Origin: Candidatus Poriferisocius sp. | GTDB taxonomy: Bacteria > Actinomycetota > Acidimicrobiia > Acidimicrobiales > Bin134 | Assembly: GCF_965219775.1 (NCBI RefSeq) | Contig: NZ_OZ244793.1 | Location: forward strand, 1,844,757 to 1,908,756 | Length of the DNA stretch: 64,000 bases | Reading direction: 5' to 3' | Notes under the pieces: generated by a model | The model's database searches: none | Told to the model about the DNA's origin: nothing | What the model saw: only the letters and a program-made list of their open reading frames with translations | Program-made: the position numbers and the translations under genes | Part shown: positions 1 through 64,000 of the stretch, in pieces | Numbering within the stretch: the first letter of the stretch is position 1 | Layout of the letters: the number at the start of each line of letters is the position of its first letter

Positions 1-195
1 GGCGAGGTCGGACAGGTCGAAATAGGAGGTACCCGGAGCGAAGTCGGCCAGGAAGTCGCAGTCGCTTCGCTCGGTGTCGTCGCCGCGAGCGGTTGACCCG
101 ACGAGGGCGATGGAGGTGGCGTTGTGGCGCCGGGCGGCGTCGACAATGGCACTCCGATGGACCCCGAGAATGGTGTCGCGACGAGTCACGAACAC
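1..195 (-). CDS. nucleotidyltransferase-domain protein (MNT/antitoxin-like), N-terminal part only; the gene runs off the left edge
   Basis: My own minus-strand translation from GTG at 195 (or 189) reads VFVTRRDTILGVHRSAIVDAARRHNATSIALVGSTARGDDTERSDCDFLADFAPGTSYFDLSDLA. The GS-x-ARG...SD-x-DFL pattern is typical of DNA-pol-beta-type nucleotidyltransferases. It is absent from the ORF track because it is truncated by the window edge. Confidence 0.45.
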   Translation of the reverse strand, partial: MFVTRRDTILGVHRSAIVDAARRHNATSIALVGSTARGDDTERSDCDFLADFAPGTSYFDLSDLA

Positions 196-248
196 AACTG
201 TACCGGCGGGACCACTGGGAAGGGAGGGGCCCCAGCCACTCCTCTCGG

Positions 249-1379
249 CTAGGCCGGGGTGAGGTGGGGGGCTCGGAAGTGGGGGATGACGTGGTGGCCG
301 AATTGGCGGATGGTTTCGAGCATGACCTCTTGGGGGATGGTGCCCATTTGGATCATGCACATGATCTCGTCGCAGCCGATGGCCTCCAGCTCGCTCACGT
401 AGCGGATGGCGTCCTCGTAGTTCCCGTAGGCGTGCTCGATGTTGAACGTGCTGGTGGCGTTGGGGCTGAGCGGGATGTTCATCTCGCTGATCTTGGCGTG
501 GACGTTGCCCACCGCCTCGTCGATGGCCGCCGCGGTGTCCTCGTCGGCTGAGCCGGCCCTCGGCGGGGGCGTGCCCAGGTTCCAGTGCATGATGGCCTCG
601 GCGAAGAACCGCTGGCCCCTGGCCCCGATGCGGAAGGCCTCCTCCCGGTCATCGAGGATGGTGGTGGGGCACAACGCCGAGAACCAGTCGTTGGGGTGGT
701 CGCTCACGAACCGCTCCCCCGAGCGGGTGGCGATGGCCTCGTCGTAGGTCTCCTTCATCAGCCGTATCTCGTCGGCCCCGGCGAACCCCAGCACCAGCGC
801 CCCGATGCCCAACTCGGCGGCCAGCTTCACGGTGTCCACCTTGGTGCAGGCCAGATACAACGGCGGATGGGGGTCCTGCACCGGCCGGGGCAGAATGGGA
901 TGGGGCGAGATGTCCAACAGCCCCTCCCACTCGAACTCCTCGTCCCGCCAGCAGTTGGCGATGATCCGCAGCGACTCCTCCACCTGGGCGTACGTGTCCT
1001 CGGGGCGAACCCCGAACGCCGACATCTCCTGGAGGGTGGCCCCCCGACCGGCCCCCACGTCCAGGCGGCCCCCCGACAACACATCCAGCATGGCGATGCG
1101 CTCCGCCGCCCGCAACGGGTGGTTGTAGCCGAAGGGCATGCACACCACCCCGTGCCCGATGCGGATGCGGGAAGTGCGGGCCGCCACCCACGTCAAGAAG
1201 ATCTCCGGAGCGCTCATGTGGGCGTACCACTTGAGGCAGTGGTGCTCCACCGCCCACACCCGGTCGAAACCCACCTCCTCGGCCAGCACCGCCTGATCCA
1301 CGCAGTCGCGGATCACCTGCTGCTCGAACTCCCGGGAAGGGTCGGCCATCTGGGCTTCGAAAATCATGGAGAACTTCAC
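249..1379 (-). CDS. LLM-class (luciferase-like) flavin-dependent oxidoreductase
   Basis: ORF 249..1436. The KFSMIFEAQ... N-terminus and GFDRVWAVEHH motif are typical of luciferase-like monooxygenases. I trimmed the start to GTG 1379 (ATG 1367 is an alternative); the start is uncertain. Confidence 0.8.
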   Translation of the reverse strand: MKFSMIFEAQMADPSREFEQQVIRDCVDQAVLAEEVGFDRVWAVEHHCLKWYAHMSAPEIFLTWVAARTSRIRIGHGVVCMPFGYNHPLRAAERIAMLDVLSGGRLDVGAGRGATLQEMSAFGVRPEDTYAQVEESLRIIANCWRDEEFEWEGLLDISPHPILPRPVQDPHPPLYLACTKVDTVKLAAELGIGALVLGFAGADEIRLMKETYDEAIATRSGERFVSDHPNDWFSALCPTTILDDREEAFRIGARGQRFFAEAIMHWNLGTPPPRAGSADEDTAAAIDEAVGNVHAKISEMNIPLSPNATSTFNIEHAYGNYEDAIRYVSELEAIGCDEIMCMIQMGTIPQEVMLETIRQFGHHVIPHFRAPHLTPA

Positions 1380-1488
1380 CCGGCCATTGAACCACCTTGG
1401 CCCCGTCGGCCCCGAACGCAAGCACCAACGAGCCACCCCGTCCGCCCGATAGGCCCAGCGGGAGACCCCTGGCTACCATCAACAGCAC

Positions 1489-2712
1489 ATGGACTTCGAC
1501 GAGACCCCCGAAGAGGCCGCCTTCCGGGCCGAGTGCATCGACTGGCTGGACGCCAACATGCCCCCCGACGGCGGCGGCCCCCGTGACCAGAACGCCACCA
1601 CCATCACCGACCCCGAGGTGGAGAAGGCCTACGTGGCCCGGTGCAAGGCCTGGCAGCGCACCAAGTACGACGGAGGCTGGGGATCGATCACCTGGCCCAC
1701 CGAGTACGGCGGCAAGGGCCTGAGCGGCATCCACGACGGCATCTTCAAGGACGAGGAGGCCCGCCGGGTGTCGGCCACCGGAGTGTTCGCCGTGGGCATC
1801 GGCATGACCGGCCCCACCATCATCGCCCACGGCACCGACGCCCAAAAGGAGCGCTACCTGCCCGCCATGTTGAAGGGCGACGAGGTGTGGTGCCAGCTCT
1901 TCTCGGAGCCCGTCGCCGGATCCGACCTCGGCGGGCTGCGCACCACTGCGGTGCGAGACGGCGACGAGTGGGTGATCAACGGCCAGAAGGTGTGGACGTC
2001 GGGCGCCCAGTTCAGCGACTGGGGCATCCTGTTAACCCGCACCGACCCCGACCAGCCCAAGCACCGGGGCATCACCTACTTCCTGTTGGACATGCGCACC
2101 CCGGGCATCGAGGTGCGCCCCCTGGTGCAGATCACCGGCGCCGCCCACTTCAACGAGGTGTTCCTGTCGGACGTGCGCATCCCCCACGAGAACATCCTGG
2201 GCGAGGTGAACGCCGGGTGGGGGCCGATCATGACCACTTTGGCCAACGAGCGCACCGCCATCGGGGGCAGCACCGGGCGCACCGGCATCGACCAACTGGT
2301 GAAGCTGGCCCGTGACACCGGCTGCGACCGCGACCCGGTGATCCGCCAGGAACTGGCCAAGGCCTACACCCGCATGGAGGTCCTGCGCTACCAGGGCTAC
2401 CGGGTGCGCACCGCTTCGAGTCGGGGGGAACCGCCCGGCCCGGAGAGTTCCACCATGAAGCTGGCCATCTCCCTGCACAGCGGGCTGATGGGCGACCTGG
2501 TGATGGCCATGAACGGGGCGACGGGGATGCTGAGCGGCGACGACGCCCACGACAAGGGCCGCTGGCAGCAGGAGTTTCTGGGCCAGTGGTCGGTGCGCAT
2601 CGGGGGCGGCACCGACAACATCCAGCGCAACACCATCGGCGAGAAGGTGCTGGGCCTACCCCCCGACATCCGGGTGGACAAGGGCGTGGCCTTCCGCGAC
2701 ATTCCCTCCTGA
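1489..2712 (+). CDS. acyl-CoA dehydrogenase family protein
   Basis: 407-aa ORF with an ACAD-like N-terminus (MDFDETPEEAAFRAE..), middle and C-terminal domains (WVINGQKVWTSGA, GGTDNIQRNTIGE). Confidence 0.9.
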   Translation: MDFDETPEEAAFRAECIDWLDANMPPDGGGPRDQNATTITDPEVEKAYVARCKAWQRTKYDGGWGSITWPTEYGGKGLSGIHDGIFKDEEARRVSATGVFAVGIGMTGPTIIAHGTDAQKERYLPAMLKGDEVWCQLFSEPVAGSDLGGLRTTAVRDGDEWVINGQKVWTSGAQFSDWGILLTRTDPDQPKHRGITYFLLDMRTPGIEVRPLVQITGAAHFNEVFLSDVRIPHENILGEVNAGWGPIMTTLANERTAIGGSTGRTGIDQLVKLARDTGCDRDPVIRQELAKAYTRMEVLRYQGYRVRTASSRGEPPGPESSTMKLAISLHSGLMGDLVMAMNGATGMLSGDDAHDKGRWQQEFLGQWSVRIGGGTDNIQRNTIGEKVLGLPPDIRVDKGVAFRDIPS

Positions 2713-3618
2713 TCAGGTCGCGCCGTAGACGGGGGCGGGTGCCGGAGACTCGGCGATGGAGGCGTGGACGGCGTCGCCCGCCTCGGCCACCGTGAACTTG
2801 CGGCCGATGTCCACCACGTGGCCGTGCTGCCAGCCGTCGCACACGTTGAGGGCGCCCCCGGCCACCTCGAACACCCGGCCGGTCACGTCGCAGGCGTCCG
2901 ACCCCAGCCACACCACCAGCGGTGAGGCGTTGGCCGGATCCTTGTCGTCCCATCCCTCGGGGGCCTCGGCCTCGTACATGATGCCTGCGGTCATGCGGGT
3001 GCGGGCGTCGGGGGCGATGCCGTTCACCATCACCCCGTAGCGCCCCCACTCGGCGGCCTGCTGAATGGTGAGGGCGGCCACCCCGGCCTTGGCGGCGGCG
3101 TAGTTGCCTTGGCCGATGGAACCCAATAGCCCCGCCCCGGAACTGGTGTTGACGACCCGCCCGGCCACGTCCTCGCCCGCCTTCGACCGATCCCGCCAGT
3201 GGGCGATGGCGTGGCGGGCCGGGGCGAAGTGCCCCTTCAGATGGACCCGCATGATGGCGTCCCACTCCGACTCGCTCATGTTGGCCAGCATCCGATCCCG
3301 CAGGAACCCGGCGTTGCACACCAGCGTGTCGAGGCGACCCCACCGCTCCACGGCTTGGGCGACCATGGCCTCGGCCTGGTCCCAGTCGGCCACGTCGGCG
3401 GCGTTGGCCTCGGCCTCACCCCCCAAGGCCCGAATCTCGGCCACCACCTCTTGAGCGGGCGCGGACGCCCCACCGGAGCCGTCGCGGTCCACCCCCAGGT
3501 CGTTCACCAGCACCCGGGCCCCGTGGGCCGCGAACTCCAGGGCGTGGGCCCGCCCCAGCCCGCGGGCGGCCCCGGTGATCACCACCACCCGTCCCTCGGC
3601 CATGGCCTCGGCGGCCAT
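2713..3618 (-). CDS. SDR-family oxidoreductase (hydroxyacyl-CoA dehydrogenase-like)
   Basis: VVVITGAARGLGRAHA Rossmann motif, NAG, and YAAAK active-site motif. It is convergent with and abuts the ACAD stop. Confidence 0.9.
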   Translation of the reverse strand: MAAEAMAEGRVVVITGAARGLGRAHALEFAAHGARVLVNDLGVDRDGSGGASAPAQEVVAEIRALGGEAEANAADVADWDQAEAMVAQAVERWGRLDTLVCNAGFLRDRMLANMSESEWDAIMRVHLKGHFAPARHAIAHWRDRSKAGEDVAGRVVNTSSGAGLLGSIGQGNYAAAKAGVAALTIQQAAEWGRYGVMVNGIAPDARTRMTAGIMYEAEAPEGWDDKDPANASPLVVWLGSDACDVTGRVFEVAGGALNVCDGWQHGHVVDIGRKFTVAEAGDAVHASIAESPAPAPVYGAT

Positions 3619-4776
3619 CTAGAACCCCGGGTTCAGCTCGGAGGCCACGATCCACATGGCGAAGTACTGGGCGGCGCCCCCGTAGGCGTGGCCGATGGCG
3701 GTACGGGCCCCCTCCACTTGGTACTCACCGGCGGTGCCCCGCACCTGGTTGGCCGCCTCCAGACAGCGGATCATGCCCGACGCCCCGATGGGGTTGGACG
3801 ACAACACCCCGCCCGACATGTTCACCGGGAACGACCCCCCCAGCTCGGTGTCGCCCGCGTCGGTCATCTTCCACCCCTCGCCCTCGGCGGCGATGTCGTG
3901 ACCCTCCAGCCACATGGGCTCGTACCACGAGAAGGGCACGTACAGCTCCGCGCAATCGATCTGCTCCCGGGGATTGGTGATGCCCGCCTTGGCGTACAGG
4001 GCCGCTGAGCAGTCCACCCCGGCCTGGGGTCGCACGGTGTCGCGCCCGGGGAACTGACCGAACTCGGTGCGCTTGGCGTGGGCGATGACCCACGCCGGGG
4101 TGCGGCCCGACTTGCGGACGATGTCGTCGTTGCCCAGCACCATGGCGGCGGCCCCGTCCGACGACGGGCACGACTCCAAGAAGTGCAACGGATCCCACAA
4201 CATGGGCGACTCCCGCACCTTCTCCACCGAGATGTCGGGCAGATGGAGGTGGGCGTAGGGGTTCTTCAGGGCGTTCAAGCGGTCTTTCACCGCCACCTGC
4301 CAGCCGATGTGCTCGGGCGCCTTGGACCGGGCGATGTAGTTGCGGATCCAGGGGGCGAACGACCCGCCGGCACCCTGGCCACCGCTCTTGCCCCCCGACA
4401 GGGCCCAGGTGGCGTTGCCCTCCGACTGCTTCTCGTAGGCCACGGTCAACACCGTGTCGTACAGGCCCGACTCCACCAGGTTGGCCGCCGAGATGGCGGT
4501 GGACGCCCCCACCGACCCGGCGGTGTGGACCCGGTGGATGGGCTTGCCCACCGCACCCAGGGCATCGCACAGGCTCAACAGGGGCATCATCACCCCTTCG
4601 AGGGCGTCGGGGGCCTTGCCCAACACGATGGCGTCGATGTCGTCGAGGCCGGCCCCGGCGTCCTCCAGGGCCCGGAAGGCGGCCTCCCGCACCAGTCCGT
4701 CCAGGGTCAGATCGTCACGGCGGCGCTTGTACTTGGTTTGGCCCACACCGAGCACCGCACAGGGTCGAGGCGCCAT
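3619..4776 (-). CDS. thiolase-like protein (SCP-x / lipid-transfer type)
   Basis: This is the C-terminal 385 aa of ORF 3619..5979, starting MAPRPCAVLGVGQTKYKRR. The ATG at 4776 overlaps the upstream stop (TGATG). The rest of the long ORF is a GC-rich read-through artefact. Confidence 0.85.
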   Translation of the reverse strand: MAPRPCAVLGVGQTKYKRRRDDLTLDGLVREAAFRALEDAGAGLDDIDAIVLGKAPDALEGVMMPLLSLCDALGAVGKPIHRVHTAGSVGASTAISAANLVESGLYDTVLTVAYEKQSEGNATWALSGGKSGGQGAGGSFAPWIRNYIARSKAPEHIGWQVAVKDRLNALKNPYAHLHLPDISVEKVRESPMLWDPLHFLESCPSSDGAAAMVLGNDDIVRKSGRTPAWVIAHAKRTEFGQFPGRDTVRPQAGVDCSAALYAKAGITNPREQIDCAELYVPFSWYEPMWLEGHDIAAEGEGWKMTDAGDTELGGSFPVNMSGGVLSSNPIGASGMIRCLEAANQVRGTAGEYQVEGARTAIGHAYGGAAQYFAMWIVASELNPGF

Positions 4777-5843
4777 CAGCTTTCTCCTTCCAGCACGCAG
4801 ATCAGGTTCTGCTGCAACACCGGGCCACTGGAGGCGTGCGCCACCCCCCGCCGGGCCCCGCCGTCGGTAATGAGCCGGGCCAACTCGATCACCCGAGTCA
4901 GACCGACGGCCATGAACGGGCTGCCGGTGAGCGGGCCGCCCGAGCGGTTCACCACCGTGTGGTCGCCCAGGCCGAGGGCATTGCGCAGGATGATCTCCTC
5001 GGGGCTGAAGGTCACGGTGAGCTCGGCGGCGTCCACCGGGCCGTCGTGCAGCCCCACCCGCTCGGCCGCGGTGCGAACCGACGGGGAGTCGGTGAGGTCG
5101 CGCAGCGTGGGGTGGTGCGATTCGATGCGGTGGTCGATGGCCCGGATCCACACCGGGTTGTCGCACAACTCCCGAGCCTTGTCGGCCCGGGCGATGATCA
5201 TGGCCGCGGCCCCGTCGCTCACCGGCGGGCAGTCGTGGCGGCGCAGGGGATCCTGCACATAGGGCTCGGCCAGCAGCTCGTCGGGCGACCGGTGGCCGCT
5301 GAGTTGGGCGTAGGGGTTGTCGGCGGCGTTGGCCAGGCTGCGCGAGACCACCTCGGCGAAGTCCCGCTCGGTGGCCTTGCCCGCTTCGATGAGGGCCCGG
5401 GCCTGGAATCCGGCCTGGGTCTGGGGGTCGAGGCCGAGGGGGGCGTGAACGTAGGGGTCGGTCTGCAGCGAGAACCCCTCCCGGTAGCTGCCCGGCGAGC
5501 ACTTGCCCGACCCCGACACCAACACGGTGTCGATGTCGCCCGACTGCAGCCGCACGAACCCCTCGAACAGGGCCCAGGCGCCGTCCATCTCCACGTGGCT
5601 CTCGTACACCGGCGGCCACGCCCCCACCGCGTCGATGTTCATCACGAAGGCGAAGGGCATGCCCGACAGGTAGTCGCAGCTCCCGGCGATGGTGAAGTCG
5701 ATGTCGTGGCGATCCATGCCCACCTGCTCGATCACCGAGTTCACGCACGACATGATCATGGCGGGCTCGCTGTTGTCGAACTGGGCGTAGGAGGGGGTCT
5801 GCTCGAACGCGACGATGGCCACGTCCTCGGCCAGGCTTACCAT
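4776..5843 (-). CDS. thiolase-like protein, second subunit/paralog
   Basis: From ORF 4776..5981 starting at MVSLAEDVAIVAFEQTP (ATG 5843). The start overlaps the DUF35 gene stop (ATGGTAA). Confidence 0.8.
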   Translation of the reverse strand: MVSLAEDVAIVAFEQTPSYAQFDNSEPAMIMSCVNSVIEQVGMDRHDIDFTIAGSCDYLSGMPFAFVMNIDAVGAWPPVYESHVEMDGAWALFEGFVRLQSGDIDTVLVSGSGKCSPGSYREGFSLQTDPYVHAPLGLDPQTQAGFQARALIEAGKATERDFAEVVSRSLANAADNPYAQLSGHRSPDELLAEPYVQDPLRRHDCPPVSDGAAAMIIARADKARELCDNPVWIRAIDHRIESHHPTLRDLTDSPSVRTAAERVGLHDGPVDAAELTVTFSPEEIILRNALGLGDHTVVNRSGGPLTGSPFMAVGLTRVIELARLITDGGARRGVAHASSGPVLQQNLICVLEGES

Positions 5844-6832
5844 GAGTGCTCCTTGAGCTGCTCGGCGGGTACGTCGGGCTCGCCGGTGGGCTCGAAGCGC
5901 ACGTACACCGTCTCGGGGATGGTGCCGTAGCGGTTGTCGATGTCGCCCACCGAGCGGTCCTCGGGATCCCGCCACACACACCGCATTCGCATCCCCACCC
6001 GCATGTCGGTCACCGGGATGTCACGGATGTCGATGCCGATGACCGGCTGGTCGGCCCCGTCGAACAGGATGGAGCAGCGTACGTAGGGCTCGGTCTCGGT
6101 CTGGCCGTAGTACTGCACCGGGTTGAGCTCGGTGAAGGCCACCACCGTGCCCACATCGGCCACCTCCACCTCGTCGTCCGGGCCCATCAGCACCCGGGAC
6201 ATGTTGTCGAAGCCCCGACTGGGCACGTACACCTTGCCCGACACCGGGCTGCGCTGGCCGATGATCTTGCCGTCGAGCAACCCTTGGGCGAAGCGGGCCC
6301 TATGGGGGTAAAGGGGCTCGTTGATGCGCAGGCTGATGAGGTGCTCGGTGATGGTCACCGGGTCGTCGCCGGGCTCGATGGTCTGGGGGACGGCTTGGGC
6401 CTCGGGCACGAAGTAGACGTCGGTGATGCTGCCGTGGCGTTCGGACCGGAACTGGGCGGCCACCCGCATGCCGGTGCTCAGGGCGTCGGGGTCACCGCCG
6501 GTGTCCACCGCGTGAAGCAGGGGCGTGTCGGCCCCGTCCAGCTTGACGAAGGCGAAGGCGAAAGGCTCGTCGAAGGGGTGGCGGGCCGAGGGCTCGGCCA
6601 CCCACGTCCAGTTCACCACCTCCCCGCCGGGGCCCACCTCCACCAGGTCGGGCTCCAGGGTGGCGAAAGTGTCGGGGTCGAACTCCATCGGCGGGCACAG
6701 CACCCGGTCGCCGCACCGCTGGCCCAGGATCTTGCCGTCGCGCAGGCCGGTCAGAAACGGTCCGATGACCGGTCCGGTGGTGCGGGTGTAGGGGTACTCG
6801 AGGGTGTAGTCCACGTCATGCAGGGCAGCCAC
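5837..6832 (-). CDS. DUF35-type OB-fold / Zn-ribbon protein (two OB modules)
   Basis: 331-aa ORF. GxxLxGxRC and OB-fold-like segments occur twice (ILGQRCGDRVLCPP and IIGQRSPVSGKVYVPS). It is translationally coupled to the thiolase-like genes. Confidence 0.75.
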   Translation of the reverse strand: MAALHDVDYTLEYPYTRTTGPVIGPFLTGLRDGKILGQRCGDRVLCPPMEFDPDTFATLEPDLVEVGPGGEVVNWTWVAEPSARHPFDEPFAFAFVKLDGADTPLLHAVDTGGDPDALSTGMRVAAQFRSERHGSITDVYFVPEAQAVPQTIEPGDDPVTITEHLISLRINEPLYPHRARFAQGLLDGKIIGQRSPVSGKVYVPSRGFDNMSRVLMGPDDEVEVADVGTVVAFTELNPVQYYGQTETEPYVRCSILFDGADQPVIGIDIRDIPVTDMRVGMRMRCVWRDPEDRSVGDIDNRYGTIPETVYVRFEPTGEPDVPAEQLKEHSW

Positions 6833-6901
6833 GAAATCCAGTCCACCACACCCCCGCCGGCTTTCCCAAGGCAGGCGGGTTGGCGCGGCGGCGATGACAG
6901 G

Positions 6902-8035
6902 TCAGCGCAGGGACGAGAAGAACTCGACCACGTCGGCGGTGAACAGGTCGGGGGCGTCGAGGGCGGCGAAGTGGCCGCCGCGGGGCATCTCGGTCCAGCG
7001 GACGATGTTGTACCAGTACTCGGCCCAGGGCCGGGCCGGGAAGATGCCGTCGCCGGGGAAGCGGGCGTACGCGGTGGGCACCTCCACGCGGCGGTCGGGG
7101 GCGGCGGCACCCCGGCCTCCGGTGCGGGTCTCGTAGTAGAGGCGGTTGGCCGAGGCGATGGTGCCGGTCACCCAGTAGACCATCACGTTGGTCAACAGGT
7201 CCTCGGTGGTGAAGCACTCGTCGGGGCTCCCGTCGGGGCCGATGTCGCTCCAGGCCTTGAACTTCTCCACGATCCAGGCGGCCAGCCCGGCCGGGGAGTC
7301 GTTGAGCCCCACCGACAGGGTTTGGGGGCGGGTGGCCTGCTGTTCCCGGTAGCCCCGCTCCACCCGGTTGCGGGCCCCGGCGTCCACCCGGTGGGCCCGC
7401 TCCTCGTCGTTGAGGTCGCGCACCGCCCCCGGCGGGGGCTCCGGCACGATCAACAGGTTCAGGTGGATGCCCACCAGCCGCTCGGGGGCCTGCAGGGCCA
7501 TCTGGGACGACACCGTCGAGCCCCAGTCACCCCCCTGGGCCCCGAACCGCTCGTAGCCCAAGCGGCTCATCAACTCGAGAGCGGCGGCGGCCATGCGCTT
7601 GGGCGTCCACCCCGGATCCGAGGTGGGCCCGGAGAAGCCGTAGCCGGGCAGCGACGGGCACACCACGTGGAAGTGCTGGCGCAGCGGGTCGATCACCTTG
7701 GCGAATTCGGTGAACGACCCCGGCCAGCCGTGGTGGATAACCAGGGGCTGGGCCTCGGGGTTGCGGCTGCGGGCGTGGACGAAGTGGATGTTCTGGCCGT
7801 CGATCTCGGTGGTGTACTGGGGGAACCGGTTGAGCCGGGCCTCCACGGCCCGCCAGTCGAACTCGTGGCGCCACCGGCGGCACAGCTCCCGCAGGTAGTC
7901 CAGGTCGATCCCCTCGTTCCAGCCCGCGCCGGGCAGCGGCTCGAACCACCGGGTGGCGTCCAGGCGGTGGTGCAGATCGTCGATCACCTCGTCGCCCACC
8001 TCGATGGCGAACGGCACCACCGCCGCCCCACTCAT
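6902..8035 (-). CDS. epoxide hydrolase (alpha/beta hydrolase with EH N-terminal domain)
   Basis: The N-terminal DDLHHRLDATRW...LRELCRRW, HGWPGSF oxyanion motif and GGDWGS nucleophile elbow are typical of microsomal-type epoxide hydrolases. Confidence 0.85.
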   Translation of the reverse strand: MSGAAVVPFAIEVGDEVIDDLHHRLDATRWFEPLPGAGWNEGIDLDYLRELCRRWRHEFDWRAVEARLNRFPQYTTEIDGQNIHFVHARSRNPEAQPLVIHHGWPGSFTEFAKVIDPLRQHFHVVCPSLPGYGFSGPTSDPGWTPKRMAAAALELMSRLGYERFGAQGGDWGSTVSSQMALQAPERLVGIHLNLLIVPEPPPGAVRDLNDEERAHRVDAGARNRVERGYREQQATRPQTLSVGLNDSPAGLAAWIVEKFKAWSDIGPDGSPDECFTTEDLLTNVMVYWVTGTIASANRLYYETRTGGRGAAAPDRRVEVPTAYARFPGDGIFPARPWAEYWYNIVRWTEMPRGGHFAALDAPDLFTADVVEFFSSLR

Positions 8036-8088
8036 CGCCGGCTCTCCCCTGGGGTTGGCTTCATGCGGTTGCGCTCATTCGTTTGGCC

Positions 8089-8943
8089 TCACTCGGTGCG
8101 GTTGTGGAGGGGGCCGGGGGGGAGGCGGCCGTCGGTGTCGGTGAAGCCGTAGGCGTCGGCCAGGGTGCGGGCGGCCACGGCCTGGCCCGTGTACTGGGCC
8201 CGGTCGGGGTCAACGGCCAGGGCGGTCACCGCCCGCCCGGTGAACCGGGGGGACTCGGCGGCGCCCACGTCGAGACTCGGGGGCAGCTCCATCCCCGACG
8301 CCACCGCCACGTCGATCCGCTCGGTGCGCACAAAGCCGGGCCACACCGACACCATCGACACCCCGGTGTCGGCCAGCTCCCGGGCGCAGTCGGCGGTCAT
8401 CCGGTCGAGGGCGCACTTGCCCACCCCGTAGGCCACGTGCCAGGCGTACTCGGCCGCCCCCGAGGAGCTGATGTTGGCGATCAGCCCGTCGCCCTGGCCG
8501 ATCATCACCGGGGCGGCCAGCACCGAGGCCACGTAGGCCGACCGGGTGCCCACGTCCATCATGTCGTCCCAGTTGGACAGGGGCACCTCCCAGAACGGCA
8601 GGCCCGAGGTCAGCTCGTCGGGAATGGCGAAGGCGTTGTTCACCACCACGTCGAGGCGACCGCACTCGGCGGCGATCCGGTCGAACACGGCCCTCACGGC
8701 GTCGTCGTCACGGTGGTCACAGGCCACCGCCACCGCCGTGCCCCCGGCCTCGGTGATCTCCGCCGCGGTGGCCCCCACCGTGCCGGGCAGGGGGTGCTGG
8801 CCCGCGTCGGTGGTGCGACCGGTGACGTACACCGTCGCCCCGGCCGCGCCCAGCTCCAGGGCGCACCCCTTGCCGATCCCCCGGCTGGCCCCGGTGACCA
8901 ACGCCACCTTGCCGGCCAGCGGCGTTCCCTCGTACATGCTCAT
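8089..8943 (-). CDS. SDR-family oxidoreductase
   Basis: KVALVTGASRGIGKG Rossmann motif, NNAF, and YGVGK catalytic motif. Confidence 0.85.
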   Translation of the reverse strand: MSMYEGTPLAGKVALVTGASRGIGKGCALELGAAGATVYVTGRTTDAGQHPLPGTVGATAAEITEAGGTAVAVACDHRDDDAVRAVFDRIAAECGRLDVVVNNAFAIPDELTSGLPFWEVPLSNWDDMMDVGTRSAYVASVLAAPVMIGQGDGLIANISSSGAAEYAWHVAYGVGKCALDRMTADCARELADTGVSMVSVWPGFVRTERIDVAVASGMELPPSLDVGAAESPRFTGRAVTALAVDPDRAQYTGQAVAARTLADAYGFTDTDGRLPPGPLHNRTE

Positions 8944-8968
8944 GGTGGGCCCTCCCCGCCGGCCGCCC

Positions 8969-9799
8969 TCAGGCGGGGGCGGCCACGGTCAGGCGGGCCA
9001 TCTCCCGGCGCTGCGGATAGTGGTCGGCCACCGCGAAGTGCTGGGTGCAACGCTCGTCCCACACGATGACGTCGCCCTCGGTCCACTCGTAGCGGATGGT
9101 GTAGTTGGGCTGGGTGGCGTGCTCATAGAGCATGTCCAAGATGGCGTCACTCTCGGCCCGGTCGAACCCCACCAGGTGGCTGGTGAAGTTCTGGTTGACG
9201 TTGAGATGGCGGCGCCCGGTGTCGGGATGCACGGCGATCACCGGACGCTCGACGCCGGGGTACTGCTCCCGGGTGCGGTCCACCAGCTCGCCGCCCGCCT
9301 TGGAGATGAACGCCTGACCCGGCCCCATGTCGTGCCAGGCCACCAGGCCCTCCAGCCGTTCCGCCAGGGCCTCGGACAGGCCGTCGTAGGCGGCGTACAT
9401 GCTGGCGAACATGGTGTCGCCCCCGCGGGGAGGCATGTCCACGGCCCGCAGGCTGCCCACGATGGGGGCGTCGGGATCCCAGGTGACGTCGGTGTGCCAT
9501 TTGTCCTGGTAGGGCGGATGGGCCTCGTCGTCGACGATGCGCTCCACCTTGGCCTCCAACGCCCCGGCCACCCGGCCGATGGGGTGGATGTAGGGCCGCC
9601 CCCAGGGGGCCAAGAGGGCCATCTGCTGGTCGTCGTCGATGGCCTGGTCGGGAAAGACCAACACCAGATGCTCCAACAGCAGCCTGTACAGCTCGTCCTG
9701 GGCGTCCGGGTCCCGCGGTTCTCGCAGGTCGATGTTGCCGACGCGGGCGCCGAGCACCCCGCCGATGGGTTCCACCTGCCATTGCGTCATGTCGGACAC
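8969..9799 (-). CDS. TauD/TfdA-family Fe(II)/2-oxoglutarate-dependent dioxygenase
   Basis: WHTDVTW (His-x-Asp facial triad), GGDTMFASM, and a C-terminal WDERCTQH are typical of TauD-like dioxygenases. Confidence 0.85.
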   Translation of the reverse strand: MSDMTQWQVEPIGGVLGARVGNIDLREPRDPDAQDELYRLLLEHLVLVFPDQAIDDDQQMALLAPWGRPYIHPIGRVAGALEAKVERIVDDEAHPPYQDKWHTDVTWDPDAPIVGSLRAVDMPPRGGDTMFASMYAAYDGLSEALAERLEGLVAWHDMGPGQAFISKAGGELVDRTREQYPGVERPVIAVHPDTGRRHLNVNQNFTSHLVGFDRAESDAILDMLYEHATQPNYTIRYEWTEGDVIVWDERCTQHFAVADHYPQRREMARLTVAAPA

Positions 9800-9802
9800 C
9801 TC

Positions 9803-10459
9803 CTAGAAAAACCCACGGCCTTGCACGGCTGCGCTGGCCATCCAGACCTCGAAGTCCTGGATGGACTGGGCCATGGCCTGGCCGATCAGGTCGAGCTTGC
9901 GCACCTGGTCGATGCGGGCGCCGGCCTGCTCCAGCTCCCGCTTGGACAAAATCTCCCCGAAGATCCCGCAGGCGTGGGCCAAGCAGATGATGACCACGTC
10001 GCGGGGGCTGGGGATGTCGTCGCTGAACAGCACCCCCATGATCCGCAGCTTGACCTCCCGCTCGGCCTCGCCGTCCACCAGGGGATACCGGCGCGACCGG
10101 AACACCCACAAGAAGCGGTCGTCCTCACGCTCGAGGATGCCCTTGTCCACCAGCCGTACCAGGGCCTCTTCCCGGATTTGCGGCCCTTGCCGGGCGAGCT
10201 GCTCCACCCAATGGCGGGCGTCGCTCTCCTCGCCCTCGGCGATCATGGCCAGGGCCGGATCCAACAGGCTGTCGCCCAGCGGGGTGGCATCCACCAGCAT
10301 CAGGTTCTCCAGGTCGGTGTCGATGCGGTTCTCCATGGCCAGCTCCATCAGCACCGCTCCGGCCACTGCCCGGTCCATGGACGACTGGGGGATGCTGATG
10401 AACTTCCCGTCGTCGTCGCGCAACAAAAGGAGCATGATCTCCTCGACGAACCTCAGCAT
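9803..10459 (-). CDS. GPP34/GOLPH3-family protein
   Basis: From ORF 9803..10510. MLRFVEEIMLLLLRDDDGKF... and the helical repeat pattern are typical of bacterial GPP34 proteins. The start is set to ATG 10459, 6 nt after AGGAGG; ATG 10465 is an alternative. Confidence 0.7.
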   Translation of the reverse strand: MLRFVEEIMLLLLRDDDGKFISIPQSSMDRAVAGAVLMELAMENRIDTDLENLMLVDATPLGDSLLDPALAMIAEGEESDARHWVEQLARQGPQIREEALVRLVDKGILEREDDRFLWVFRSRRYPLVDGEAEREVKLRIMGVLFSDDIPSPRDVVIICLAHACGIFGEILSKRELEQAGARIDQVRKLDLIGQAMAQSIQDFEVWMASAAVQGRGFF

Positions 10460-10648
10460 GAGCATCCTCCTTCTATCGGGACGGGCCGTGGGGCCGGGTC
10501 GTGCGGGCAAGCCGCCGTGGGGGCAGGTCTCACCAAGACGTTAGCGACAGGCGACGGTCGGTTCGCCCGTCCACGGTGAAATTCTGCCCGCCACGGCTGG
10601 CTGCCATGGTCAGTTGCCGGGGCCAATGGCCACGGCGGGTTGGCGGGG

Positions 10649-11863
10649 CTAATTGCCGCCCTCGGTGAGCTCCACGGTGCGACGGGCGAAGTCGTTGCCG
10701 TACACGTCGTAGCCCGCGGCCACCAGGTTGGCCACCGCCTCCTCGGCGATGTCGGTGCGGAAGGCACCGTCGTCGGGCGCGGCCGCCAGGATGCCCTGGG
10801 AGGTGGCCACCTCCACCGTCTGGTCGTAGAGGGCCTGGTCCATCACGCCCACCCCGCCGGGGGACGGCCAGATGAGGGCGTTGATCTCGTTCATCATCCA
10901 CGCCTGGTGGGCGGGCCCACCGAACGGCGGGGAGGCGTTCACCACCACGTCGACGCACTCCTGGAAGTTGTCGCGGCAGTGGATCCAGCCCCGCAGCGAC
11001 GCTTCCACGAAGCGCACCGCCGTGTCGCGGTATTCGGGGTCGTCCGCCAACCGGTCGGCGTCGGCCCAGATGGCGTCCTGCAGCATGGCCGTGCCCACGT
11101 CGTTCCAGTCGATGACGGTCAGGTCCTCGGGCTGGAACAACTCGCCGGTCTCGGGGTTGATGGTCTCCAACACCAGGGCATACTCGTTGTAGGTCATGGC
11201 CTGGGCGGCGTCGATGTCGCCGTTGATGAGCGCCGTCATGTTGAAGTCCTGCTGCACCAAGGTGACGTCGGACTGGGGATCCAGGCCCACGCTGACCAGC
11301 CCGGCGAAGAGCTCGAACTCGTTGCCGAAGCCCCAGTTGCCCACGTTCTTGCCCGCCAAATCGGCCGGACCATTGATGCCCGCGTCGGCGAAGGACACCT
11401 GCAGGGTACCGCTGCGCTGGAACACCTGGGCGATGTTGGTGATGTCCAACCCCTCCTCGCGGGGCACGAGCCCCCGTGGCACCCAGGAAATGGCGAAGTC
11501 GGCCCCCCCGGAGTCGAGCACCGTGGCGGGCACGATGTCGACACCGCCGTCGATGATGGTCACCTCCAGGCCCACATCCTCGTAGAAGCCCAGGTCACGG
11601 GCCGCAAAGTAGCCGGCGAACTGCGACTGGGGCACCCACTGGAGCTGCAACGAGACCTCACGGAGTTCCTCGGACTCCTCGGTGGCCGGTGCGGGGGCCT
11701 CGGTGGGCTCCGGGGTGGACGGTGCGGCCGTGGGATCGGGCTCGGGGGCGCTGTCATCGTCGTCGTTGCCGCATCCGGCCAGTACCAGGCCGAACACGAC
11801 CAGCACGGCCAGCAGCCGCCACACGGTCCCTTTGGGCCCTTTGCGCATCCTGTTTGCTTTCAT
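10649..11863 (-). CDS. ABC transporter substrate-binding lipoprotein, NMT1/THI5 (SsuA/ThiY-like) family
   Basis: Signal peptide plus lipobox (LVLAGCGNDDDD), a low-complexity linker, then LQLQWVPQSQFAGYF, typical of NMT1/THI5-like binding proteins. Confidence 0.8.
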   Translation of the reverse strand: MKANRMRKGPKGTVWRLLAVLVVFGLVLAGCGNDDDDSAPEPDPTAAPSTPEPTEAPAPATEESEELREVSLQLQWVPQSQFAGYFAARDLGFYEDVGLEVTIIDGGVDIVPATVLDSGGADFAISWVPRGLVPREEGLDITNIAQVFQRSGTLQVSFADAGINGPADLAGKNVGNWGFGNEFELFAGLVSVGLDPQSDVTLVQQDFNMTALINGDIDAAQAMTYNEYALVLETINPETGELFQPEDLTVIDWNDVGTAMLQDAIWADADRLADDPEYRDTAVRFVEASLRGWIHCRDNFQECVDVVVNASPPFGGPAHQAWMMNEINALIWPSPGGVGVMDQALYDQTVEVATSQGILAAAPDDGAFRTDIAEEAVANLVAAGYDVYGNDFARRTVELTEGGN

Positions 11864-11944
11864 GGTTCACCACTGATCCGGAGATCATTCCTTTCTGGAG
11901 AGCGATTTGCCGGACGGCAAGCCGCGGTCTTGGTTGTTGGTCGA

Positions 11945-12724
11945 CTAGGGGCGGTCACCTCGGGAGCGGATGAGTGCGTGCCACGGCATCGCCACCCGTT
12001 CCAGCACCGTGACCACCACGTACAGCACGGCGCCGATGCCGGTGCCCGCCAGCACCGCGGCCCAGGCGTCGTCGTAGCGGGTGAGGCCCGCCGATTGGGT
12101 GATCAACGGGCCCAGGGCGTCCTGGCGACCGCCGAAGTACTCGGCCACGATGGCGGCGATCACCGCCAGCGAGGTGGCCAGCTTGAGGGCGGTGAAGAAG
12201 TAGGGCAGGGCGTTGGGAATCCGCACCTCCCGGGTGATGCGAAAGCGCCCGGCGGCGTACGACTCCATGAGCTCGATCTGGCTGCGGTCCACCTGGGTGA
12301 GCCCCCGGGTGGTGTTGATGAAGATGGGGAAGAACACCAGCGCCACCACGATGGCCTGATTGGAGCGGGGGGAGGTGACCCCGAGCCAGTTGTTGAGGAT
12401 CGGGGCCAAGGCGATGATGGGGATGGCGTTGACCGCCACCGCCAGGGGGGTGATGGTCTCATTGGCGGTGCGGAACCGGGTGACCAACAGGGCGGCCACC
12501 GCACCGAGCACCACGCCGGCCACCAGACCGGTGACCACCACGAAGCCGGTGATGCGGGCCCCCCGGTACACCACGTCCCAGTTGTGGATGAGCGCGCCCA
12601 CGATCTCGCTCGGTGCGGGCAGCACGAACCCGTCGGGGTCGGTCCAACGCAGCACCGCCTCCCACAGACCGAAGATCACCACCCCGGTCACGAAGGGAGC
12701 CAAGAGGCGCTCGGGCGCGCTCAT
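11945..12724 (-). CDS. ABC transporter permease (SsuC/TauC-type BPD family)
   Basis: 259-aa polytopic membrane protein with an EAA-like loop. Its start overlaps the ATPase stop (ATGA-type coupling). Confidence 0.85.
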   Translation of the reverse strand: MSAPERLLAPFVTGVVIFGLWEAVLRWTDPDGFVLPAPSEIVGALIHNWDVVYRGARITGFVVVTGLVAGVVLGAVAALLVTRFRTANETITPLAVAVNAIPIIALAPILNNWLGVTSPRSNQAIVVALVFFPIFINTTRGLTQVDRSQIELMESYAAGRFRITREVRIPNALPYFFTALKLATSLAVIAAIVAEYFGGRQDALGPLITQSAGLTRYDDAWAAVLAGTGIGAVLYVVVTVLERVAMPWHALIRSRGDRP

Positions 12725-13560
12725 GCTTCTTCTTCTCGCAGGGCGGTGCGCACTTCGGTGACCTTGGCGAAGAAGGCGGGGTCGTCACGGGTGGCGGCGC
12801 TGCGTTCGCCGAGGTCGACGGGGATGGTGGCCGCGATCCGGCCCGGACGAGGTGACATCACCACCACCCGGGTGGACAGGTACACCGCTTCGGGAATGGA
12901 GTGGGTGACGAACACCAACGTGGTCCCGGTCTCCGTCCAGATGCGCAGGAGTTCGTCCTGCATGTGCTCGCGGGTCATCTCGTCGAGGGCCCCGAACGGC
13001 TCGTCCATCAGCAACAACGACGGGCGAAACGCCAGCGCCCGGGCAATGGCCACCCGCTGTTGCATGCCGCCGGACAACTCCGACGGATGGTGGCCGGCGA
13101 ACTCCCCGAGCTTCACCAACTCCAGCATCTCGGTGGCCCGCCGGCGGCGATCGGACTTGGACCAACCCATCAGCTCCAGGGGCAACTCGATGTTCTTGAC
13201 CACGCTGCGCCAGTCGAACAGCCCGGCGGTCTGGAAGGCCATGCCGTAGTCCCGGTCGAGGCGGGCCTGCTCGGCGGGCTTGGCGTTGACCAGCACCGAC
13301 CCCGAGGTGGGGGCCACCAGCGAGGCGATCAACCGCAACAGGGTGCTCTTGCCGCACCCCGACGGGCCGATGAGGGTGACGAACTCCCCAGGGGCCACCG
13401 CCAGATCGATCTCGGCCAGGGCGTCCACCTGATTGGCCCGGCCCGGGTTGAACACCTTGGTGACCCCCTGGATGTCGATCACCAGCGAGGGCCCGGCGTC
13501 ATCGGCAGGATCCGGCGCGGTCGGGGCGGCCACCTCGTCCACCGGGGGTTGCTCGCTCAT
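12721..13560 (-). CDS. ABC transporter ATP-binding protein
   Basis: Part of ORF 12721..14109 beginning MSEQPPVDEV (ATG 13560). Walker A GPSGCGKST, signature LSGGMQQRV, Walker B LLLMDEP. Confidence 0.9.
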   Translation of the reverse strand: MSEQPPVDEVAAPTAPDPADDAGPSLVIDIQGVTKVFNPGRANQVDALAEIDLAVAPGEFVTLIGPSGCGKSTLLRLIASLVAPTSGSVLVNAKPAEQARLDRDYGMAFQTAGLFDWRSVVKNIELPLELMGWSKSDRRRRATEMLELVKLGEFAGHHPSELSGGMQQRVAIARALAFRPSLLLMDEPFGALDEMTREHMQDELLRIWTETGTTLVFVTHSIPEAVYLSTRVVVMSPRPGRIAATIPVDLGERSAATRDDPAFFAKVTEVRTALREEEA

Positions 13561-14582
13561 GAGATCGACCCTTCGCCGTGACGGCCCACCACCACGCGCT
13601 CGGCCGCGCTGACCACCAGGAACACGAAGATCCCCAAAGCGGCGGCCCCCAGCACGCTGGCGAACAAGCGGTCGGGACCGGTGGTGTAGTTGAACGCCTC
13701 CCGCAGGATCCGCCGACCGAGGCCACCCTCCACTCCGGCGGAGATCTCCCCCACGATGGCCCCCACAATGCTGGCCGTCGCTGCGATCTTGAGGGCGGCG
13801 AACAGGTAGGGCAAGGAGGCGGGCAGGCGGAGACGCCACAGCGTCTGGCCCCAGTTGGCGGCGTAGGAGGCCATCAGCTCGGCGTTTTCGGGGCGCGGCG
13901 ACTGCAGGCCCCGCAGTCCGTTCACCGCCACCGGGAAGAAGGTCAGGTAGGTGGCGATGACCGAGACCGACATCCAGTCCTGCCACTCCCACGGGAAGAC
14001 ATCGAAGTTCTTGCGCCCCCAGATCACCACGATGGGGGCGATGGCGATGAGCGGGATGGTCTGGCTGGCGATCACGAACGGGAGGAGCCCCTCCTCGAGA
14101 CGTCGCCATTGGGCCAAGACCAAGGCGATGGCCATGCCGATCACCAGGCCCACTACGAAGCCGGCGAAGGCCTCCCGCAGGGTGAACAACGCCTCGTCGA
14201 ACAGGATGAGCACGTAGATGCGGTCGCGGCCCCCGGGGACCTCGCCGAACTGGCCGATGATCTCACCCAGTGGCGGCATGTTCAGATCGTTGGAACGGGG
14301 CAGCATCGACCCCACCACCGGCCAGTCCTTCTGGTCGTCGTCGATGGCCTGACCGACCGCTTTGTACCCGGTGTAGAGCCCGGCGAGCAGGGCCAAGAAG
14401 ACCACGAAGGTGACCGTCCGGCGTACCACCCGGCCCATGACGTCGCGGCGATCCTGTTGGGCCGCCCGCTGCCGCATGAGGTGGTCACGCACCAGGGGAT
14501 CGCCGTGGCCCACAGAGGCGTGGGTGGCAGGGTCGGCGGCAGCGTCGGTGGTCGGGTCGACGGCAGGCTCGGCGGTCGGCAT
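13557..14582 (-). CDS. ABC transporter permease (second permease of the same system)
   Basis: 341-aa polytopic protein, paralogous in layout to 11945..12724. Its stop overlaps the ATPase start. Confidence 0.8.
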   Translation of the reverse strand: MPTAEPAVDPTTDAAADPATHASVGHGDPLVRDHLMRQRAAQQDRRDVMGRVVRRTVTFVVFLALLAGLYTGYKAVGQAIDDDQKDWPVVGSMLPRSNDLNMPPLGEIIGQFGEVPGGRDRIYVLILFDEALFTLREAFAGFVVGLVIGMAIALVLAQWRRLEEGLLPFVIASQTIPLIAIAPIVVIWGRKNFDVFPWEWQDWMSVSVIATYLTFFPVAVNGLRGLQSPRPENAELMASYAANWGQTLWRLRLPASLPYLFAALKIAATASIVGAIVGEISAGVEGGLGRRILREAFNYTTGPDRLFASVLGAAALGIFVFLVVSAAERVVVGRHGEGSIS

Positions 14583-14594
14583 CGGGGGCTGGTC

Positions 14595-15596
14595 CTAGCC
14601 GTTCATGGCGGGGATGATCCGCTGACCGTAGGCGTTGAGGGTCTCGTCCTTCTGGTCGTGCATCAGGTAGATGGCGAACTGGTCCACCCCCAGGGACTCC
14701 AGCTCCCGGAGCCGGGCCAGATGGGACTGCTCGTCGCCGAGGAGGCAGAAGCGGTCGATGATCTCGTCGGGCACGAAATCGGTGTGGTCGTGGCCCGCCT
14801 TGCCGTGGCCGGAATAGTCGTAGCCCTGGCGGCCCGCGATGTAGTCGGTGAGGGCCTGGGGCACGCCGGCGCCCTGGTCGCCGTAGCGGGCCACCAGATC
14901 GGCCACGTGGTTGCCCACCATCCCACCGAACCAGCGGCACTGCTCCCGCTGGTGGGCCACGTCGGGGCCTACGTAGGCCGGGGCGGCCACGCAGATGTAG
15001 AGGCTGTCGGGGTCGCGGCCCGCGTCGGCGGCGGCCCGGCGCACGGCGGCGATGGTCCACTCGGCAATGGCCGGGTCGGCCAACTGCAGGATGAAGCCGT
15101 CGGTCTCGCTCCCGCACAACTGCAGCGCCTTGGGTCCGTAGGCGGCCATCAGCACCTTGAGTTCCGAGGCCCGGGCCCAGGGGAATTGCTGCTCGGTGCC
15201 GTTGTAGGTGGCGGTGCGCCCCTCGGCCAGGTCCTTGATCACCCCCATGGCCTCCCGCAGGGTGGCCAGGTTGCAGGGCGGACGACCGATGACCCGCAAC
15301 GCCGAGTCGCCCCGGCCGATGCCGCACACCGTGCGGTTGCCGAACATGTCGTTGAGGGTGGCAAACAGCGACCCGGTGACCGTCCAGTCGCGGGTGCCGG
15401 GGTTGGTGACCATCGGACCCACCACCATGCGGTTGGTGGCCGACAGCATCTGGCTGTAGACCACGAAGGGCTCCTGCCACAGCACGTGGCTGTCGAACGT
15501 CCAGCCGTAGGAGAAGCCCAGCGACTCGGCCCGCCGGGCCAGGTCCACCACCCGCCACGCCGGGGGGTCGGTCTGCAAAACGACGCCGAAGTCCAT
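14595..15596 (-). CDS. LLM-class oxidoreductase of the F420-dependent (Mer-like) subgroup; cofactor assignment is inferred
   Basis: MDFGVVLQTDPP..., VGPMVTNPGTRDW and CGIGRGDSA resemble methylene-H4MPT-reductase-like F420 enzymes of actinobacteria. It lies between the ABC importer genes and mmsA. Confidence 0.75.
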   Translation of the reverse strand: MDFGVVLQTDPPAWRVVDLARRAESLGFSYGWTFDSHVLWQEPFVVYSQMLSATNRMVVGPMVTNPGTRDWTVTGSLFATLNDMFGNRTVCGIGRGDSALRVIGRPPCNLATLREAMGVIKDLAEGRTATYNGTEQQFPWARASELKVLMAAYGPKALQLCGSETDGFILQLADPAIAEWTIAAVRRAAADAGRDPDSLYICVAAPAYVGPDVAHQREQCRWFGGMVGNHVADLVARYGDQGAGVPQALTDYIAGRQGYDYSGHGKAGHDHTDFVPDEIIDRFCLLGDEQSHLARLRELESLGVDQFAIYLMHDQKDETLNAYGQRIIPAMNG

Positions 15597-15641
15597 GGTT
15601 ACCCCCTCGCCGGGCCGTGGCCGGGTCGGCTCGGCCCCCGT

Positions 15642-17129
15642 TCACTCATTGGTCGGAAATCCCAGGTCGACCGCGCTGGTGGCCGGATCGGGCCAGCGGG
15701 AGGTGATCACCTTGGGCCGGGTGTAGAAGCGGATCCCCTCGGGGCCGTACATGGTGGTGTCGCCGAACAGGGAGTCCTTCCACCCGCCGAAGGAGTGGTA
15801 GCCCACCGGGACCGGAATGGGCACGTTGATGCCCACCATGCCCGCGTCGGCGTCCTCTTGGAACTGGCGGGCCGCCCCACCGTCGCGGGTGAAGATGGCG
15901 GCCCCGTTGCCCCACGGGTTGTCGGCGATCAGCCCCACCGCCTCGCCGTAGGTGTCGCAGCGCACCACGCACAGCACCGGGCCGAAGATCTCGTCCCGGT
16001 AGGCGTCCATGGCGGGGGTCACGTGATCGAGCAGCGACACCCCCAGGAAGAAGCCGCCGCCGTCGAAGCGGGCGCGGCGGCCGTCCACCACCACGGTGGC
16101 CCCCTGATCGGCGGCCCCGCCGACGTAGCCCGCCACCCGGTCCCGGTGCTCGGCGGTGATGAGCGGCCCCATGTCGGAGGCCGGGTCGGTACCGTCGCCG
16201 ATGACCAGCTTCTCCATGCGCACCTTGATGGCCTCCACCAAGGGGTCGGCCACGTCACCCACGGCGGCCACCACCGAGATGGCCATGCACCGCTCCCCGG
16301 CGGATCCGTAGGCGGCCGACACCGCCGAGTCGGCGGCCAACTCGATGTCGGCATCGGGCAGCACCACCATGTGGTTCTTGGCCCCGCCCAGGGCCTGCAC
16401 CCGCTTGCCGTGGGCGGTGCCGGTGGCGTACACGTACCGGGCGATGGGGGTGGAGCCCACGAAGCCGGCCGCCTTCACGTCGGGATGGGCCAGCAGCCGA
16501 TCCACCGCCACCTTGTCGCCGTGGACCACGTTGAGCACGCCGGGGGGGAAGCCCGCCTCGCCGAACAGCTCGGCGATGAACAGCGGGGCCGACGGGTCGC
16601 GCTCGGAGGGCTTGAGCACGAACGTGTTGCCGCAAACGACGGCGTTGGGCACCATCCACAGCGGCACCATGGCCGGGAAGTTGAACGGGGTGATGCCCGC
16701 CACCACCCCGAGGGGGCGGCGCACCGAGTAGACGTCGACCCCGGTGGAGGCGGCCTCGTTGTGGCTGCCCTTGAGGTGCTCGGCCAGCCCACAGGCGAAC
16801 TCGATGTTCTCCACGGCCCGGGCCACTTCGCCGCGGGCGTCGCTGTGGACTTTGCCGTGCTCGGCGGTCAGGCGGGTGGCGATCTCGTCGGCATTGTCCA
16901 CCACCAGGTTGCGGAAGGCGAACATCAAAGCGGTGCGTCGGGCAATCGACGTGGCCCCCCAGTCCTCGAAGGCGGCCCGGGCCGAGGCCACCGCGGCGTC
17001 CACCTCGTCGGCCGAGGCCAACGGCACCTCGCCGGTCTGTTGCCCGGTGGCCGGGTTGTAGACCGCCGAGGTGCGCCCCGATGCCCCGGCCACCGGCCGG
17101 CCGTCGATCAAGTGGTGAATCTCTTGCAT
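15642..17129 (-). CDS. mmsA: CoA-acylating (methyl)malonate-semialdehyde dehydrogenase
   Basis: 495-aa aldehyde dehydrogenase with the MmsA-type N-terminus (HLIDGRPV...), catalytic GERCMA and no thioester-hydrolysing Glu context. It is adjacent to pyrimidine and beta-alanine genes. Confidence 0.88.
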   Translation of the reverse strand: MQEIHHLIDGRPVAGASGRTSAVYNPATGQQTGEVPLASADEVDAAVASARAAFEDWGATSIARRTALMFAFRNLVVDNADEIATRLTAEHGKVHSDARGEVARAVENIEFACGLAEHLKGSHNEAASTGVDVYSVRRPLGVVAGITPFNFPAMVPLWMVPNAVVCGNTFVLKPSERDPSAPLFIAELFGEAGFPPGVLNVVHGDKVAVDRLLAHPDVKAAGFVGSTPIARYVYATGTAHGKRVQALGGAKNHMVVLPDADIELAADSAVSAAYGSAGERCMAISVVAAVGDVADPLVEAIKVRMEKLVIGDGTDPASDMGPLITAEHRDRVAGYVGGAADQGATVVVDGRRARFDGGGFFLGVSLLDHVTPAMDAYRDEIFGPVLCVVRCDTYGEAVGLIADNPWGNGAAIFTRDGGAARQFQEDADAGMVGINVPIPVPVGYHSFGGWKDSLFGDTTMYGPEGIRFYTRPKVITSRWPDPATSAVDLGFPTNE

Positions 17130-17156
17130 GCGTTCCTCCTGTAGACGCCCCTGGGC

Positions 17157-18566
17157 TCAGATGAGGTACGAGCTGAGGCCCCGGCGCAGGTACCGGCCGT
17201 CGCCCATGGCGCCCAGGTACCGGTCGTTGTCGATGATGACCTGGCCTCGGGACAGCACGGTGTCCACGTGGCCGGTGACCTCGAACCCCTCGTAGGCCGA
17301 GTGGTCGATGTTCATGTGGTGGTTCTCCACGCTGATGGTCCAGGTGGCCGCCGGGTCGTAGATCACCACGTCGGCGTCGGCCCCCGGTTGGATGGCCCCC
17401 TTGCGGGGGTAGAGGCCCATCATGCGCGCCGGGGTGGTCGAGCACAGCTCCACCCACCGGGGCAGGGTGATCTCCCCGGTGACCACCCCCTGGTAGATCA
17501 TGTCCATCCGGTGCTCCACCCCGCCGATGCCGTTGGGAATGGCCCGGAAGTCGTCCACGCCCAACTCCTTTTGCTCCTTCATGCAGAACGGGCAGTGATC
17601 GGTGGACACCACCGCCAGGTCGTTGGTGCGCAGGCCCTTCCACAGTTCGTTCTGATGGTGCTCGTGGCGGGGCCGGATGGGGGTGGAGCACACGTAAGCG
17701 GCGCCGTCCCAACCCTGGTCGAGGTGCTCCTCCAGGCTGAAGTACAGGTACTGGGGGCAGGTCTCGGCGAACACGTTGGCCCCGTCGTTGCGGGCGATGG
17801 CCACCTGCTCGAGGGCCTGCTTGGCCGACAGGTGCACGATGTAGAGGGGGGCGGCGCCCACCTTGGCCAACTGGATGGCCCGGTGGGTGGCCTCCGACTC
17901 GAACTCGGCCCGGCGCACGTAGCCGTGGTTCACCGGGTCGGTCTCGCCCCGCTCGAAGGCCTGCTGGGCCAACACGTCGATGGCGATGCCGTTCTCGGCG
18001 TGCATCATCAACAGCCCGCCGTTGCCCGCGCACTGCTGCATGGCCCGCAGGATCTGGCCGTCGTCGCTGTAGAAGACGCCGGGGTAGGCCATGAACAGCT
18101 TGAAGCTGGTGACCCCCTCGTTCACCAGCAGGTCCATCTCCTTGAGGGCGGCGTCGGTGACGTCGCCGATGATCATGTGGAAGCCGTAGTCGATGGCGCA
18201 GCGACCCTCGGCCTGCTCCATGCGGGCGTCGAAGCACTCCCGCACGTCGAGGCCGTAGCTCTGGGTGGCGAAGTCCACGATGGTGGTGGTGCCCCCCCAG
18301 GCGGCCGCCCGGGTGCCGGTCTCGAAGTCGTCGGAGGCCACGGTGCCCCCGAACGGCAGCTCCATGTGGGTGTGGACGTCCACCCCGCCGGGGACCACCA
18401 GCTTGCCGGTGGCGTCGATCACCCGGTCGGCCCCGCCCTCGGCAGCCACCGCCAATGCCGATCCCGGTTGCAGCACCCCGGCGATGACCTCACCGTCGAT
18501 CAGCACCTCGGCGGGGTCGGCCCCGGTGGAACTCACCACCGTTCCGTTCTTGATCAGCGTGGTCAT
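17157..18566 (-). CDS. dihydropyrimidinase / D-hydantoinase
   Basis: IKNGTVV...GGVDVHTHMELPFGGT...TTTIVDF, plus a carboxylated-Lys region FKLFMAY, typical of cyclic amidohydrolases of the dihydropyrimidinase type. Confidence 0.9.
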   Translation of the reverse strand: MTTLIKNGTVVSSTGADPAEVLIDGEVIAGVLQPGSALAVAAEGGADRVIDATGKLVVPGGVDVHTHMELPFGGTVASDDFETGTRAAAWGGTTTIVDFATQSYGLDVRECFDARMEQAEGRCAIDYGFHMIIGDVTDAALKEMDLLVNEGVTSFKLFMAYPGVFYSDDGQILRAMQQCAGNGGLLMMHAENGIAIDVLAQQAFERGETDPVNHGYVRRAEFESEATHRAIQLAKVGAAPLYIVHLSAKQALEQVAIARNDGANVFAETCPQYLYFSLEEHLDQGWDGAAYVCSTPIRPRHEHHQNELWKGLRTNDLAVVSTDHCPFCMKEQKELGVDDFRAIPNGIGGVEHRMDMIYQGVVTGEITLPRWVELCSTTPARMMGLYPRKGAIQPGADADVVIYDPAATWTISVENHHMNIDHSAYEGFEVTGHVDTVLSRGQVIIDNDRYLGAMGDGRYLRRGLSSYLI

Positions 18567-18594
18567 GGTGCTTGCCTCCCTGTCGAACTCGCCG

Positions 18595-19893
18595 TCATTC
18601 CCGACCGTCGATCTCGGCGATGGTGTCCACCAGGGCGGCCACCCCTTCGTCGATCTCGGCCTCGCTCACGTCCAGCATGGGGGTGATGCGGATGGCGTTG
18701 CCGTACAGGCCGCCCTTGCCCACCAACAGGCCCCGCTGTTTGCAGCCCTCCAGTATCCGGCCCGCCCGGTCGGCGTCGGGCTCGATGCCGCCGGGCACCA
18801 CCATCTCGATGGCCTGCATGAGCCCCCGGCCCCGCAACTCGGCGATCCACGGCGTGCGGTCCACCACCGGGGCCAGGGCGTCGCGGAGTCGCCCGCCCAT
18901 GCGCCGGGCGTTGCCCTGCAGGTCGTTGTCGCGTACGTAGCGCAGGGTGGCCAGCCCGGCCGCGGTGGACAGCGGGTTGCCGCCGAAGGTGGAGAAGCTC
19001 AGCTTGGTGATGGTGTCCATGATCTCGGCCCGGGCCACGATGCCCGCCAGCGTGATCCCGTTGCCCACCCCCTTGGCGAAGGTCAACATGTCGGGCACGA
19101 TGTCGTGGGCCTGGTAGCCCCAGAAGTGCTCGCCGGTGCGCCCCCAGCCGGTTTGCACCTCGTCGCTCACGAACAGGATGCCCCGGTTGGCCAGCACTTT
19201 GTGCAGCGACCCGAAGAAGCCGTCGGGGGGCGTGGCGAAGCCGCCCACCCCCTGGATGGGCTCGGCGATGAGGCAGGCCACGTCGCCGGTGGTCGCCATG
19301 TCGATGATCTGGCGGAGGTCGTCGGTGCAGGCCTCGGTGAACTCGTCGTCGTCGAGGTGGCGGAAGGGGCTGCGCAGCCGGTAGGCCCCGTGGACGAAGT
19401 TCACCGACAACCCCGACAGGGCGGTGGACAGCCACGACGAGTGCGAGGTGATGGCCTGGGCGGTGAACGAGCGGCCGTGGTAGCTGTTGCGCATGGCCAG
19501 CACTTCGTTGGAGTTGCGGTAGCTGGTAGCCAACAACATGGCGGTGTCGTTGGCCTCCGACCCCGAGGTGGTGAAGAAGACCCGGGCGTCGGGGATGCCG
19601 CTGATGGCGGCGATCTCCTCGGCCAGTTCGATCATGGGCTCGCTGAGGTAGAGCGTGGAGGTGTGCAGCACCTTGGCGGCCTGGTGTTGGATGGCCTCGG
19701 TGACCGCCGGGTTGTTGTGCCCCACCATGGTGGTGAGCACGCCGCCGAAGAAGTCCAGGAAGCGGTTGCCCTCCACGTCCCACACGTAGCCCCCCTGTCC
19801 CCGGTCGATGCTGATGGGATCGGCGTAGAGCGGCTTCAGGTAGGAGGGCAGCACCGCCCGGTAGCGCTGGTGCAGGTCGGCGTTGGTGGTCAC
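18595..19893 (-). CDS. class-III (omega) aminotransferase, candidate beta-alanine aminotransferase
   Basis: 432 aa with SGSEANDTA, DEVQTGWGRTG and a TFAKGVGNG PLP-Lys motif. Confidence 0.88.
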   Translation of the reverse strand: MTTNADLHQRYRAVLPSYLKPLYADPISIDRGQGGYVWDVEGNRFLDFFGGVLTTMVGHNNPAVTEAIQHQAAKVLHTSTLYLSEPMIELAEEIAAISGIPDARVFFTTSGSEANDTAMLLATSYRNSNEVLAMRNSYHGRSFTAQAITSHSSWLSTALSGLSVNFVHGAYRLRSPFRHLDDDEFTEACTDDLRQIIDMATTGDVACLIAEPIQGVGGFATPPDGFFGSLHKVLANRGILFVSDEVQTGWGRTGEHFWGYQAHDIVPDMLTFAKGVGNGITLAGIVARAEIMDTITKLSFSTFGGNPLSTAAGLATLRYVRDNDLQGNARRMGGRLRDALAPVVDRTPWIAELRGRGLMQAIEMVVPGGIEPDADRAGRILEGCKQRGLLVGKGGLYGNAIRITPMLDVSEAEIDEGVAALVDTIAEIDGRE

Positions 19894-19903
19894 GGGAGGG
19901 GGC

Positions 19904-20746
19904 CTAGGCCTCGGTGAGCGGGCCGTACATATCGGGGCGGCGGTCGCGGTAGAAGGCCCACTGGGCCCGGACCTCGTCGATCATGGCGAAGTCCAGGTCG
20001 CGGATCACCAGCTCCTCGTTCTGGTCCGAGGCCGGATCATCCACGAACTGGCCGCGGGGGTTGGCGAAGTACGAGGTGCCGTAGAAGTCGTTGTCGCCCA
20101 ACGGCTCCACGCCCACCCGGTTGATGGCCCCCACGAAGTACATGTTGGCCGCGGCCGACGCCGTCTGTTCGAGCTGCCACAGGTAGGCCGACAGGCCCCG
20201 GCTGGTGGCCGAGGGGTTGAACACGACCTGGGCGCCGTTGAGCCCGAGCGCCCGCCACCCCTCGGGGAAATGGCGGTCGTAGCAGATGTACACGCCGACC
20301 CGGCCCACCGCAGTGTCGAACACCGGGTAGCCCAGGTTGCCGGGGCGGAAGTAGAACTTCTCCCAGAAGCCCTTCACCTGGGGGATGTGGGTCTTGCGGT
20401 ACTTGCCCAGGTAGGTGCCGTCGGCGTCGATCACCGCCGCGGTGTTGTAGAGGATGCCCGGCTGCTCCTCCTCGTACATGGGCAGCACCATCACCATGCC
20501 GTGGCGGGCGGCGATCTCCTGGAATCGCTTGGTGGTGGGGCCGTCGGGAATGGCCTCGGCGTAGCGGTAGTACTCGGCCTCCTGCACTTGGCAGAAATAG
20601 GGGCCGTAGAACAGCTCCTGGAAGCACATGACCTGGGTGCCCGCAGCCGCCGCCTCGGCCGTGTACTTCTCGTGCTGGTCGATCATCGACTCCTGGTCGC
20701 CGGTCCAGGCGACCTGCACGATGGCTGCTCTGACCACGTCGGACAT
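19904..20746 (-). CDS. beta-ureidopropionase (nitrilase-superfamily N-carbamoyl-beta-alanine amidohydrolase)
   Basis: C-terminal 280 aa of ORF 19904..22105, from MSDVVRAAIVQ (ATG 20746, GGAGGTG upstream). CFQE...DGPTT...GKYRKTHIP...ICYDRHFPE...FNPSAT is colinear with eukaryote-type beta-alanine synthase. Confidence 0.88.
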   Translation of the reverse strand: MSDVVRAAIVQVAWTGDQESMIDQHEKYTAEAAAAGTQVMCFQELFYGPYFCQVQEAEYYRYAEAIPDGPTTKRFQEIAARHGMVMVLPMYEEEQPGILYNTAAVIDADGTYLGKYRKTHIPQVKGFWEKFYFRPGNLGYPVFDTAVGRVGVYICYDRHFPEGWRALGLNGAQVVFNPSATSRGLSAYLWQLEQTASAAANMYFVGAINRVGVEPLGDNDFYGTSYFANPRGQFVDDPASDQNEELVIRDLDFAMIDEVRAQWAFYRDRRPDMYGPLTEA

Positions 20747-20943
20747 GGGGCACCTCCGAAGCTCTCCGGCGACGCCGACGAGGGCCACGTCTCGACGGCA
20801 CGGCCTTGAGGAATAAACCCCCGATTCTTGCTGATGGCGAGGCCCGGAATCAAGAGGCCTCTCGCCCGCCTGCGGCTGGGTTCGGCTGGGTTGGCCCTGT
20901 CCGGCTACCCCGAGGAGACGGGGTGGTGGACGCGGTTCGGCGG

Positions 20944-22260
20944 CTACGAGGAGACGGGGTGGGCCAGCACCCGGTCGAGTTCGGCGTGCATGTTCACCAG
21001 GCGGCAGTCGAAGTCGCCCAACACCAGCTCGTCGATGCCGTCGGAGGCCATGCCGGCCTGCACCCGGCCGATGCCGTCGAGGTCCTGGTTCACCACCTCG
21101 GCGATGACCGTGCCCTCGGGGAACTCGATCATCTCCGGGGGCGGGCCGGCGCCGTTGTGCGATCCCAATCGGTGGAACAACCAGAAGTCGAAGTGGGAGC
21201 GTCCGGGGTGGTCGCCGGGGCGGGCCCGGAAGATGGTGAACAGGTCGCTGTGCACGTTCAACACCACGTTGGGGAATACCAGGTAGTGGTAGTCGTCGAG
21301 GATCTGCTCGTCGTTGTAGTGGGTGAAGTCCACCCCTTCGGCGGCCGCCCGACCGCGCACCTTGTCCACCGCCCAGTCCCGGGCGCTGCGGCCGTCCAGG
21401 TCGGGGTGGTCGCCCGGCGCCATCCCCAGCATGGAGCTGTAGTTGTCCACGAAGGCCTGGGCCACCTGGGCCTGGTCGGCGTCGGGGAACCGGGGCGATC
21501 CGACCCCCAGGGGGATCTTCATCATGGAGTGGCCCCGGTCCCACAGTTCGTAGGTGGTGTTGAGGGCGTCCATGAACCCCCGCAGCCCGGGGTGCAGGCC
21601 CTCCACGTGGTAGGCCTCGTTGAAGGCGTCCACCGTGGTCTTCCAGTTGCCGGCCAGCGGAATGGTCCACGAGGCGGTGAGGGTTCGTTCGTCCAGCTTG
21701 AACGGGGCCAGGGTGGACGGCACCGGGTCGAGGAACTCCTCCAGGTCGGGGCCGTCGGGCGTGGGGTTGATGAACACCATCTGGTGCCACACCCCCAGCC
21801 GCACGGGGGCCAGCGACAGGTCGTCGTTGGCGATCACGCCGAAGTTCTTGCGGTACACCACCTCTCGCAGGGAGCCGTCGAGGCCGTAGCACCAGTCGTG
21901 GAAGCCGCAGCGCAGCTCGTCGGCGTGGCCCTTGCCCTCGCACAACCGGAACCCCCGGTGGCGACAGGCGTTGTGGAAGGCCCGTAACTCGCCGTCGTGG
22001 TCGCGCACCACCAGATAGCTCTGGTCGCCGATGCGGTACTCGCACCAGTCGCCGGGCTCGGCCACGTCGGTGGTCAAACAGGCGAGCTGCCAGGTGGCGG
22101 GCCACAGCCGCCGCCGCTCCAGGGCGGCGAACTCCTCCTCCAGGTAGCGGCCCTTGGGCAACCGGGCCGGGAGACCCGCGCCGTCGCCCGCCCGGAGGCG
22201 GTACCGATCGAACTCTGGTGCCTTGGTGGGGGCGGCCTTGGTGGTGGCGGCCGGGCTCAT
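20944..22260 (-). CDS. Rieske [2Fe-2S] aromatic-ring-hydroxylating oxygenase, alpha subunit
   Basis: Rieske motif CRHRGFRLC...CGFHDWCY. The C-terminal catalytic domain has a mononuclear-iron region (NEAYHVEGLH). Confidence 0.85.
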   Translation of the reverse strand: MSPAATTKAAPTKAPEFDRYRLRAGDGAGLPARLPKGRYLEEEFAALERRRLWPATWQLACLTTDVAEPGDWCEYRIGDQSYLVVRDHDGELRAFHNACRHRGFRLCEGKGHADELRCGFHDWCYGLDGSLREVVYRKNFGVIANDDLSLAPVRLGVWHQMVFINPTPDGPDLEEFLDPVPSTLAPFKLDERTLTASWTIPLAGNWKTTVDAFNEAYHVEGLHPGLRGFMDALNTTYELWDRGHSMMKIPLGVGSPRFPDADQAQVAQAFVDNYSSMLGMAPGDHPDLDGRSARDWAVDKVRGRAAAEGVDFTHYNDEQILDDYHYLVFPNVVLNVHSDLFTIFRARPGDHPGRSHFDFWLFHRLGSHNGAGPPPEMIEFPEGTVIAEVVNQDLDGIGRVQAGMASDGIDELVLGDFDCRLVNMHAELDRVLAHPVSS

Positions 22261-22297
22261 CGGTACCGGTCGAGGTCTGGTGCGGGGGCGGCCTTGG

Positions 22298-24043
22298 TCA
22301 TCGAGCGCCGCGCACCAGGCGTCCGGGGCGGGCGCCGGTGTCGGAGCCGTGGCTGCGGGTGACCTCCCCGGCCACCAGGGTGGCCACGTAGCCCACGGCT
22401 TCCTGGTCGAGGCGGCGACCCCCGGCGGGCAGGTCGTGGACCACCCTCGGCGAGCGCAGGGTCAACGCCTGGTGGTCGATCACGTTCACGTCGGCCCGCT
22501 TGCCCACCTCCAGGGTGCCCCGGTCGCCCAGCCCGTACAGGGCGGCGGTGTCGTGGGTCTGCTTCTTCACCACCCACTCCAGGGGGAGTTGCTCGCCCCG
22601 GCTGCGGTCGCGGGTCCAGTGGGTGAGCATGAAGGTGGGGATGGAGGCGTCGCAGATCATGCCGCAGTGGGCGCCCCCGTCGGACAGGCCCGACACCCCG
22701 GCGGGATGCAGGAGCTGCTCGCGAATGACGTCGTGGTTCTCCTCGAAGTAGTTGAACATGGGCAGCATCATCAGGGCGTGGCCGTCGTCCTCCAGGCACA
22801 GGTCGTAGAGCATCTCCATGGGTTCCACGCCCCGAGCCTCGGCCAGAGCCGCCACCGTGCGGTCACCGGTGGGCTCGTAGTCGGGCGGATCGCCGATCAC
22901 GTACAGCCGGTGGAGCATCCTGGCCACCAGGGCGGGCATCTGGTCGAACAGCACGTTGGGGTTGGGCGGCAGGTCGTCTTCGGCCAGGATGGCCTGGCGG
23001 ACCGCCGGGGTGCGGAGTTCGGCCACCAGCTCGTCGAAGGGCAGGTGGGCCCGGGAGACGAAGTTCGGGCGCTTGGCGAAGGCGTGATTGGTCTGCAGGC
23101 CGATCAGCATCCCGAACGGGCGGCCGGCGATCTGGGGATACACCCGGGCGCCCTCGTCGGTGGCCCGCAGGGACTCGTCCATCATCTCCCGCCACAGGTC
23201 GGGGGCCCCGTCCACCTGCAGGAGGGCGAACGACACCGGCACGTCGAAGCGGGCCGACAGCCGCCGCATCCAGTCCATTTCCTTGGGCGGGGCCACCAAG
23301 TCGAGCCCGGCGGCTCCGGCGGGGGCCAGCTCGAACACCCCGGCCCCGGCGTCGGCCAGGGCCCGGCCCAGCCCGAACAGCTCGTCCTCGGCGGCGAACG
23401 TGCCCGGCACCGGCTCGCCGTCGATGGCCCGGTGGCCCAGCGTGCGGGAGGTGGACACCCCCAGCGCCCCGGCCTCCAGGGCCTCCCGGCTTATGGCGTA
23501 CATGGCCTCGATGTCGGCGGGGGTGGCGGGCTCGTTGCGGGCCCCCCGCTCGCCCATCACGTAGCCCCGCACCGCCCCGTGGGCCACCTGGGTGGCCACG
23601 TCGATGGACAGGCGGCGCTCGTCGAGCACGTCCAGATACTCGGGGAAGGTCTCCCACCCCCACGAGATGCCCTCCGACAGGGCGGCGCCGGGGATGTCCT
23701 CCACCCCTTCCATGAGCTGGATGAGCCATTCCTCGGTGCCGGGCCGCACCGGGGCGAACCCCACCCCGCAGTTGCCCATGACCACGGTGGTCACCCCGTG
23801 GCCCGACGACGGCTGGAGCTTCTCGTCCCAGGTCACCTGGCCGTCGTAGTGGGTGTGGCAGTCCACGAAGCCCGGTGTCACCACCAGGCCGTCGGCGTCG
23901 ATGGTGGTGGCCGCTTCGGGGGCCGGGCCGCCGCTGCGGTCCACCACGGCCACCTTGCCGTCCTTGATGCCGATGTGGCCGGTGAACCGGTCGGCCCCGG
24001 TCCCGTCCACCACGGTGCCATTGGCAATCACCTTGTCCAGCAC
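22298..24043 (-). CDS. N-acyl-D-amino-acid deacylase (D-aminoacylase) family amidohydrolase
   Basis: 581 aa with IANGTVVDGTG...GFVDCHTHYDGQVTWD. GTG start at 24043, 7 nt after GGGGGAGG. Confidence 0.85.
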   Translation of the reverse strand: MLDKVIANGTVVDGTGADRFTGHIGIKDGKVAVVDRSGGPAPEAATTIDADGLVVTPGFVDCHTHYDGQVTWDEKLQPSSGHGVTTVVMGNCGVGFAPVRPGTEEWLIQLMEGVEDIPGAALSEGISWGWETFPEYLDVLDERRLSIDVATQVAHGAVRGYVMGERGARNEPATPADIEAMYAISREALEAGALGVSTSRTLGHRAIDGEPVPGTFAAEDELFGLGRALADAGAGVFELAPAGAAGLDLVAPPKEMDWMRRLSARFDVPVSFALLQVDGAPDLWREMMDESLRATDEGARVYPQIAGRPFGMLIGLQTNHAFAKRPNFVSRAHLPFDELVAELRTPAVRQAILAEDDLPPNPNVLFDQMPALVARMLHRLYVIGDPPDYEPTGDRTVAALAEARGVEPMEMLYDLCLEDDGHALMMLPMFNYFEENHDVIREQLLHPAGVSGLSDGGAHCGMICDASIPTFMLTHWTRDRSRGEQLPLEWVVKKQTHDTAALYGLGDRGTLEVGKRADVNVIDHQALTLRSPRVVHDLPAGGRRLDQEAVGYVATLVAGEVTRSHGSDTGARPGRLVRGAR

Positions 24044-24141
24044 AGCACTACCTCCCCCTTGTCCGGCCCGTTGTCCGGATTGGCCCTTGGTGGGCCTAGT
24101 TTGTCGCCGTTGACGGCTGGTTGTCGACTACTGGTTGCCGG

Positions 24142-25884
24142 TTAGTGGCCGTTGGTGGCCCCGGCCCGGAGCAGCTTGCCGGGAGTGGCCCCGGTGGACA
24201 CCCCGTGGCGGCGGGTCACCACGCCGCTCACCATGGTGGCCACGTACCCGGTGGCCTGCTGGTCGAACCGCTGTCCGCCGGCGGGCAGGTCGGCCACCAA
24301 CTTCGGCGGGTGCAGCGTGAGCCGGTCGTGGTCGATGATGTTCAGGTCGGCCTTCATGCCCGGCTCCAGGGTGCCCCGGTCGGTCAGGCCGAACAGCCGA
24401 GCGGTGTCACGGGACTGCTTCTGCACCACGTACTCCAGCGGAAGCCGCTCGCCCCGCCGGCGGTCGCGGGCCCAGAAGGTGAGCAGCCAGGTGGGCATGG
24501 AGGCGTCGCAGATGGCCCCGCAGTGGGCACCGCCGTCGGACAGCCCCGACACCCCCGAGGGGTGCAGGAACATCTCCCGCACGGCATCGGCGTTGCCGTC
24601 GCTGTAGTTGAGGAACGGGAACAACAACAGGGCCCGCCCGTCGTCCTCCAGCAGGAGTTCGTACAGCAGGTCTTCGGTGTCGCGCCCCTGGGCCTCGGCG
24701 ATGGCGGCCACCGACCGCTCCGGGCCGGGCTCGTAGTCGGGCGGGTCGCCCAGCACATAGATGCGTTGAAGCTGGGTGCCCATGTACTCGGCGAACGGGT
24801 TGGTGAACGAACTCGACTCGGCCAGGATGGCCGCCTTGCGCTCGGGTCGGCGGAGTTCGGCCACCAGCTCGGCCAGGGGCAGCTCGGCGATCTCGGCGAA
24901 GCTGGGGCGGCTGCTGAAGGCGTGGTTGGTCTGCAGCCCGATGAGCACGCCGTTGCAGCGGGGGGCCACCTGGGGGTGGAGTTGGGCGCCCTCGGCGGCG
25001 GCGTCGGCCGACAGATCCATGATCTCCCGCCACATCCCGGGGGCGGCGTCGATCTGCACCAGGGCGAAGGTGACCGGGCGGCCGGTGGCGGCCGACAGGC
25101 GGCGCATCCAGTCGACCTCCTTGGCCGGGGCGGCCAGGTCCTCGCCGACCACGCCGGCGGGGGCCAGCTCGTACAGGCCGTGGCCCACCTCGGCCAGGGC
25201 CTCGCCGATGCCGAACAACTCGTCCTCGGCGGCGAAAGTGCCGGGCACCGGTTCGCCGTCGATGGCTTTGTGGGCGATGGTGCGCGACGTGGAGAAGCCG
25301 AAGGCCCCGGCCCGCAGGGCGTCGGCCACGATCTCGCGCATCTGGGCGATGTCCTCGGGGTTGGCCGGTTCGTTGCGGGCGCCCCGCTCCCCCATCACGT
25401 AGGCCCGCACGGCGCCGTGGGGCACCTGGCAGCCGATGTCCATCGACAAGGGCTTGCGCTCCAGGGCGTCGAGGTACTCGGGGAAGGTCTCCCACTCCCA
25501 GGTGATGCCCTCCGAAAGGGCGGCGCCGGGGATGTCCTCCACCCCCTCCATGAGCTGGATGAGCCACTCCTCGGTGCCGGGTCGCACCGGGGCGAACCCC
25601 ACCCCGCAGTTGCCCATCATCACGGTGGTCACCCCGTGGTGGGCCGACGGCTCCAGCACCGGGTCCCAGGTCACCTGGCCGTCGTAGTGGGTGTGGCAGT
25701 CCACGAAGCCCGGCGTCACCACCAGGCCGTCGGCGTCGATGATCTCGTCGGCCCGGAGGTCGGGGTTGCCCCCGGCGTACACCCCGGAGATGCGGTCCCC
25801 GTCGATGGCCACGTCGCCCACGAACGGCTCACCCCCCGTCCCGTCCACGATCAAACCACCGGAGATCACCACGTCATGTGCCAT
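24142..25884 (-). CDS. N-acyl-D-amino-acid deacylase family amidohydrolase (tandem paralog)
   Basis: 580 aa, colinear with 22298..24043 along the full length (same GFVDCHTHYDGQVTWD and MGNCGVGFAPVRPGTEEWLIQLMEGVEDIPGAALSEGI blocks). Confidence 0.85.
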   Translation of the reverse strand: MAHDVVISGGLIVDGTGGEPFVGDVAIDGDRISGVYAGGNPDLRADEIIDADGLVVTPGFVDCHTHYDGQVTWDPVLEPSAHHGVTTVMMGNCGVGFAPVRPGTEEWLIQLMEGVEDIPGAALSEGITWEWETFPEYLDALERKPLSMDIGCQVPHGAVRAYVMGERGARNEPANPEDIAQMREIVADALRAGAFGFSTSRTIAHKAIDGEPVPGTFAAEDELFGIGEALAEVGHGLYELAPAGVVGEDLAAPAKEVDWMRRLSAATGRPVTFALVQIDAAPGMWREIMDLSADAAAEGAQLHPQVAPRCNGVLIGLQTNHAFSSRPSFAEIAELPLAELVAELRRPERKAAILAESSSFTNPFAEYMGTQLQRIYVLGDPPDYEPGPERSVAAIAEAQGRDTEDLLYELLLEDDGRALLLFPFLNYSDGNADAVREMFLHPSGVSGLSDGGAHCGAICDASMPTWLLTFWARDRRRGERLPLEYVVQKQSRDTARLFGLTDRGTLEPGMKADLNIIDHDRLTLHPPKLVADLPAGGQRFDQQATGYVATMVSGVVTRRHGVSTGATPGKLLRAGATNGH

Positions 25885-25983
25885 CGCCCCATCCTAGGCC
25901 TCCTCACCCACCCCCATCCCACCCCGCACGGGGTCGGCAGGCCCGGCCTTCGGCGGCCCGCACCGTGCCGGGCGGGGGTGGGG

Positions 25984-25989
25984 TAGCAT
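25984..25989 (+). promoter_or_regulatory. candidate -10 hexamer (TAGCAT) positioned for a leaderless arsC-like transcript
   Basis: TAGCAT matches the TAnnnT consensus and ends 6 nt before ATG 25996. No Shine-Dalgarno sequence lies between them. This is pattern only. Confidence 0.3.
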
Positions 25990-25995
25990 CTCGCC

Positions 25996-26346
25996 ATGGC
26001 TGAGATCGCCGTGTATCACAACCCTGGTTGAGGCAAGTCCCGGGGCGCGCTGGAGATTCTCGAGGCGCGCGGCGTCGAGTTCGACGTCATCAAGTACCTG
26101 GACACCCCCCTCAGCCGGTCCGACCTGGAGCGGTTCCTGGAGATGCTGCCCAACGAACCCTCCGAGCTGGTTCGGCGCGACAACCACTTCAAGCAACTCG
26201 GGCTGGACATCGACGACTATCAGGAGGCCGATGCGGTGATCGACCTGTTGCTGGAGCACCCCAAGCTGATGCAGCGCCCGGTGGTGGTGCGGGGTGACCG
26301 GGCGGTGATCGCCCGGCCCTCGGAGCTGGTCGAAGAGCTGTTGTGA
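25996..26346 (+). CDS. ArsC/Spx/YffB-family redox protein with an in-frame TGA (26029..26031) at the catalytic Cys position; either a selenocysteine candidate or a nonsense pseudogene
   Basis: Manual frame-1 translation gives MAEIAVYHNPG-TGA-GKSRGALEILEARGVEFDVIKYLDTPLSRSDLERFLEMLPNEPSELVRRDNHFKQLGLDIDDYQEADAVIDLLLEHPKLMQRPVVVRGDRAVIARPSELVEELL (116 codons). It is colinear with R773 ArsC (IYHNPACGTSR...NRP). The ORF track shows only 26143..26346. The stop overlaps the next gene's GTG (GTGA). Confidence 0.6.
26045..26070 (+). other. GC-rich hairpin 14 nt downstream of the in-frame UGA (bacterial SECIS-like position)
   Basis: GCGCGCT (26045-51) pairs with GGCGCGC (26064-70), giving 6 GC pairs plus one G-U. 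The 12-nt loop GGAGAUUCUCGA can form a further 3-bp GAG/CUC stem. Confidence 0.4.
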
Positions 26347-27188
26347 CCACGACACCGGTGACGGCGCGCTCGGGGGGAGAAATGCTGGTGGCGGGCCCCG
26401 GCGGGCTGCCCTTCCCGGTGGCCGCGGTGTGGCGGCGGGCGCTGGCCCGGCTCATCGACGCCATCACCGTGTTCTTCATTCAGTGGATGCTCACGGTGAT
26501 CCAGTTGCTGTGGTTCATGGACGACGTGTCCACCCGCTGGCAGCCCGACCCCTGGGGGCGGGCGTCGGCCGCCGTGCTGGTGTACGTGTTCTTCCACTTC
26601 GTCTACACCATGGTGTTCCTGCGCTGGAACGAGGGGCAGACCCCGGCCATGGACCTCATGAACCTCCGGGCGGTGCGCACCGCCGACGGCAGCCATCTCG
26701 GGCTGGGCCGGTGTGCGCTCCGCTGGCTGGTGGGCGGGGCGTCGTGGGCGGTGCCGCCGGTGCTGTTCGGCGGGCTGGTGGTGAACGCCGCCACCTACTT
26801 GCCGGTGGCCTTCGACCGCCGTCGCCGCACGGTGTCGGATTGGCTGGCGGGTACCACGGTGATCGCGTACGACCGCGACAAGGAGGATCCCGGCGACCAG
26901 CCCGACGAGGTGCTCGACGAGTTCGGCCGACCCCTGTCGGTTCGGGCCCAGATTCGGCGCAAGTACGGGCTGTTGGGGATCTTCGGCGGCATCGGTGATC
27001 TGCCCGGCCGCCGCCGCAATCAGCCCCCCGCCGGCCGCCAACCGTCTCGGGATTCCCGGCGGCGCCAAGATTCGCTTACCATGTCGGCCACAACCAGGTC
27101 GGCATCGACACGACCGGGAGGCGGCGCCACCGAGGCCCGCCGCCCCGGGTCGGTCGGAGAACAACGGGGGGAGAGCCGTGGAAGCTGA
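26343..27188 (+). CDS. RDD-family membrane protein with a basic, disordered C-terminal tail
   Basis: WRRALARLIDAI... then TM segments then ...RRRRTVSDWLAGTTVI, giving the R-D-D signature positions. The GTG start overlaps the arsC-like stop. The end overlaps the dppD-like start by 11 nt. Confidence 0.7.
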   Translation: MTTTPVTARSGGEMLVAGPGGLPFPVAAVWRRALARLIDAITVFFIQWMLTVIQLLWFMDDVSTRWQPDPWGRASAAVLVYVFFHFVYTMVFLRWNEGQTPAMDLMNLRAVRTADGSHLGLGRCALRWLVGGASWAVPPVLFGGLVVNAATYLPVAFDRRRRTVSDWLAGTTVIAYDRDKEDPGDQPDEVLDEFGRPLSVRAQIRRKYGLLGIFGGIGDLPGRRRNQPPAGRQPSRDSRRRQDSLTMSATTRSASTRPGGGATEARRPGSVGEQRGESRGS

Positions 27189-28248
27189 GCGTCCGCTGCT
27201 GGAGGTGGAGAACCTCCGCACCTATTTCGACACGCCCAGGGGAATCCTCAAGGCGGTCGACGGGGTGAGCTTCTCGTTGGACAAGGGAGAGACCATCGGC
27301 ATCGTGGGCGAGTCGGGGTCGGGCAAGTCGGTGCTGGTGCGGTCGATCATGAACATCTTGACCAGCAACGCCATCGTGCCCGACGGCTCCGAGGTGTTCT
27401 TCGACGGCAAGGACACCCGCAACCTGAGCCGCAGCGAGGCCAAGCACTTCTGGGGTACCCAGATGGCCATGATCTTCCAGGACCCGATGACCTCGCTCAA
27501 CCCGGTCAAGAAGGTGGGGGTGCAGATCACCGAGTCGATCCGCTACCACCTCGGGGCCTCCAAGCAGGAGGCCATGGACCGGGCGCTGGAGCTGATGGTG
27601 CAGGTGGGCATCCCCGAGCCCCGCAAGCGGCTCCGGGAGTATCCCCACCAGTTGTCCGGCGGGATGCGCCAGCGGGTCACCATCGCCATTGCCTTGGCCT
27701 GCAACCCCAAGCTGCTGATCGCCGACGAGCCCACCACCGCGCTGGACGTGACCGTGCAAAAGCAGATCCTCGACCTTTTGGGCTCGCTGCAGGACGAGCT
27801 GGGCATGGCCATGATCCTCATCACCCACGACCTCGGCGTGGTGGCCGGCCGGGCCCGGCGCATCGGGGTGATGTACGCCGGGAAGATGGTGGAGACGGCC
27901 GACACCACCACGCTGTTCCACCACATGAACCACCCCTACACCGAGGCACTGTTCAAGTCGATCCCCCGGGTGGAGCACCAGAGCCACACCCGCCTCGACG
28001 CCATCAGCGGCCGCCCGCCCGACATGGTGCTGGAGCTGGTGGGCTGCCGGTTCGCCCCCCGGTGCCGTTATGCGCAGGAGCGGTGCCTCACCGAGGAGCC
28101 GGAGCTGTTCGACACCGGCCAGACCGGCCACCGCCAGGCCTGCTTCTACCCGGTGGGGTCGACGGAGAACGCCCAGGCGCTGGCCGCCAACCAGGAGTCC
28201 GGGATCACCGCCGCGGGCTTGGACCTGACCGCCGCCGCGGTGTCCTAG
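27178..28248 (+). CDS. oligopeptide/dipeptide-type ABC transporter ATP-binding protein (DppD/OppD-like)
   Basis: From ORF 26995..28248, GTG 27178 after [21 protein letters not shown], Walker [18 protein letters not shown], and a C-terminal oligopeptide-ABC extension with a Cys cluster ([14 protein letters not shown]). Confidence 0.85.
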
Positions 28249-28281
28249 CGCGGCAAGCACCCAATCGAGGAGGACTCAGCA

Positions 28282-29298
28282 ATGGCTGGAACAGGCAAGG
28301 CCCACATGAGGGGCGATCAGGCCCTGGTGTCGGTGGAGGACCTGGTGGTGGAGTTCCCCGCCGGTAGACGAGCGGTGGTCCACGCCGTGTCGGGCATCAG
28401 CTTCGACATCCTGGAGGGCGAGACCCTGGGCGTGGTGGGCGAGTCGGGCTGCGGCAAGTCCACCACCGGTCGGGCCATGATGCAGTTGCCGTCCCCCACG
28501 TCGGGATCGGTGCGCTTCGACGGGGTGGAGATGACCGATCTGTCCAAGGAGGACCTGCGCCGGACCCGCACCCGGATGCAGATGATCTTCCAGGACCCGA
28601 TTTCGTCGCTGAATCCCCGGCGCAAGGTGAAGGACATCGTGGCCGAGGGCTTGTCGATCTGGCACAACGACAGCGGTGCCCAGTCGTCCCAGAAGGTGAA
28701 CGAGGTGCTCGACGCCGTGGGGCTCGACCCCGAGGTGGTGTCCGACCGGCGGCCCCACCAGTTCTCCGGGGGCCAGTGCCAGCGCATCTGCATCGCCCGG
28801 GCCCTGGTGCTCGACCCCAAGGTGATCATCTGCGACGAGCCGGTGTCGGCCCTCGACGTATCGGTGCAGGCCCAGATCCTCAACCTGCTGGAGGAGATGA
28901 AGGACCGTTACGGGCTGACGCTGGTGTTCATCGCCCACGACCTGGCCGTGGTCAAGAACGTGTCCGACCGGGTGGTGGTGATGTATCTGGGCAAGGTGTG
29001 CGAGGTGGCCGGCCCCGACACCCTCTACGCCCATCCCGCCCACCCCTACACCGACGTGCTGCTGGCCTCCATTCCCGAGCCCGACCCCGACCAGCCGGTG
29101 TCCGACCGCCAGATCACCGGCGAGCTGCCGTCGCCCATCAACCCGCCGTCGGGATGTCGGTTCCGCACCCGGTGCGAGAAGGTGCAGGACTTGTGCTCCA
29201 CCGAGGAGCCGGAACTCCGGGAGATCGCCCCCGACCACTACGTGGCCTGCCATTTCCCCAATGAGGTGCCCGTCAGCGTCAACGGCAACGGCGCGTAG
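28282..29298 (+). CDS. oligopeptide/dipeptide-type ABC transporter ATP-binding protein (DppF/OppF-like)
   Basis: ATG after GAGGAGG. Walker A GESGCGKST, FSGGQCQRI, and C-terminal GCRFRTRCEKVQDLC. Confidence 0.85.
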   Translation: MAGTGKAHMRGDQALVSVEDLVVEFPAGRRAVVHAVSGISFDILEGETLGVVGESGCGKSTTGRAMMQLPSPTSGSVRFDGVEMTDLSKEDLRRTRTRMQMIFQDPISSLNPRRKVKDIVAEGLSIWHNDSGAQSSQKVNEVLDAVGLDPEVVSDRRPHQFSGGQCQRICIARALVLDPKVIICDEPVSALDVSVQAQILNLLEEMKDRYGLTLVFIAHDLAVVKNVSDRVVVMYLGKVCEVAGPDTLYAHPAHPYTDVLLASIPEPDPDQPVSDRQITGELPSPINPPSGCRFRTRCEKVQDLCSTEEPELREIAPDHYVACHFPNEVPVSVNGNGA

Positions 29299-29302
29299 TC
29301 GC

Positions 29303-29332
29303 CGACCCTGTTGCTACAGGGCTACAGGGTCG
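29303..29332. terminator. hairpin between the convergent dppF-like and GNAT genes (no U-tract)
   Basis: CGACCCTGT (29303-11) pairs with ACAGGGTCG (29324-32). An alternative shorter pairing uses the first ACAGGG. It is embedded in three copies of CTACAGGG. Confidence 0.35.
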
Positions 29333-29767
29333 CTACAGGGTGTAGCGGTAGACGTTGGTGTCGCGAACCTCGAAGCCGAGGCGCAGATAGAGGCGGTTGG
29401 CGGCTTCCCTCGAGGGGCGGGAGGTGAGGTCCACGGTCACTGCGCCGGCTCGTTGTGCCATCTCCAACGCCACCTCGTTGAGGGCGCGGCCCACGCCCAG
29501 GCCGCGGTGGCTCTCGTCCACCACCACGTCCTCGATGATGGCCCGCAACCCGGTGGGGATGCGCACCACCACCAGGGTCAGGCTGCCAACGATGTCGCCG
29601 TTGCCGGAGCGGGCCACCAACAGCCGGGTGGCGTCCGAGGCGACAATCTCGCCCAGGGCCTCAGCCGACGGCGGGGGGTTGGACGACGACAACTGCGGGG
29701 TCAGTCGCCGGAAGGCCTCCTCCAGCTCGGTGTTGACCTCGGTGGCCTCGGTGACCTCAACCGCCAT
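29333..29767 (-). CDS. GNAT-family N-acetyltransferase
   Basis: 144 aa with the acetyl-CoA motif HRGLGVGRALNEVALEMAQRAG. Confidence 0.85.
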   Translation of the reverse strand: MAVEVTEATEVNTELEEAFRRLTPQLSSSNPPPSAEALGEIVASDATRLLVARSGNGDIVGSLTLVVVRIPTGLRAIIEDVVVDESHRGLGVGRALNEVALEMAQRAGAVTVDLTSRPSREAANRLYLRLGFEVRDTNVYRYTL

Positions 29768-29876
29768 GGCGGGAGACTACCGACCCGGAGGCTCGTCGGC
29801 ATTCACCCAGAACACGTCACCCGATGCCGCTGAGTCCAAGAAGGAGAACCGGGGCGGGGGGCGATAGTTTGGGCGG

Positions 29877-30767
29877 GTGCCGTTGACCACCTGGCTACGA
29901 GGGACACCCGGCGGGCGACCGGCCCTGGTGGCCGCGTTCACCGGGTGGAACGATGCGGGCGACGCCGCCTCGGGGGCCTTGGCGTGGCTGGCCGCACGTT
30001 GGGAGACCAGCGATCTGGCCACGCTGGATCCCGAACCCTTCTACGACTTCGCCGACACCCGCCCCCAGCTCCAACTCAACGACGACGGCACCCGCTCGCT
30101 CATCTGGCCCAGCAACGACCTGCTGGCCGCCACCATCCCCGGCGTCGAAACCGCCGACGGCGACGACACCGAGGTTGCCTTGCTGGTGGGCACGGAGCCG
30201 CAACTCAAGTGGCGGACCTTCAGCCAACAGATCGTGGAGATGGCCCGACGGCTCGACAGCCCCATGGTGGTCACCGTCGGGGCCTTGCTGGCCGACGTAC
30301 CCCACACCCGACCCACCCCCATCTACGGCAGCAGCGACAATCCGGCCGTGGCCGAACAACTGGGGCTCACACCGTCGGCCTACGAGGGACCCACCGGCAT
30401 CGTGGGAGTGCTCCACAACGCCTGTTCCCGAGCGGGACTGCACACCGCCTCGCTGTGGGCGGCGGTGCCGGGCTACGCCTCGGAGATCCCCTCTCCCAAG
30501 GCCTCGCTGGCCCTCATACGCAGGCTGGGGACGCTGCTCGACATCTCACCCGAAACTTCCGAGCTGGAGGAAATGGCCGAAAGCTACGAACGTCACGTGT
30601 CCGAGTTGGCCGCCCAAGCCGACGAGACCTCCGACTACATCGCCCAACTGGAGAGCGCCTACGACCAACAGGCCGAGGAATCCGACGAGATGGACGACAT
30701 GAGCTCCACCGACCCCGACGAACTCGTCCACCAAATCGAACAATTCCTCCGCGACCAACCCACCTGA
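29877..30767 (+). CDS. PAC2-family (proteasome-assembly-chaperone-like) protein
   Basis: GTG start. LVAAFTGWNDAGDAASGA and an acidic C-terminal tail are typical of actinobacterial PAC2 proteins. Confidence 0.8.
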   Translation: MPLTTWLRGTPGGRPALVAAFTGWNDAGDAASGALAWLAARWETSDLATLDPEPFYDFADTRPQLQLNDDGTRSLIWPSNDLLAATIPGVETADGDDTEVALLVGTEPQLKWRTFSQQIVEMARRLDSPMVVTVGALLADVPHTRPTPIYGSSDNPAVAEQLGLTPSAYEGPTGIVGVLHNACSRAGLHTASLWAAVPGYASEIPSPKASLALIRRLGTLLDISPETSELEEMAESYERHVSELAAQADETSDYIAQLESAYDQQAEESDEMDDMSSTDPDELVHQIEQFLRDQPT

Positions 30768-30776
30768 CCTCCCCCC

Positions 30777-31646
30777 GTGCCCGACAACCAGAGCAACGAA
30801 GACGACACAGCCCAAGCCCCAGCAGACCTCGCCGGACAGGTCCGGGACATCACCGTCAGCGGCCTACCCCCCGGCTACGACTACAAGGCAACCCGCCACG
30901 CCGATGTCATTCTCAAGGAGGCCTTTCCCAACCGATTTCACGACCTGAGAAGGGCACTGGAGCAATTCAATCCCACTCTCGATGAACTTAGAAGGGGCGG
31001 GGGTGGAAGAACTGTCTTCGTGAAGCGGTTCGATGAGTCTCTGGCTACTCAACTCGAGCAAGACACCAGAATCTGGGGTAAGCAGAAAATCTCCATCGAA
31101 AAGGCAATTGGATTCGAAGGCAACCTGACACCTGTGTCGAAAGTAAGGAGCCATGAGATCGATATGTTCGGCCTCGGATCCCTGGAGCAGCCACTTCCTG
31201 GCATCGCGGTAGAGATGGAATGGAACAACAAGGATCCCTTCTTCGATCGTGACCTCATCAACTTCCAAGCACTTCACCACGAGGGGGCAATCGCCGTCGG
31301 GGTCGTTGTCACCCGAGGTAGAGGTCTTCAAGACCTCATTTCGGGCGTCATACAGAGCAAGGATGGTGGGTTCAAGTACGGTGGATCCACCACCCACTGG
31401 GACAAACTGATCCCCAGAGTCAACCTCGGTGGCGGTGGCGAGTGTCCGCTTCTGCTCATAGGCATTCTGCCCGAACGCATCCAAGGCATCGAGCTGGCCG
31501 AGAGAGTCCGGGCGAAATTGGATGAAGCTGAAACACTGAGAGCGTCGTGGCGTGACACTTTTGCTAGTTGGGAAGAAGCCAAGCCAATCTATGAGGAAAT
31601 GCGTAGAGAGGCGTTTGGCCTCATGCCACCTGTTGGAAGCGAGTGA
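30777..31646 (+). CDS. type II restriction endonuclease, BglII/BamHI-fold (predicted)
   Basis: YKATRHADVILKE resembles the BglII N-terminus (YNHADEILNP). EIDMFG...GIAVEMEWNNKDPFFDRDLINF...AIAVGVVVTRG parallels BglII IDFGKRDTLVEVQFSNYPFLLNN...KVAIIITKG. It is convergent with a methyltransferase, and GC is visibly lower than in the flanks. Confidence 0.6.
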   Translation: MPDNQSNEDDTAQAPADLAGQVRDITVSGLPPGYDYKATRHADVILKEAFPNRFHDLRRALEQFNPTLDELRRGGGGRTVFVKRFDESLATQLEQDTRIWGKQKISIEKAIGFEGNLTPVSKVRSHEIDMFGLGSLEQPLPGIAVEMEWNNKDPFFDRDLINFQALHHEGAIAVGVVVTRGRGLQDLISGVIQSKDGGFKYGGSTTHWDKLIPRVNLGGGGECPLLLIGILPERIQGIELAERVRAKLDEAETLRASWRDTFASWEEAKPIYEEMRREAFGLMPPVGSE

Positions 31647-31666
31647 AATTATGGAGGCTCGATTGC

Positions 31667-32518
31667 TCAGCGATAGGCAGGGTAGGTCTGGCCTCTTGGG
31701 GTGACGCCCTCTTCAGCTTCAAGGCCCCAGGAGACCCAGCCTGCTCTTGGGTAGCGGGCGAACATTTCCAGGTAGGGGCCAGGGGAACAGCCTTCAATGA
31801 TCTCATATTGCTCATCGGGCTTGCGCGAATGCTCCCGCTTGCGGGTTTCGATCATGTTCACCTGGCTGCGGCCGGGTGCCAGGGTTCTCATGCTGCCCCG
31901 GACCCCGAACAAGATCAGCTCGGTGACGTTACGGAAGTAGAACCCGACTCCTCTACCGTCGGGCCCACCGTCCTTGCGTCGCTTGGCCCACACGATGTTC
32001 GACTTGTAGGTGAAGCCCCAGGACTCCATCACCTGCAGCCCGTCGGCTATCAGCGCGTTCGGCACCCACAGATAGAGGTGTGCCTTGTCGGACACGATCT
32101 CCGGAAGGGGAAGGGCCCGAATCTCGGCAGTGGTCATCGTGTCGTACCGGGAGAGCCGCCGATGCTCGGGGGCGACCTTGCCGGTGCGGTTCATGAACCG
32201 CCAGGGTGGATCAGCGAGGACCGTGGAGAACGGCCCTCCCTCCAGCAAGCGAAGATCGTCGGCCACTGGCAAGGCCCCTGGCTTCGGCTCGGCCGCCGCA
32301 GCCAACTCTTCCCTCGACTTGGGCAACACCCGGATTTCGTGTCCCAGCACATCGGCCAGAGCGGCCAGGGTGGAAATCTGCGGGTTGTGACCGTTGCCGG
32401 AAAGCAGCCGCCGGACCGATGCGGGCTGCGTGCCGGCCAGCCGGGCCAACTCGGACTTCGACAGCCCCGCCCTGCGGCGGGCGTCGTCCAACTCCGTCAA
32501 CAACACGTTCGAGGCCAT
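31667..32518 (-). CDS. MT-A70-family DNA N6-adenine methyltransferase with an N-terminal XRE-type HTH domain
   Basis: The N-terminus LSKSELARLAGTQPASVRRLLSG is an HTH. The catalytic DPPW motif (VLADPPWRF) and the downstream NVTELILFG...HSRKP are typical of MT-A70. Confidence 0.85.
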   Translation of the reverse strand: MASNVLLTELDDARRRAGLSKSELARLAGTQPASVRRLLSGNGHNPQISTLAALADVLGHEIRVLPKSREELAAAAEPKPGALPVADDLRLLEGGPFSTVLADPPWRFMNRTGKVAPEHRRLSRYDTMTTAEIRALPLPEIVSDKAHLYLWVPNALIADGLQVMESWGFTYKSNIVWAKRRKDGGPDGRGVGFYFRNVTELILFGVRGSMRTLAPGRSQVNMIETRKREHSRKPDEQYEIIEGCSPGPYLEMFARYPRAGWVSWGLEAEEGVTPRGQTYPAYR

Positions 32519-32520
32519 CT

Positions 32521-32630
32521 GATTCTGACCGTAACACCTGAGTTACGTCTCCTGGGGTATTTGGGGGGCGCTTCCGAGCCCGAGTGAGAGCGCCACCATA
32601 CAGACGCCCGGTGACAGCTTGCGCGCTCCC
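32521..32630 (-). repeat. copy A of a ~110-bp upstream module (promoter/5' leader) directly preceding the methyltransferase start
   Basis: Aligns base-for-base at offset 1135 with 33656..33765, with scattered mismatches. It contains TGTCAC-N10-TATGGT and the hairpin GGCGCT...AGCGCC. Confidence 0.75.
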
Positions 32631-32662
32631 TGCCACGCGACACGTTTCTGCCGCCCGGCACC

Positions 32663-33622
32663 TCACCGGATTTCGGGGTCCGGGCCGTCGGAGAAGGCCC
32701 AGCCGATAACCCGAGCGGCGCGAGCAGGCCTGCTCTTGGGTGCCGACGCAAGCCGCTTGCGGAAGAGCTCTTCAAGGTTCTCAACGGCAGGCGGGGCGTC
32801 GGCCCAAACCAGCTCGTCGTAGCCTTCTGGCTTCAGGGGGGCGCCCTCGCCATCTGGGATCATCCCGTAGAGGTCCCAGGATCGGTACCTGATCATGTCG
32901 CGGACCACAGGATGCGTGTCGGTGGTCTTGGCGAGGAAAGCCGGGGTGCAACACACGTTCCACAGGGCCGTGTAGGAGTGAGGATCCTTTGAGGTCGGCC
33001 AGACGTGGTTGAACTGCACGTCCGGCCCCTTCTTACGCTGTGCCGCCCACAAGAACACACGAGTCGGTGTGGTGTTGTCGTCGTAGAGCACGGTCCCATG
33101 GGGCGGCAGTTCGGCGATCTCATCGCGCCTGGTTGCGTCGCGCACCACGGGGAAGATCGCCTTGCCCTCGGACTGTTCCACTGTTGCAGGATCGAGGAAG
33201 ATCGTATGGGCAGCCACCGCAGCCTCGACCGAGCGGTAGCCGGCGCCCGCCAACACCTCATCGAGGAGCTTCGCCCCATCCTGAATCACCGGTCTGGACC
33301 CTCGACGGCCGGACGCTGACAGCCGAAATGGTGCCGAGCCTCCCGCCTCAGTCCCGCCCACCGACCCAGCAGTTGGATCCAGGGCTGCCCTGCGGTACTG
33401 CCCCCGCCCAATTCGCTCGAGGTCTGCCCATCCGTAGCTTGATACTCCGCGCACCATGTGACTGCATACGTGGTTCCTGATCGTGGACGACTTCCAACGG
33501 GACCAGTTCGACTCAACCTCCCGGACGATTTCTTCGACCGCAAACACCTGTGGGCCGTGCTGGCCCTCAAGAAGGCTCATCGCCTCCATGACTGCTTCCC
33601 TGCACGTCCTAGGCTGCATCAT
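32663..33622 (-). CDS. hypothetical protein: N-terminal winged-helix-like domain plus uncharacterised C-terminal domain (possible His-Me/HNH-like nuclease; speculative)
   Basis: 319-aa ORF. The N-terminus (CREAVMEAMSLL...TIRNHV...LERIGRGQYRR) resembles Mrr_N-type wHTH domains. The C-terminus has DVQFNHVWP...LWNVCCTPAFLAKTTDTH. It is preceded by repeat copy B. I recognise no confident family. Confidence 0.55.
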   Translation of the reverse strand: MMQPRTCREAVMEAMSLLEGQHGPQVFAVEEIVREVESNWSRWKSSTIRNHVCSHMVRGVSSYGWADLERIGRGQYRRAALDPTAGSVGGTEAGGSAPFRLSASGRRGSRPVIQDGAKLLDEVLAGAGYRSVEAAVAAHTIFLDPATVEQSEGKAIFPVVRDATRRDEIAELPPHGTVLYDDNTTPTRVFLWAAQRKKGPDVQFNHVWPTSKDPHSYTALWNVCCTPAFLAKTTDTHPVVRDMIRYRSWDLYGMIPDGEGAPLKPEGYDELVWADAPPAVENLEELFRKRLASAPKSRPARAARVIGWAFSDGPDPEIR

Positions 33623-33655
33623 GAGTCTCCAACTCCGGGTTCGAGAGTAGACCTC

Positions 33656-33765
33656 GATCCTGACCGCAACATCTGGATGAAGTCTCCTGGGGCATTTGAG
33701 GGGCGCTTCCGAGCCCGAGTGAAAGCGCCACCCTACAGACGCCCGGTGACAACTCCCGCGCCTCA
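33656..33765 (-). repeat. copy B of the ~110-bp upstream module, 33 nt upstream of the hypothetical gene start
   Basis: See copy A. It contains GTTGTCAC-N10-TAGGGT and the hairpin GGCGCTT...AAGCGCC. Confidence 0.75.
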
Positions 33766-33928
33766 GCCCCGCAACAGAGTTCTGCTGCTCAGTGAACGGG
33801 GGGTGGGTCTGTGAGCGCCCGCTGGTTGTCGCGTTCTGCGCTCATCGAAATTCGCGTTGTCGTGGGGGGTGTGGGTGGCTGGGACCCCCCCGGACAGCCC
33901 CAACACACCACCGGTTGTCGCGACGGAT

Positions 33929-33943
33929 CAGCCATGATGGCTG
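33929..33943. promoter_or_regulatory. perfect palindrome CAGCCAT-G-ATGGCTG (operator-like)
   Basis: 7-bp arms with a 1-nt spacer, read directly. It lies within an array of GTTGTC(G/A) motifs in non-coding DNA. Confidence 0.3.
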
Positions 33944-34026
33944 GTTGTCATGTCAGCGACCGACCGGTGGTGGCCGTCGTGTTATTCTGAGCGAACCCCA
34001 CCGAGGTGAGCAGCCTCGGCCTGACG

Positions 34027-34057
34027 GCCCCAACCACCTGGTTGGGGCTGTTTCTTT
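34027..34057 (+). terminator. intrinsic terminator-like hairpin with a T-rich tail, with no annotated gene upstream
   Basis: GCCCCAACC-acct-GGTTGGGGC (9-bp stem) is followed by tgTTTCTTTg. A second hairpin CCGAGG-tgagcag-CCTCGG (34001..34019) precedes it. Confidence 0.5.
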
Positions 34058-34355
34058 GCCGGGCTGGGACGGCGCGGGTTGAGATCGGCTGGCGCATGGG
34101 GGTGGTGGTCTCGGGGCCCCGGAATGTCCGCGACCTGCGTGCGGCAGTGCTCAAGCCTGAGGGCATTCCTCAGGCTCCAGCAAGTGGGGAGGCAATCCAA
34201 GTACCGGGGCGGTCGCCGCGGCCGTGCGGGCCCACGAAGGGGCGCCATGAGCCGGCCGGTTACTCGCAGCATCTGACTGACCCAGTGCTCGGCACGGATT
34301 ACCCGGTCCGGTCGTGTGGGGATGGACCTCTTCTTCTGGTGGGGCAGGGGGATGT

Positions 34356-34377
34356 TGTCACTGGTGGTGGGTAGGGT
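34356..34377 (+). promoter_or_regulatory. promoter-like module TGTCAC-N10-TAGGGT
   Basis: It has the same architecture and the same flanks (GTTGTCAC...TAGGGTGG) as the module in repeat copy B. Confidence 0.3.
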
Positions 34378-34457
34378 GGGGGCATGGATTTTGGGGTTGT
34401 GACCTGGGGTTTTGTGCCGACCGGTGGGTCGGGGAGGACCGATGTTCGGTTGGGTTG

Positions 34458-34478
34458 TGTCACCGGGGCCGGTAGAAT
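34458..34478 (+). promoter_or_regulatory. promoter-like module TGTCACCGGGG-N4-TAGAAT upstream of the DUF222-HNH gene
   Basis: TAGAAT is a -10-like hexamer 58 nt upstream of GTG 34536. TGTCACCGGG is shared with repeat copies A and B. Confidence 0.4.
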
Positions 34479-34535
34479 GACATCAGTGTTATTCAGCCCG
34501 GTTGGTCCGGGGGCCGTCTTCGGGGAGGAGGGGTC

Positions 34536-35750
34536 GTGAGCAGAACTGTTGGGAGCACTTCAGAGGCCACCCCCAGAGGCGCCGGGGCGGTGGTGTGGCC
34601 GGTGCCGGTGGACGTGGGTTCGTTGTCCGATGACCGGTTGCGGGACCGGTTGGGGGTGATCGGGCGGGCGGAGTCTTGTTTGTCGGCCATGAAGGCACAG
34701 ACGTTGGCCGAGTTGGCTCGTCGTCACAGTCCGGTGGAAGCAGGCAGGATCGCCCGGCAGGAAACCCGGTCGTCGAAGCGGGCCGCCCGCACCGAGGTGG
34801 AAACCGCAGGGCGCCTCGCCGGGCTGGCTGCCACTTCCGACGCGTTGGGTGCCGGGGTGATACCCGCCGGTCACGCCCGGTTGATCGCCCGGGCCGCATC
34901 CGAGGGGCCGATCGACGAGTCGTTGATGGTGCAAGCAGCCACCCACCAGGACTACGACACGTTCGCCCGGACCATGGCCCGCCACCAACACGAAGCCTCC
35001 GGTGACGACGGCCACGCCCTCCACGAACACAGACTCCAGAAGCGCAGTGCCCGGGTGTTCACCCGACCCGAGTCCGGCATGTTCGTGCTCTCCGCAGAGT
35101 TCGACCCGATCACCGGGGCCCACATCGACACCGTGTTGGCCGCCAAAGTACGTGAACTGTGGAACCAAGAAGACCCCAAAGCCCGGCGCAGTTCCCAACA
35201 GCGCACGGCCGACGCGTTGGCCGAGTTGATCCTCGAACCCGAAAAAGGCAAAACAGCAGGCACCGCCCTGTTGGTCGTCGCCGACTACGACGTCGTCAAC
35301 CAACAACTCACCGACGCCCGCCTCTCCGACGGGACCCCCATCCCCGCCGCCGAACTGGTCCGGTTGGCGTGTGACGCCGACATCCTGCCCGGCGTGTACC
35401 GGGCCGCCACCCAAGAAATGAACCTCGGCCGCAAACGCCGCACCGCCACCACCACCCAACGAGCCGCCCTCACCTACCGGGACCAACACTGCATCGGATG
35501 CGGCACCACCGCCCACCGATGCTTCGCCCACCACATCAAATTCTGGTCCGAAGGCGGCCCCACCGACCTCGCCAACCTCGCACTCGTCTGCAACGACTGC
35601 CACCACAACATCCACGACCACCACTGGACCGTCACCCACAACCCCCACACCAACCGGTGGCACACCCACCCCCCACCCGACCCCTTCCCCACCCACGGAA
35701 CCACCAACACCCCACCCCCACCCCAAACCAACCCCATACTCCGAAAATGA
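34536..35750 (+). CDS. DUF222-domain HNH endonuclease (REP13E12-like family)
   Basis: GTG start after GGGGAGGAGGGG. The helical DUF222 N-terminus (MKAQTLAELARR) and the HNH motif CIGCG...AHHIKFWSEGGPTDLANLALVCNDCHHNIH are typical of the actinobacterial family. Confidence 0.85.
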   Translation: MSRTVGSTSEATPRGAGAVVWPVPVDVGSLSDDRLRDRLGVIGRAESCLSAMKAQTLAELARRHSPVEAGRIARQETRSSKRAARTEVETAGRLAGLAATSDALGAGVIPAGHARLIARAASEGPIDESLMVQAATHQDYDTFARTMARHQHEASGDDGHALHEHRLQKRSARVFTRPESGMFVLSAEFDPITGAHIDTVLAAKVRELWNQEDPKARRSSQQRTADALAELILEPEKGKTAGTALLVVADYDVVNQQLTDARLSDGTPIPAAELVRLACDADILPGVYRAATQEMNLGRKRRTATTTQRAALTYRDQHCIGCGTTAHRCFAHHIKFWSEGGPTDLANLALVCNDCHHNIHDHHWTVTHNPHTNRWHTHPPPDPFPTHGTTNTPPPPQTNPILRK

Positions 35751-35754
35751 AGAA

Positions 35755-36444
35755 TCAGGGGCGCCAGGGTGGGGTGCGGGGGGGATCGAAGAGGAACTCG
35801 ACGGGGTCGCCGCGAATGGCGGCGAAGGCGTGGGTCAACCACCACTCGCTGTTGCGCATGCCCTCGGGCAGGTTGTCCGGTCCGTAGAACCCCACGGCTC
35901 GGCATTCCAGGGGGTGGGGGGTCAGCTCACCGCCCACCGCCCGGCACAGAAACACCAGGGAGTACATGGGCACGGTGGTGAACCCCCGGCGCAGGCCGTC
36001 GTGGATGGCGATGGGCCGCTCCACCTCGCACGCGATGCCGGTCTCCTCGGCCACCTCCTTCACCACGATCTCCGACGGGGAGTAGCCCACATCGGCCCAG
36101 CCGGTGGGATACAGCCACACCCCCGAGTCGGCCCGCTGCACCAGCAGGATCTCCCCGTCGTCGTTGCCCACCACCGCGCCCACGGCCACCTTGGGGGTCA
36201 CGTAACCGGGCACCCCGTCGCCCACCGACTTCATCCACTCGGCCACGAACCGGTCGGGCGTCCACCCGGCGCTCAGGGTGGCCGCGATGTCGGCGGCCAC
36301 GTGCAGCACCTCCTCGAAACGCTCCTGCTCGTAGCGGTTCTCCGTGAAGGCCAGTCCGGTGCGGGCGATGCCGGCCAGGGTCTCCGACCACCGCCGCAAG
36401 TCGTCGTGGCCCGCCATCGGCGCAGGCTCGCTGCTATCGGTCAT
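35755..36444 (-). CDS. NUDIX hydrolase with a Nudix N-terminal helical domain
   Basis: Nudix box GGELTPHPLE... and GxxxxxExxxxxxREVxEETG-like VVKEVAEETG. The N-terminal WSETLAGIARTGLAFTENRYEQERF also fits. The start is set to ATG 36444 because the ORF-track start at 36483 is TTG. Confidence 0.8.
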   Translation of the reverse strand: MTDSSEPAPMAGHDDLRRWSETLAGIARTGLAFTENRYEQERFEEVLHVAADIAATLSAGWTPDRFVAEWMKSVGDGVPGYVTPKVAVGAVVGNDDGEILLVQRADSGVWLYPTGWADVGYSPSEIVVKEVAEETGIACEVERPIAIHDGLRRGFTTVPMYSLVFLCRAVGGELTPHPLECRAVGFYGPDNLPEGMRNSEWWLTHAFAAIRGDPVEFLFDPPRTPPWRP

Positions 36445-36496
36445 GGTCGGGGCCGCCGGAACGACCCTTCCGGTGGCGGCCAAAAGCGCCGGTCAT

Positions 36497-38836
36497 TCAT
36501 CCCCGTATGGTGCAACTGTCGATGGCATGGTTCAGCGCCCGCTTGATCTCGCTGATGTAGTCGGGGTCGGTCACCTTCTCGCCCTGGGCGTCACGGAGGT
36601 AGTAGGCGTGGACCACGTCGCCGCCCAAGTCCTGCACCTTGGCGCTCAAGATGTCGAGATCGAGCTGGGACAGGGCACTGGTCACCCGGCTGAGCAGGCC
36701 GACGCGGGACTTGGTGGCCAACTCCACGATGGTGGCGGTGGACGACAGCTCGTTGTCCACGGTCAGCTTGGGGGGCACCACCGGCGGGGACGATTCGTTG
36801 ATGGCCGTCCCGTAGGCGTTGATGCGCTCGGTGAGCCGGGCCTCGATGGCCAACCGGCCAGCCAGAGCCTGCTCGACGTGGCCGGTGACCTGGGGCCAGT
36901 CGATGGGCAACCCCAGGATGCTCTCCACCTGGAACCGCTCCAAGGCCATCCCGTACTCGGAATGGGCCGCGGCCAACAGCACCCGCAGGCCGTTGAGGGC
37001 CAACACGCCGGCCACCCGGGAGAACATGCCGTGGCGGTCGGGGGCGAGCACCGTCAGGGTGTCGCCGTCGCCCAGCACGATGCGGCGGCCCACCTCCATC
37101 ATGAGGCGCTGTTCGGGAGTGGGGAAGCGGGAGGTGATCTCGTCGATGCTGCCCCCCTCGGCCACGTGGGCGCAGCGAGCCACCAACTCCTGCACCAGCC
37201 CCGACTTCCAGTTGCTCCACGCCGAGGGGCCGGTGGCCCGGGAATCGGCCTCGGTGAGCGCTCCCAACAGGCGCAGCGTGTCCACCGAGCGCACCTTGCG
37301 GGACACCTCGGCGATGGTGTCGGGATCCTCCAAGTCGCGCCGGGTGGCCACGTCGGGCAGCAGGAGATGATGCTCCACCAGGGCCACCAGCACATCCACA
37401 TCAGTGGGGGGAAAGCCCATGCGGTGGGTGATGTCGGACACCAACTCCATGCCCACCTCGGTGTGGTCGCCGGGATACCCCTTGCCGATGTCGTGGAGCC
37501 AAGCGCCTATCACCAACAGGTCGGGCCGATCCACCCGCTCCACCAGCTCGGCGGCCAACGCGGCGGCCTCGCACAGGTGCCGATCCACGGTGAACTGGTG
37601 GTAGGGGTTGCGTTGAGGCCGGCTGCGGGTGGGCTCCCACTCGGGCAGGATGCGAACGAACAGTTCCGACTGGTCAAGGGCCTCGATGGCGGGCAGGGCG
37701 GCCTTTCCGGCCAACAACAGGTCCACCAGCAACCCGCGGGCGGGGTCGGGCCACGGGTCGGGCATGGGGGCCATGTGTTCCCGGAGCTGATCCAGGCCCT
37801 CCCTGTCCATGCGCAATTGGTGGGTGGCCGCCGCTCGGGCAAAGCGCAGGGCGGTACAGGGATCGGTGAGGTCCGCTTCGGGATCGAGCACGGCCAGACC
37901 CCCGGCGGCGAACACCCCATCGCCGATGGCGGCCTCGGCGGGGGCGGCGCTGGTGCGCTTACGGCGCAGGCGGCGCTCATTGGCCGGTTCGGGCTGTTGC
38001 CACCTAAACCAGTACTCGTCGCTGATCCAGGATATGGACCGACCGGCGGCGGCCACGTCGGCCATCAGCACGTCGGCGTCGGCATACTCCAGCGCAGCGG
38101 CCACCGCGTCCTGATCCTCCAGTTGCAGGGTGTCGCCGGGGCGGCCGGTCACCCGGTGCAGTTCCACCCGAGCCGCCAGCAGCACCTCGTAGCCGTCGCG
38201 CAGCTTGCGCTTGTCGGCGTCGTCCACCGGGAATCCGGCGGCCTCGGCCCAGCGCAGGGCGTGTACGTCCCGCAACCCGCCCCGGCCCTCCTTCAGTTCG
38301 GGTGACACCTTGAAGGCCACCTCGCCGCTGTGGGCATGGCGGTCGGCCACCCGCGTGGCCATTTCCGGCAACCACTGCTGGGCCCGACGCCGCCACTGGT
38401 TGGCGGTGTAGTCGATCAGATCCTGGGTGAGGGCCTCGTCGCCCGCGATGTGGCGGGCCTCCAACAGCGATGTGGCGGTGTCCAGGTCGACCTTGGTCAG
38501 CTCCTTGGCCTCCTTGGGCGACCGCACCGAGTGCCCCAACTTGAGCCCCTCGTCCCACACCGGATACCAGAGCCGGGAGGCGATCTCGCTGATGTCGAGG
38601 CGATCCCGGTGCAGCAGTTGCACGTCGATGTCGCTCTGGGGGCTGAGCTCGGCCCGGCCGTAGCCCCCCACCGCCACCAGCGCCACCCCGTCGTGATCCT
38701 CCACCTCGGCGTCGAAGATGGCCTGGAGCCATTCATCCACGTGACGGGACAGGGATCGGCACAACACCGTGCCCGACAGGCCGCTCTCGGCCAGAAACTG
38801 TTCCCGGTTCAGCTTGCCCGCGGTCGTCGGTGCCAT
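36497..38836 (-). CDS. glnD: [protein-PII] uridylyltransferase / uridylyl-removing enzyme
   Basis: 779 aa with a nucleotidyltransferase domain (GGYGRAELSPQSDIDV), an HD domain (LHDIGKG) and two C-terminal ACT-like domains. Confidence 0.9.
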   Translation of the reverse strand: MAPTTAGKLNREQFLAESGLSGTVLCRSLSRHVDEWLQAIFDAEVEDHDGVALVAVGGYGRAELSPQSDIDVQLLHRDRLDISEIASRLWYPVWDEGLKLGHSVRSPKEAKELTKVDLDTATSLLEARHIAGDEALTQDLIDYTANQWRRRAQQWLPEMATRVADRHAHSGEVAFKVSPELKEGRGGLRDVHALRWAEAAGFPVDDADKRKLRDGYEVLLAARVELHRVTGRPGDTLQLEDQDAVAAALEYADADVLMADVAAAGRSISWISDEYWFRWQQPEPANERRLRRKRTSAAPAEAAIGDGVFAAGGLAVLDPEADLTDPCTALRFARAAATHQLRMDREGLDQLREHMAPMPDPWPDPARGLLVDLLLAGKAALPAIEALDQSELFVRILPEWEPTRSRPQRNPYHQFTVDRHLCEAAALAAELVERVDRPDLLVIGAWLHDIGKGYPGDHTEVGMELVSDITHRMGFPPTDVDVLVALVEHHLLLPDVATRRDLEDPDTIAEVSRKVRSVDTLRLLGALTEADSRATGPSAWSNWKSGLVQELVARCAHVAEGGSIDEITSRFPTPEQRLMMEVGRRIVLGDGDTLTVLAPDRHGMFSRVAGVLALNGLRVLLAAAHSEYGMALERFQVESILGLPIDWPQVTGHVEQALAGRLAIEARLTERINAYGTAINESSPPVVPPKLTVDNELSSTATIVELATKSRVGLLSRVTSALSQLDLDILSAKVQDLGGDVVHAYYLRDAQGEKVTDPDYISEIKRALNHAIDSCTIRG

Positions 38837-38882
38837 GGGCGCGACCCTAGTGGCTCTTGCCGGTGGTCGGAGCGGTGACCAC

Positions 38883-38919
38883 GGCCCGCCGCGCCATTAC
38901 CGCCGCAGAGCGGCGGGCC
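38883..38919 (-). other. 10-bp GC hairpin in the 99-bp amt-glnD spacer (possible attenuator or processing site)
   Basis: GGCCCGCCGC (38883-92) pairs with GCGGCGGGCC (38910-19). The loop is 17 nt and there is no U-tract. Confidence 0.3.
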
Positions 38920-38935
38920 TGCTGGTCAGGGGCAA

Positions 38936-40129
38936 CTAGTGGTTGTAGGCCAACTCGGCGTGCTGGGTCTGATCAAGGCCGGTGACCTCTTCCTCCACGG
39001 TGGCCCGCAGCCCCATGGTGGCCTTGAGCACCCGGGCGATCACGTAGGTGACCACGAAGCTGTAGGCCATCACCGCCACGATGGATATGACCTGGTTCAA
39101 CAACAGCTCCCCGCCGCCGAAGAAGACACCGTTGATGAAGTCGCCGCCGGGAACCGCACCGGCGTCGGCGAAGAATCCGATGAGGACCCCGCCGATGATG
39201 CCGCCGAACATGTGGACGCCGACCACATCCAAGCTGTCGTCGTAGTTGAAGTGTCGCTTGAGGCTGATGGCCAGAAAGCACAGCACGCCGGCGGCCGCGC
39301 CAATGACGATGGCCGCCAAGGCGCCCACGAACCCGGCGGCCGGGGTGATGGCCACCAGACCGGCAACCACCCCGGACGCAATGCCCAGTGAGGTGGGCTT
39401 GCCCCCGCGAATGATCTCGATCACCATCCAGCCGCACATGCCCGCGGCTGCGGCCAAGAATGTCGTCAGGAACGCGTGGGCCGCCGCCCCATCGGCAGCC
39501 AGGGCCGACCCGGCGTTGAAGCCGAACCAGCCGAACCACAGGATGCCGGCACCCAACATCACGAACGGCAGGTTGTGGGGCAGATCCACGTCGGCCGGCC
39601 AACCCCGCCGGGGGCCGAGGACCATCACGAGGGCCAGAGCGGCAATGCCGGCGTTGATGTGGATGGCCGTTCCTCCGGCGAAGTCGTGGGCGGGCAGCTC
39701 CTTGATCCAACCCTCTCCCGCGTAGATCCAGTAGACCACTGGGGAATACACCAGGAACGACCACAGCGGGACGAAGACGGCCCAGGCGCTGAACTTCATG
39801 CGGGCGGCCACCGCCCCGGAGATCAGCGCCGGGGTGATGACGGCAAAGGTCATCCCGAACACGAACTCCCGCTTGGACACCTCGTCGTCGAGGCCCTCCA
39901 GGAATAGGGCGTCGAAATCGCCGAACAGGGGGAAACTCCAGTTACCGGAGGCGAACCCGTAGCCGAAGAGCACCCACAAGATGGGAACCACCCCCAGGCA
40001 GTAGAGGTTCATATTCAGCATGTTGAGCATGTTCTTGGCCCCGACCATGCCGCCGTAGAACAGCGCCAAGCCCGGCACCATGAACATCACCAAAGCCGCG
40101 CACACCAGAACCCATGCGGTATCGCCCAT
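38936..40129 (-). CDS. amt: ammonium transporter
   Basis: 397-aa, 11-TM Amt/MEP family protein with DFAGGTAIHINAG and GVHMFGGIIG motifs. Confidence 0.9.
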   Translation of the reverse strand: MGDTAWVLVCAALVMFMVPGLALFYGGMVGAKNMLNMLNMNLYCLGVVPILWVLFGYGFASGNWSFPLFGDFDALFLEGLDDEVSKREFVFGMTFAVITPALISGAVAARMKFSAWAVFVPLWSFLVYSPVVYWIYAGEGWIKELPAHDFAGGTAIHINAGIAALALVMVLGPRRGWPADVDLPHNLPFVMLGAGILWFGWFGFNAGSALAADGAAAHAFLTTFLAAAAGMCGWMVIEIIRGGKPTSLGIASGVVAGLVAITPAAGFVGALAAIVIGAAAGVLCFLAISLKRHFNYDDSLDVVGVHMFGGIIGGVLIGFFADAGAVPGGDFINGVFFGGGELLLNQVISIVAVMAYSFVVTYVIARVLKATMGLRATVEEEVTGLDQTQHAELAYNH

Positions 40130-40207
40130 GTCTCCTCCTTCGATGAACCCTTGGTTCCATCAGAGTTGGCTCTTGGTGGGCCAGCTTAGTGGACCCCGGC
40201 CCTCCGG

Positions 40208-40678
40208 TTACGGGGACTGCGTCTCGGTGGCGGCCCGGCGGCGGCGATGGACGAACGCCTTGGCCGCCCCCCACTCCAGCCCCGGCTGGTGCAGATCGGG
40301 GTGCAGATCGGCAAAGGTGGCCGGGGCCAGGTCGTAGACGTCCTCGGGGAAGCGGGTGGCGGCAAAATGGTCCCGCGCCACCGGGGCAACCCCAGCCTGC
40401 CGCAGCACCTCGGTGGGAAACCGGACCGCCCGGCGGACCACGGCGAGGGGATTCTCCCGCTGCTGATCGATGTCGGCGGCCAACAGGTCGGCCACCTCGT
40501 CGCCCACAGCGGCGGCCGCGGCCTGCCCGGCGGCCTGCGCGGCCCGCTGGATCTCCGGTGACACATCACCCAGGCGCCGCTGCACGGCGGCCACCACCCA
40601 ATCGGGCATCGCCCGGCGGATGCCGTCAGCTAGCTCTTGCCCATGGGCCGCCAGTTGCTCCTCTGGGGTCGCCGTCAA
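40208..40678 (-). CDS. hypothetical protein (helical, Ala-rich)
   Basis: 156-aa ORF with plausible composition. I recognise no family. Confidence 0.5.
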   Translation of the reverse strand: MTATPEEQLAAHGQELADGIRRAMPDWVVAAVQRRLGDVSPEIQRAAQAAGQAAAAAVGDEVADLLAADIDQQRENPLAVVRRAVRFPTEVLRQAGVAPVARDHFAATRFPEDVYDLAPATFADLHPDLHQPGLEWGAAKAFVHRRRRAATETQSP

Positions 40679-40743
40679 CTTGGCCGCCGCTCAGAGGCCA
40701 CGGTGCTCACCGGGCGTCCGCTCACCGGGAGCAATCGTCGCCT

Positions 40744-41520
40744 TCACAAGGCGGCGTTGAGGTTGCCCGAGCGCAGGCCCTGCAGATCGACGGTGACGTC
40801 GCGGTACCCGGCCTGATGCAGGGCGGCCACCACGTCCTCCCGCTGGGCCACCACCGCCTCCAACCGGTCGAGGGGCACCTCGATGCGGGCCAGGGTGCCG
40901 TGGTGGCGCACCCGCAGCTCGCCGAACCCCAGGGCCCGCAGGGCGGCCTCGGCATCGGCCACCGAGGCCAGCGCCCCCAGGGTCACCGGAGTTCCGTAGG
41001 GGATCCGGGAGGCCAAACAGGGTGCGGCCGGCTTGTCCCAGGTGCGCAACCCGTACCGCCGGGACCACTGGCGCACATCGGCCTTGGAGAATCCGGCATC
41101 CACCAAGGGGAAGCGAGCTCCCCGTTCGGCGGCGGCTCTCTGGCCGGGTCGGTGATCCACCAGATCGTCGGTGTTCACACCCAGCAACACGGTGGCCGAT
41201 CGAGCCTCCGCCACCGGGGCCAAGGCGTCCATGAGGGCGTCCTTGCACCAGTAGCAGCGGTCCCCGTCGTTGGCCACGTAGGCGGCCCGCTCCATTTCCT
41301 GGGTGTGCACCTCGCGCCACACCAGGCCCAACTCCCCGGCCAGGGCCGCGCAGTCCTGCCTCTCGGCCGGGGCCAGCGACGGGGACACCGCGGTGACCGC
41401 CTCGGCCCGGTCGCCCAGCTCGTCGTAGGCCACCCAGGCCAACAGCGACGAATCGACACCCCCGCTGAAGGCCACCACCACCCGATCCAGCCCCGCCAGG
41501 TCGCGCCGCAAACGCTCCAT
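40744..41520 (-). CDS. larE: PP-loop ATP pyrophosphatase, LarE-like sulfur transferase family
   Basis: C-terminal 258 aa of ORF 40744..43965, from MERLRRDLAGLDRVVVAFSGGVDSS (SGGxDS PP-loop) ...CLASRIPYGT. The family call is moderate and the symbol is tentative. Confidence 0.7.
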   Translation of the reverse strand: MERLRRDLAGLDRVVVAFSGGVDSSLLAWVAYDELGDRAEAVTAVSPSLAPAERQDCAALAGELGLVWREVHTQEMERAAYVANDGDRCYWCKDALMDALAPVAEARSATVLLGVNTDDLVDHRPGQRAAAERGARFPLVDAGFSKADVRQWSRRYGLRTWDKPAAPCLASRIPYGTPVTLGALASVADAEAALRALGFGELRVRHHGTLARIEVPLDRLEAVVAQREDVVAALHQAGYRDVTVDLQGLRSGNLNAAL

Positions 41521-41622
41521 GTCGCCCACCGCACCATTGTGGCCCCCGAACCGATGCCGAAGAAATGCAGAGCCCCCTCGGGATCGAGCCAGGTGTGGTC
41601 GCCACAACCTAAGGTAGCCGGC

Positions 41623-42906
41623 GTGGGCAAGACGGCAGCGGTGCTCGGGCTCATGGGCTGCATCCTGTTGGCCTGGGCCGCGTCGGCTTCCACCCAGCCC
41701 GACACCGGCCCTGACACCGCCTCCCAAGCGCTGGAGGGAACCATCCGGTTGGGCTTCGACCAGTTCTTCGCCGACGTGGAAATCGTGGCCACCACCACCG
41801 ACGGCGCCGAAGTGGGGCGGGCCACCACCGACGAGAGCGGCCGGTGGTCGATCGTGGTGCCCGCACCGGGCGACTACGCGGTCACCATCACCACCGACAC
41901 GCTCCCCGAGGGGCTTTCGCTGCGCGAGGGCCAGGACGCCACCGTGGTGGCCACCCTCGAACCGGACCAACCCCGGCGGGCGGTGGTCTTTGCCGTGGGG
42001 GGCGCCCCCCAGGGGACCCCGTTCGGCGAGCGTTTCGCCCAGACCCTGTTCAGCGGGTTCAAGTTCGGGCTGATCATCGCCATGAGCGCCATCGGACTGT
42101 CGCTCATCTACGGCACCACCGGGTTGGTCAACTTCGCCCACGGCGAGCTGGTCACCTTCGGGGCGGTGATCGCCTGGTACTTCAACAGCTCCTGGGGTGA
42201 TTTGAACCTGATCTGGGCCGCGGTGTTGACGCTGGTGGTCTGCGGGACACTTGGCGCGGGGTTGGAGTCGGGGCTGTTCCGCCCGCTGCGGGCCCGGAAG
42301 CTGGGTATCTTCCAGCTCGTGGTGATCACCATCGGCATGTCGCTGGCCGGTCGCCAGCTCATTCAGCTCTTCTTCGGCGCGGAGCCGCTGCCCTACGCCG
42401 ACTACCAGGTGCAGGACCGCTGGGAGTTCGGCCCGTGGTCGGTCACTCCCCGGGAGCTGGCCACCATCGGGGTGATCGTGGTGGTGCTGATCGCCATCGG
42501 GGTGATGTTCCAGAAGACGCGATTCGGCAAGGCCACCCGGGCGGTGGCCGACAACGCCGAGCTGGCCGCGGTGTCGGGCATCAACGTCAACCGGGTGATC
42601 CTGGTGGTGTGGATCCTGGGGGCCGCCCTGGCCGGGCTGGGTGGCGTGTTCCAGGGGCTCGACACCGACATCGACCCCTTCCTGGGCTTCCAGCTCTTGT
42701 TGTTGATCTTCGCCGGGGTCGAGCTGGGGGGGTTGGGCACCGCCTACGGTGCCCTGGTCGGGTCGCTCATCATCGGCGTGTCCACCGAGCTGAGCACGCT
42801 GTGGATCTCGCCCGAACTCAAGTTCGTGGTCCCGCTGGCGGTGCTCATCGTGGTGCTGCTGGTGCGACCGCAGGGCCTGTTCGGCCTGAGGGAACGGGTG
42901 GGTTAG
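41623..42906 (+). CDS. livH: branched-chain amino-acid ABC permease (LivH family) with a ~135-aa N-terminal secreted extension
   Basis: From ORF 40189..42906. GTG 41623 follows AAGGTAG. Signal-peptide-like AAVLGLMGCILLAWAASAS is followed by a beta-rich segment (GRWSIVVPAPGDYAVTITTD), then the canonical LivH core from FAQTLFSGFKFGLIIAMSAIGLSLIYGTTGLVNFAHGE. Confidence 0.8.
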   Translation: MGKTAAVLGLMGCILLAWAASASTQPDTGPDTASQALEGTIRLGFDQFFADVEIVATTTDGAEVGRATTDESGRWSIVVPAPGDYAVTITTDTLPEGLSLREGQDATVVATLEPDQPRRAVVFAVGGAPQGTPFGERFAQTLFSGFKFGLIIAMSAIGLSLIYGTTGLVNFAHGELVTFGAVIAWYFNSSWGDLNLIWAAVLTLVVCGTLGAGLESGLFRPLRARKLGIFQLVVITIGMSLAGRQLIQLFFGAEPLPYADYQVQDRWEFGPWSVTPRELATIGVIVVVLIAIGVMFQKTRFGKATRAVADNAELAAVSGINVNRVILVVWILGAALAGLGGVFQGLDTDIDPFLGFQLLLLIFAGVELGGLGTAYGALVGSLIIGVSTELSTLWISPELKFVVPLAVLIVVLLVRPQGLFGLRERVG

Positions 42907-43914
42907 GTGGAGTTCGACATCATCTTCGGCAACGCCGCCCGAGCGGCCTTCGGACCCGAGGCGGTGATTCTGGCCTTGGCCGCCACCGGCTTGAACGTCC
43001 ACTTCGGCTTCACCGGGCTGCTCAACTTCGGCCAGGTGGGGTTCATGCTGCTCGGGGCCTACGGCACCAGCGTCTCGGTGGCCACCTTCGGGTGGTCGCT
43101 GTGGTTGGGGATCCCCGTCGGCCTGTTGGTGGCCGTGGCCCTGGCGGTGGCCCTGGGCTTTCCCACCCTGCGGCTGCAGGCGGTGCTGTTCGCCATCGTC
43201 ACCATTGCGGCCGCCGAGATCATCCGCATCCTCATCGGCTCCACCGACGCCATCGGCCTGACCGGCGGGCCGCTCAGCATCAGCTTCGACGCCGGTTCGT
43301 TCTTCGATCTGAATCCCTACGCTCACGGACCCCAGGATCGCTACGGGTTCGGCACCTTCTCGTTCACCGGCCAGCAGATGTGGGTGATCACCGTGGGTTG
43401 GGTGCTGGTGGCGCTGGCCAGCCTGGTGGTGTTCCTGATCATGCGCAGCCCCTGGGGTCGGGTGGTCAAGTCCATCCGGGAGGAGCCGGACGCGGCCCGC
43501 AGCCTGGGCAAGAACGTGTTCTTGTACCGGATGCAGGCGTTGATCATCGGCGGGTTCTTCGGCGGGCTGGCCGGCGTGGTCGACGCCATCAAGACGTCGG
43601 GCGCCGATCCCAACGGGTTTCGGCCCCAGGTGACCTTCTTCACCTACACCGCCCTGCTGTTGGGCGGGGCCGCCACGTATCTGGGTCCGGTGCTGGGGGC
43701 CATCTTGTTCTGGTTCCTGCGGGAGTGGATCGAATCGTTCCTGCGTCAGCTCACCGCCGAGGCCTGGCTGCCCGATGTCGTGGCCAACTTCCTGGAGGGC
43801 AGCGAGGGCATCATCAGCGTGTGCATGGTGGGCTTGACCTTGGTGCTGCTCATGTTGTTCCGGCCTCAGGGCATCACCGGCAACCGAACGGAAATGCAGC
43901 TCGATGCCCCCTGA
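42907..43914 (+). CDS. livM: branched-chain amino-acid ABC permease (LivM family)
   Basis: 335-aa polytopic protein with a GTG start immediately after the livH stop. Confidence 0.85.
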   Translation: MEFDIIFGNAARAAFGPEAVILALAATGLNVHFGFTGLLNFGQVGFMLLGAYGTSVSVATFGWSLWLGIPVGLLVAVALAVALGFPTLRLQAVLFAIVTIAAAEIIRILIGSTDAIGLTGGPLSISFDAGSFFDLNPYAHGPQDRYGFGTFSFTGQQMWVITVGWVLVALASLVVFLIMRSPWGRVVKSIREEPDAARSLGKNVFLYRMQALIIGGFFGGLAGVVDAIKTSGADPNGFRPQVTFFTYTALLLGGAATYLGPVLGAILFWFLREWIESFLRQLTAEAWLPDVVANFLEGSEGIISVCMVGLTLVLLMLFRPQGITGNRTEMQLDAP

Positions 43915-44833
43915 CGCGCCCCCGAGCACCATCACGCCGCCCACCGACACCGAGGTGGAGCCCATCTTGACCGTTCACCCGGTGCCGGGAGTGGCCAAGC
44001 CCGACCCCATCTTGGTGATCGAAGGGCTGCAGCGGAGCTTCGGCGGGCTGGTGGCGGTGGACGTGGACCATCTCGAAATCGAGCGGGGCATCGTGACCTC
44101 GTTGATCGGCCCCAACGGGGCGGGCAAAACCACCCTGTTCAACTTGCTGACCGGCTTCGACCGGGCCGACCGAGGTCGGTGGAGCTTCGACGGCCGACCG
44201 GTCACGTCGCCCGCCCCCGATCAACTGGCCCGCCAGGGCATGATCCGCACCTTCCAGCTCACCAAGTCGTTGGCCAAGCTCCCGGTCATCCAGAACGTGC
44301 TACTGGGCGCCCCCAACCAGGTGGGCGAGCGGCTGTGGGCCGCCCCGTTTCGATCGGCCTGGCAGGCCCAGGAGCAGGCCAACATCCACAAGGCCGAGCA
44401 ACTGTTGGATCGGTTCAACCTGGCCCACATGCGCGACGAGTTGGCCGGCACCCTCTCGGGAGGCCAGCGCAAGCTGCTGGAGGTGGCCCGCGCCCTGATG
44501 ACCGACCCCAAGCTGATCATGCTGGATGAGCCCATGGCCGGGGTGAACCCTGCCCTGGCCCAGTCGCTGATGGGCCATGTCACCGCCCTGGCCGTCGACG
44601 GGGTGAGCGTGGTTTTCATCGAGCACGACATGGACGTGGTGACCGGCATCAGCGACTGGGTGGTGGTGCTGGCCCAGGGGAAGGTGATCGCCGAAGGCGG
44701 GCCATGGAAGGTCATCCACGACGACGTGGTGATCGACGCCTACCTGGGGCGGCGCGACCGGGCGACTCAGAACGGCGGCGAGGCCCCTCCGGTCACCGGA
44801 CCGGACGCCGTGGACGAGGGGAGCGGTGCGTGA
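43904..44833 (+). CDS. livG: branched-chain amino-acid ABC ATP-binding protein (LivG family)
   Basis: Walker A GPNGAGKTT, LSGGQRKLLEVARAL, and a C-terminal LivG-type extension. It overlaps the livM end. Confidence 0.85.
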   Translation: MPPDAPPSTITPPTDTEVEPILTVHPVPGVAKPDPILVIEGLQRSFGGLVAVDVDHLEIERGIVTSLIGPNGAGKTTLFNLLTGFDRADRGRWSFDGRPVTSPAPDQLARQGMIRTFQLTKSLAKLPVIQNVLLGAPNQVGERLWAAPFRSAWQAQEQANIHKAEQLLDRFNLAHMRDELAGTLSGGQRKLLEVARALMTDPKLIMLDEPMAGVNPALAQSLMGHVTALAVDGVSVVFIEHDMDVVTGISDWVVVLAQGKVIAEGGPWKVIHDDVVIDAYLGRRDRATQNGGEAPPVTGPDAVDEGSGA

Positions 44834-45570
44834 ACGGCGACGCCAGCCCCCGTTCCTTGTTGCAGGCCCACAACGTGGTGGCCGGCTACCTGCCCGGCAT
44901 CGACATCTTGAACGGCTGCTCGGTGGAGCTGTTCCCCAACGAGATCATCGGGGTGATCGGCCCCAACGGGGCGGGCAAATCCACCCTGTTGAAGGCGATC
45001 TTCGGCTTGGTCGACGTTCGCTCGGGCACCATTCGTCTGGGGGATGACGACATCACCGGCCAGAGCCCCCATGACCTGGTGACCCAGGGCGTCAGCTACG
45101 TGCCGCAAACCCAGAACGTGTTCCCCCGGCTGTCCATCCGGGAGAACCTGGAGATGGGGGTGTTCCAGGCCCCCAAGATGTTCGAGGAGCGGTTCGCCCA
45201 GGTCGCCGAGCTCTTTCCCCTGTTGGCCGAGCGGAGCAGCCAACGAGCCGACGGGCTCTCCGGGGGCGAGCGCCAGATGGTGGCCATCGGTCGGGCGCTC
45301 ATGATGGACCCCAAGGTGGTGCTGTTGGACGAGCCCTCGGCCGGGCTGTCCCCCGCCTATCAGGACCAGGTGTTCGAGCGGATCACCCACATCACCGGCC
45401 TGGGGGTGTCGCTGATCGTGGTGGAGCAGAACGCCCGACGCTGCTTGCAGATTTGTGACCGGGGGTACGTGCTGGACCAAGGCACCAACGCCCACACCGG
45501 CACCGGCGATGACCTGCTGAGCGATCCTCAGGTGATCCAGCTCTACTTGGGCACCCTGGCCCGAGCTTGA
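44830..45570 (+). CDS. livF: branched-chain amino-acid ABC ATP-binding protein (LivF family)
   Basis: GTG 44830 overlaps the livG stop (GTGA). GPNGAGKST, LSGGERQMVAIGRAL, and C-terminal DPQVIQLYLG. Confidence 0.85.
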   Translation: MNGDASPRSLLQAHNVVAGYLPGIDILNGCSVELFPNEIIGVIGPNGAGKSTLLKAIFGLVDVRSGTIRLGDDDITGQSPHDLVTQGVSYVPQTQNVFPRLSIRENLEMGVFQAPKMFEERFAQVAELFPLLAERSSQRADGLSGGERQMVAIGRALMMDPKVVLLDEPSAGLSPAYQDQVFERITHITGLGVSLIVVEQNARRCLQICDRGYVLDQGTNAHTGTGDDLLSDPQVIQLYLGTLARA

Positions 45571-45573
45571 GCA

Positions 45574-45603
45574 GCGGCGTCAAACCGGACGCCGCCGCTT
45601 TCG
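45574..45603 (+). terminator. intrinsic terminator-like hairpin after livF
   Basis: GCGGCGTC-aaaccg-GACGCCGC (8-bp stem) is followed by cgcTTTcgg. Confidence 0.45.
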
Positions 45604-45633
45604 GCGACGCCCGGCCCGCGCCACGAGATGGGA

Positions 45634-48102
45634 TTACGAATCCAGGTCCACGTCTTGGCTGTCGATGGGTACCAGGGCGCCGTCTTGGAATTGGGCGATG
45701 ATGTAACGGCCCCAGGTGGGGTCGCCCACCGCGTCGAGGTCCAACGGACCCGACACCCCGTCGTAATCGATGTCGGCCCCGTCGGCCAACAACCCGGCGC
45801 ACTGCTCATAAGTCGTGCACTTGGTGCCCCCACCAGTCACCGCCTGCACCTGATTGATGATCTCGGTGCCGTCGGTGGAACCCGCCGCCAACGCCGCCAA
45901 CGCCATCACCACCACACAGTCGTACGCCTGACCACCGTAAATCACGTTCCCGTCGGTGATCTCCGCCAACCGGTCGCTGAACTCCGCACCACCGGCCGCG
46001 CCGATCAACTTCATCCCGTCCAACACATTCGCATCCGACGGATCCACCGCAGCAGCCAGATTCGGGTCGAAAATACCATCGGCCCCGTACATCACCGACG
46101 CAGGAACCCCCGCCTCCAACGCACCCCGGATGATCTGCGCGCCCTCGCTGAACGAGATCAACACCACCGCATCGGCACCCATCGCCGACACCTCACCCAA
46201 CGTCGCATCGAAACTCGTCTCATCCGGCGAATACAAGATGACCTGCGAAGCCACCCCGAAGTCATCCAGACCCGACTCCATCAAACCGGCCAACGCACTC
46301 CCGTAATCATCGGCCCGGGCCACAATCGCCACATTCGTCGCCCCATCAGCAGCCACCACATTCGCGATGATCGGCGACACCGCCTCATCCGGCGGCACCG
46401 TCCGGAAGTAATACCCCGCGTTGTCCTGCGTCGAAAACGACGGCGACGTGTTCGACGGCGAACACTGCGGCACCCGCGCGTCATACAACGTCTGAATGAA
46501 CGACTGCGAAATACCCGACGCCGCCGCACCCACAATCACATGAGCACCCTCACCCAACAAACGGTTCACCGCCTCCACCGCAACATCAGGATCCGTACCC
46601 GTATCACCCGTCAACAACGACACCGCACCACCAGCAGCCTGAATATCCTCAACCGCCAACCGGGCACCCTCAACCATCGGCGGCGCCAAAAACGCCAACG
46701 CACCCGTCTCCGGCATCACCCGACCAATCACCAACTCCGGCTGCTCACCCGAAGCGGCGCCGTCGCCCGGATCCTCGTCCATGGCTCCGAGATTGACGTC
46801 TTGGCTGTCGATGGGTACCAGGGCGCCGTCTTGGAATTGGGCGATGATGTAACGGCCCCAGGTGGGGTCGCCCACCGCGTCGAGGTCCAACGGACCCGAC
46901 ACCCCGTCGTAATCGATGTCGGCCCCGTCGGCCAACAACCCGGCGCACTGCTCATAAGTCGTGCACTTGGTGCCCCCACCAGTCACCGCCTGCACCTGAT
47001 TGATGATCTCGGTGCCGTCGGTGGAACCCGCCGCCAACGCCGCCAACGCCATCACCACCACACAGTCGTACGCCTGACCACCGTAAATCACGTTCCCGTC
47101 GGTGATCTCCGCCAACCGGTCGCTGAACTCCGCACCACCGGCCGCGCCGATCAACTTCATCCCGTCCAACACATTCGCATCCGACGGATCCACCGCAGCA
47201 GCCAGATTCGGGTCGAAAATACCATCGGCCCCGTACATCACCGACGCAGGAACCCCCGCCTCCAACGCACCCCGGATGATCTGCGCGCCCTCGCTGAACG
47301 AGATCAACACCACCGCATCGGCACCCATCGCCGACACCTCACCCAACGTCGCATCGAAACTCGTCTCATCCGGCGAATACAAGATGACCTGCGAAGCCAC
47401 CCCGAAGTCATCCAGACCCGACTCCATCAAACCGGCCAACGCACTCCCGTAATCATCGGCCCGGGCCACAATCGCCACATTCGTCGCCCCATCAGCAGCC
47501 ACCACATTCGCGATGATCGGCGACACCGCCTCATCCGGCGGCACCGTCCGGAAGTAATACCCCGCGTTGTCCTGCGTCGAAAACGACGGCGACGTGTTCG
47601 ACGGCGAACACTGCGGCACCCGCGCGTCATACAACGTCTGAATGAACGACTGCGAAATACCCGACGCCGCCGCACCCACAATCACATGAGCACCCTCACC
47701 CAACAAACGGTTCACCGCCTCCACCGCAACATCAGGATCCGTACCCGTATCACCCGTCAACAACGACACCGCACCACCAGCAGCCTGAATATCCTCAACC
47801 GCCAACCGGGCACCCTCAACCATCGGCGGCGCCAAAAACGCCAACGCACCCGTCTCCGGCATCACCCGACCAATCACCAACTCCACATCACCAGCCGGCG
47901 CGGGAGCGGGGGCGGCGGTCTCGTCCGGTTCGGGCGCGGCCGTGGCATCGGCGGTGGGCTGGGCATCGGCCCCGTCGGGCTGATCGTCGTCGTCGTTCCC
48001 ACAGGCGGTGGCCACCAGGGCCAGAACCGCCAGACCGGCCAGCATCCGCAGCCAGAACTTGGACATCGTCTTGCCCTTTGCCGTGTTCGTTGCCGTAGTC
48101 AT
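45634..48102 (-). CDS. LivK-like (type I periplasmic binding fold) substrate-binding lipoprotein containing two identical binding-domain copies
   Basis: ORF 45634..48201. Likely start is ATG 48102 (GGAGG 10 nt upstream) or ATG 48066. Lipobox LVATAC. The 363-aa block ELVIGRVMPETGALAFL...ALVPIDSQDV occurs twice, joined by NLGAMDEDPGDGAASGEQP. Confidence 0.8.
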   Translation of the reverse strand: MTTATNTAKGKTMSKFWLRMLAGLAVLALVATACGNDDDDQPDGADAQPTADATAAPEPDETAAPAPAPAGDVELVIGRVMPETGALAFLAPPMVEGARLAVEDIQAAGGAVSLLTGDTGTDPDVAVEAVNRLLGEGAHVIVGAAASGISQSFIQTLYDARVPQCSPSNTSPSFSTQDNAGYYFRTVPPDEAVSPIIANVVAADGATNVAIVARADDYGSALAGLMESGLDDFGVASQVILYSPDETSFDATLGEVSAMGADAVVLISFSEGAQIIRGALEAGVPASVMYGADGIFDPNLAAAVDPSDANVLDGMKLIGAAGGAEFSDRLAEITDGNVIYGGQAYDCVVVMALAALAAGSTDGTEIINQVQAVTGGGTKCTTYEQCAGLLADGADIDYDGVSGPLDLDAVGDPTWGRYIIAQFQDGALVPIDSQDVNLGAMDEDPGDGAASGEQPELVIGRVMPETGALAFLAPPMVEGARLAVEDIQAAGGAVSLLTGDTGTDPDVAVEAVNRLLGEGAHVIVGAAASGISQSFIQTLYDARVPQCSPSNTSPSFSTQDNAGYYFRTVPPDEAVSPIIANVVAADGATNVAIVARADDYGSALAGLMESGLDDFGVASQVILYSPDETSFDATLGEVSAMGADAVVLISFSEGAQIIRGALEAGVPASVMYGADGIFDPNLAAAVDPSDANVLDGMKLIGAAGGAEFSDRLAEITDGNVIYGGQAYDCVVVMALAALAAGSTDGTEIINQVQAVTGGGTKCTTYEQCAGLLADGADIDYDGVSGPLDLDAVGDPTWGRYIIAQFQDGALVPIDSQDVDLDS
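45650..46738. repeat. copy 1 of the 1089-bp direct repeat (period 1146 bp)
   Basis: Identical to 46796..47884 wherever I compared. The boundaries were read at nucleotide level. Translations in three ORF-track frames (+ and -) are letter-identical between copies (for example 45956..46306 = 47102..47452 and 46281..46535 = 47427..47681). Confidence 0.9.
46796..47884. repeat. copy 2 of the 1089-bp direct repeat
   Basis: See copy 1. The copies are separated by a unique 57-bp linker (46739..46795). Confidence 0.9.
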
Positions 48103-48175
48103 TGCCTCAAGACCTCCAAGGAACTCGTCATCGCATTGTAGGGGGCGGCGGTGACAGTGTGGGGACAGCCGCCGA

Positions 48176-48865
48176 TCATTTTGCCAGATGGGACACCGCA
48201 TCGGTGATAGAGGTCACCATGCCGGTGTAGAAGGGGCCGAACTCGGCGTAGCGGGCCGAGGCGGTGTCGTAGCGCATGGTGTAGACCACGTCCTTGAGGT
48301 CGTCGGGCCGGGTGCAGAACAGGGTCACGCCCCACTCGTGGTCGTCGATGCCCGTCGACCCGGTGATGAGCTGCACCACCCGCCCCGAGAACGTCCTCCC
48401 GGTGGCCCCGTGCTCGTACATCAGCTCCCGTCGCTGCTCATAGGCCAGCTCGTACCAGTTCTGGTCGACGTTGCGCCGTTTGGACATGGGATAGAAGCAC
48501 CACGCCGGTTTCCCCGGCGGGGGCAACTCGGGATACAGGCGGGCCTGCTTGGTGTCGTCGGGCAGGCCCGCGGCGTACTCCGACAACTCGGTGAGCGAGA
48601 CGTAGGAGTCCACCACCTCCAGCCGGGCCCGGGCCAGCGCCGACTGCAGGTCGCGCAGCTTCCACAGATCAGCGTGCAACGCCATGACGGCCAGGTCGGC
48701 CTTGTGGCCCAGCACCACCACCGGCACCACCTGCACGCCGTCGGCCACGGCGGCATCCACCGCTTGGACCACGGCGGCCGCGTCGGTGACCGGCGTGGTC
48801 CGACAGAACAGGTGCACCACCCCGACGCCCTGGGCGGGCTCGACCGGGGACCGGGGAGCGTTCAC
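48176..48865 (-). CDS. hemQ: chlorite-dismutase-family coproheme decarboxylase (HemQ/ChdC)
   Basis: From ORF 48176..49036. WCFYPMSKRR...NWY...RRELMYEHG...GIDDHEWGVTLF is typical of actinobacterial HemQ. The GTG 48865 start is chosen to avoid overlap with the upstream gene and is uncertain. Confidence 0.78.
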   Translation of the reverse strand: MNAPRSPVEPAQGVGVVHLFCRTTPVTDAAAVVQAVDAAVADGVQVVPVVVLGHKADLAVMALHADLWKLRDLQSALARARLEVVDSYVSLTELSEYAAGLPDDTKQARLYPELPPPGKPAWCFYPMSKRRNVDQNWYELAYEQRRELMYEHGATGRTFSGRVVQLITGSTGIDDHEWGVTLFCTRPDDLKDVVYTMRYDTASARYAEFGPFYTGMVTSITDAVSHLAK

Positions 48866-48881
48866 GGAGGCGGGGAGGCGG

Positions 48882-49178
48882 TCAGCCGAATCCGTCCACC
48901 AGAACGGCGAAGTGGCGGCTGGTGGCCTCCAGGCGCTTGCCCACCACGGCCCGATAGGCCTCCGAGGCCCACACCTCTTTGGCCTTCTCCTTGGTGTCGA
49001 ACTTGAGCACCACCGTCTGGTGGCCGGCGGTGTCACCCTCCATCACTTCCGAGGCGGTGTCGAACGCCACCACCTCGCAGTTCTCCCCCACGCCGAGCGC
49101 CGGGGCCGACGCCGCCATGTACTCCCCGTAGAGGTCGGGGTTGTCCACCTGGTAATTCACGATCAGATACGCTGGCAT
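48882..49178 (-). CDS. DUF1330-domain protein
   Basis: 98 aa with MPAYLIVNYQVDNPDLYGEY... typical of DUF1330 (dimeric alpha/beta barrel). Confidence 0.75.
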   Translation of the reverse strand: MPAYLIVNYQVDNPDLYGEYMAASAPALGVGENCEVVAFDTASEVMEGDTAGHQTVVLKFDTKEKAKEVWASEAYRAVVGKRLEATSRHFAVLVDGFG

Positions 49179-50550
49179 GGTCTTTGCCTACCAGGTCGCC
49201 CGACCCCGCACCAACAAGTGCGCGACGACCTCCGGGCGTGTCGCGTGGGGGAAGTTGACCCTCGGCGCGCTGCTCCTGGGGGCCACCCTGCTCCTGGCGG
49301 CGGCCTGTGGCTCTTCCGACGGCCCCGAGCCTGCGTCGGCCCCACCCGCACCCACCGCCACCGCCGAGCCCACTGCTCCTGAGCCCCCCGCCACGGCACC
49401 GGCCACCCCTGAGCCCACGCCGGAGCCCACCCCGGCACCCCCCACCGACGAGCCGCACGAACCCACACCGGCCGAGGCCGCCGCCCGAGCCCTGTCGCTC
49501 GAGGACGCGGTGGGCCAGCTTCTGCTCATCGGGTTCCGTGGCCCCCAGCTCGACGCCACCACCGCCGCCGAACTCGACCGGATCAAGCCCGGCGGGGTCA
49601 TCCTGTTCGATTACGACGTGCCCAGCGGGGGCGAGCAGCCCCGCAACATCGTTTCCCCCGAACAGCTCCGGGGACTTATCGCCGACCTGCAGTCGCAAGC
49701 GGCCATCCCCTACTTCGTGGCCGTGGACGCCGAGGGCGGGTTCGTGAACCGGCTGAAGGAGAGATACGGGTTCACCGCCGTGGTCCCGTCGGCCCAGACC
49801 CTCGGCCAGGGGCCGGTGGGCGACACCGCGGCGGCCGCCGAGGCGTTGGCCGTGCAGCTCGACGACCTGGGCATCAACTGGAACCTGGCGCCGGTGGTGG
49901 ACGTCAACGTCCATCCCGAGAGCCCGGCCATCGGGGCCTACGAACGCTCGTTCAGCGCCGACCCGATAGTGGTGGTGGAACACGCCGAGGCCTTCGTGGG
50001 CGCCCTGCAGGAACGCCGGGTGATCCCCACCCTGAAGCACTTTCCCGGCCACGGCAGCGCGGTGGGCGACACCCATCTCGGGGTCACCGACGTGACCGAC
50101 AGCTACGCCAGGGAGGAGGAGTTGGCCCCTTACCGCATGATGATCGACGGCGGCTACGACGACGTGGTGATGACCGCCCACATCGTCAACCGGAATCTGG
50201 ACGCCTCGGCCTCCCCGGCCACCCTGTCATCGGCCATCATGACCGGCCTGCTCCGCGACGAGTTGGGCTTTGCCGGGGTGGTGGTGTCCGACGACATGCA
50301 GATGGGCGCCATCGTGGAGCGGTACCGCCTGGATCAGGCGGTGATCGCGGCGGTGGCCGCCGGGGTGGATGTGATCCTCATCGCCAACCAAACCGGCGAC
50401 TACGACCTCAGCCAGGTGGAGGCGGTGAAGCAGGCCCTCCTCGACGCGGTGGCCAGCGGGGCCATCAGCGCCGAGCGCGTCTACGAGTCGGTGGTCCGCA
50501 TCATGGACCTCAAGCTCGAGTACGGCATCATCCCGTCCGGCCCGAGCTGA
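49177..50550 (+). CDS. glycoside hydrolase family 3 lipoprotein (NagZ-like beta-N-acetylhexosaminidase)
   Basis: Lipobox LLLAAACGSS, a Pro/Thr-rich linker, then GGVILF...AVDAEGG...KHFPGHG...VVSDDMQMGA. ATG 49177 overlaps the divergent DUF1330 ATG (CATG), so the true start may be downstream (for example TTG 49255). Confidence 0.8.
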   Translation: MVFAYQVARPRTNKCATTSGRVAWGKLTLGALLLGATLLLAAACGSSDGPEPASAPPAPTATAEPTAPEPPATAPATPEPTPEPTPAPPTDEPHEPTPAEAAARALSLEDAVGQLLLIGFRGPQLDATTAAELDRIKPGGVILFDYDVPSGGEQPRNIVSPEQLRGLIADLQSQAAIPYFVAVDAEGGFVNRLKERYGFTAVVPSAQTLGQGPVGDTAAAAEALAVQLDDLGINWNLAPVVDVNVHPESPAIGAYERSFSADPIVVVEHAEAFVGALQERRVIPTLKHFPGHGSAVGDTHLGVTDVTDSYAREEELAPYRMMIDGGYDDVVMTAHIVNRNLDASASPATLSSAIMTGLLRDELGFAGVVVSDDMQMGAIVERYRLDQAVIAAVAAGVDVILIANQTGDYDLSQVEAVKQALLDAVASGAISAERVYESVVRIMDLKLEYGIIPSGPS

Positions 50551-50591
50551 TCCGACCGGCCAGGAACTCGTCGGATGGGTCTTCGTGACCG

Positions 50592-52229
50592 TCAGCCGCG
50601 GGTGAACAGGAAGGTGCCTCCGGGGTGGCCGCCGCCGGTGCTGGCCACCGCCACCTCGGCATCGGCCACCTGCCGGCCGCCGCCGTGGCCCCGGAGTTGC
50701 ACCACCGCCTCGTGCAGGAACCCGTAGCCGTGCAACCGGCCGGCCGAGAGCTGCCCGCCGTGGGGGTTGAGCGGCAGCTCCCCGCCGAGGGCGATCCGAT
50801 GACCGCCCTCCACATACGCGGCTCCTTCGCCACGGCCGCAGAATCCCAGCCCCTCCAACCACGACAGGGCGTTGAAGCTGAACCCGTCGTACAACAGGGC
50901 CACGTCCACATCGGCGGGCACCAGATCGGTGCGCTGCCACAGATGGGCCGACGGTCCGTCCACCATGGGCTCGTGGAGCAGCGTGCCCTGGTCCCAGGAC
51001 ATCCGCTCGGCCATCTGGGTGCCCACGGCCTCGACCAACACCGGCGGGTGGGGGCGGTCGTAAGCCGTGTCCACCGCCGACACCACCAGGGCCACCGAAC
51101 CGTCGCAGGGCACGTCGCAGTCGAACAGGCCGAACGGGGTGGTGATCATGCGGGCGCCCAGGTAGTCGTCGATGGTCAACGGGGCCTTGTAGATGGCGTA
51201 GGAATTGTGGGCCGCCCCCGCTCGGGCCGTCACCGGGATCCACCCCAGTTGCTCCCGGGTGGCGCCGTAACGGTGGAAGTAGTGGCTGGCCATGAGCGCA
51301 ATCCAGTTGCCCGCCGACATGGCCCCGTAGGGCAGGCGCCACTCCATGTCACCCGACACCCGCCTGGCCCCGTCCACCCCGCTGTTGCGGCGATTGCCCC
51401 AGGCGATCGAGGTGGTCTCCCACACGGTGCGAAAGCACAGCACGTGGCGGCACAGCCCGGCGGCCACGGCCAACATGGCGTTCACCACCGCGCCGCTCTG
51501 GCCGGGGGTTTCCATCGTGCCGCAGAACCAGGTGGGGGCGATGCCCAGGGCCTCGGCCACCGGATAGATGCCGCCCTCGGAGTGTCCGCCGTCCTTGGCC
51601 CCGCCCCCCGGATAAGTGGACAGGCCGTCGATGTCGTCCATGGTCAGACCTGCGTCGGCCACCGCGGCCCGGCAGGCGTCGATGGCCAGGCTCAACGGGG
51701 GACGGCCCAACCGACGCCCCACCTCCGACATGCCGATCCCGGTGAGGGCCACCTGAGACTCGAACTTCTCGGTTCGGACCATGGGGGCGGGCGGGGCCGG
51801 GACGGGCTCGGGAAAAGTCGCATCCTCGGCGACCGGTTCCCCGGTGGGGGCGAACACCGGCAGCCACACGTCGTCGTGCTGCTCGAATCGCACCGCCACC
51901 GGCAGGCCGATGGCCACGGTGTCAGGCTCGGCGTCCACGATCAGGGTGGTCAGCCGCACCAGCGGGTCGTCCTCGAGGGCCACCACGGCGATCACGTAGG
52001 GGATTTCCATGTCGGGCAGCCACGGCTGATGGTTGACGGTGACCCCCGCCACCGTGGCCCGACCCGACACCGCCCTCACCTCAGGGGGGCGGCCGCACCC
52101 CGGGCAGCCCACGGTGGGCGGATGGAGATAGCGCCCGCACGCCTCGCAGTACTGGAACCGCAGAGTCCCGTCGGCGCCGGATGTCCAGAAGAACTCGTTC
52201 TCGGGGGTCAGCTTGGGCAGTGGGCGCAC
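50592..52229 (-). CDS. fusion protein: N-terminal DUF35 Zn-ribbon/OB-fold plus C-terminal thiolase-like (SCP-x type) domain
   Basis: GTG 52229 lies 6 nt after AAAGGAG. The N-terminus FWTSGADGTLRFQYCEACGRYLHPPTVGCPGCG is a DUF35 Zn ribbon. A Pro-rich linker follows, then a thiolase-like body (ALTGIGMSEVGRRLGR...). Confidence 0.8.
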   Translation of the reverse strand: MRPLPKLTPENEFFWTSGADGTLRFQYCEACGRYLHPPTVGCPGCGRPPEVRAVSGRATVAGVTVNHQPWLPDMEIPYVIAVVALEDDPLVRLTTLIVDAEPDTVAIGLPVAVRFEQHDDVWLPVFAPTGEPVAEDATFPEPVPAPPAPMVRTEKFESQVALTGIGMSEVGRRLGRPPLSLAIDACRAAVADAGLTMDDIDGLSTYPGGGAKDGGHSEGGIYPVAEALGIAPTWFCGTMETPGQSGAVVNAMLAVAAGLCRHVLCFRTVWETTSIAWGNRRNSGVDGARRVSGDMEWRLPYGAMSAGNWIALMASHYFHRYGATREQLGWIPVTARAGAAHNSYAIYKAPLTIDDYLGARMITTPFGLFDCDVPCDGSVALVVSAVDTAYDRPHPPVLVEAVGTQMAERMSWDQGTLLHEPMVDGPSAHLWQRTDLVPADVDVALLYDGFSFNALSWLEGLGFCGRGEGAAYVEGGHRIALGGELPLNPHGGQLSAGRLHGYGFLHEAVVQLRGHGGGRQVADAEVAVASTGGGHPGGTFLFTRG

Positions 52230-52299
52230 GGCGGGCTCCTTTCACCCCTTGGCCAGGCGTCCCCTCGGGGACATGCCCCCCGTGGTCGACACCCGACGG

Positions 52300-53097
52300 C
52301 TATTGCTCGGCTGGGGTGTACCGGTTGAGTTGACCATCGCGGACAAAGCCGGTCAAGCACAAGCCCGCGGCCGCCGCGGTCTCCACCGCCAACGCCGACG
52401 GGGCGCTGACCGCCACCAACTCGGCGAACCCGGCCGCCCAAGCCTTCTGCACCATCTCGAACGAGGCCCGACCGCTCACGAACAAGCCCCGACCCTCGGC
52501 GGGCAGCTCGCCGTCCAACAGCAGGCGGCCCACTACTTTGTCGACCGCGTTGTGGCGGCCGATGTCCTCCCGCACCAGGCGGGGCTCACCGTCGGCCCCA
52601 AAGGCAGCGGCCGCATGCACGCCTCCGGTGGCGCCGAACAGCTCCTGGAAGGCCCGAACCCGTTCGGGCACCGCGGCCAGCACGTCGGCGGGCATCGGCG
52701 GCCCGTTGGGCGACAGGGGGCGCAGACGCTCCCGGAGGGCGTCGATGCTCTCGGCGCCGCACAACCCGCAGGACGAGGTGGTGAGGCCGAGGCGAGGGGT
52801 GGCCGGGGGGGCGCCGTCGGTGGCCACCGTGACCAGGTTGTACTCGGTGTCGGCGGCCGGCCCGTTGGCGCAGTAGCGGACCGAGGTGATCCGGGCGTCG
52901 CCCAACAGCCCCTCGGTGAAGCAGAACCCGGCGGCCAACTCGAAGTCGTGGCCCGGGGTGCGCATGGTGGTGGTGACCACCACCTCGTCGAGTTGGATGG
53001 TGAGCGGCTCCTCCACCACCAGGTCGTCGGGGCGCCGGTGCTCGTGGCTCCCGTCCCAGTGGCGCACCAACACCCGCCGGGACCGGCTCCGGGTCAT
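52300..53097 (-). CDS. fdhD: formate dehydrogenase accessory sulfurtransferase
   Basis: EEPLTIQL...MRTPGHDFELAAGFCFTEGLL...SSCGLCG is typical of FdhD. The start overlaps the upstream stop (ATGA). Confidence 0.85.
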   Translation of the reverse strand: MTRSRSRRVLVRHWDGSHEHRRPDDLVVEEPLTIQLDEVVVTTTMRTPGHDFELAAGFCFTEGLLGDARITSVRYCANGPAADTEYNLVTVATDGAPPATPRLGLTTSSCGLCGAESIDALRERLRPLSPNGPPMPADVLAAVPERVRAFQELFGATGGVHAAAAFGADGEPRLVREDIGRHNAVDKVVGRLLLDGELPAEGRGLFVSGRASFEMVQKAWAAGFAELVAVSAPSALAVETAAAAGLCLTGFVRDGQLNRYTPAEQ

Positions 53098-53564
53098 GCC
53101 CGCCGGTACATTTCCGAGACCACATGGTGCTGGAGTTCCAGCCCCATGGCCGCCATGGCCAGCGAGGAGAACAACACCTCGCCGTTGACCCAGAAGCGCC
53201 GCTGGGTGGCGGTCACCGGCTTGGCCGTGGGCGTGCCCAACACGGCGGTGGACGCCAGTTGGATGTCGCAGCCCGCCACGGTGCCCTCCAGGATCTCGGC
53301 GATACCCGAGGGCTGCGCCACCACCAGCTCCACCCGGCCATCACCCTGGGGCCGCAGGTAGCCGGCCTCGGCGTGGACCGGCACCCCGGTGCCGGCGTCG
53401 GTGGTCTTCTGGGCGTAGGCCACGAACGGCTTGCCCACGTGGGTGAACGAGACCTCCTCGGCGTAGGAGAAGTCCTCGATGGTGGGGTACGCCCCCATAC
53501 CGGTTCCCCGCCACGTTCCCAGCAGGAACGCCAGCGGCACGCACGCCGGGTGCAGTTCGGCCAT
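53094..53564 (-). CDS. nitrobindin / FABP-like heme-binding beta-barrel (DUF1794, THAP4-like)
   Basis: LAFLLGTWRGTGMGAYPTIEDFSYAEEVSFTHVGKPF... is typical of the bacterial nitrobindin family. Confidence 0.75.
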   Translation of the reverse strand: MAELHPACVPLAFLLGTWRGTGMGAYPTIEDFSYAEEVSFTHVGKPFVAYAQKTTDAGTGVPVHAEAGYLRPQGDGRVELVVAQPSGIAEILEGTVAGCDIQLASTAVLGTPTAKPVTATQRRFWVNGEVLFSSLAMAAMGLELQHHVVSEMYRRA

Positions 53565-53668
53565 GCCACAGGCTACCGCTGCCGACGCCCCGACCGGGAT
53601 GCCGGGGCGCAGGGCCCGGGGCGTACTACTGCCCCGGGTCGGCGAGCGTCGGGTTGGGTCCGAGAACC

Positions 53669-55315
<1,647 letters not shown>

Positions 55316-55350
55316 CTATCGGCGATTCCTCTCGGCGGAGTGCCGGTCGT

Positions 55351-55377
55351 TTAGCACTCTCAGCACGAGACTGCTAA
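55351..55377. promoter_or_regulatory. CIRCE element (HrcA operator) upstream of groEL
   Basis: TTAGCACTC-N9-GACTGCTAA against the consensus TTAGCACTC-N9-GAGTGCTAA (one mismatch). It lies 57 nt upstream of the groEL start. Confidence 0.85.
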
Positions 55378-55432
55378 AGGTTACCGACGAGGCGGGGAAA
55401 CGCCAAACCCAAGTGGTGCGTCGAGGAGGAAA

Positions 55433-55708
55433 TCAGCCGCCCGCCACCGCGGGCACGATGGCCACGGTCTGGCCGTCGGGAACCGAGGTGGCCAGGCCAT
55501 CGGCGAAGCGCACGTCGTCGTCGTCCACGAACAGGTTGACGTAGCGATGGAGTCCGCCCGACTCGTCGATCAGTCGGTCCTGAAACCCGGGGTGAGCGGC
55601 GTCGAGTGAGGCGATCACCTCACGCACGGTGGCGCCCTCGACGCTGACCTCGCTGGCCCCTCCGGACAGCGGGCGAAGGGTGGTCGGTATCCGAACGGTC
55701 ACGCTCAT
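55433..55708 (-). CDS. MoaD/ThiS-family sulfur-carrier protein (C-terminal GG)
   Basis: C-terminal 91 aa of ORF 55433..58030: [17 protein letters not shown]...[14 protein letters not shown], followed by the stop. Confidence 0.75.
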
Positions 55709-55759
55709 GGGCCATGATGCTATTCGGGTGCAGCGCCAAAGACGACTCAGGGACCGAGG

Positions 55760-56662
55760 GTGATGGTGGGCGGACGGCGTTCCTTTTCCGCAGCCGACTT
55801 CGAGGCCGCCGATCTGGTGGACGCCAAGGGGTCGACCACGGTGTCGGTGTGTCTGCCCGCCCGCAACGAGGAGGGCACGGTGGGGAACATCGTGGCCGCG
55901 GTGCGGGCCGAACTCATGGACGCGCCGGGCCTGGTGGACGAGCTGATCGTGATGGACGACCATTCCACCGACCGCACCGCCGAGGTGGCCAAGGCGGCCG
56001 GGGCCACCGTGGTGGCCTGTTCCGACGTGCTGACCCACCTGGGCAACCAGCCGGGCAAGGGCGAGACGCTGTGGAAGTCGCTGTACGTGTCCACCGGCGA
56101 CATCGTGGTGTGGTGCGACAGCGATGTGGCCAACTTCGGCCCCCATTTCATCGTGGGGCTGCTCGGGCCGCTGCTCACCGACCCGTCGGTGGGCTACTGC
56201 AAGGGCTTCTACCACCGCCCGGTGGGGGCCGACCAGCGAGGCGGGGGCCGCACCACCGAGCTGGTGGCCCGACCGCTCATCGCCCTGCTGTTCCCCGAGT
56301 TGGGCCACATCGTGCAGCCCTTGGCCGGGGAGTACGCCGGTCGAAGGGAGCTGCTGGAGCGGGTGCCGTTCGTGCAGGGGTACGGGGTGGAGATGGGGCT
56401 GTTGATCGATGTGTGGCGGTTGGCGGGCCCCGACGCCATCGCCCAGGTGGACCTGGGGGTGCGGGTCCACCGCAATCGCCCGCTGCACGAGCTCTCCTCC
56501 CAGGCCACCGAGGTGCTCCAGGCGGCGTTGCACCGGGCCGACCGCACCCTGGTGAACACGGCCATCACACTGCGCCGCCCCGGATTCGGCGACACCGAGA
56601 TCACCATGCAAGAGCGCCCTCCCCTCATCGAGGTGCCCGGCTACTTCCGTCACGGCCCCTGA
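55760..56662 (+). CDS. gpgS: glucosyl-3-phosphoglycerate synthase (GT81)
   Basis: Colinear with mycobacterial GpgS: LPARNEE...DELIVMDDHSTD...PGKGE.LW...GGGRTTELVARPL...LQPLAGEYA..RELL...GYGVEMGLLID...DAIAQVDLGVRVHRNRPL.EL. Confidence 0.85.
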   Translation: MMVGGRRSFSAADFEAADLVDAKGSTTVSVCLPARNEEGTVGNIVAAVRAELMDAPGLVDELIVMDDHSTDRTAEVAKAAGATVVACSDVLTHLGNQPGKGETLWKSLYVSTGDIVVWCDSDVANFGPHFIVGLLGPLLTDPSVGYCKGFYHRPVGADQRGGGRTTELVARPLIALLFPELGHIVQPLAGEYAGRRELLERVPFVQGYGVEMGLLIDVWRLAGPDAIAQVDLGVRVHRNRPLHELSSQATEVLQAALHRADRTLVNTAITLRRPGFGDTEITMQERPPLIEVPGYFRHGP

Positions 56663-56706
56663 GGTGGCCTCGCGAAGAAAGGCGGCGACCCGCGGGGCCG
56701 GCGCCC

Positions 56707-57696
56707 CTACAGGGTGGCCAGCACGTCGGACACCACCTGGGTGATCAGCCCGGTGGTGTCGGCCATGGCCCGATCGGTGCCGAAGCGCTCGCTCAGGCTC
56801 ACCAGCGGCCCGCCGGTCGACGAGACGGCGGGGTCGGCCCGGCCCACCACCGTCAACACCGGCACGCCCGCCACGGAGGCCATTTCCCACACGCCCCCCA
56901 CCACCTTGCCCTCCACCGACGTGGCGTCCAGGGCTCCCTCCCCGGTGATCACCAGATCGGCCTGCTCGATCCGGCCGTAGAGGTCGACCTCCTCGGCCAA
57001 CAGCTCGAAGCCGCCGCGCAGCTCGGCCCCCACGCAGGCCAACCCTCCGGCCAACCCCCCGGCGGCCCCCGAGCCCTCCAGAGGGCTCACCTCCATGCCG
57101 TACGTCTCGGCGTACACCTGGGCGAGCCGCTGCAAGCGCCGCCGCAGCAGCTCCACCTGGGCCGGACCGGCACCCTTTTGGGGGCCGAACACCTCGGCGG
57201 CGTCCACGAAGCGGGTGGTCACGTCGCACGCCACCGACAGGTCCACCCCCTTGAGCCGCTGGGTGGGGTACAGCGCCCGCAGCGCGCCCAGGCCACCGTC
57301 GGTGGTGGCCGAGCCCCCCACCCCCACCAGGATCCTGCGGGCCCCCCGCTCCAGGGCGGCCTCGATCAACTCCCCGGTGCCGTAGGTGGTGGCCCCCAGG
57401 GGATCGTTGCTCTCGGCCCCGCCCACCAGGGCCAGGCCCGACGCCCGGGCCATCTCGATCACCGCGGTGCGGCGGTCCAGGCGCCACGGGGCCGCCACCG
57501 GATCGCCCAAAGGACCGGTGACGGTGGTGATCCGGTTGGCCCCGCCCAGCACCTCCAGGGTGCCCTCGCCGCCGTCGGCCATGGGAGCGGCGTCCACGGT
57601 GGCCCCCACCGGCCGGGCCGCCTGGGCTATGGCGGCGGTTACCTCCGCCGCCGTGGCCGTGCCCCGGAACTTGTCGGGGGCGGCAACGATGTGCAC
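56707..57696 (-). CDS. glycerate kinase
   Basis: GTG start. IVAAPDKFRGTATAAEV...ADGGEGT...GGSATTDGG...ITGEGALD is typical of the GlxK/GarK family. Confidence 0.85.
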   Translation of the reverse strand: MHIVAAPDKFRGTATAAEVTAAIAQAARPVGATVDAAPMADGGEGTLEVLGGANRITTVTGPLGDPVAAPWRLDRRTAVIEMARASGLALVGGAESNDPLGATTYGTGELIEAALERGARRILVGVGGSATTDGGLGALRALYPTQRLKGVDLSVACDVTTRFVDAAEVFGPQKGAGPAQVELLRRRLQRLAQVYAETYGMEVSPLEGSGAAGGLAGGLACVGAELRGGFELLAEEVDLYGRIEQADLVITGEGALDATSVEGKVVGGVWEMASVAGVPVLTVVGRADPAVSSTGGPLVSLSERFGTDRAMADTTGLITQVVSDVLATL

Positions 57697-57702
57697 GGCG
57701 GC

Positions 57703-58341
57703 TCAGCCAGGTCGCTGGGCCAGGCTGTCGGGTCCGATCAGGATGAGGACGTAGGCGTTGCCCAGCGTGTCGAGGGTGATGCCGCCCGGAGGGGGATCGG
57801 ACATCAAAAAGAACGGTCCGGAACCCACCCCGAGCTGCTCGCCGATGCACTGGGCATCCACCTCGTAGCCCGCCCGGTAGTAGAAGGCCGAACTGGTCTG
57901 GGGGCTGGCGTTCACCGGAGGCAGCGTCACGTAGTTGGCGGCATTCAACTCGCTGGACAACCGGCCGGCCGCCCCGCTCACGTCGGTGCCGTTGGCCACC
58001 AGCACGCTGATGGTGGACGGATCGCGGCACTCCAGTTCATCGGGGGCCGAGGTGACCACCGGCTCCGCGGTGGTGTCGGTCACCGGATCGGGCAGCGGGG
58101 CATCGACGACCACCGGGGGCACGGTGGCGGAGGTGTCGCCGGCGTCGGTCGGGGCCTCCACCGGATCGGCGGTGGCCACCACGTCCGCCGTGGGCTCCAC
58201 CGCGGGGGCGGTCGCCTCGGAGCCCGAATTGTCGTCATCCAGGCCCCGGGCCAAAACGAACGCCCCGGCGGCAAACAGGGCCAGCAACAGGAGCACGCCC
58301 TTGAGGGCCATCTGGTTGTTGGATGATCGGTTCGACTCCAT
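57703..58341 (-). CDS. LytR_C-domain membrane-anchored protein
   Basis: N-terminal TM segment, low-complexity linker, then a C-terminal VLVANGTDVSGAAGRLSSEL... LytR C-terminal-type domain. Confidence 0.7.
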   Translation of the reverse strand: MESNRSSNNQMALKGVLLLLALFAAGAFVLARGLDDDNSGSEATAPAVEPTADVVATADPVEAPTDAGDTSATVPPVVVDAPLPDPVTDTTAEPVVTSAPDELECRDPSTISVLVANGTDVSGAAGRLSSELNAANYVTLPPVNASPQTSSAFYYRAGYEVDAQCIGEQLGVGSGPFFLMSDPPPGGITLDTLGNAYVLILIGPDSLAQRPG

Positions 58342-58362
58342 GGTGCCTCTGGTTCTCGGGAG

Positions 58363-58623
58363 CTAACGGGACGGTTGGCGGCCCACCGAGGGCTGGCCGA
58401 ACTTCGACCGGCGCCGGCGATCGCGCAGCCGCCGCAGGCGCCGGACGACCATGGGGTCGTAGGCCATGGCCTCCGGCTCCTCCAATAGTTCGTTCAGCAA
58501 CTGGTAGTAGCGGGTGGTGGACAACTCGAAGCGCTCGCGGATGGCGGCCTCCTTCGACCCGGTTTCCTGCCACCACGTGCGCTCGAAGTCCAAGATCGCG
58601 CGATCCCGCTGCGTCAGAGCCAT
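58363..58623 (-). CDS. DUF3263-domain protein
   Basis: From ORF 58363..58728, starting at MALTQRDRAILDFERTWW (ATG 58623). The basic C-terminal tail is typical of the small actinobacterial DUF3263 protein. Confidence 0.7.
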   Translation of the reverse strand: MALTQRDRAILDFERTWWQETGSKEAAIRERFELSTTRYYQLLNELLEEPEAMAYDPMVVRRLRRLRDRRRRSKFGQPSVGRQPSR

Positions 58624-58729
58624 GCCACAAGCGTTACCTACGCCAGGGCCATATTCAAGCACCCTCCCCGAACCGACCCCGTATGCTCTGCCCAAGAGCC
58701 CCAGCCGCCTCGCCGGTGCTCCGACCAAC

Positions 58730-58802
58730 GCCCGAGTAGCTCAGTCGGTAGAGCAGCTGTCTTGTAAACAGCCGGTCGCAGGTTCGATTCCTGTCTCGGG
58801 CT
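58730..58802 (+). tRNA. tRNA-Thr (anticodon UGU)
   Basis: Manual cloverleaf: acceptor GCCCGAG/CTCGGGC, D arm GCTC-AGTCGGTA-GAGC, anticodon arm GCTGT-CTTGTAA-ACAGC, variable CGGTC, T arm GCAGG-TTCGATT-CCTGT, discriminator T. No CCA is encoded. Confidence 0.9.
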
Positions 58803-58860
58803 CGATGGGGCCGAGTCTCGGCACCGTCTCGGGCTCCATTTGAACGCCCTCGGTGAAGCC

Positions 58861-59742
58861 CTATGAGGGTGGCGCCGGGCGCGGGCGGTGGCGGGCCACC
58901 TCGAAGCAACCGATGGCGGTGGCCGCCGCCGCGTTGAGCGAGCTGAGGCGACCGGCCAACGGAATGGTGACCACCACGTCGCAGCGTTGGCGGGCCAGGC
59001 GCGACAGCCCCCGGCCTTCGCTGCCCACCACCAGGGCCACCGCCTCGGCGGCCACGTTCATGTCGTACACCGCGGTGGGGGCCGACACGTCCAACCCCAC
59101 CGTCCAGACCCCCAGCTCGCCCAGCCGGGACAGCGCATTGGGGACACCGGGCACCACCGCCATGGGCACGTGCTCCACCGCCCCGGCCGCCGCCTTGGCC
59201 GCTGCCGGGGTGATGTGCGCGGCCCGGTGTCGGCCCAGCACCGCCCCGGTGACCCCGGCGCATTCCGCCGTGCGCAGGGCGGCCCCCACGTTGCCGGGAT
59301 CGGTGACCCCGTCCAGCACCAACAGGAACGCCGGACGGTCCGGGGCCCCTCGAGCCAGATCGTCCAGGTCGCGCTCGGCCAGCGGTGCGGCCCGGGCCAG
59401 CACCCCTTGGGGGGCTTCGGTCACGGCCATGGCCTCGAACTTGGATCGGGCCACCTCCTTGACGGGCACCCGCAGCTCGCCCGCCAACTCCACGATCTGG
59501 GCCAGCATGCCCGAGTGGTTCTGACCGGCGGCGATCACCACCTCGTGGGTGGGGCGAATCCCGGCCACCAGCAGCTCCCGTACCGCCTGGCGGCCCTCCA
59601 CCCGCTCTCCGCCCAGGCCCGCCGACCGTTGGCGACGGGGCTTCCCCGGGCCACCCGGCGGTCGCCGGGAGCCTTGACCCCTCGGTCGGTTTCCGCCCGG
59701 TGGCCGCCCGCCCCGAACTTGTGGTCGCTTGCGGGCGCTCAC
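58861..59742 (-). CDS. rlmB: 23S rRNA (guanosine-2'-O)-methyltransferase, RlmB/TrmH (SpoU) family
   Basis: Arg/Gly-rich N-terminal tail, a SpoU substrate-binding domain (EGRQAVRELL) and SPOUT motifs (NVGAALRTAE, LVVGSEGRGLS, IPLAGRLSSLNAA). Confidence 0.82.
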   Translation of the reverse strand: MSARKRPQVRGGRPPGGNRPRGQGSRRPPGGPGKPRRQRSAGLGGERVEGRQAVRELLVAGIRPTHEVVIAAGQNHSGMLAQIVELAGELRVPVKEVARSKFEAMAVTEAPQGVLARAAPLAERDLDDLARGAPDRPAFLLVLDGVTDPGNVGAALRTAECAGVTGAVLGRHRAAHITPAAAKAAAGAVEHVPMAVVPGVPNALSRLGELGVWTVGLDVSAPTAVYDMNVAAEAVALVVGSEGRGLSRLARQRCDVVVTIPLAGRLSSLNAAAATAIGCFEVARHRPRPAPPS

Positions 59743-60221
59743 CGGCGCTCGATCAGCGTGACCGCCCAGCAGGCCAACCCCTCACCCCGTCCCAGTGCGC
59801 CCAGGGCCTCGGCCCGCTTGCCCTTCACCGCCACCGGAGCGCCGACCACCTCGCCGAGACGGGCCTCCATCTCCGGGCGACGGGGGGCGATCTTGGGGGC
59901 CTCGGTCACCACCGTGCAGTCCACGTTCACCACCCGCCATCCCGCTCCCGAGAGCCGTTCCATCACCGTGCCCAACAACCCCATGCTGTCGGCCCCGGCC
60001 CAGGCCTCGTCGGTGTCGGGGAACAGCATCCCGATGTCGCCCATGCCGGCGGCGCTCAACAGGGCGTCGGCCACGGCGTGGGCCACCGCATCCCCGTCGC
60101 TGTGCCCGATGAGGCCGGCGGCGCCCTCGAACCGCACCCCGCCCAGGATCAAGGGGCGATCCCCGTCGTCGGCGAACCGGTGGGTGTCGAACCCGTGACC
60201 CACTCGCAGATCCCCCGTCAT
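59739..60221 (-). CDS. ispF: 2-C-methyl-D-erythritol 2,4-cyclodiphosphate synthase
   Basis: RVGHGFDTHRF...GHSDGDAVAHAVADALL...FPDTD. The stop overlaps the rlmB start and the start overlaps the ispD stop. Confidence 0.92.
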   Translation of the reverse strand: MTGDLRVGHGFDTHRFADDGDRPLILGGVRFEGAAGLIGHSDGDAVAHAVADALLSAAGMGDIGMLFPDTDEAWAGADSMGLLGTVMERLSGAGWRVVNVDCTVVTEAPKIAPRRPEMEARLGEVVGAPVAVKGKRAEALGALGRGEGLACWAVTLIERR

Positions 60222-60856
60222 GACCTCAACCAGGCCTCGGCGGCGGCCACGTCGTCGGGGTGGGTGATCTTGATGTTCCGAGGATGGCCGGCCACGGTGA
60301 CCACCGGGTGCCCGGCCGCTTCCAGCAGGCCGGCGTCGTCGGTGGCCTCGGCGGCATCGGCGTGGGCGGCCCGCAGCAACTCGGCCCGAAAGGCCTGGGG
60401 GGTCTGCACCGCCTGCAGGGTGCTGCGATCCACCACGCCTCCGTCCACCCGGCGGATGGTATCGGTGACCGGCACCACCGGCACCGCCCCGGCCGCCCCG
60501 GCCCGCACCTCGCCGATGACCCGCTCGTACACGTGGCGGTCGGCCAGCGGACGGGCCGCGTCGTGGACGCAGACCACGGCCGCATCGTCAGGCACGGCGG
60601 CCAATCCCCGTCGCACCGAGGCCGCCCGGCTGGATCCACCGGCCACCACCGCGGTGGCCCGGGAACGCAGCGTCTCGGCCTCGACGTCGCCGGGGGGCAC
60701 CACCACCACCACCCCGTCGCTCACCGCGGCGGCGTGGGCCACGCTGCGGTCCACCACCCGGACACCGGCCAGCTCCACGTACTGCTTGGCCGCCCCGAAC
60801 CGGGTGCCGGACCCGGCGGCCACCACCACGGTCCACACCGACAGGGGCGCGGCCAT
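60218..60856 (-). CDS. ispD: 2-C-methyl-D-erythritol 4-phosphate cytidylyltransferase
   Basis: From ORF 60218..60895 at MAAPLSVWTVVVAAGSGTRFG (ATG 60856)...VQTPQAF...KITHPDD. Confidence 0.88.
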   Translation of the reverse strand: MAAPLSVWTVVVAAGSGTRFGAAKQYVELAGVRVVDRSVAHAAAVSDGVVVVVPPGDVEAETLRSRATAVVAGGSSRAASVRRGLAAVPDDAAVVCVHDAARPLADRHVYERVIGEVRAGAAGAVPVVPVTDTIRRVDGGVVDRSTLQAVQTPQAFRAELLRAAHADAAEATDDAGLLEAAGHPVVTVAGHPRNIKITHPDDVAAAEAWLRS

Positions 60857-60861
60857 CGTGC

Positions 60862-61512
60862 CTACTGGCCCAGGAAATCCAGGACCCGGGCCCAAGCGTC
60901 GGCGGCGTCGGCGGGCCGGTGGGCGGGCCGATCGGGGTCGTGGACGAAACCGTGCTGGGCCCCCTCGTAGGAGGCGATCTGCGTCCCGGTGGCGGCCAGG
61001 GCGGCCACATCGGGGGCGGGGGTGAAGGGATCGTCGGTACCGATGACGGCCATCAGCGGACAGGGGTCGCCGGCGGCCAGCATCTCCAGCGGTTCACCCT
61101 GGCCGGGGCCCCTCCAGTTGTCGGGCAGGCGGATCATGCCGTAGAAGGCGGCCGCCCGGTGGTACCGCCCGGTGGCCGCGGCCTTCAGGGTGTACATGCC
61201 CCCCATGCAGAACCCGGCCACCACCACGGTGGCGCAGCCGGTGGCGCCGGCCGCGGCGGCCACGTCGGCCAGCACCTGGGCGTCGTCCAGCTCGGCGGCC
61301 GCCGACATCCGCTCCTCCACGGTGAGCTGCTCCTGGCCGGGGAACATCTGGGGCGCGCACACCGTCCAGCCCTGTTGGCCGGCGAGGCGGGCCACGTGGT
61401 CGTCGAACAGGGGCCGCAGCCCCATGATGTCGGGAATCAGCACCAGGCCCCGGTCGGCCCCCTCCACCTCGACCAGTTCAGCCGTCGTCCCCGTGGCCAG
61501 CTCGATGCGCAC
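60862..61512 (-). CDS. dienelactone hydrolase family protein
   Basis: 216-aa alpha/beta hydrolase with nucleophile context GFCMGG and a C-terminal HGF. Confidence 0.78.
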   Translation of the reverse strand: MRIELATGTTAELVEVEGADRGLVLIPDIMGLRPLFDDHVARLAGQQGWTVCAPQMFPGQEQLTVEERMSAAAELDDAQVLADVAAAAGATGCATVVVAGFCMGGMYTLKAAATGRYHRAAAFYGMIRLPDNWRGPGQGEPLEMLAAGDPCPLMAVIGTDDPFTPAPDVAALAATGTQIASYEGAQHGFVHDPDRPAHRPADAADAWARVLDFLGQ

Positions 61513-61611
61513 GCCCCTTTTCTACCCCACCGGCGGGGGTGCCATGAACGCAGCGCACCCGTCTCCCCCATCGGCGGGGCGCGGTCGCCGCCGATCTGGG
61601 AGCATGGTCCC

Positions 61612-62598
61612 ATGGCACATCCCCACTTGGAGCTGTCGGCCCGGCCCCGGCGCAACCGGCGAACCCCGGCCATCCGGGCCCTGGTGCGGGAGACCGAGTT
61701 GAGCCCGGCCCACCTCGTGCTCCCCCTGTTCGTCCACCGGGGTCCCGACGAACCCATCGCGTCGATGCCCGGCGTGTACCGCTGGAGCGTGGACGGCCTG
61801 GTGGCCGAGACCCGGCGGGCGGCCGAATTGGGCGTGCAGTCGGTGGTGCTGTTCGAGGCCGCCCCCGACGAACTGAAGACCCCCACCGGCGACGAGGCCT
61901 GGAACCCCGACGGGCTCATTCCCCAGACCATCAAGGCCATCAAGGCGGCGTGCCCCGCCACGGTGGTGATGACCGACGTGGCCCTCGACCCCTACAACAG
62001 CGATGGCCACGACGGCGTGGTGGCCCCCGACGGCACCATCATCAACGACGAGACGGTGGACATTCTGTGCCGCCAAGCCCTGACCCACGCCGACGCCGGG
62101 GCCGACATCGTGGCCCCGAGCGACATGATGGACGGCCGGGTGGGGGCCATCCGGGAGACGCTCGACCACCACGGCCACACCGAGGTGGGCATCTGCGCCT
62201 ACACGGCCAAGTACGCGTCGTCGTTCTTCGGCCCATTCCGGGGCGCCCTCGACTCGGCCCCCCGCTCGGGGGACAAGAAGACCTACCAGATGGACCCGGC
62301 CAACGCCCGGGAGGCCCTGCGGGAGCTGGAGCTGGACACCGCCGAGGGGGCCGACATGGTGATGGTCAAGCCCGCGGGACCGTATCTCGACGTGGTGCGC
62401 CGGTTCGCCGACGCCTCGGTGGTGCCGGTGGCCGCCTACCAGGTGAGCGGCGAGTACCTGATGATCAAGGCGGCGGCCGCCTCCGGCTGGCTGGACGAGC
62501 AGTCGCTGGTGGCCGAGACCCTCACCGGCATCCGCCGGGCCGGGGCCGACGTGATCTTGACCTACTTCGCCGCCGACGCCGCCCGCCTTCTCGGCTGA
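61612..62598 (+). CDS. hemB: porphobilinogen synthase (delta-aminolevulinate dehydratase)
   Basis: From ORF 60919..62598 at ATG 61612: RPRRNRRTPAIRALVRET...PLFV...MVKPAGPYLDVV...YQVSGEY. Confidence 0.92.
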   Translation: MAHPHLELSARPRRNRRTPAIRALVRETELSPAHLVLPLFVHRGPDEPIASMPGVYRWSVDGLVAETRRAAELGVQSVVLFEAAPDELKTPTGDEAWNPDGLIPQTIKAIKAACPATVVMTDVALDPYNSDGHDGVVAPDGTIINDETVDILCRQALTHADAGADIVAPSDMMDGRVGAIRETLDHHGHTEVGICAYTAKYASSFFGPFRGALDSAPRSGDKKTYQMDPANAREALRELELDTAEGADMVMVKPAGPYLDVVRRFADASVVPVAAYQVSGEYLMIKAAAASGWLDEQSLVAETLTGIRRAGADVILTYFAADAARLLG

Positions 62599-62613
62599 GG
62601 GAGGCCGCCCCGA

Positions 62614-64000
62614 TCAGGAGCGGGCTCGGCGGCGGAAGAAGTCGGAGAAGCTGGTGACCACCGCGTGCGAGGGGGCGTCACCCTCCTGGGGCCGGACGTC
62701 GGCCAACAATGCGGTGGACATGCCCAGGGCCTGGGCGGCGTCCAGATGCTCCACGCTCACGTCCACCAGCAGGGTGTTCTCGTAGGGGATGGAGGTGGTC
62801 CGGCGCAGGGCCTCGTAGATGCCGGGGGCGGGCATGCACACCCCCACGTCGCTGCTCACGATCCAGGTGTCCACGCCCACGATCTCCAGCCGCTCCCGCA
62901 ACGCCGACGACCATGCGGCGATGTCGTTGGTCAAACAGGCCACCGGCAACCGGCGGCGGGCCATCTCGGCCATGAAGTCCCGGGCCCCCGAGCGTACGGT
63001 GTACTGGGCCAGGAACTGCTCGGTGAGCTCGGCGGGGTCGTCGTCCAGTCCCAATCCGGTCCACAGCTCGGCCGGGGAGATACGGCCCAGAATCGCCTGG
63101 TGGTGGAGTCGCTGAGCCTCTTCTTCGTCGGCCTCGGACCCACGCTGGGCGGCGAAGGAGGCCAGCAACTCTGCCGGCTCCGCCCCCGGTTCGAGCAGCA
63201 CCCCCAGCGGGTTCAGGACCACCTGGCGCAGCCGGCGGGAGGGAGGCTGTTCGGGGGAGGGGCCGGTGGTGCGGACGGGCGACTCCTCGGAGATGGTGGG
63301 GTCGGTTCGGCGCTCGCGGGCCCGTCGCTCCAGCAGGTAGCCCGCCACCGCGATCAACACCGACAGGCCCACCAGGGCGAAGGCCGCCCAGGCCACCCAC
63401 CGCAGGATCACCGCGGTGCCGCTCTCCTCTTGGGCGGTCATCTCCACGCTCACTGCCCCTTGCCCCAGGGCCAACACCTCCTGCTGTTCGGCCCCCACCG
63501 GCAGATCCAGGGTCAGGATCACCGACACCCCCGACAGCGCGGCGGCGGGATCGCCGATCGGCTCCCCGAAGGGTTCGCCCCCGAGGCGGTCGGTGAGTTC
63601 GGGGTCGGTCAACAGCTCCCAGCCGTCCGACAGGTCGACCACCCCGGCGACCGCATAGTCGGTTTGGGCAAACGACGTGGACCGCTCGAAGGTGAAATCC
63701 CGGAACACCTCCGGCGAGCCGAAGATCTCGGCCAGCACCAGCTCAAGCTGCTGAGGCGAGGCAAAGCTCTTGGACGCGGAGAAGCTGGTCCGGCCCTGGC
63801 CGTCGATGCGGGGGCCGTTGTAGGTCCACCCCGAGGCCGGGTCCTCGATGTCGCCGGTGAGCAGCGAGGAGGTGATGTCGGGGGCCAGAGCGGCCGCCTC
63901 CTGGTCGAGGGCCACGTCCACGGTGACCACCCCCGAGCCGTCCTCGTTGAAGCCGATGCCCACCTCGATGTCCACCTGACAGGCGGTCAGCCCCACCACC
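62614..64000 (-). CDS. membrane protein with an extracytoplasmic N-terminal domain, one TM segment and a cytoplasmic HAD-like hydrolase domain; the 5' end lies beyond the window
   Basis: ORF 62614..63999 is open to the window edge. The first residues, ..VGLTAC, look like the end of a lipoprotein signal. The TM segment is AVILRWVAWAAFALVGLSVLIAVAGYLL. The C-terminal part carries HAD-like motifs (VACLTNDI, VSSDVG, LLVDVS). Confidence 0.6.
   Translation of the reverse strand, partial: VVGLTACQVDIEVGIGFNEDGSGVVTVDVALDQEAAALAPDITSSLLTGDIEDPASGWTYNGPRIDGQGRTSFSASKSFASPQQLELVLAEIFGSPEVFRDFTFERSTSFAQTDYAVAGVVDLSDGWELLTDPELTDRLGGEPFGEPIGDPAAALSGVSVILTLDLPVGAEQQEVLALGQGAVSVEMTAQEESGTAVILRWVAWAAFALVGLSVLIAVAGYLLERRARERRTDPTISEESPVRTTGPSPEQPPSRRLRQVVLNPLGVLLEPGAEPAELLASFAAQRGSEADEEEAQRLHHQAILGRISPAELWTGLGLDDDPAELTEQFLAQYTVRSGARDFMAEMARRRLPVACLTNDIAAWSSALRERLEIVGVDTWIVSSDVGVCMPAPGIYEALRRTTSIPYENTLLVDVSVEHLDAAQALGMSTALLADVRPQEGDAPSHAVVTSFSDFFRRRARS

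Follow-up and report, generated by a model that had tools for sequence, protein, structure and literature searches.

Concerted evolution by gene conversion is known between bacterial paralogues, for example between tufA and tufB and among rRNA operons. Two tandem substrate-binding domains are present in GlnPQ of Lactococcus lactis and other Gram-positives, where they are joined by a 14-aa linker and act largely independently (PMC8025302). Periscope proteins are surface proteins that carry tandem domain repeats identical at the DNA level (PMC8201768). The window analyzed here, a 64,000-nucleotide stretch of DNA from the sponge-associated Acidimicrobiia bacterium Candidatus Poriferisocius sp., contains a binding-protein gene that shares features with each of these systems. 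As in concerted evolution of the tufA/tufB type, its repeated units are identical within the genome, are 66-70% identical (protein) in the closest sister lineages, lose their identity where homology ends, and show partial tracts in relatives; unlike tufA/tufB, they are two domains of one ORF lying 57 nt apart and not separate genes. With LivJ/LivK-type proteins of the HAAT family (TC 3.A.1.4) the product shares a Peripla_BP_6 match, the bilobed fold of Thermotoga LivK (3td9) and the Brucella Leu-binding protein (4n0q), and LivH/M/G/F-type neighbours, but it differs in holding two domains in a single lipoprotein and in scoring far under the LivJ/K cutoff. As in GlnPQ (PMC8025302), one polypeptide contains two full binding domains connected by a short flexible linker (19 aa here, 14 aa in GlnPQ) beside the membrane. 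The domains here are type I, identical, and part of a separate, putatively lipid-anchored protein that is not fused to a transmembrane domain, whereas those of GlnPQ are type II (SBP_bac_3), permease-fused and of differing specificity. Whole-domain repeats identical in DNA within a cell-surface protein are also found in periscope proteins (PMC8201768), yet there the units are many small stalk domains of strain-variable number, while here two large ligand-binding domains are present in two copies in both strains.

The features of the locus are as follows, with D1 and D2 denoting the two binding domains in N- to C-terminal order and L001 a contig from a sister strain:

41629 to 42906, plus strand: livH/urtB-like permease (Pfam BPD_transp_2; NCBIfam LivH and UrtB under their cutoffs)
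42907 to 43914, plus strand: livM-like permease (Pfam, NCBIfam)
43904 to 44833, plus strand: livG-like ATPase (Pfam, NCBIfam)
44830 to 45570, plus strand: livF-like ATPase (Pfam, NCBIfam, L001 gene call)
43888 to 47893, no strand: tract of 4006 nt with zero differences from L001, covering livG, livF and both repeat copies
45634 to 48066, minus strand: CDS of the two-domain substrate-binding lipoprotein, 810 aa plus stop (translation, Pfam)
45650 to 46738, minus strand: repeat copy, domain 2, codons 444-806 at 45649-46737, presumed donor (string comparison)
46739 to 46795, minus strand: unique 57-nt spacer, linker NLGAMDEDPGDGAASGEQP, residues 425-443 at 46794-46738
46796 to 47884, minus strand: repeat copy, domain 1, codons 62-424 at 47883-46795, D2-type sequence (string comparison)
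47884 to 48000, minus strand: acidic, Pro/Ala-rich tether, residues 23-61, predicted disordered (pLDDT <50 at residues 15-59)
48001 to 48066, minus strand: signal peptide with lipobox, putatively lipidated Cys at residue 22 (…LVATA-C), read from the translation

Direct string comparison of 45650-46738 with 46796-47884 gave 1089 nt with 0 mismatches at a period of 1146, and BLAST of the window against itself returned this as the sole 100% repeat, bearing out the two identical segments of the original prediction. Identity ends abruptly at either border. The in-frame 57-nt linker (19 aa) was likewise confirmed as unique, there being no second copy of 46739-46795 within the window. An exact repeat of 1089 nt cannot be a product of chance.

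The minus-strand ORF is stop-free throughout and encodes, in order, a signal peptide with lipobox MSKFWLRMLAGLAVLALVATAC, a 39-aa acidic/Pro tether, D1 (363 aa), the linker, D2 (363 aa), the residues DLDS and a stop. The 810-aa protein (P0121) is identical to WP_420639008.1, annotated as 'ABC transporter substrate-binding protein [Candidatus Poriferisocius sp.]'. An in-frame ATG upstream at 48102 would extend it to 822 aa, a version for which the exact-protein look-up found no record. A plus-strand ORF of 837 aa over the same region is Arg/His-rich and was taken as an antisense artefact of high G+C. Pfam Peripla_BP_6 (PF13458) matches two stretches of the protein (197.5 bits against a gathering cutoff of 31.7), as does ANF_receptor, so that the predicted lipoprotein with two identical 363-aa type I binding domains is upheld. 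Read by eye from the translation, the N-terminus (LAGLAVLALVATA-C22) has K3 and R7, a hydrophobic core and V-A-T-A-C, which are the positive n-region, core and lipobox cysteine of a predicted bacterial lipoprotein. Cys22 is invariant in 14 homologues, and the AF2 model has a helix at residues 3-17. Actinobacteria are generally single-membraned, and the same is assumed for this bacterium. Both type I domains are well folded in the model (pLDDT 85-95), with the tether and linker disordered (linker residues 428-441, pLDDT <50). Foldseek placed Leu/amino-acid-binding proteins as the best matches, with a TM-score of 0.82 to both 3td9 and 4n0q. The resemblance to Leu-bound structures is one of fold, and solved structures share only ~20% sequence identity with the protein. 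In the model the linker is disordered and pTM is low, which points the same way as GlnPQ, in that the domains may act largely independently.

The adjacent transporter genes comprise two BPD_transp_2 and two ABC_tran matches within 41629-45570, an arrangement repeated in L001 and in a further contig, L076. The livH/urtB-like ORF opens at 40189, but the gene call in the sister strain begins at the equivalent of 41629. A livHMGF neighbourhood had been proposed, and these genes do adjoin the binding-protein gene; however, the latter is on the minus strand, convergent with livHMGF and not co-directional, with 64 nt between the end of the livF-like gene and its stop codon. The protein belongs to the Type I/cluster B substrate-binding proteins (Peripla_BP_6, HAAT family). 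The name LivK was rejected, since the score for NCBIfam PRK15404 (LivJ/LivK proper) is 101.2 bits, well under the cutoff of 477. Because every match to the NCBIfam Liv and Urt models falls below its cutoff, naming of the transporter and assignment of a ligand were dropped.

The two-domain architecture is widespread. Forty-seven other 90%-identity protein clusters (781-820 aa) share the layout, with D1/D2 identities of 50.6-70.5%, and the in-frame fusion is present in 32 species-representative genomes of two phyla, in the same neighbourhood wherever checked. A complete genome of a relative has the same gene order: DUF1330, chlorite-dismutase-like, two-domain binding protein, convergent livFGMH, amt, glnD and NUDIX. 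The closest orthologous genes, eight in number, have linkers of 19 aa except for the 20-aa linker of L007, and all of these linkers begin with N-L and end with Q-P; in orthologues with the matching linker D1 and D2 are 66-70% identical as protein. Judged from these comparisons, the two-domain gene is ancestral and its linker the natural ancestral one. The description of the architecture as unusual and of the linker as designed-looking was thus only partly right, given the conservation of the layout across the 32 genomes. Sequence databases contain many tandem type I binding lipoproteins, and multi-domain LivK-type proteins of other kinds are frequent among metagenomic proteins. Limited literature searches, which covered Candidatus Poriferisocius, conversion between tandem domains of one gene, and type I (Peripla_BP_6) proteins with binding domains in tandem, gave no description of the protein family. 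NcoI, BamHI and GGCGCC sites occur within the 57 nt of the linker, but they were treated as chance and an engineered origin was rejected: the window has these hexamers at 0.55-1.1 per kb, and its DNA comes from an uncultured MAG.

Both copies of the repeat resemble D2 of the relatives. The window domain has 79-82% amino acid identity to D2 against 66-69% to D1 (nucleotide, ~75% against ~68%), and 39 of the 50 fixed diagnostic positions are in the D2 state. Between residues 163 and 265 lies a cluster of six diagnostic states that are D1-like; three of these are common to all outgroup domains and are therefore ancestral. As every third of the domain is also nearer to D2, by 12-15 points, a mosaic with a D1-derived centre was ruled out. 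In a neighbour-joining tree the window domain joined the D2 clade, but bootstrap support was only 42%, and for this reason we relied on the diagnostic sites and segment identities. Since the domain is D2-type over its full length, D1 appears to have been replaced by D2, and the direction of transfer would be D2 to D1.

The best explanation of the repeat is very probably intragenic gene conversion that has gone to completion in an old two-domain gene. Conversion was among the three causes put forward in the original prediction, and the D2-type copies, the old and diverged architecture and partial tracts in relatives all support it. In one relative (L006) D1 is 96.8% identical to its own D2 over alignment columns 85-306, with third codon positions 95.9% identical in the tract versus 55.6% elsewhere (permutation p = 0.0005). 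A second (L028) has a partial D1/D2 tract of 94.1% identity, with third codon positions at 90.5% (permutation p = 0.005); in the other six relatives tested partial tracts were not significant. The tracts in L006 and L028 suggest that conversion operates in this gene family. The copies within the window are 100% identical versus ~75% nucleotide identity to orthologous D2, and the units have diverged in sister lineages while the linker and flanks are orthologous and unhomogenised, as in concerted evolution. Recombination between the gene's own paralogous domain segments would have overwritten all of domain 1 with domain 2, possibly stepwise, spreading until homology gave out. The signal peptide, tether, 19-aa linker and C-terminal tail would have been kept in their ancestral form; the tether is outside the repeat apart from its final base. 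Because 0 of 1089 sites differ between the copies, the conversion would be recent or continually renewed. At both ends the identity run stops no more than 1-2 nt from the domain border, where D1 and D2 share roughly 11-15 nt. A single tract would need both of its end-points inside those 11-15 nt, which favours several events, or duplication plus deletion, over one simple tract. The recombination mechanism itself is proposed from the sequence pattern.

Exact kilobase repeats are a classic cause of misassembly, and the original prediction had listed an assembly artefact among its causes, in which the true genome has a diverged D1 or one domain only and the assembler made the exact second copy. 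This is very unlikely, as a 17-kb contig from another sample and strain (L001; ENA ERZ25072258), with flanks 98.5% identical, contains the same two identical copies, and both spacer-repeat junctions, with the unique linker, exist in both assemblies. In favour of an artefact, coverage of L001 is only 2.77x according to its name. D1 and D2 of the relatives are only ~74% identical at the nucleotide level, too far apart for collapse or polishing into identity. Circular contigs of several megabases and names of the form ctgN_cov x_l/c suggest what we take to be long-read assemblies, with reads that would span the 2.2 kb. Copy number and identity rest on these two assemblies, possibly from one pipeline, and repeat-number variation was not seen between the two strains, both of which carry two copies; nor did a single-domain allele of >70% identity appear among the homologue matches. 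Scans of JGI metagenomes gave 0 matches with a 32-nt linker pattern and, when protein-guided, relatives at 43% identity only. Divergence between the window and L001 is 1.4%, so that ~57 differences would be expected over the 4006-nt identical tract (~40 counting the repeat once); no other identical stretch exceeds 632 nt. Differences resume in the tether, at 47894, 47905 and 47992. Being identical over 4 kb, the strains are independent witnesses of the structure only, not of the conversion event.

Another of the suggested causes is a very recent duplication, in which a binding-protein gene with one domain would have been doubled in tandem de novo and have gained a new linker. This would account for zero divergence between the copies, and related genomes do contain single-domain paralogues. 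Such a duplication is nonetheless extremely improbable. A period of 1146 predicts at least 1146 identical positions and 1089 were found; neither flank contains a parent of the spacer, with global alignment scores of 0 or less against the 57 nt upstream of D1 and downstream of D2, whereby a flank-derived linker was discarded. The length and ends of the spacer match the linkers of the closest two-domain orthologues (19 aa in seven of eight), whose domains are only 66-70% identical and whose synteny is conserved where checked, and this contradicts a very recent duplication. The same end product could be reached by two-step unequal crossing-over, with [linker + D2] duplicated through the 'SQDV' ends and [D1 + linker] then deleted through the 'ELVIG' starts. 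Identity ending 1-2 nt from short stretches shared by D1 and D2 is what microhomology junctions would give, and the apparently swapped domain order in two family members (P0028, P0046) suggests unequal exchanges in the family. This route is unlikely, however, as it calls for two rare events, its three-domain intermediate was seen in 0 of 74 loci, and the internal partial tracts in relatives are a signature of conversion and not of unit duplication or deletion. That complete homogenisation is adaptive is unlikely. On this reading, recombination between its own domains would let a tandem binding lipoprotein alternate rapidly between having two specificities and having one at double dose; homologous recombination would then have carried the D2-D2 allele from one co-existing strain to another, and 43888-47893 would be the footprint of a gene-specific sweep. 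If this were true, the retention in two strains of perfect 1.1-kb direct repeats, an ideal substrate for deletion, would reflect selection for both copies.

Under intragenic gene conversion, the locus is a clean natural case of a known process and not a new kind of system. It would provide a datable example of whole-domain conversion within a single bacterial ORF, with outgroups that grade from unconverted through partly to fully converted. For annotation and assembly, it indicates that an intragenic exact kilobase repeat can be real, and is not necessarily a collapse or expansion. The finding also draws notice to the lipid-anchored tandem type I binding proteins that are common to sponge symbionts of two phyla. 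In the present protein two independent Venus-flytrap domains on flexible tethers may pass an amino-acid-like ligand to the LivHM permease. D1 and D2 of the relatives differ, including at motifs aligned with LivJ/LivK pocket residues, whereas the protein described here would have two equal D2-type sites and have lost the D1-type site. The functional consequence, like the ligand class, is a proposed one. Should D1 and D2 of the relatives bind different ligands, the D2-D2 allele would test the value of a second binding site to an ABC importer, a question that in GlnPQ has so far been addressed with engineered constructs only.

Direct comparison of positions 45650-46738 with 46796-47884 confirmed the original prediction of a 1089-bp segment present twice without divergence at a period of 1146 bp, with 1089/1089 positions identical. 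Identity stops abruptly at both ends, the 57-nt spacer (46739-46795) occurs once in the window, and comparison of the window with itself, which had been proposed as a check, returned the segment as the sole 100% repeat. As predicted, the spacer joins the copies in frame, within a gene for a substrate-binding lipoprotein (SBP) that adjoins livHMGF and has two type I binding domains (D1 and D2), with two Pfam matches each to Peripla_BP_6 and ANF_receptor.

Features of the SBP gene and adjoining transporter genes (window positions)
45634-48066, minus strand (coding): two-domain SBP ORF
48066-48001, minus strand: signal peptide with lipobox (MSKFWLRMLAGLAVLALVATA-C22), residues 1-22
48000-47884, minus strand: acidic Pro/Ala tether, residues 23-61
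47883-46795, minus strand: D1, residues 62-424
46794-46738, minus strand: linker NLGAMDEDPGDGAASGEQP, residues 425-443
46737-45649, minus strand: D2, residues 444-806
45648-45634, minus strand: tail DLDS (residues 807-810) and stop
41629-45570, convergent with the SBP gene: four genes of LivH, LivM, LivG and LivF type

RefSeq lists the identical 810-aa protein as WP_420639008.1, 'ABC transporter substrate-binding protein [Candidatus Poriferisocius sp.]'. An 837-aa plus-strand ORF over this DNA is Arg/His-rich when translated, and we regard it as an antisense artefact caused by high G+C. NcoI (CCATGG), BamHI (GGATCC) and GGCGCC sites within 46739-46795 raised the idea of an engineered linker, which was rejected: such hexamers occur at 0.55-1.1 per kb in the window, and the sites are put down to chance. 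In contrast to the perfect repeat, adjacent Amidohydro_3 genes at 22298-24043 and 24142-25884 (both minus strand) are 77% identical over 1575 nt and are an ordinary diverged tandem gene duplication.

The age of the two-domain gene was assessed by searching 5.8 billion proteins for 90%-identity clusters of 781-820 aa covering the whole query. D1 and D2 are 50.6-70.5% identical in all 47 further clusters (47/47); among the clusters compared, they are 100% identical only in the window protein and cluster P0001. P0028 and P0046 seemingly have the two types of domain in swapped order. Within one-genome-per-species contigs the in-frame fused pair was found at 32 loci (L002-L029, L043, L059, L066 and L068), 15 from Acidimicrobiia, including several Candidatus Poriferisocius, and 17 from Tepidiformaceae or other Chloroflexota. 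Most of these appear, by isolate and genus names, to be sponge MAGs, and the two-phylum distribution suggests that the gene moved between phyla within the sponge microbiome. At the position that the fused gene occupies in other species, Ca. Poriferisocius sp. OZ242341.1 (L034, 7928-12443) has three single-domain paralogues side by side, all with a signal peptide and lipobox of their own, suggesting that a fusion of adjacent paralogues gave rise to the two-domain gene.

The orthologous locus was also compared, as had been recommended. L076, a relative with a circular genome of 3.88 Mb, has a neighbourhood like that of the window and of the sister-strain contig L001, running DUF1330, chlorite-dismutase-like, two-domain SBP, convergent livF-livG-livM-livH, amt, glnD and NUDIX, with one extra single-domain binding-protein gene as the sole difference. 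The linker is 19 aa in the eight closest genes (20 aa in L007), starting N-L (D-L in one) and ending Q-P (H-P in one) as in the window, and the window spacer resembles neither of its own flanks. Because linker length and ends match, the spacer is unlike the flanks and the neighbourhood is conserved, the window gene is best read as an orthologue of the diverged D1-linker-D2 gene rather than a newly duplicated single-domain gene. The very recent duplication that had been proposed is thus contradicted; had the 1146-bp period come from simple tandem duplication, no fewer than 1146 positions would moreover be identical, against the 1089 observed.

The six closest proteins (P0002-P0007) served as references for the direction of change. 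The window domain shares 79-82% amino-acid identity with their D2 and 66-69% with their D1; nucleotide identities to relatives are about 75% and 68%, respectively. Of 50 positions at which D1 and D2 are fixed for different residues, it agrees with D2 at 39, with D1 at six and with neither at five, and in every third of the domain its identity to D2 is higher by 12-15 points. Since all these comparisons favour D2, both window copies are D2-type throughout, which points to replacement of D1 by D2. The neighbor-joining tree places the domain with the D2 clade at only 42% bootstrap. A mosaic domain was considered, the six D1-like states being clustered at residues 163-265, and rejected: D2 is closer in every third, and three of the six (Q201, N237 and V265) are common to all outgroup domains and therefore ancestral.

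Gene conversion, one of the causes originally put forward, gains support from relatives, in which D1 is most like its own D2 at alignment columns 85-306. There D1 is 96.8% identical to its own D2 in OZ246892.1 (L006; third positions 95.9% against 55.6% elsewhere; permutation p 0.0005, resting on 28 variable sites in a row that all match) and 94.1% in NZ_OZ242338.1 (L028; 90.5% against 55.6%; p 0.005). In L006 the identity of D1 to its own D2 (96.8%) exceeds that to the D1 of other genomes (91.4%). The permutation test was not significant in the other six genomes. Conversion thus looks to be active in this gene family, and the window allele would be the end point of a process partly seen elsewhere. 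In the window the identity run ends no more than 1-2 nt from the limits of D1/D2 homology, at 'ELVIG' (start) and 'SQDV' (end), and a single conversion tract would need both end-points within those 11-15 shared bases. Repeated tracts are the most likely route to complete homogenisation: each would raise D1/D2 identity and favour the next, and spread would end where homology runs out. Duplication of linker plus D2 followed by deletion of D1 plus linker, via the same short repeats, would give the same product; we consider this route improbable, and no three-domain intermediate was seen in 74 loci.

An assembly artefact, also raised originally, is unlikely to have produced the exact second copy: the parental domains would be at about 74% nucleotide identity, too distant to be merged, and the two-copy structure is present in two assemblies that agree. 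The second, L001 (ENA ERZ25072258, 'ctg6382_2.77x_l', 17 kb), shares 98.5% identity with the window across 12 kb and is therefore another strain; its SBP gene has one amino-acid change, in the tether, and both its repeat copies are 100% identical to those of the window. Contig names and megabase circular contigs presumably indicate long-read assemblies, going by naming conventions. The strains show zero differences over 43888-47893 (4006 nt, spanning livG, livF and both copies), where flanking divergence of about 1.4% predicts about 57 (about 40 counting the repeat once); the second-longest identical stretch is 632 nt. This segment is therefore common to both strains by recent descent or recombination, and they are not witnesses to two separate conversion events. 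The tract, which extends from close to the livG start to 10 nt beyond the repeat, may reflect a recent import by recombination or else a gene-specific sweep.

Nitrogen-regulation genes adjoin the transporter locus (an ammonium transporter, GlnD uridylyltransferase and a weak NAD-synthase-like ORF; window 35700-41600, L001 10928-16708, L076 16731-22445), which hints that the importer serves nitrogen acquisition. Positions 39700-41200 are hypervariable between the strains (87, 49 and 42 differences per 500 nt against about 5 elsewhere) and span a minus-strand ORF (40691-41605) with no Pfam match. The N-terminal extension of the livH ORF (40189-42906) in this region is probably spurious; a weak CarboxypepD_reg match falls in the N-terminal part of LivH.

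Neither gene conversion nor the tandem arrangement of binding domains is new. Surface 'periscope' proteins have domain repeats identical at the DNA level (PMC8201768), and in GlnPQ, the closest functional analogue, the two tandem binding domains work largely independently on short linkers (PMC8025302); unlike those of the window SBP, GlnPQ domains are type II, permease-fused and non-identical. That a tandem-domain SBP is unusual holds only in part: we found no paper on tandem type I binding lipoproteins or on this SBP family, but the fused pair occurs at 32 loci and LivK-type multi-domain proteins are frequent in metagenomic proteins. Among the best 150 cluster representatives, several show two matched stretches, one of 1943 aa shows five, and fusions to binding proteins of other types are numerous. 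P0051, P0112-P0120 and P0154 include fusions of SBP_bac_3 to a LivK-type domain (in Ilumatobacter) and of an NMT1-like domain to a LivK-type domain (proteins of about 770 aa), as well as the 1943-aa protein.

The AF2 model gives two well-folded bilobed domains (pLDDT about 85-95), with tether (15-59) and linker (428-441) below 50 and pTM 0.51, as would suit two beads joined by a flexible string. Among solved structures the closest matches, with TM-scores up to 0.82 at about 20% identity, are Thermotoga LivK (3td9), a Leu-bound Brucella protein (4n0q), Atu2422 and a pyroglutamate binder from SAR11; none of the matched chains covers both domains. All NCBIfam Liv and Urt models fell below cutoffs for the transporter locus proteins, and the ligand probably belongs to an amino-acid-like class. 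Three motifs distinguish D1 from D2 in relatives and would correspond to LivJ/LivK pocket residues:

D1 ARxDDWG, D2 ARADDYG
D1 FASNSYDC, D2 YGGQAYDC
D1 GPDGMYD, D2 GSDGLFD

The ARADDYG Tyr aligns with a conserved Tyr of Leu-bound 4n0q. Given these differences, conversion has probably cost the protein one distinct binding site while doubling the other.
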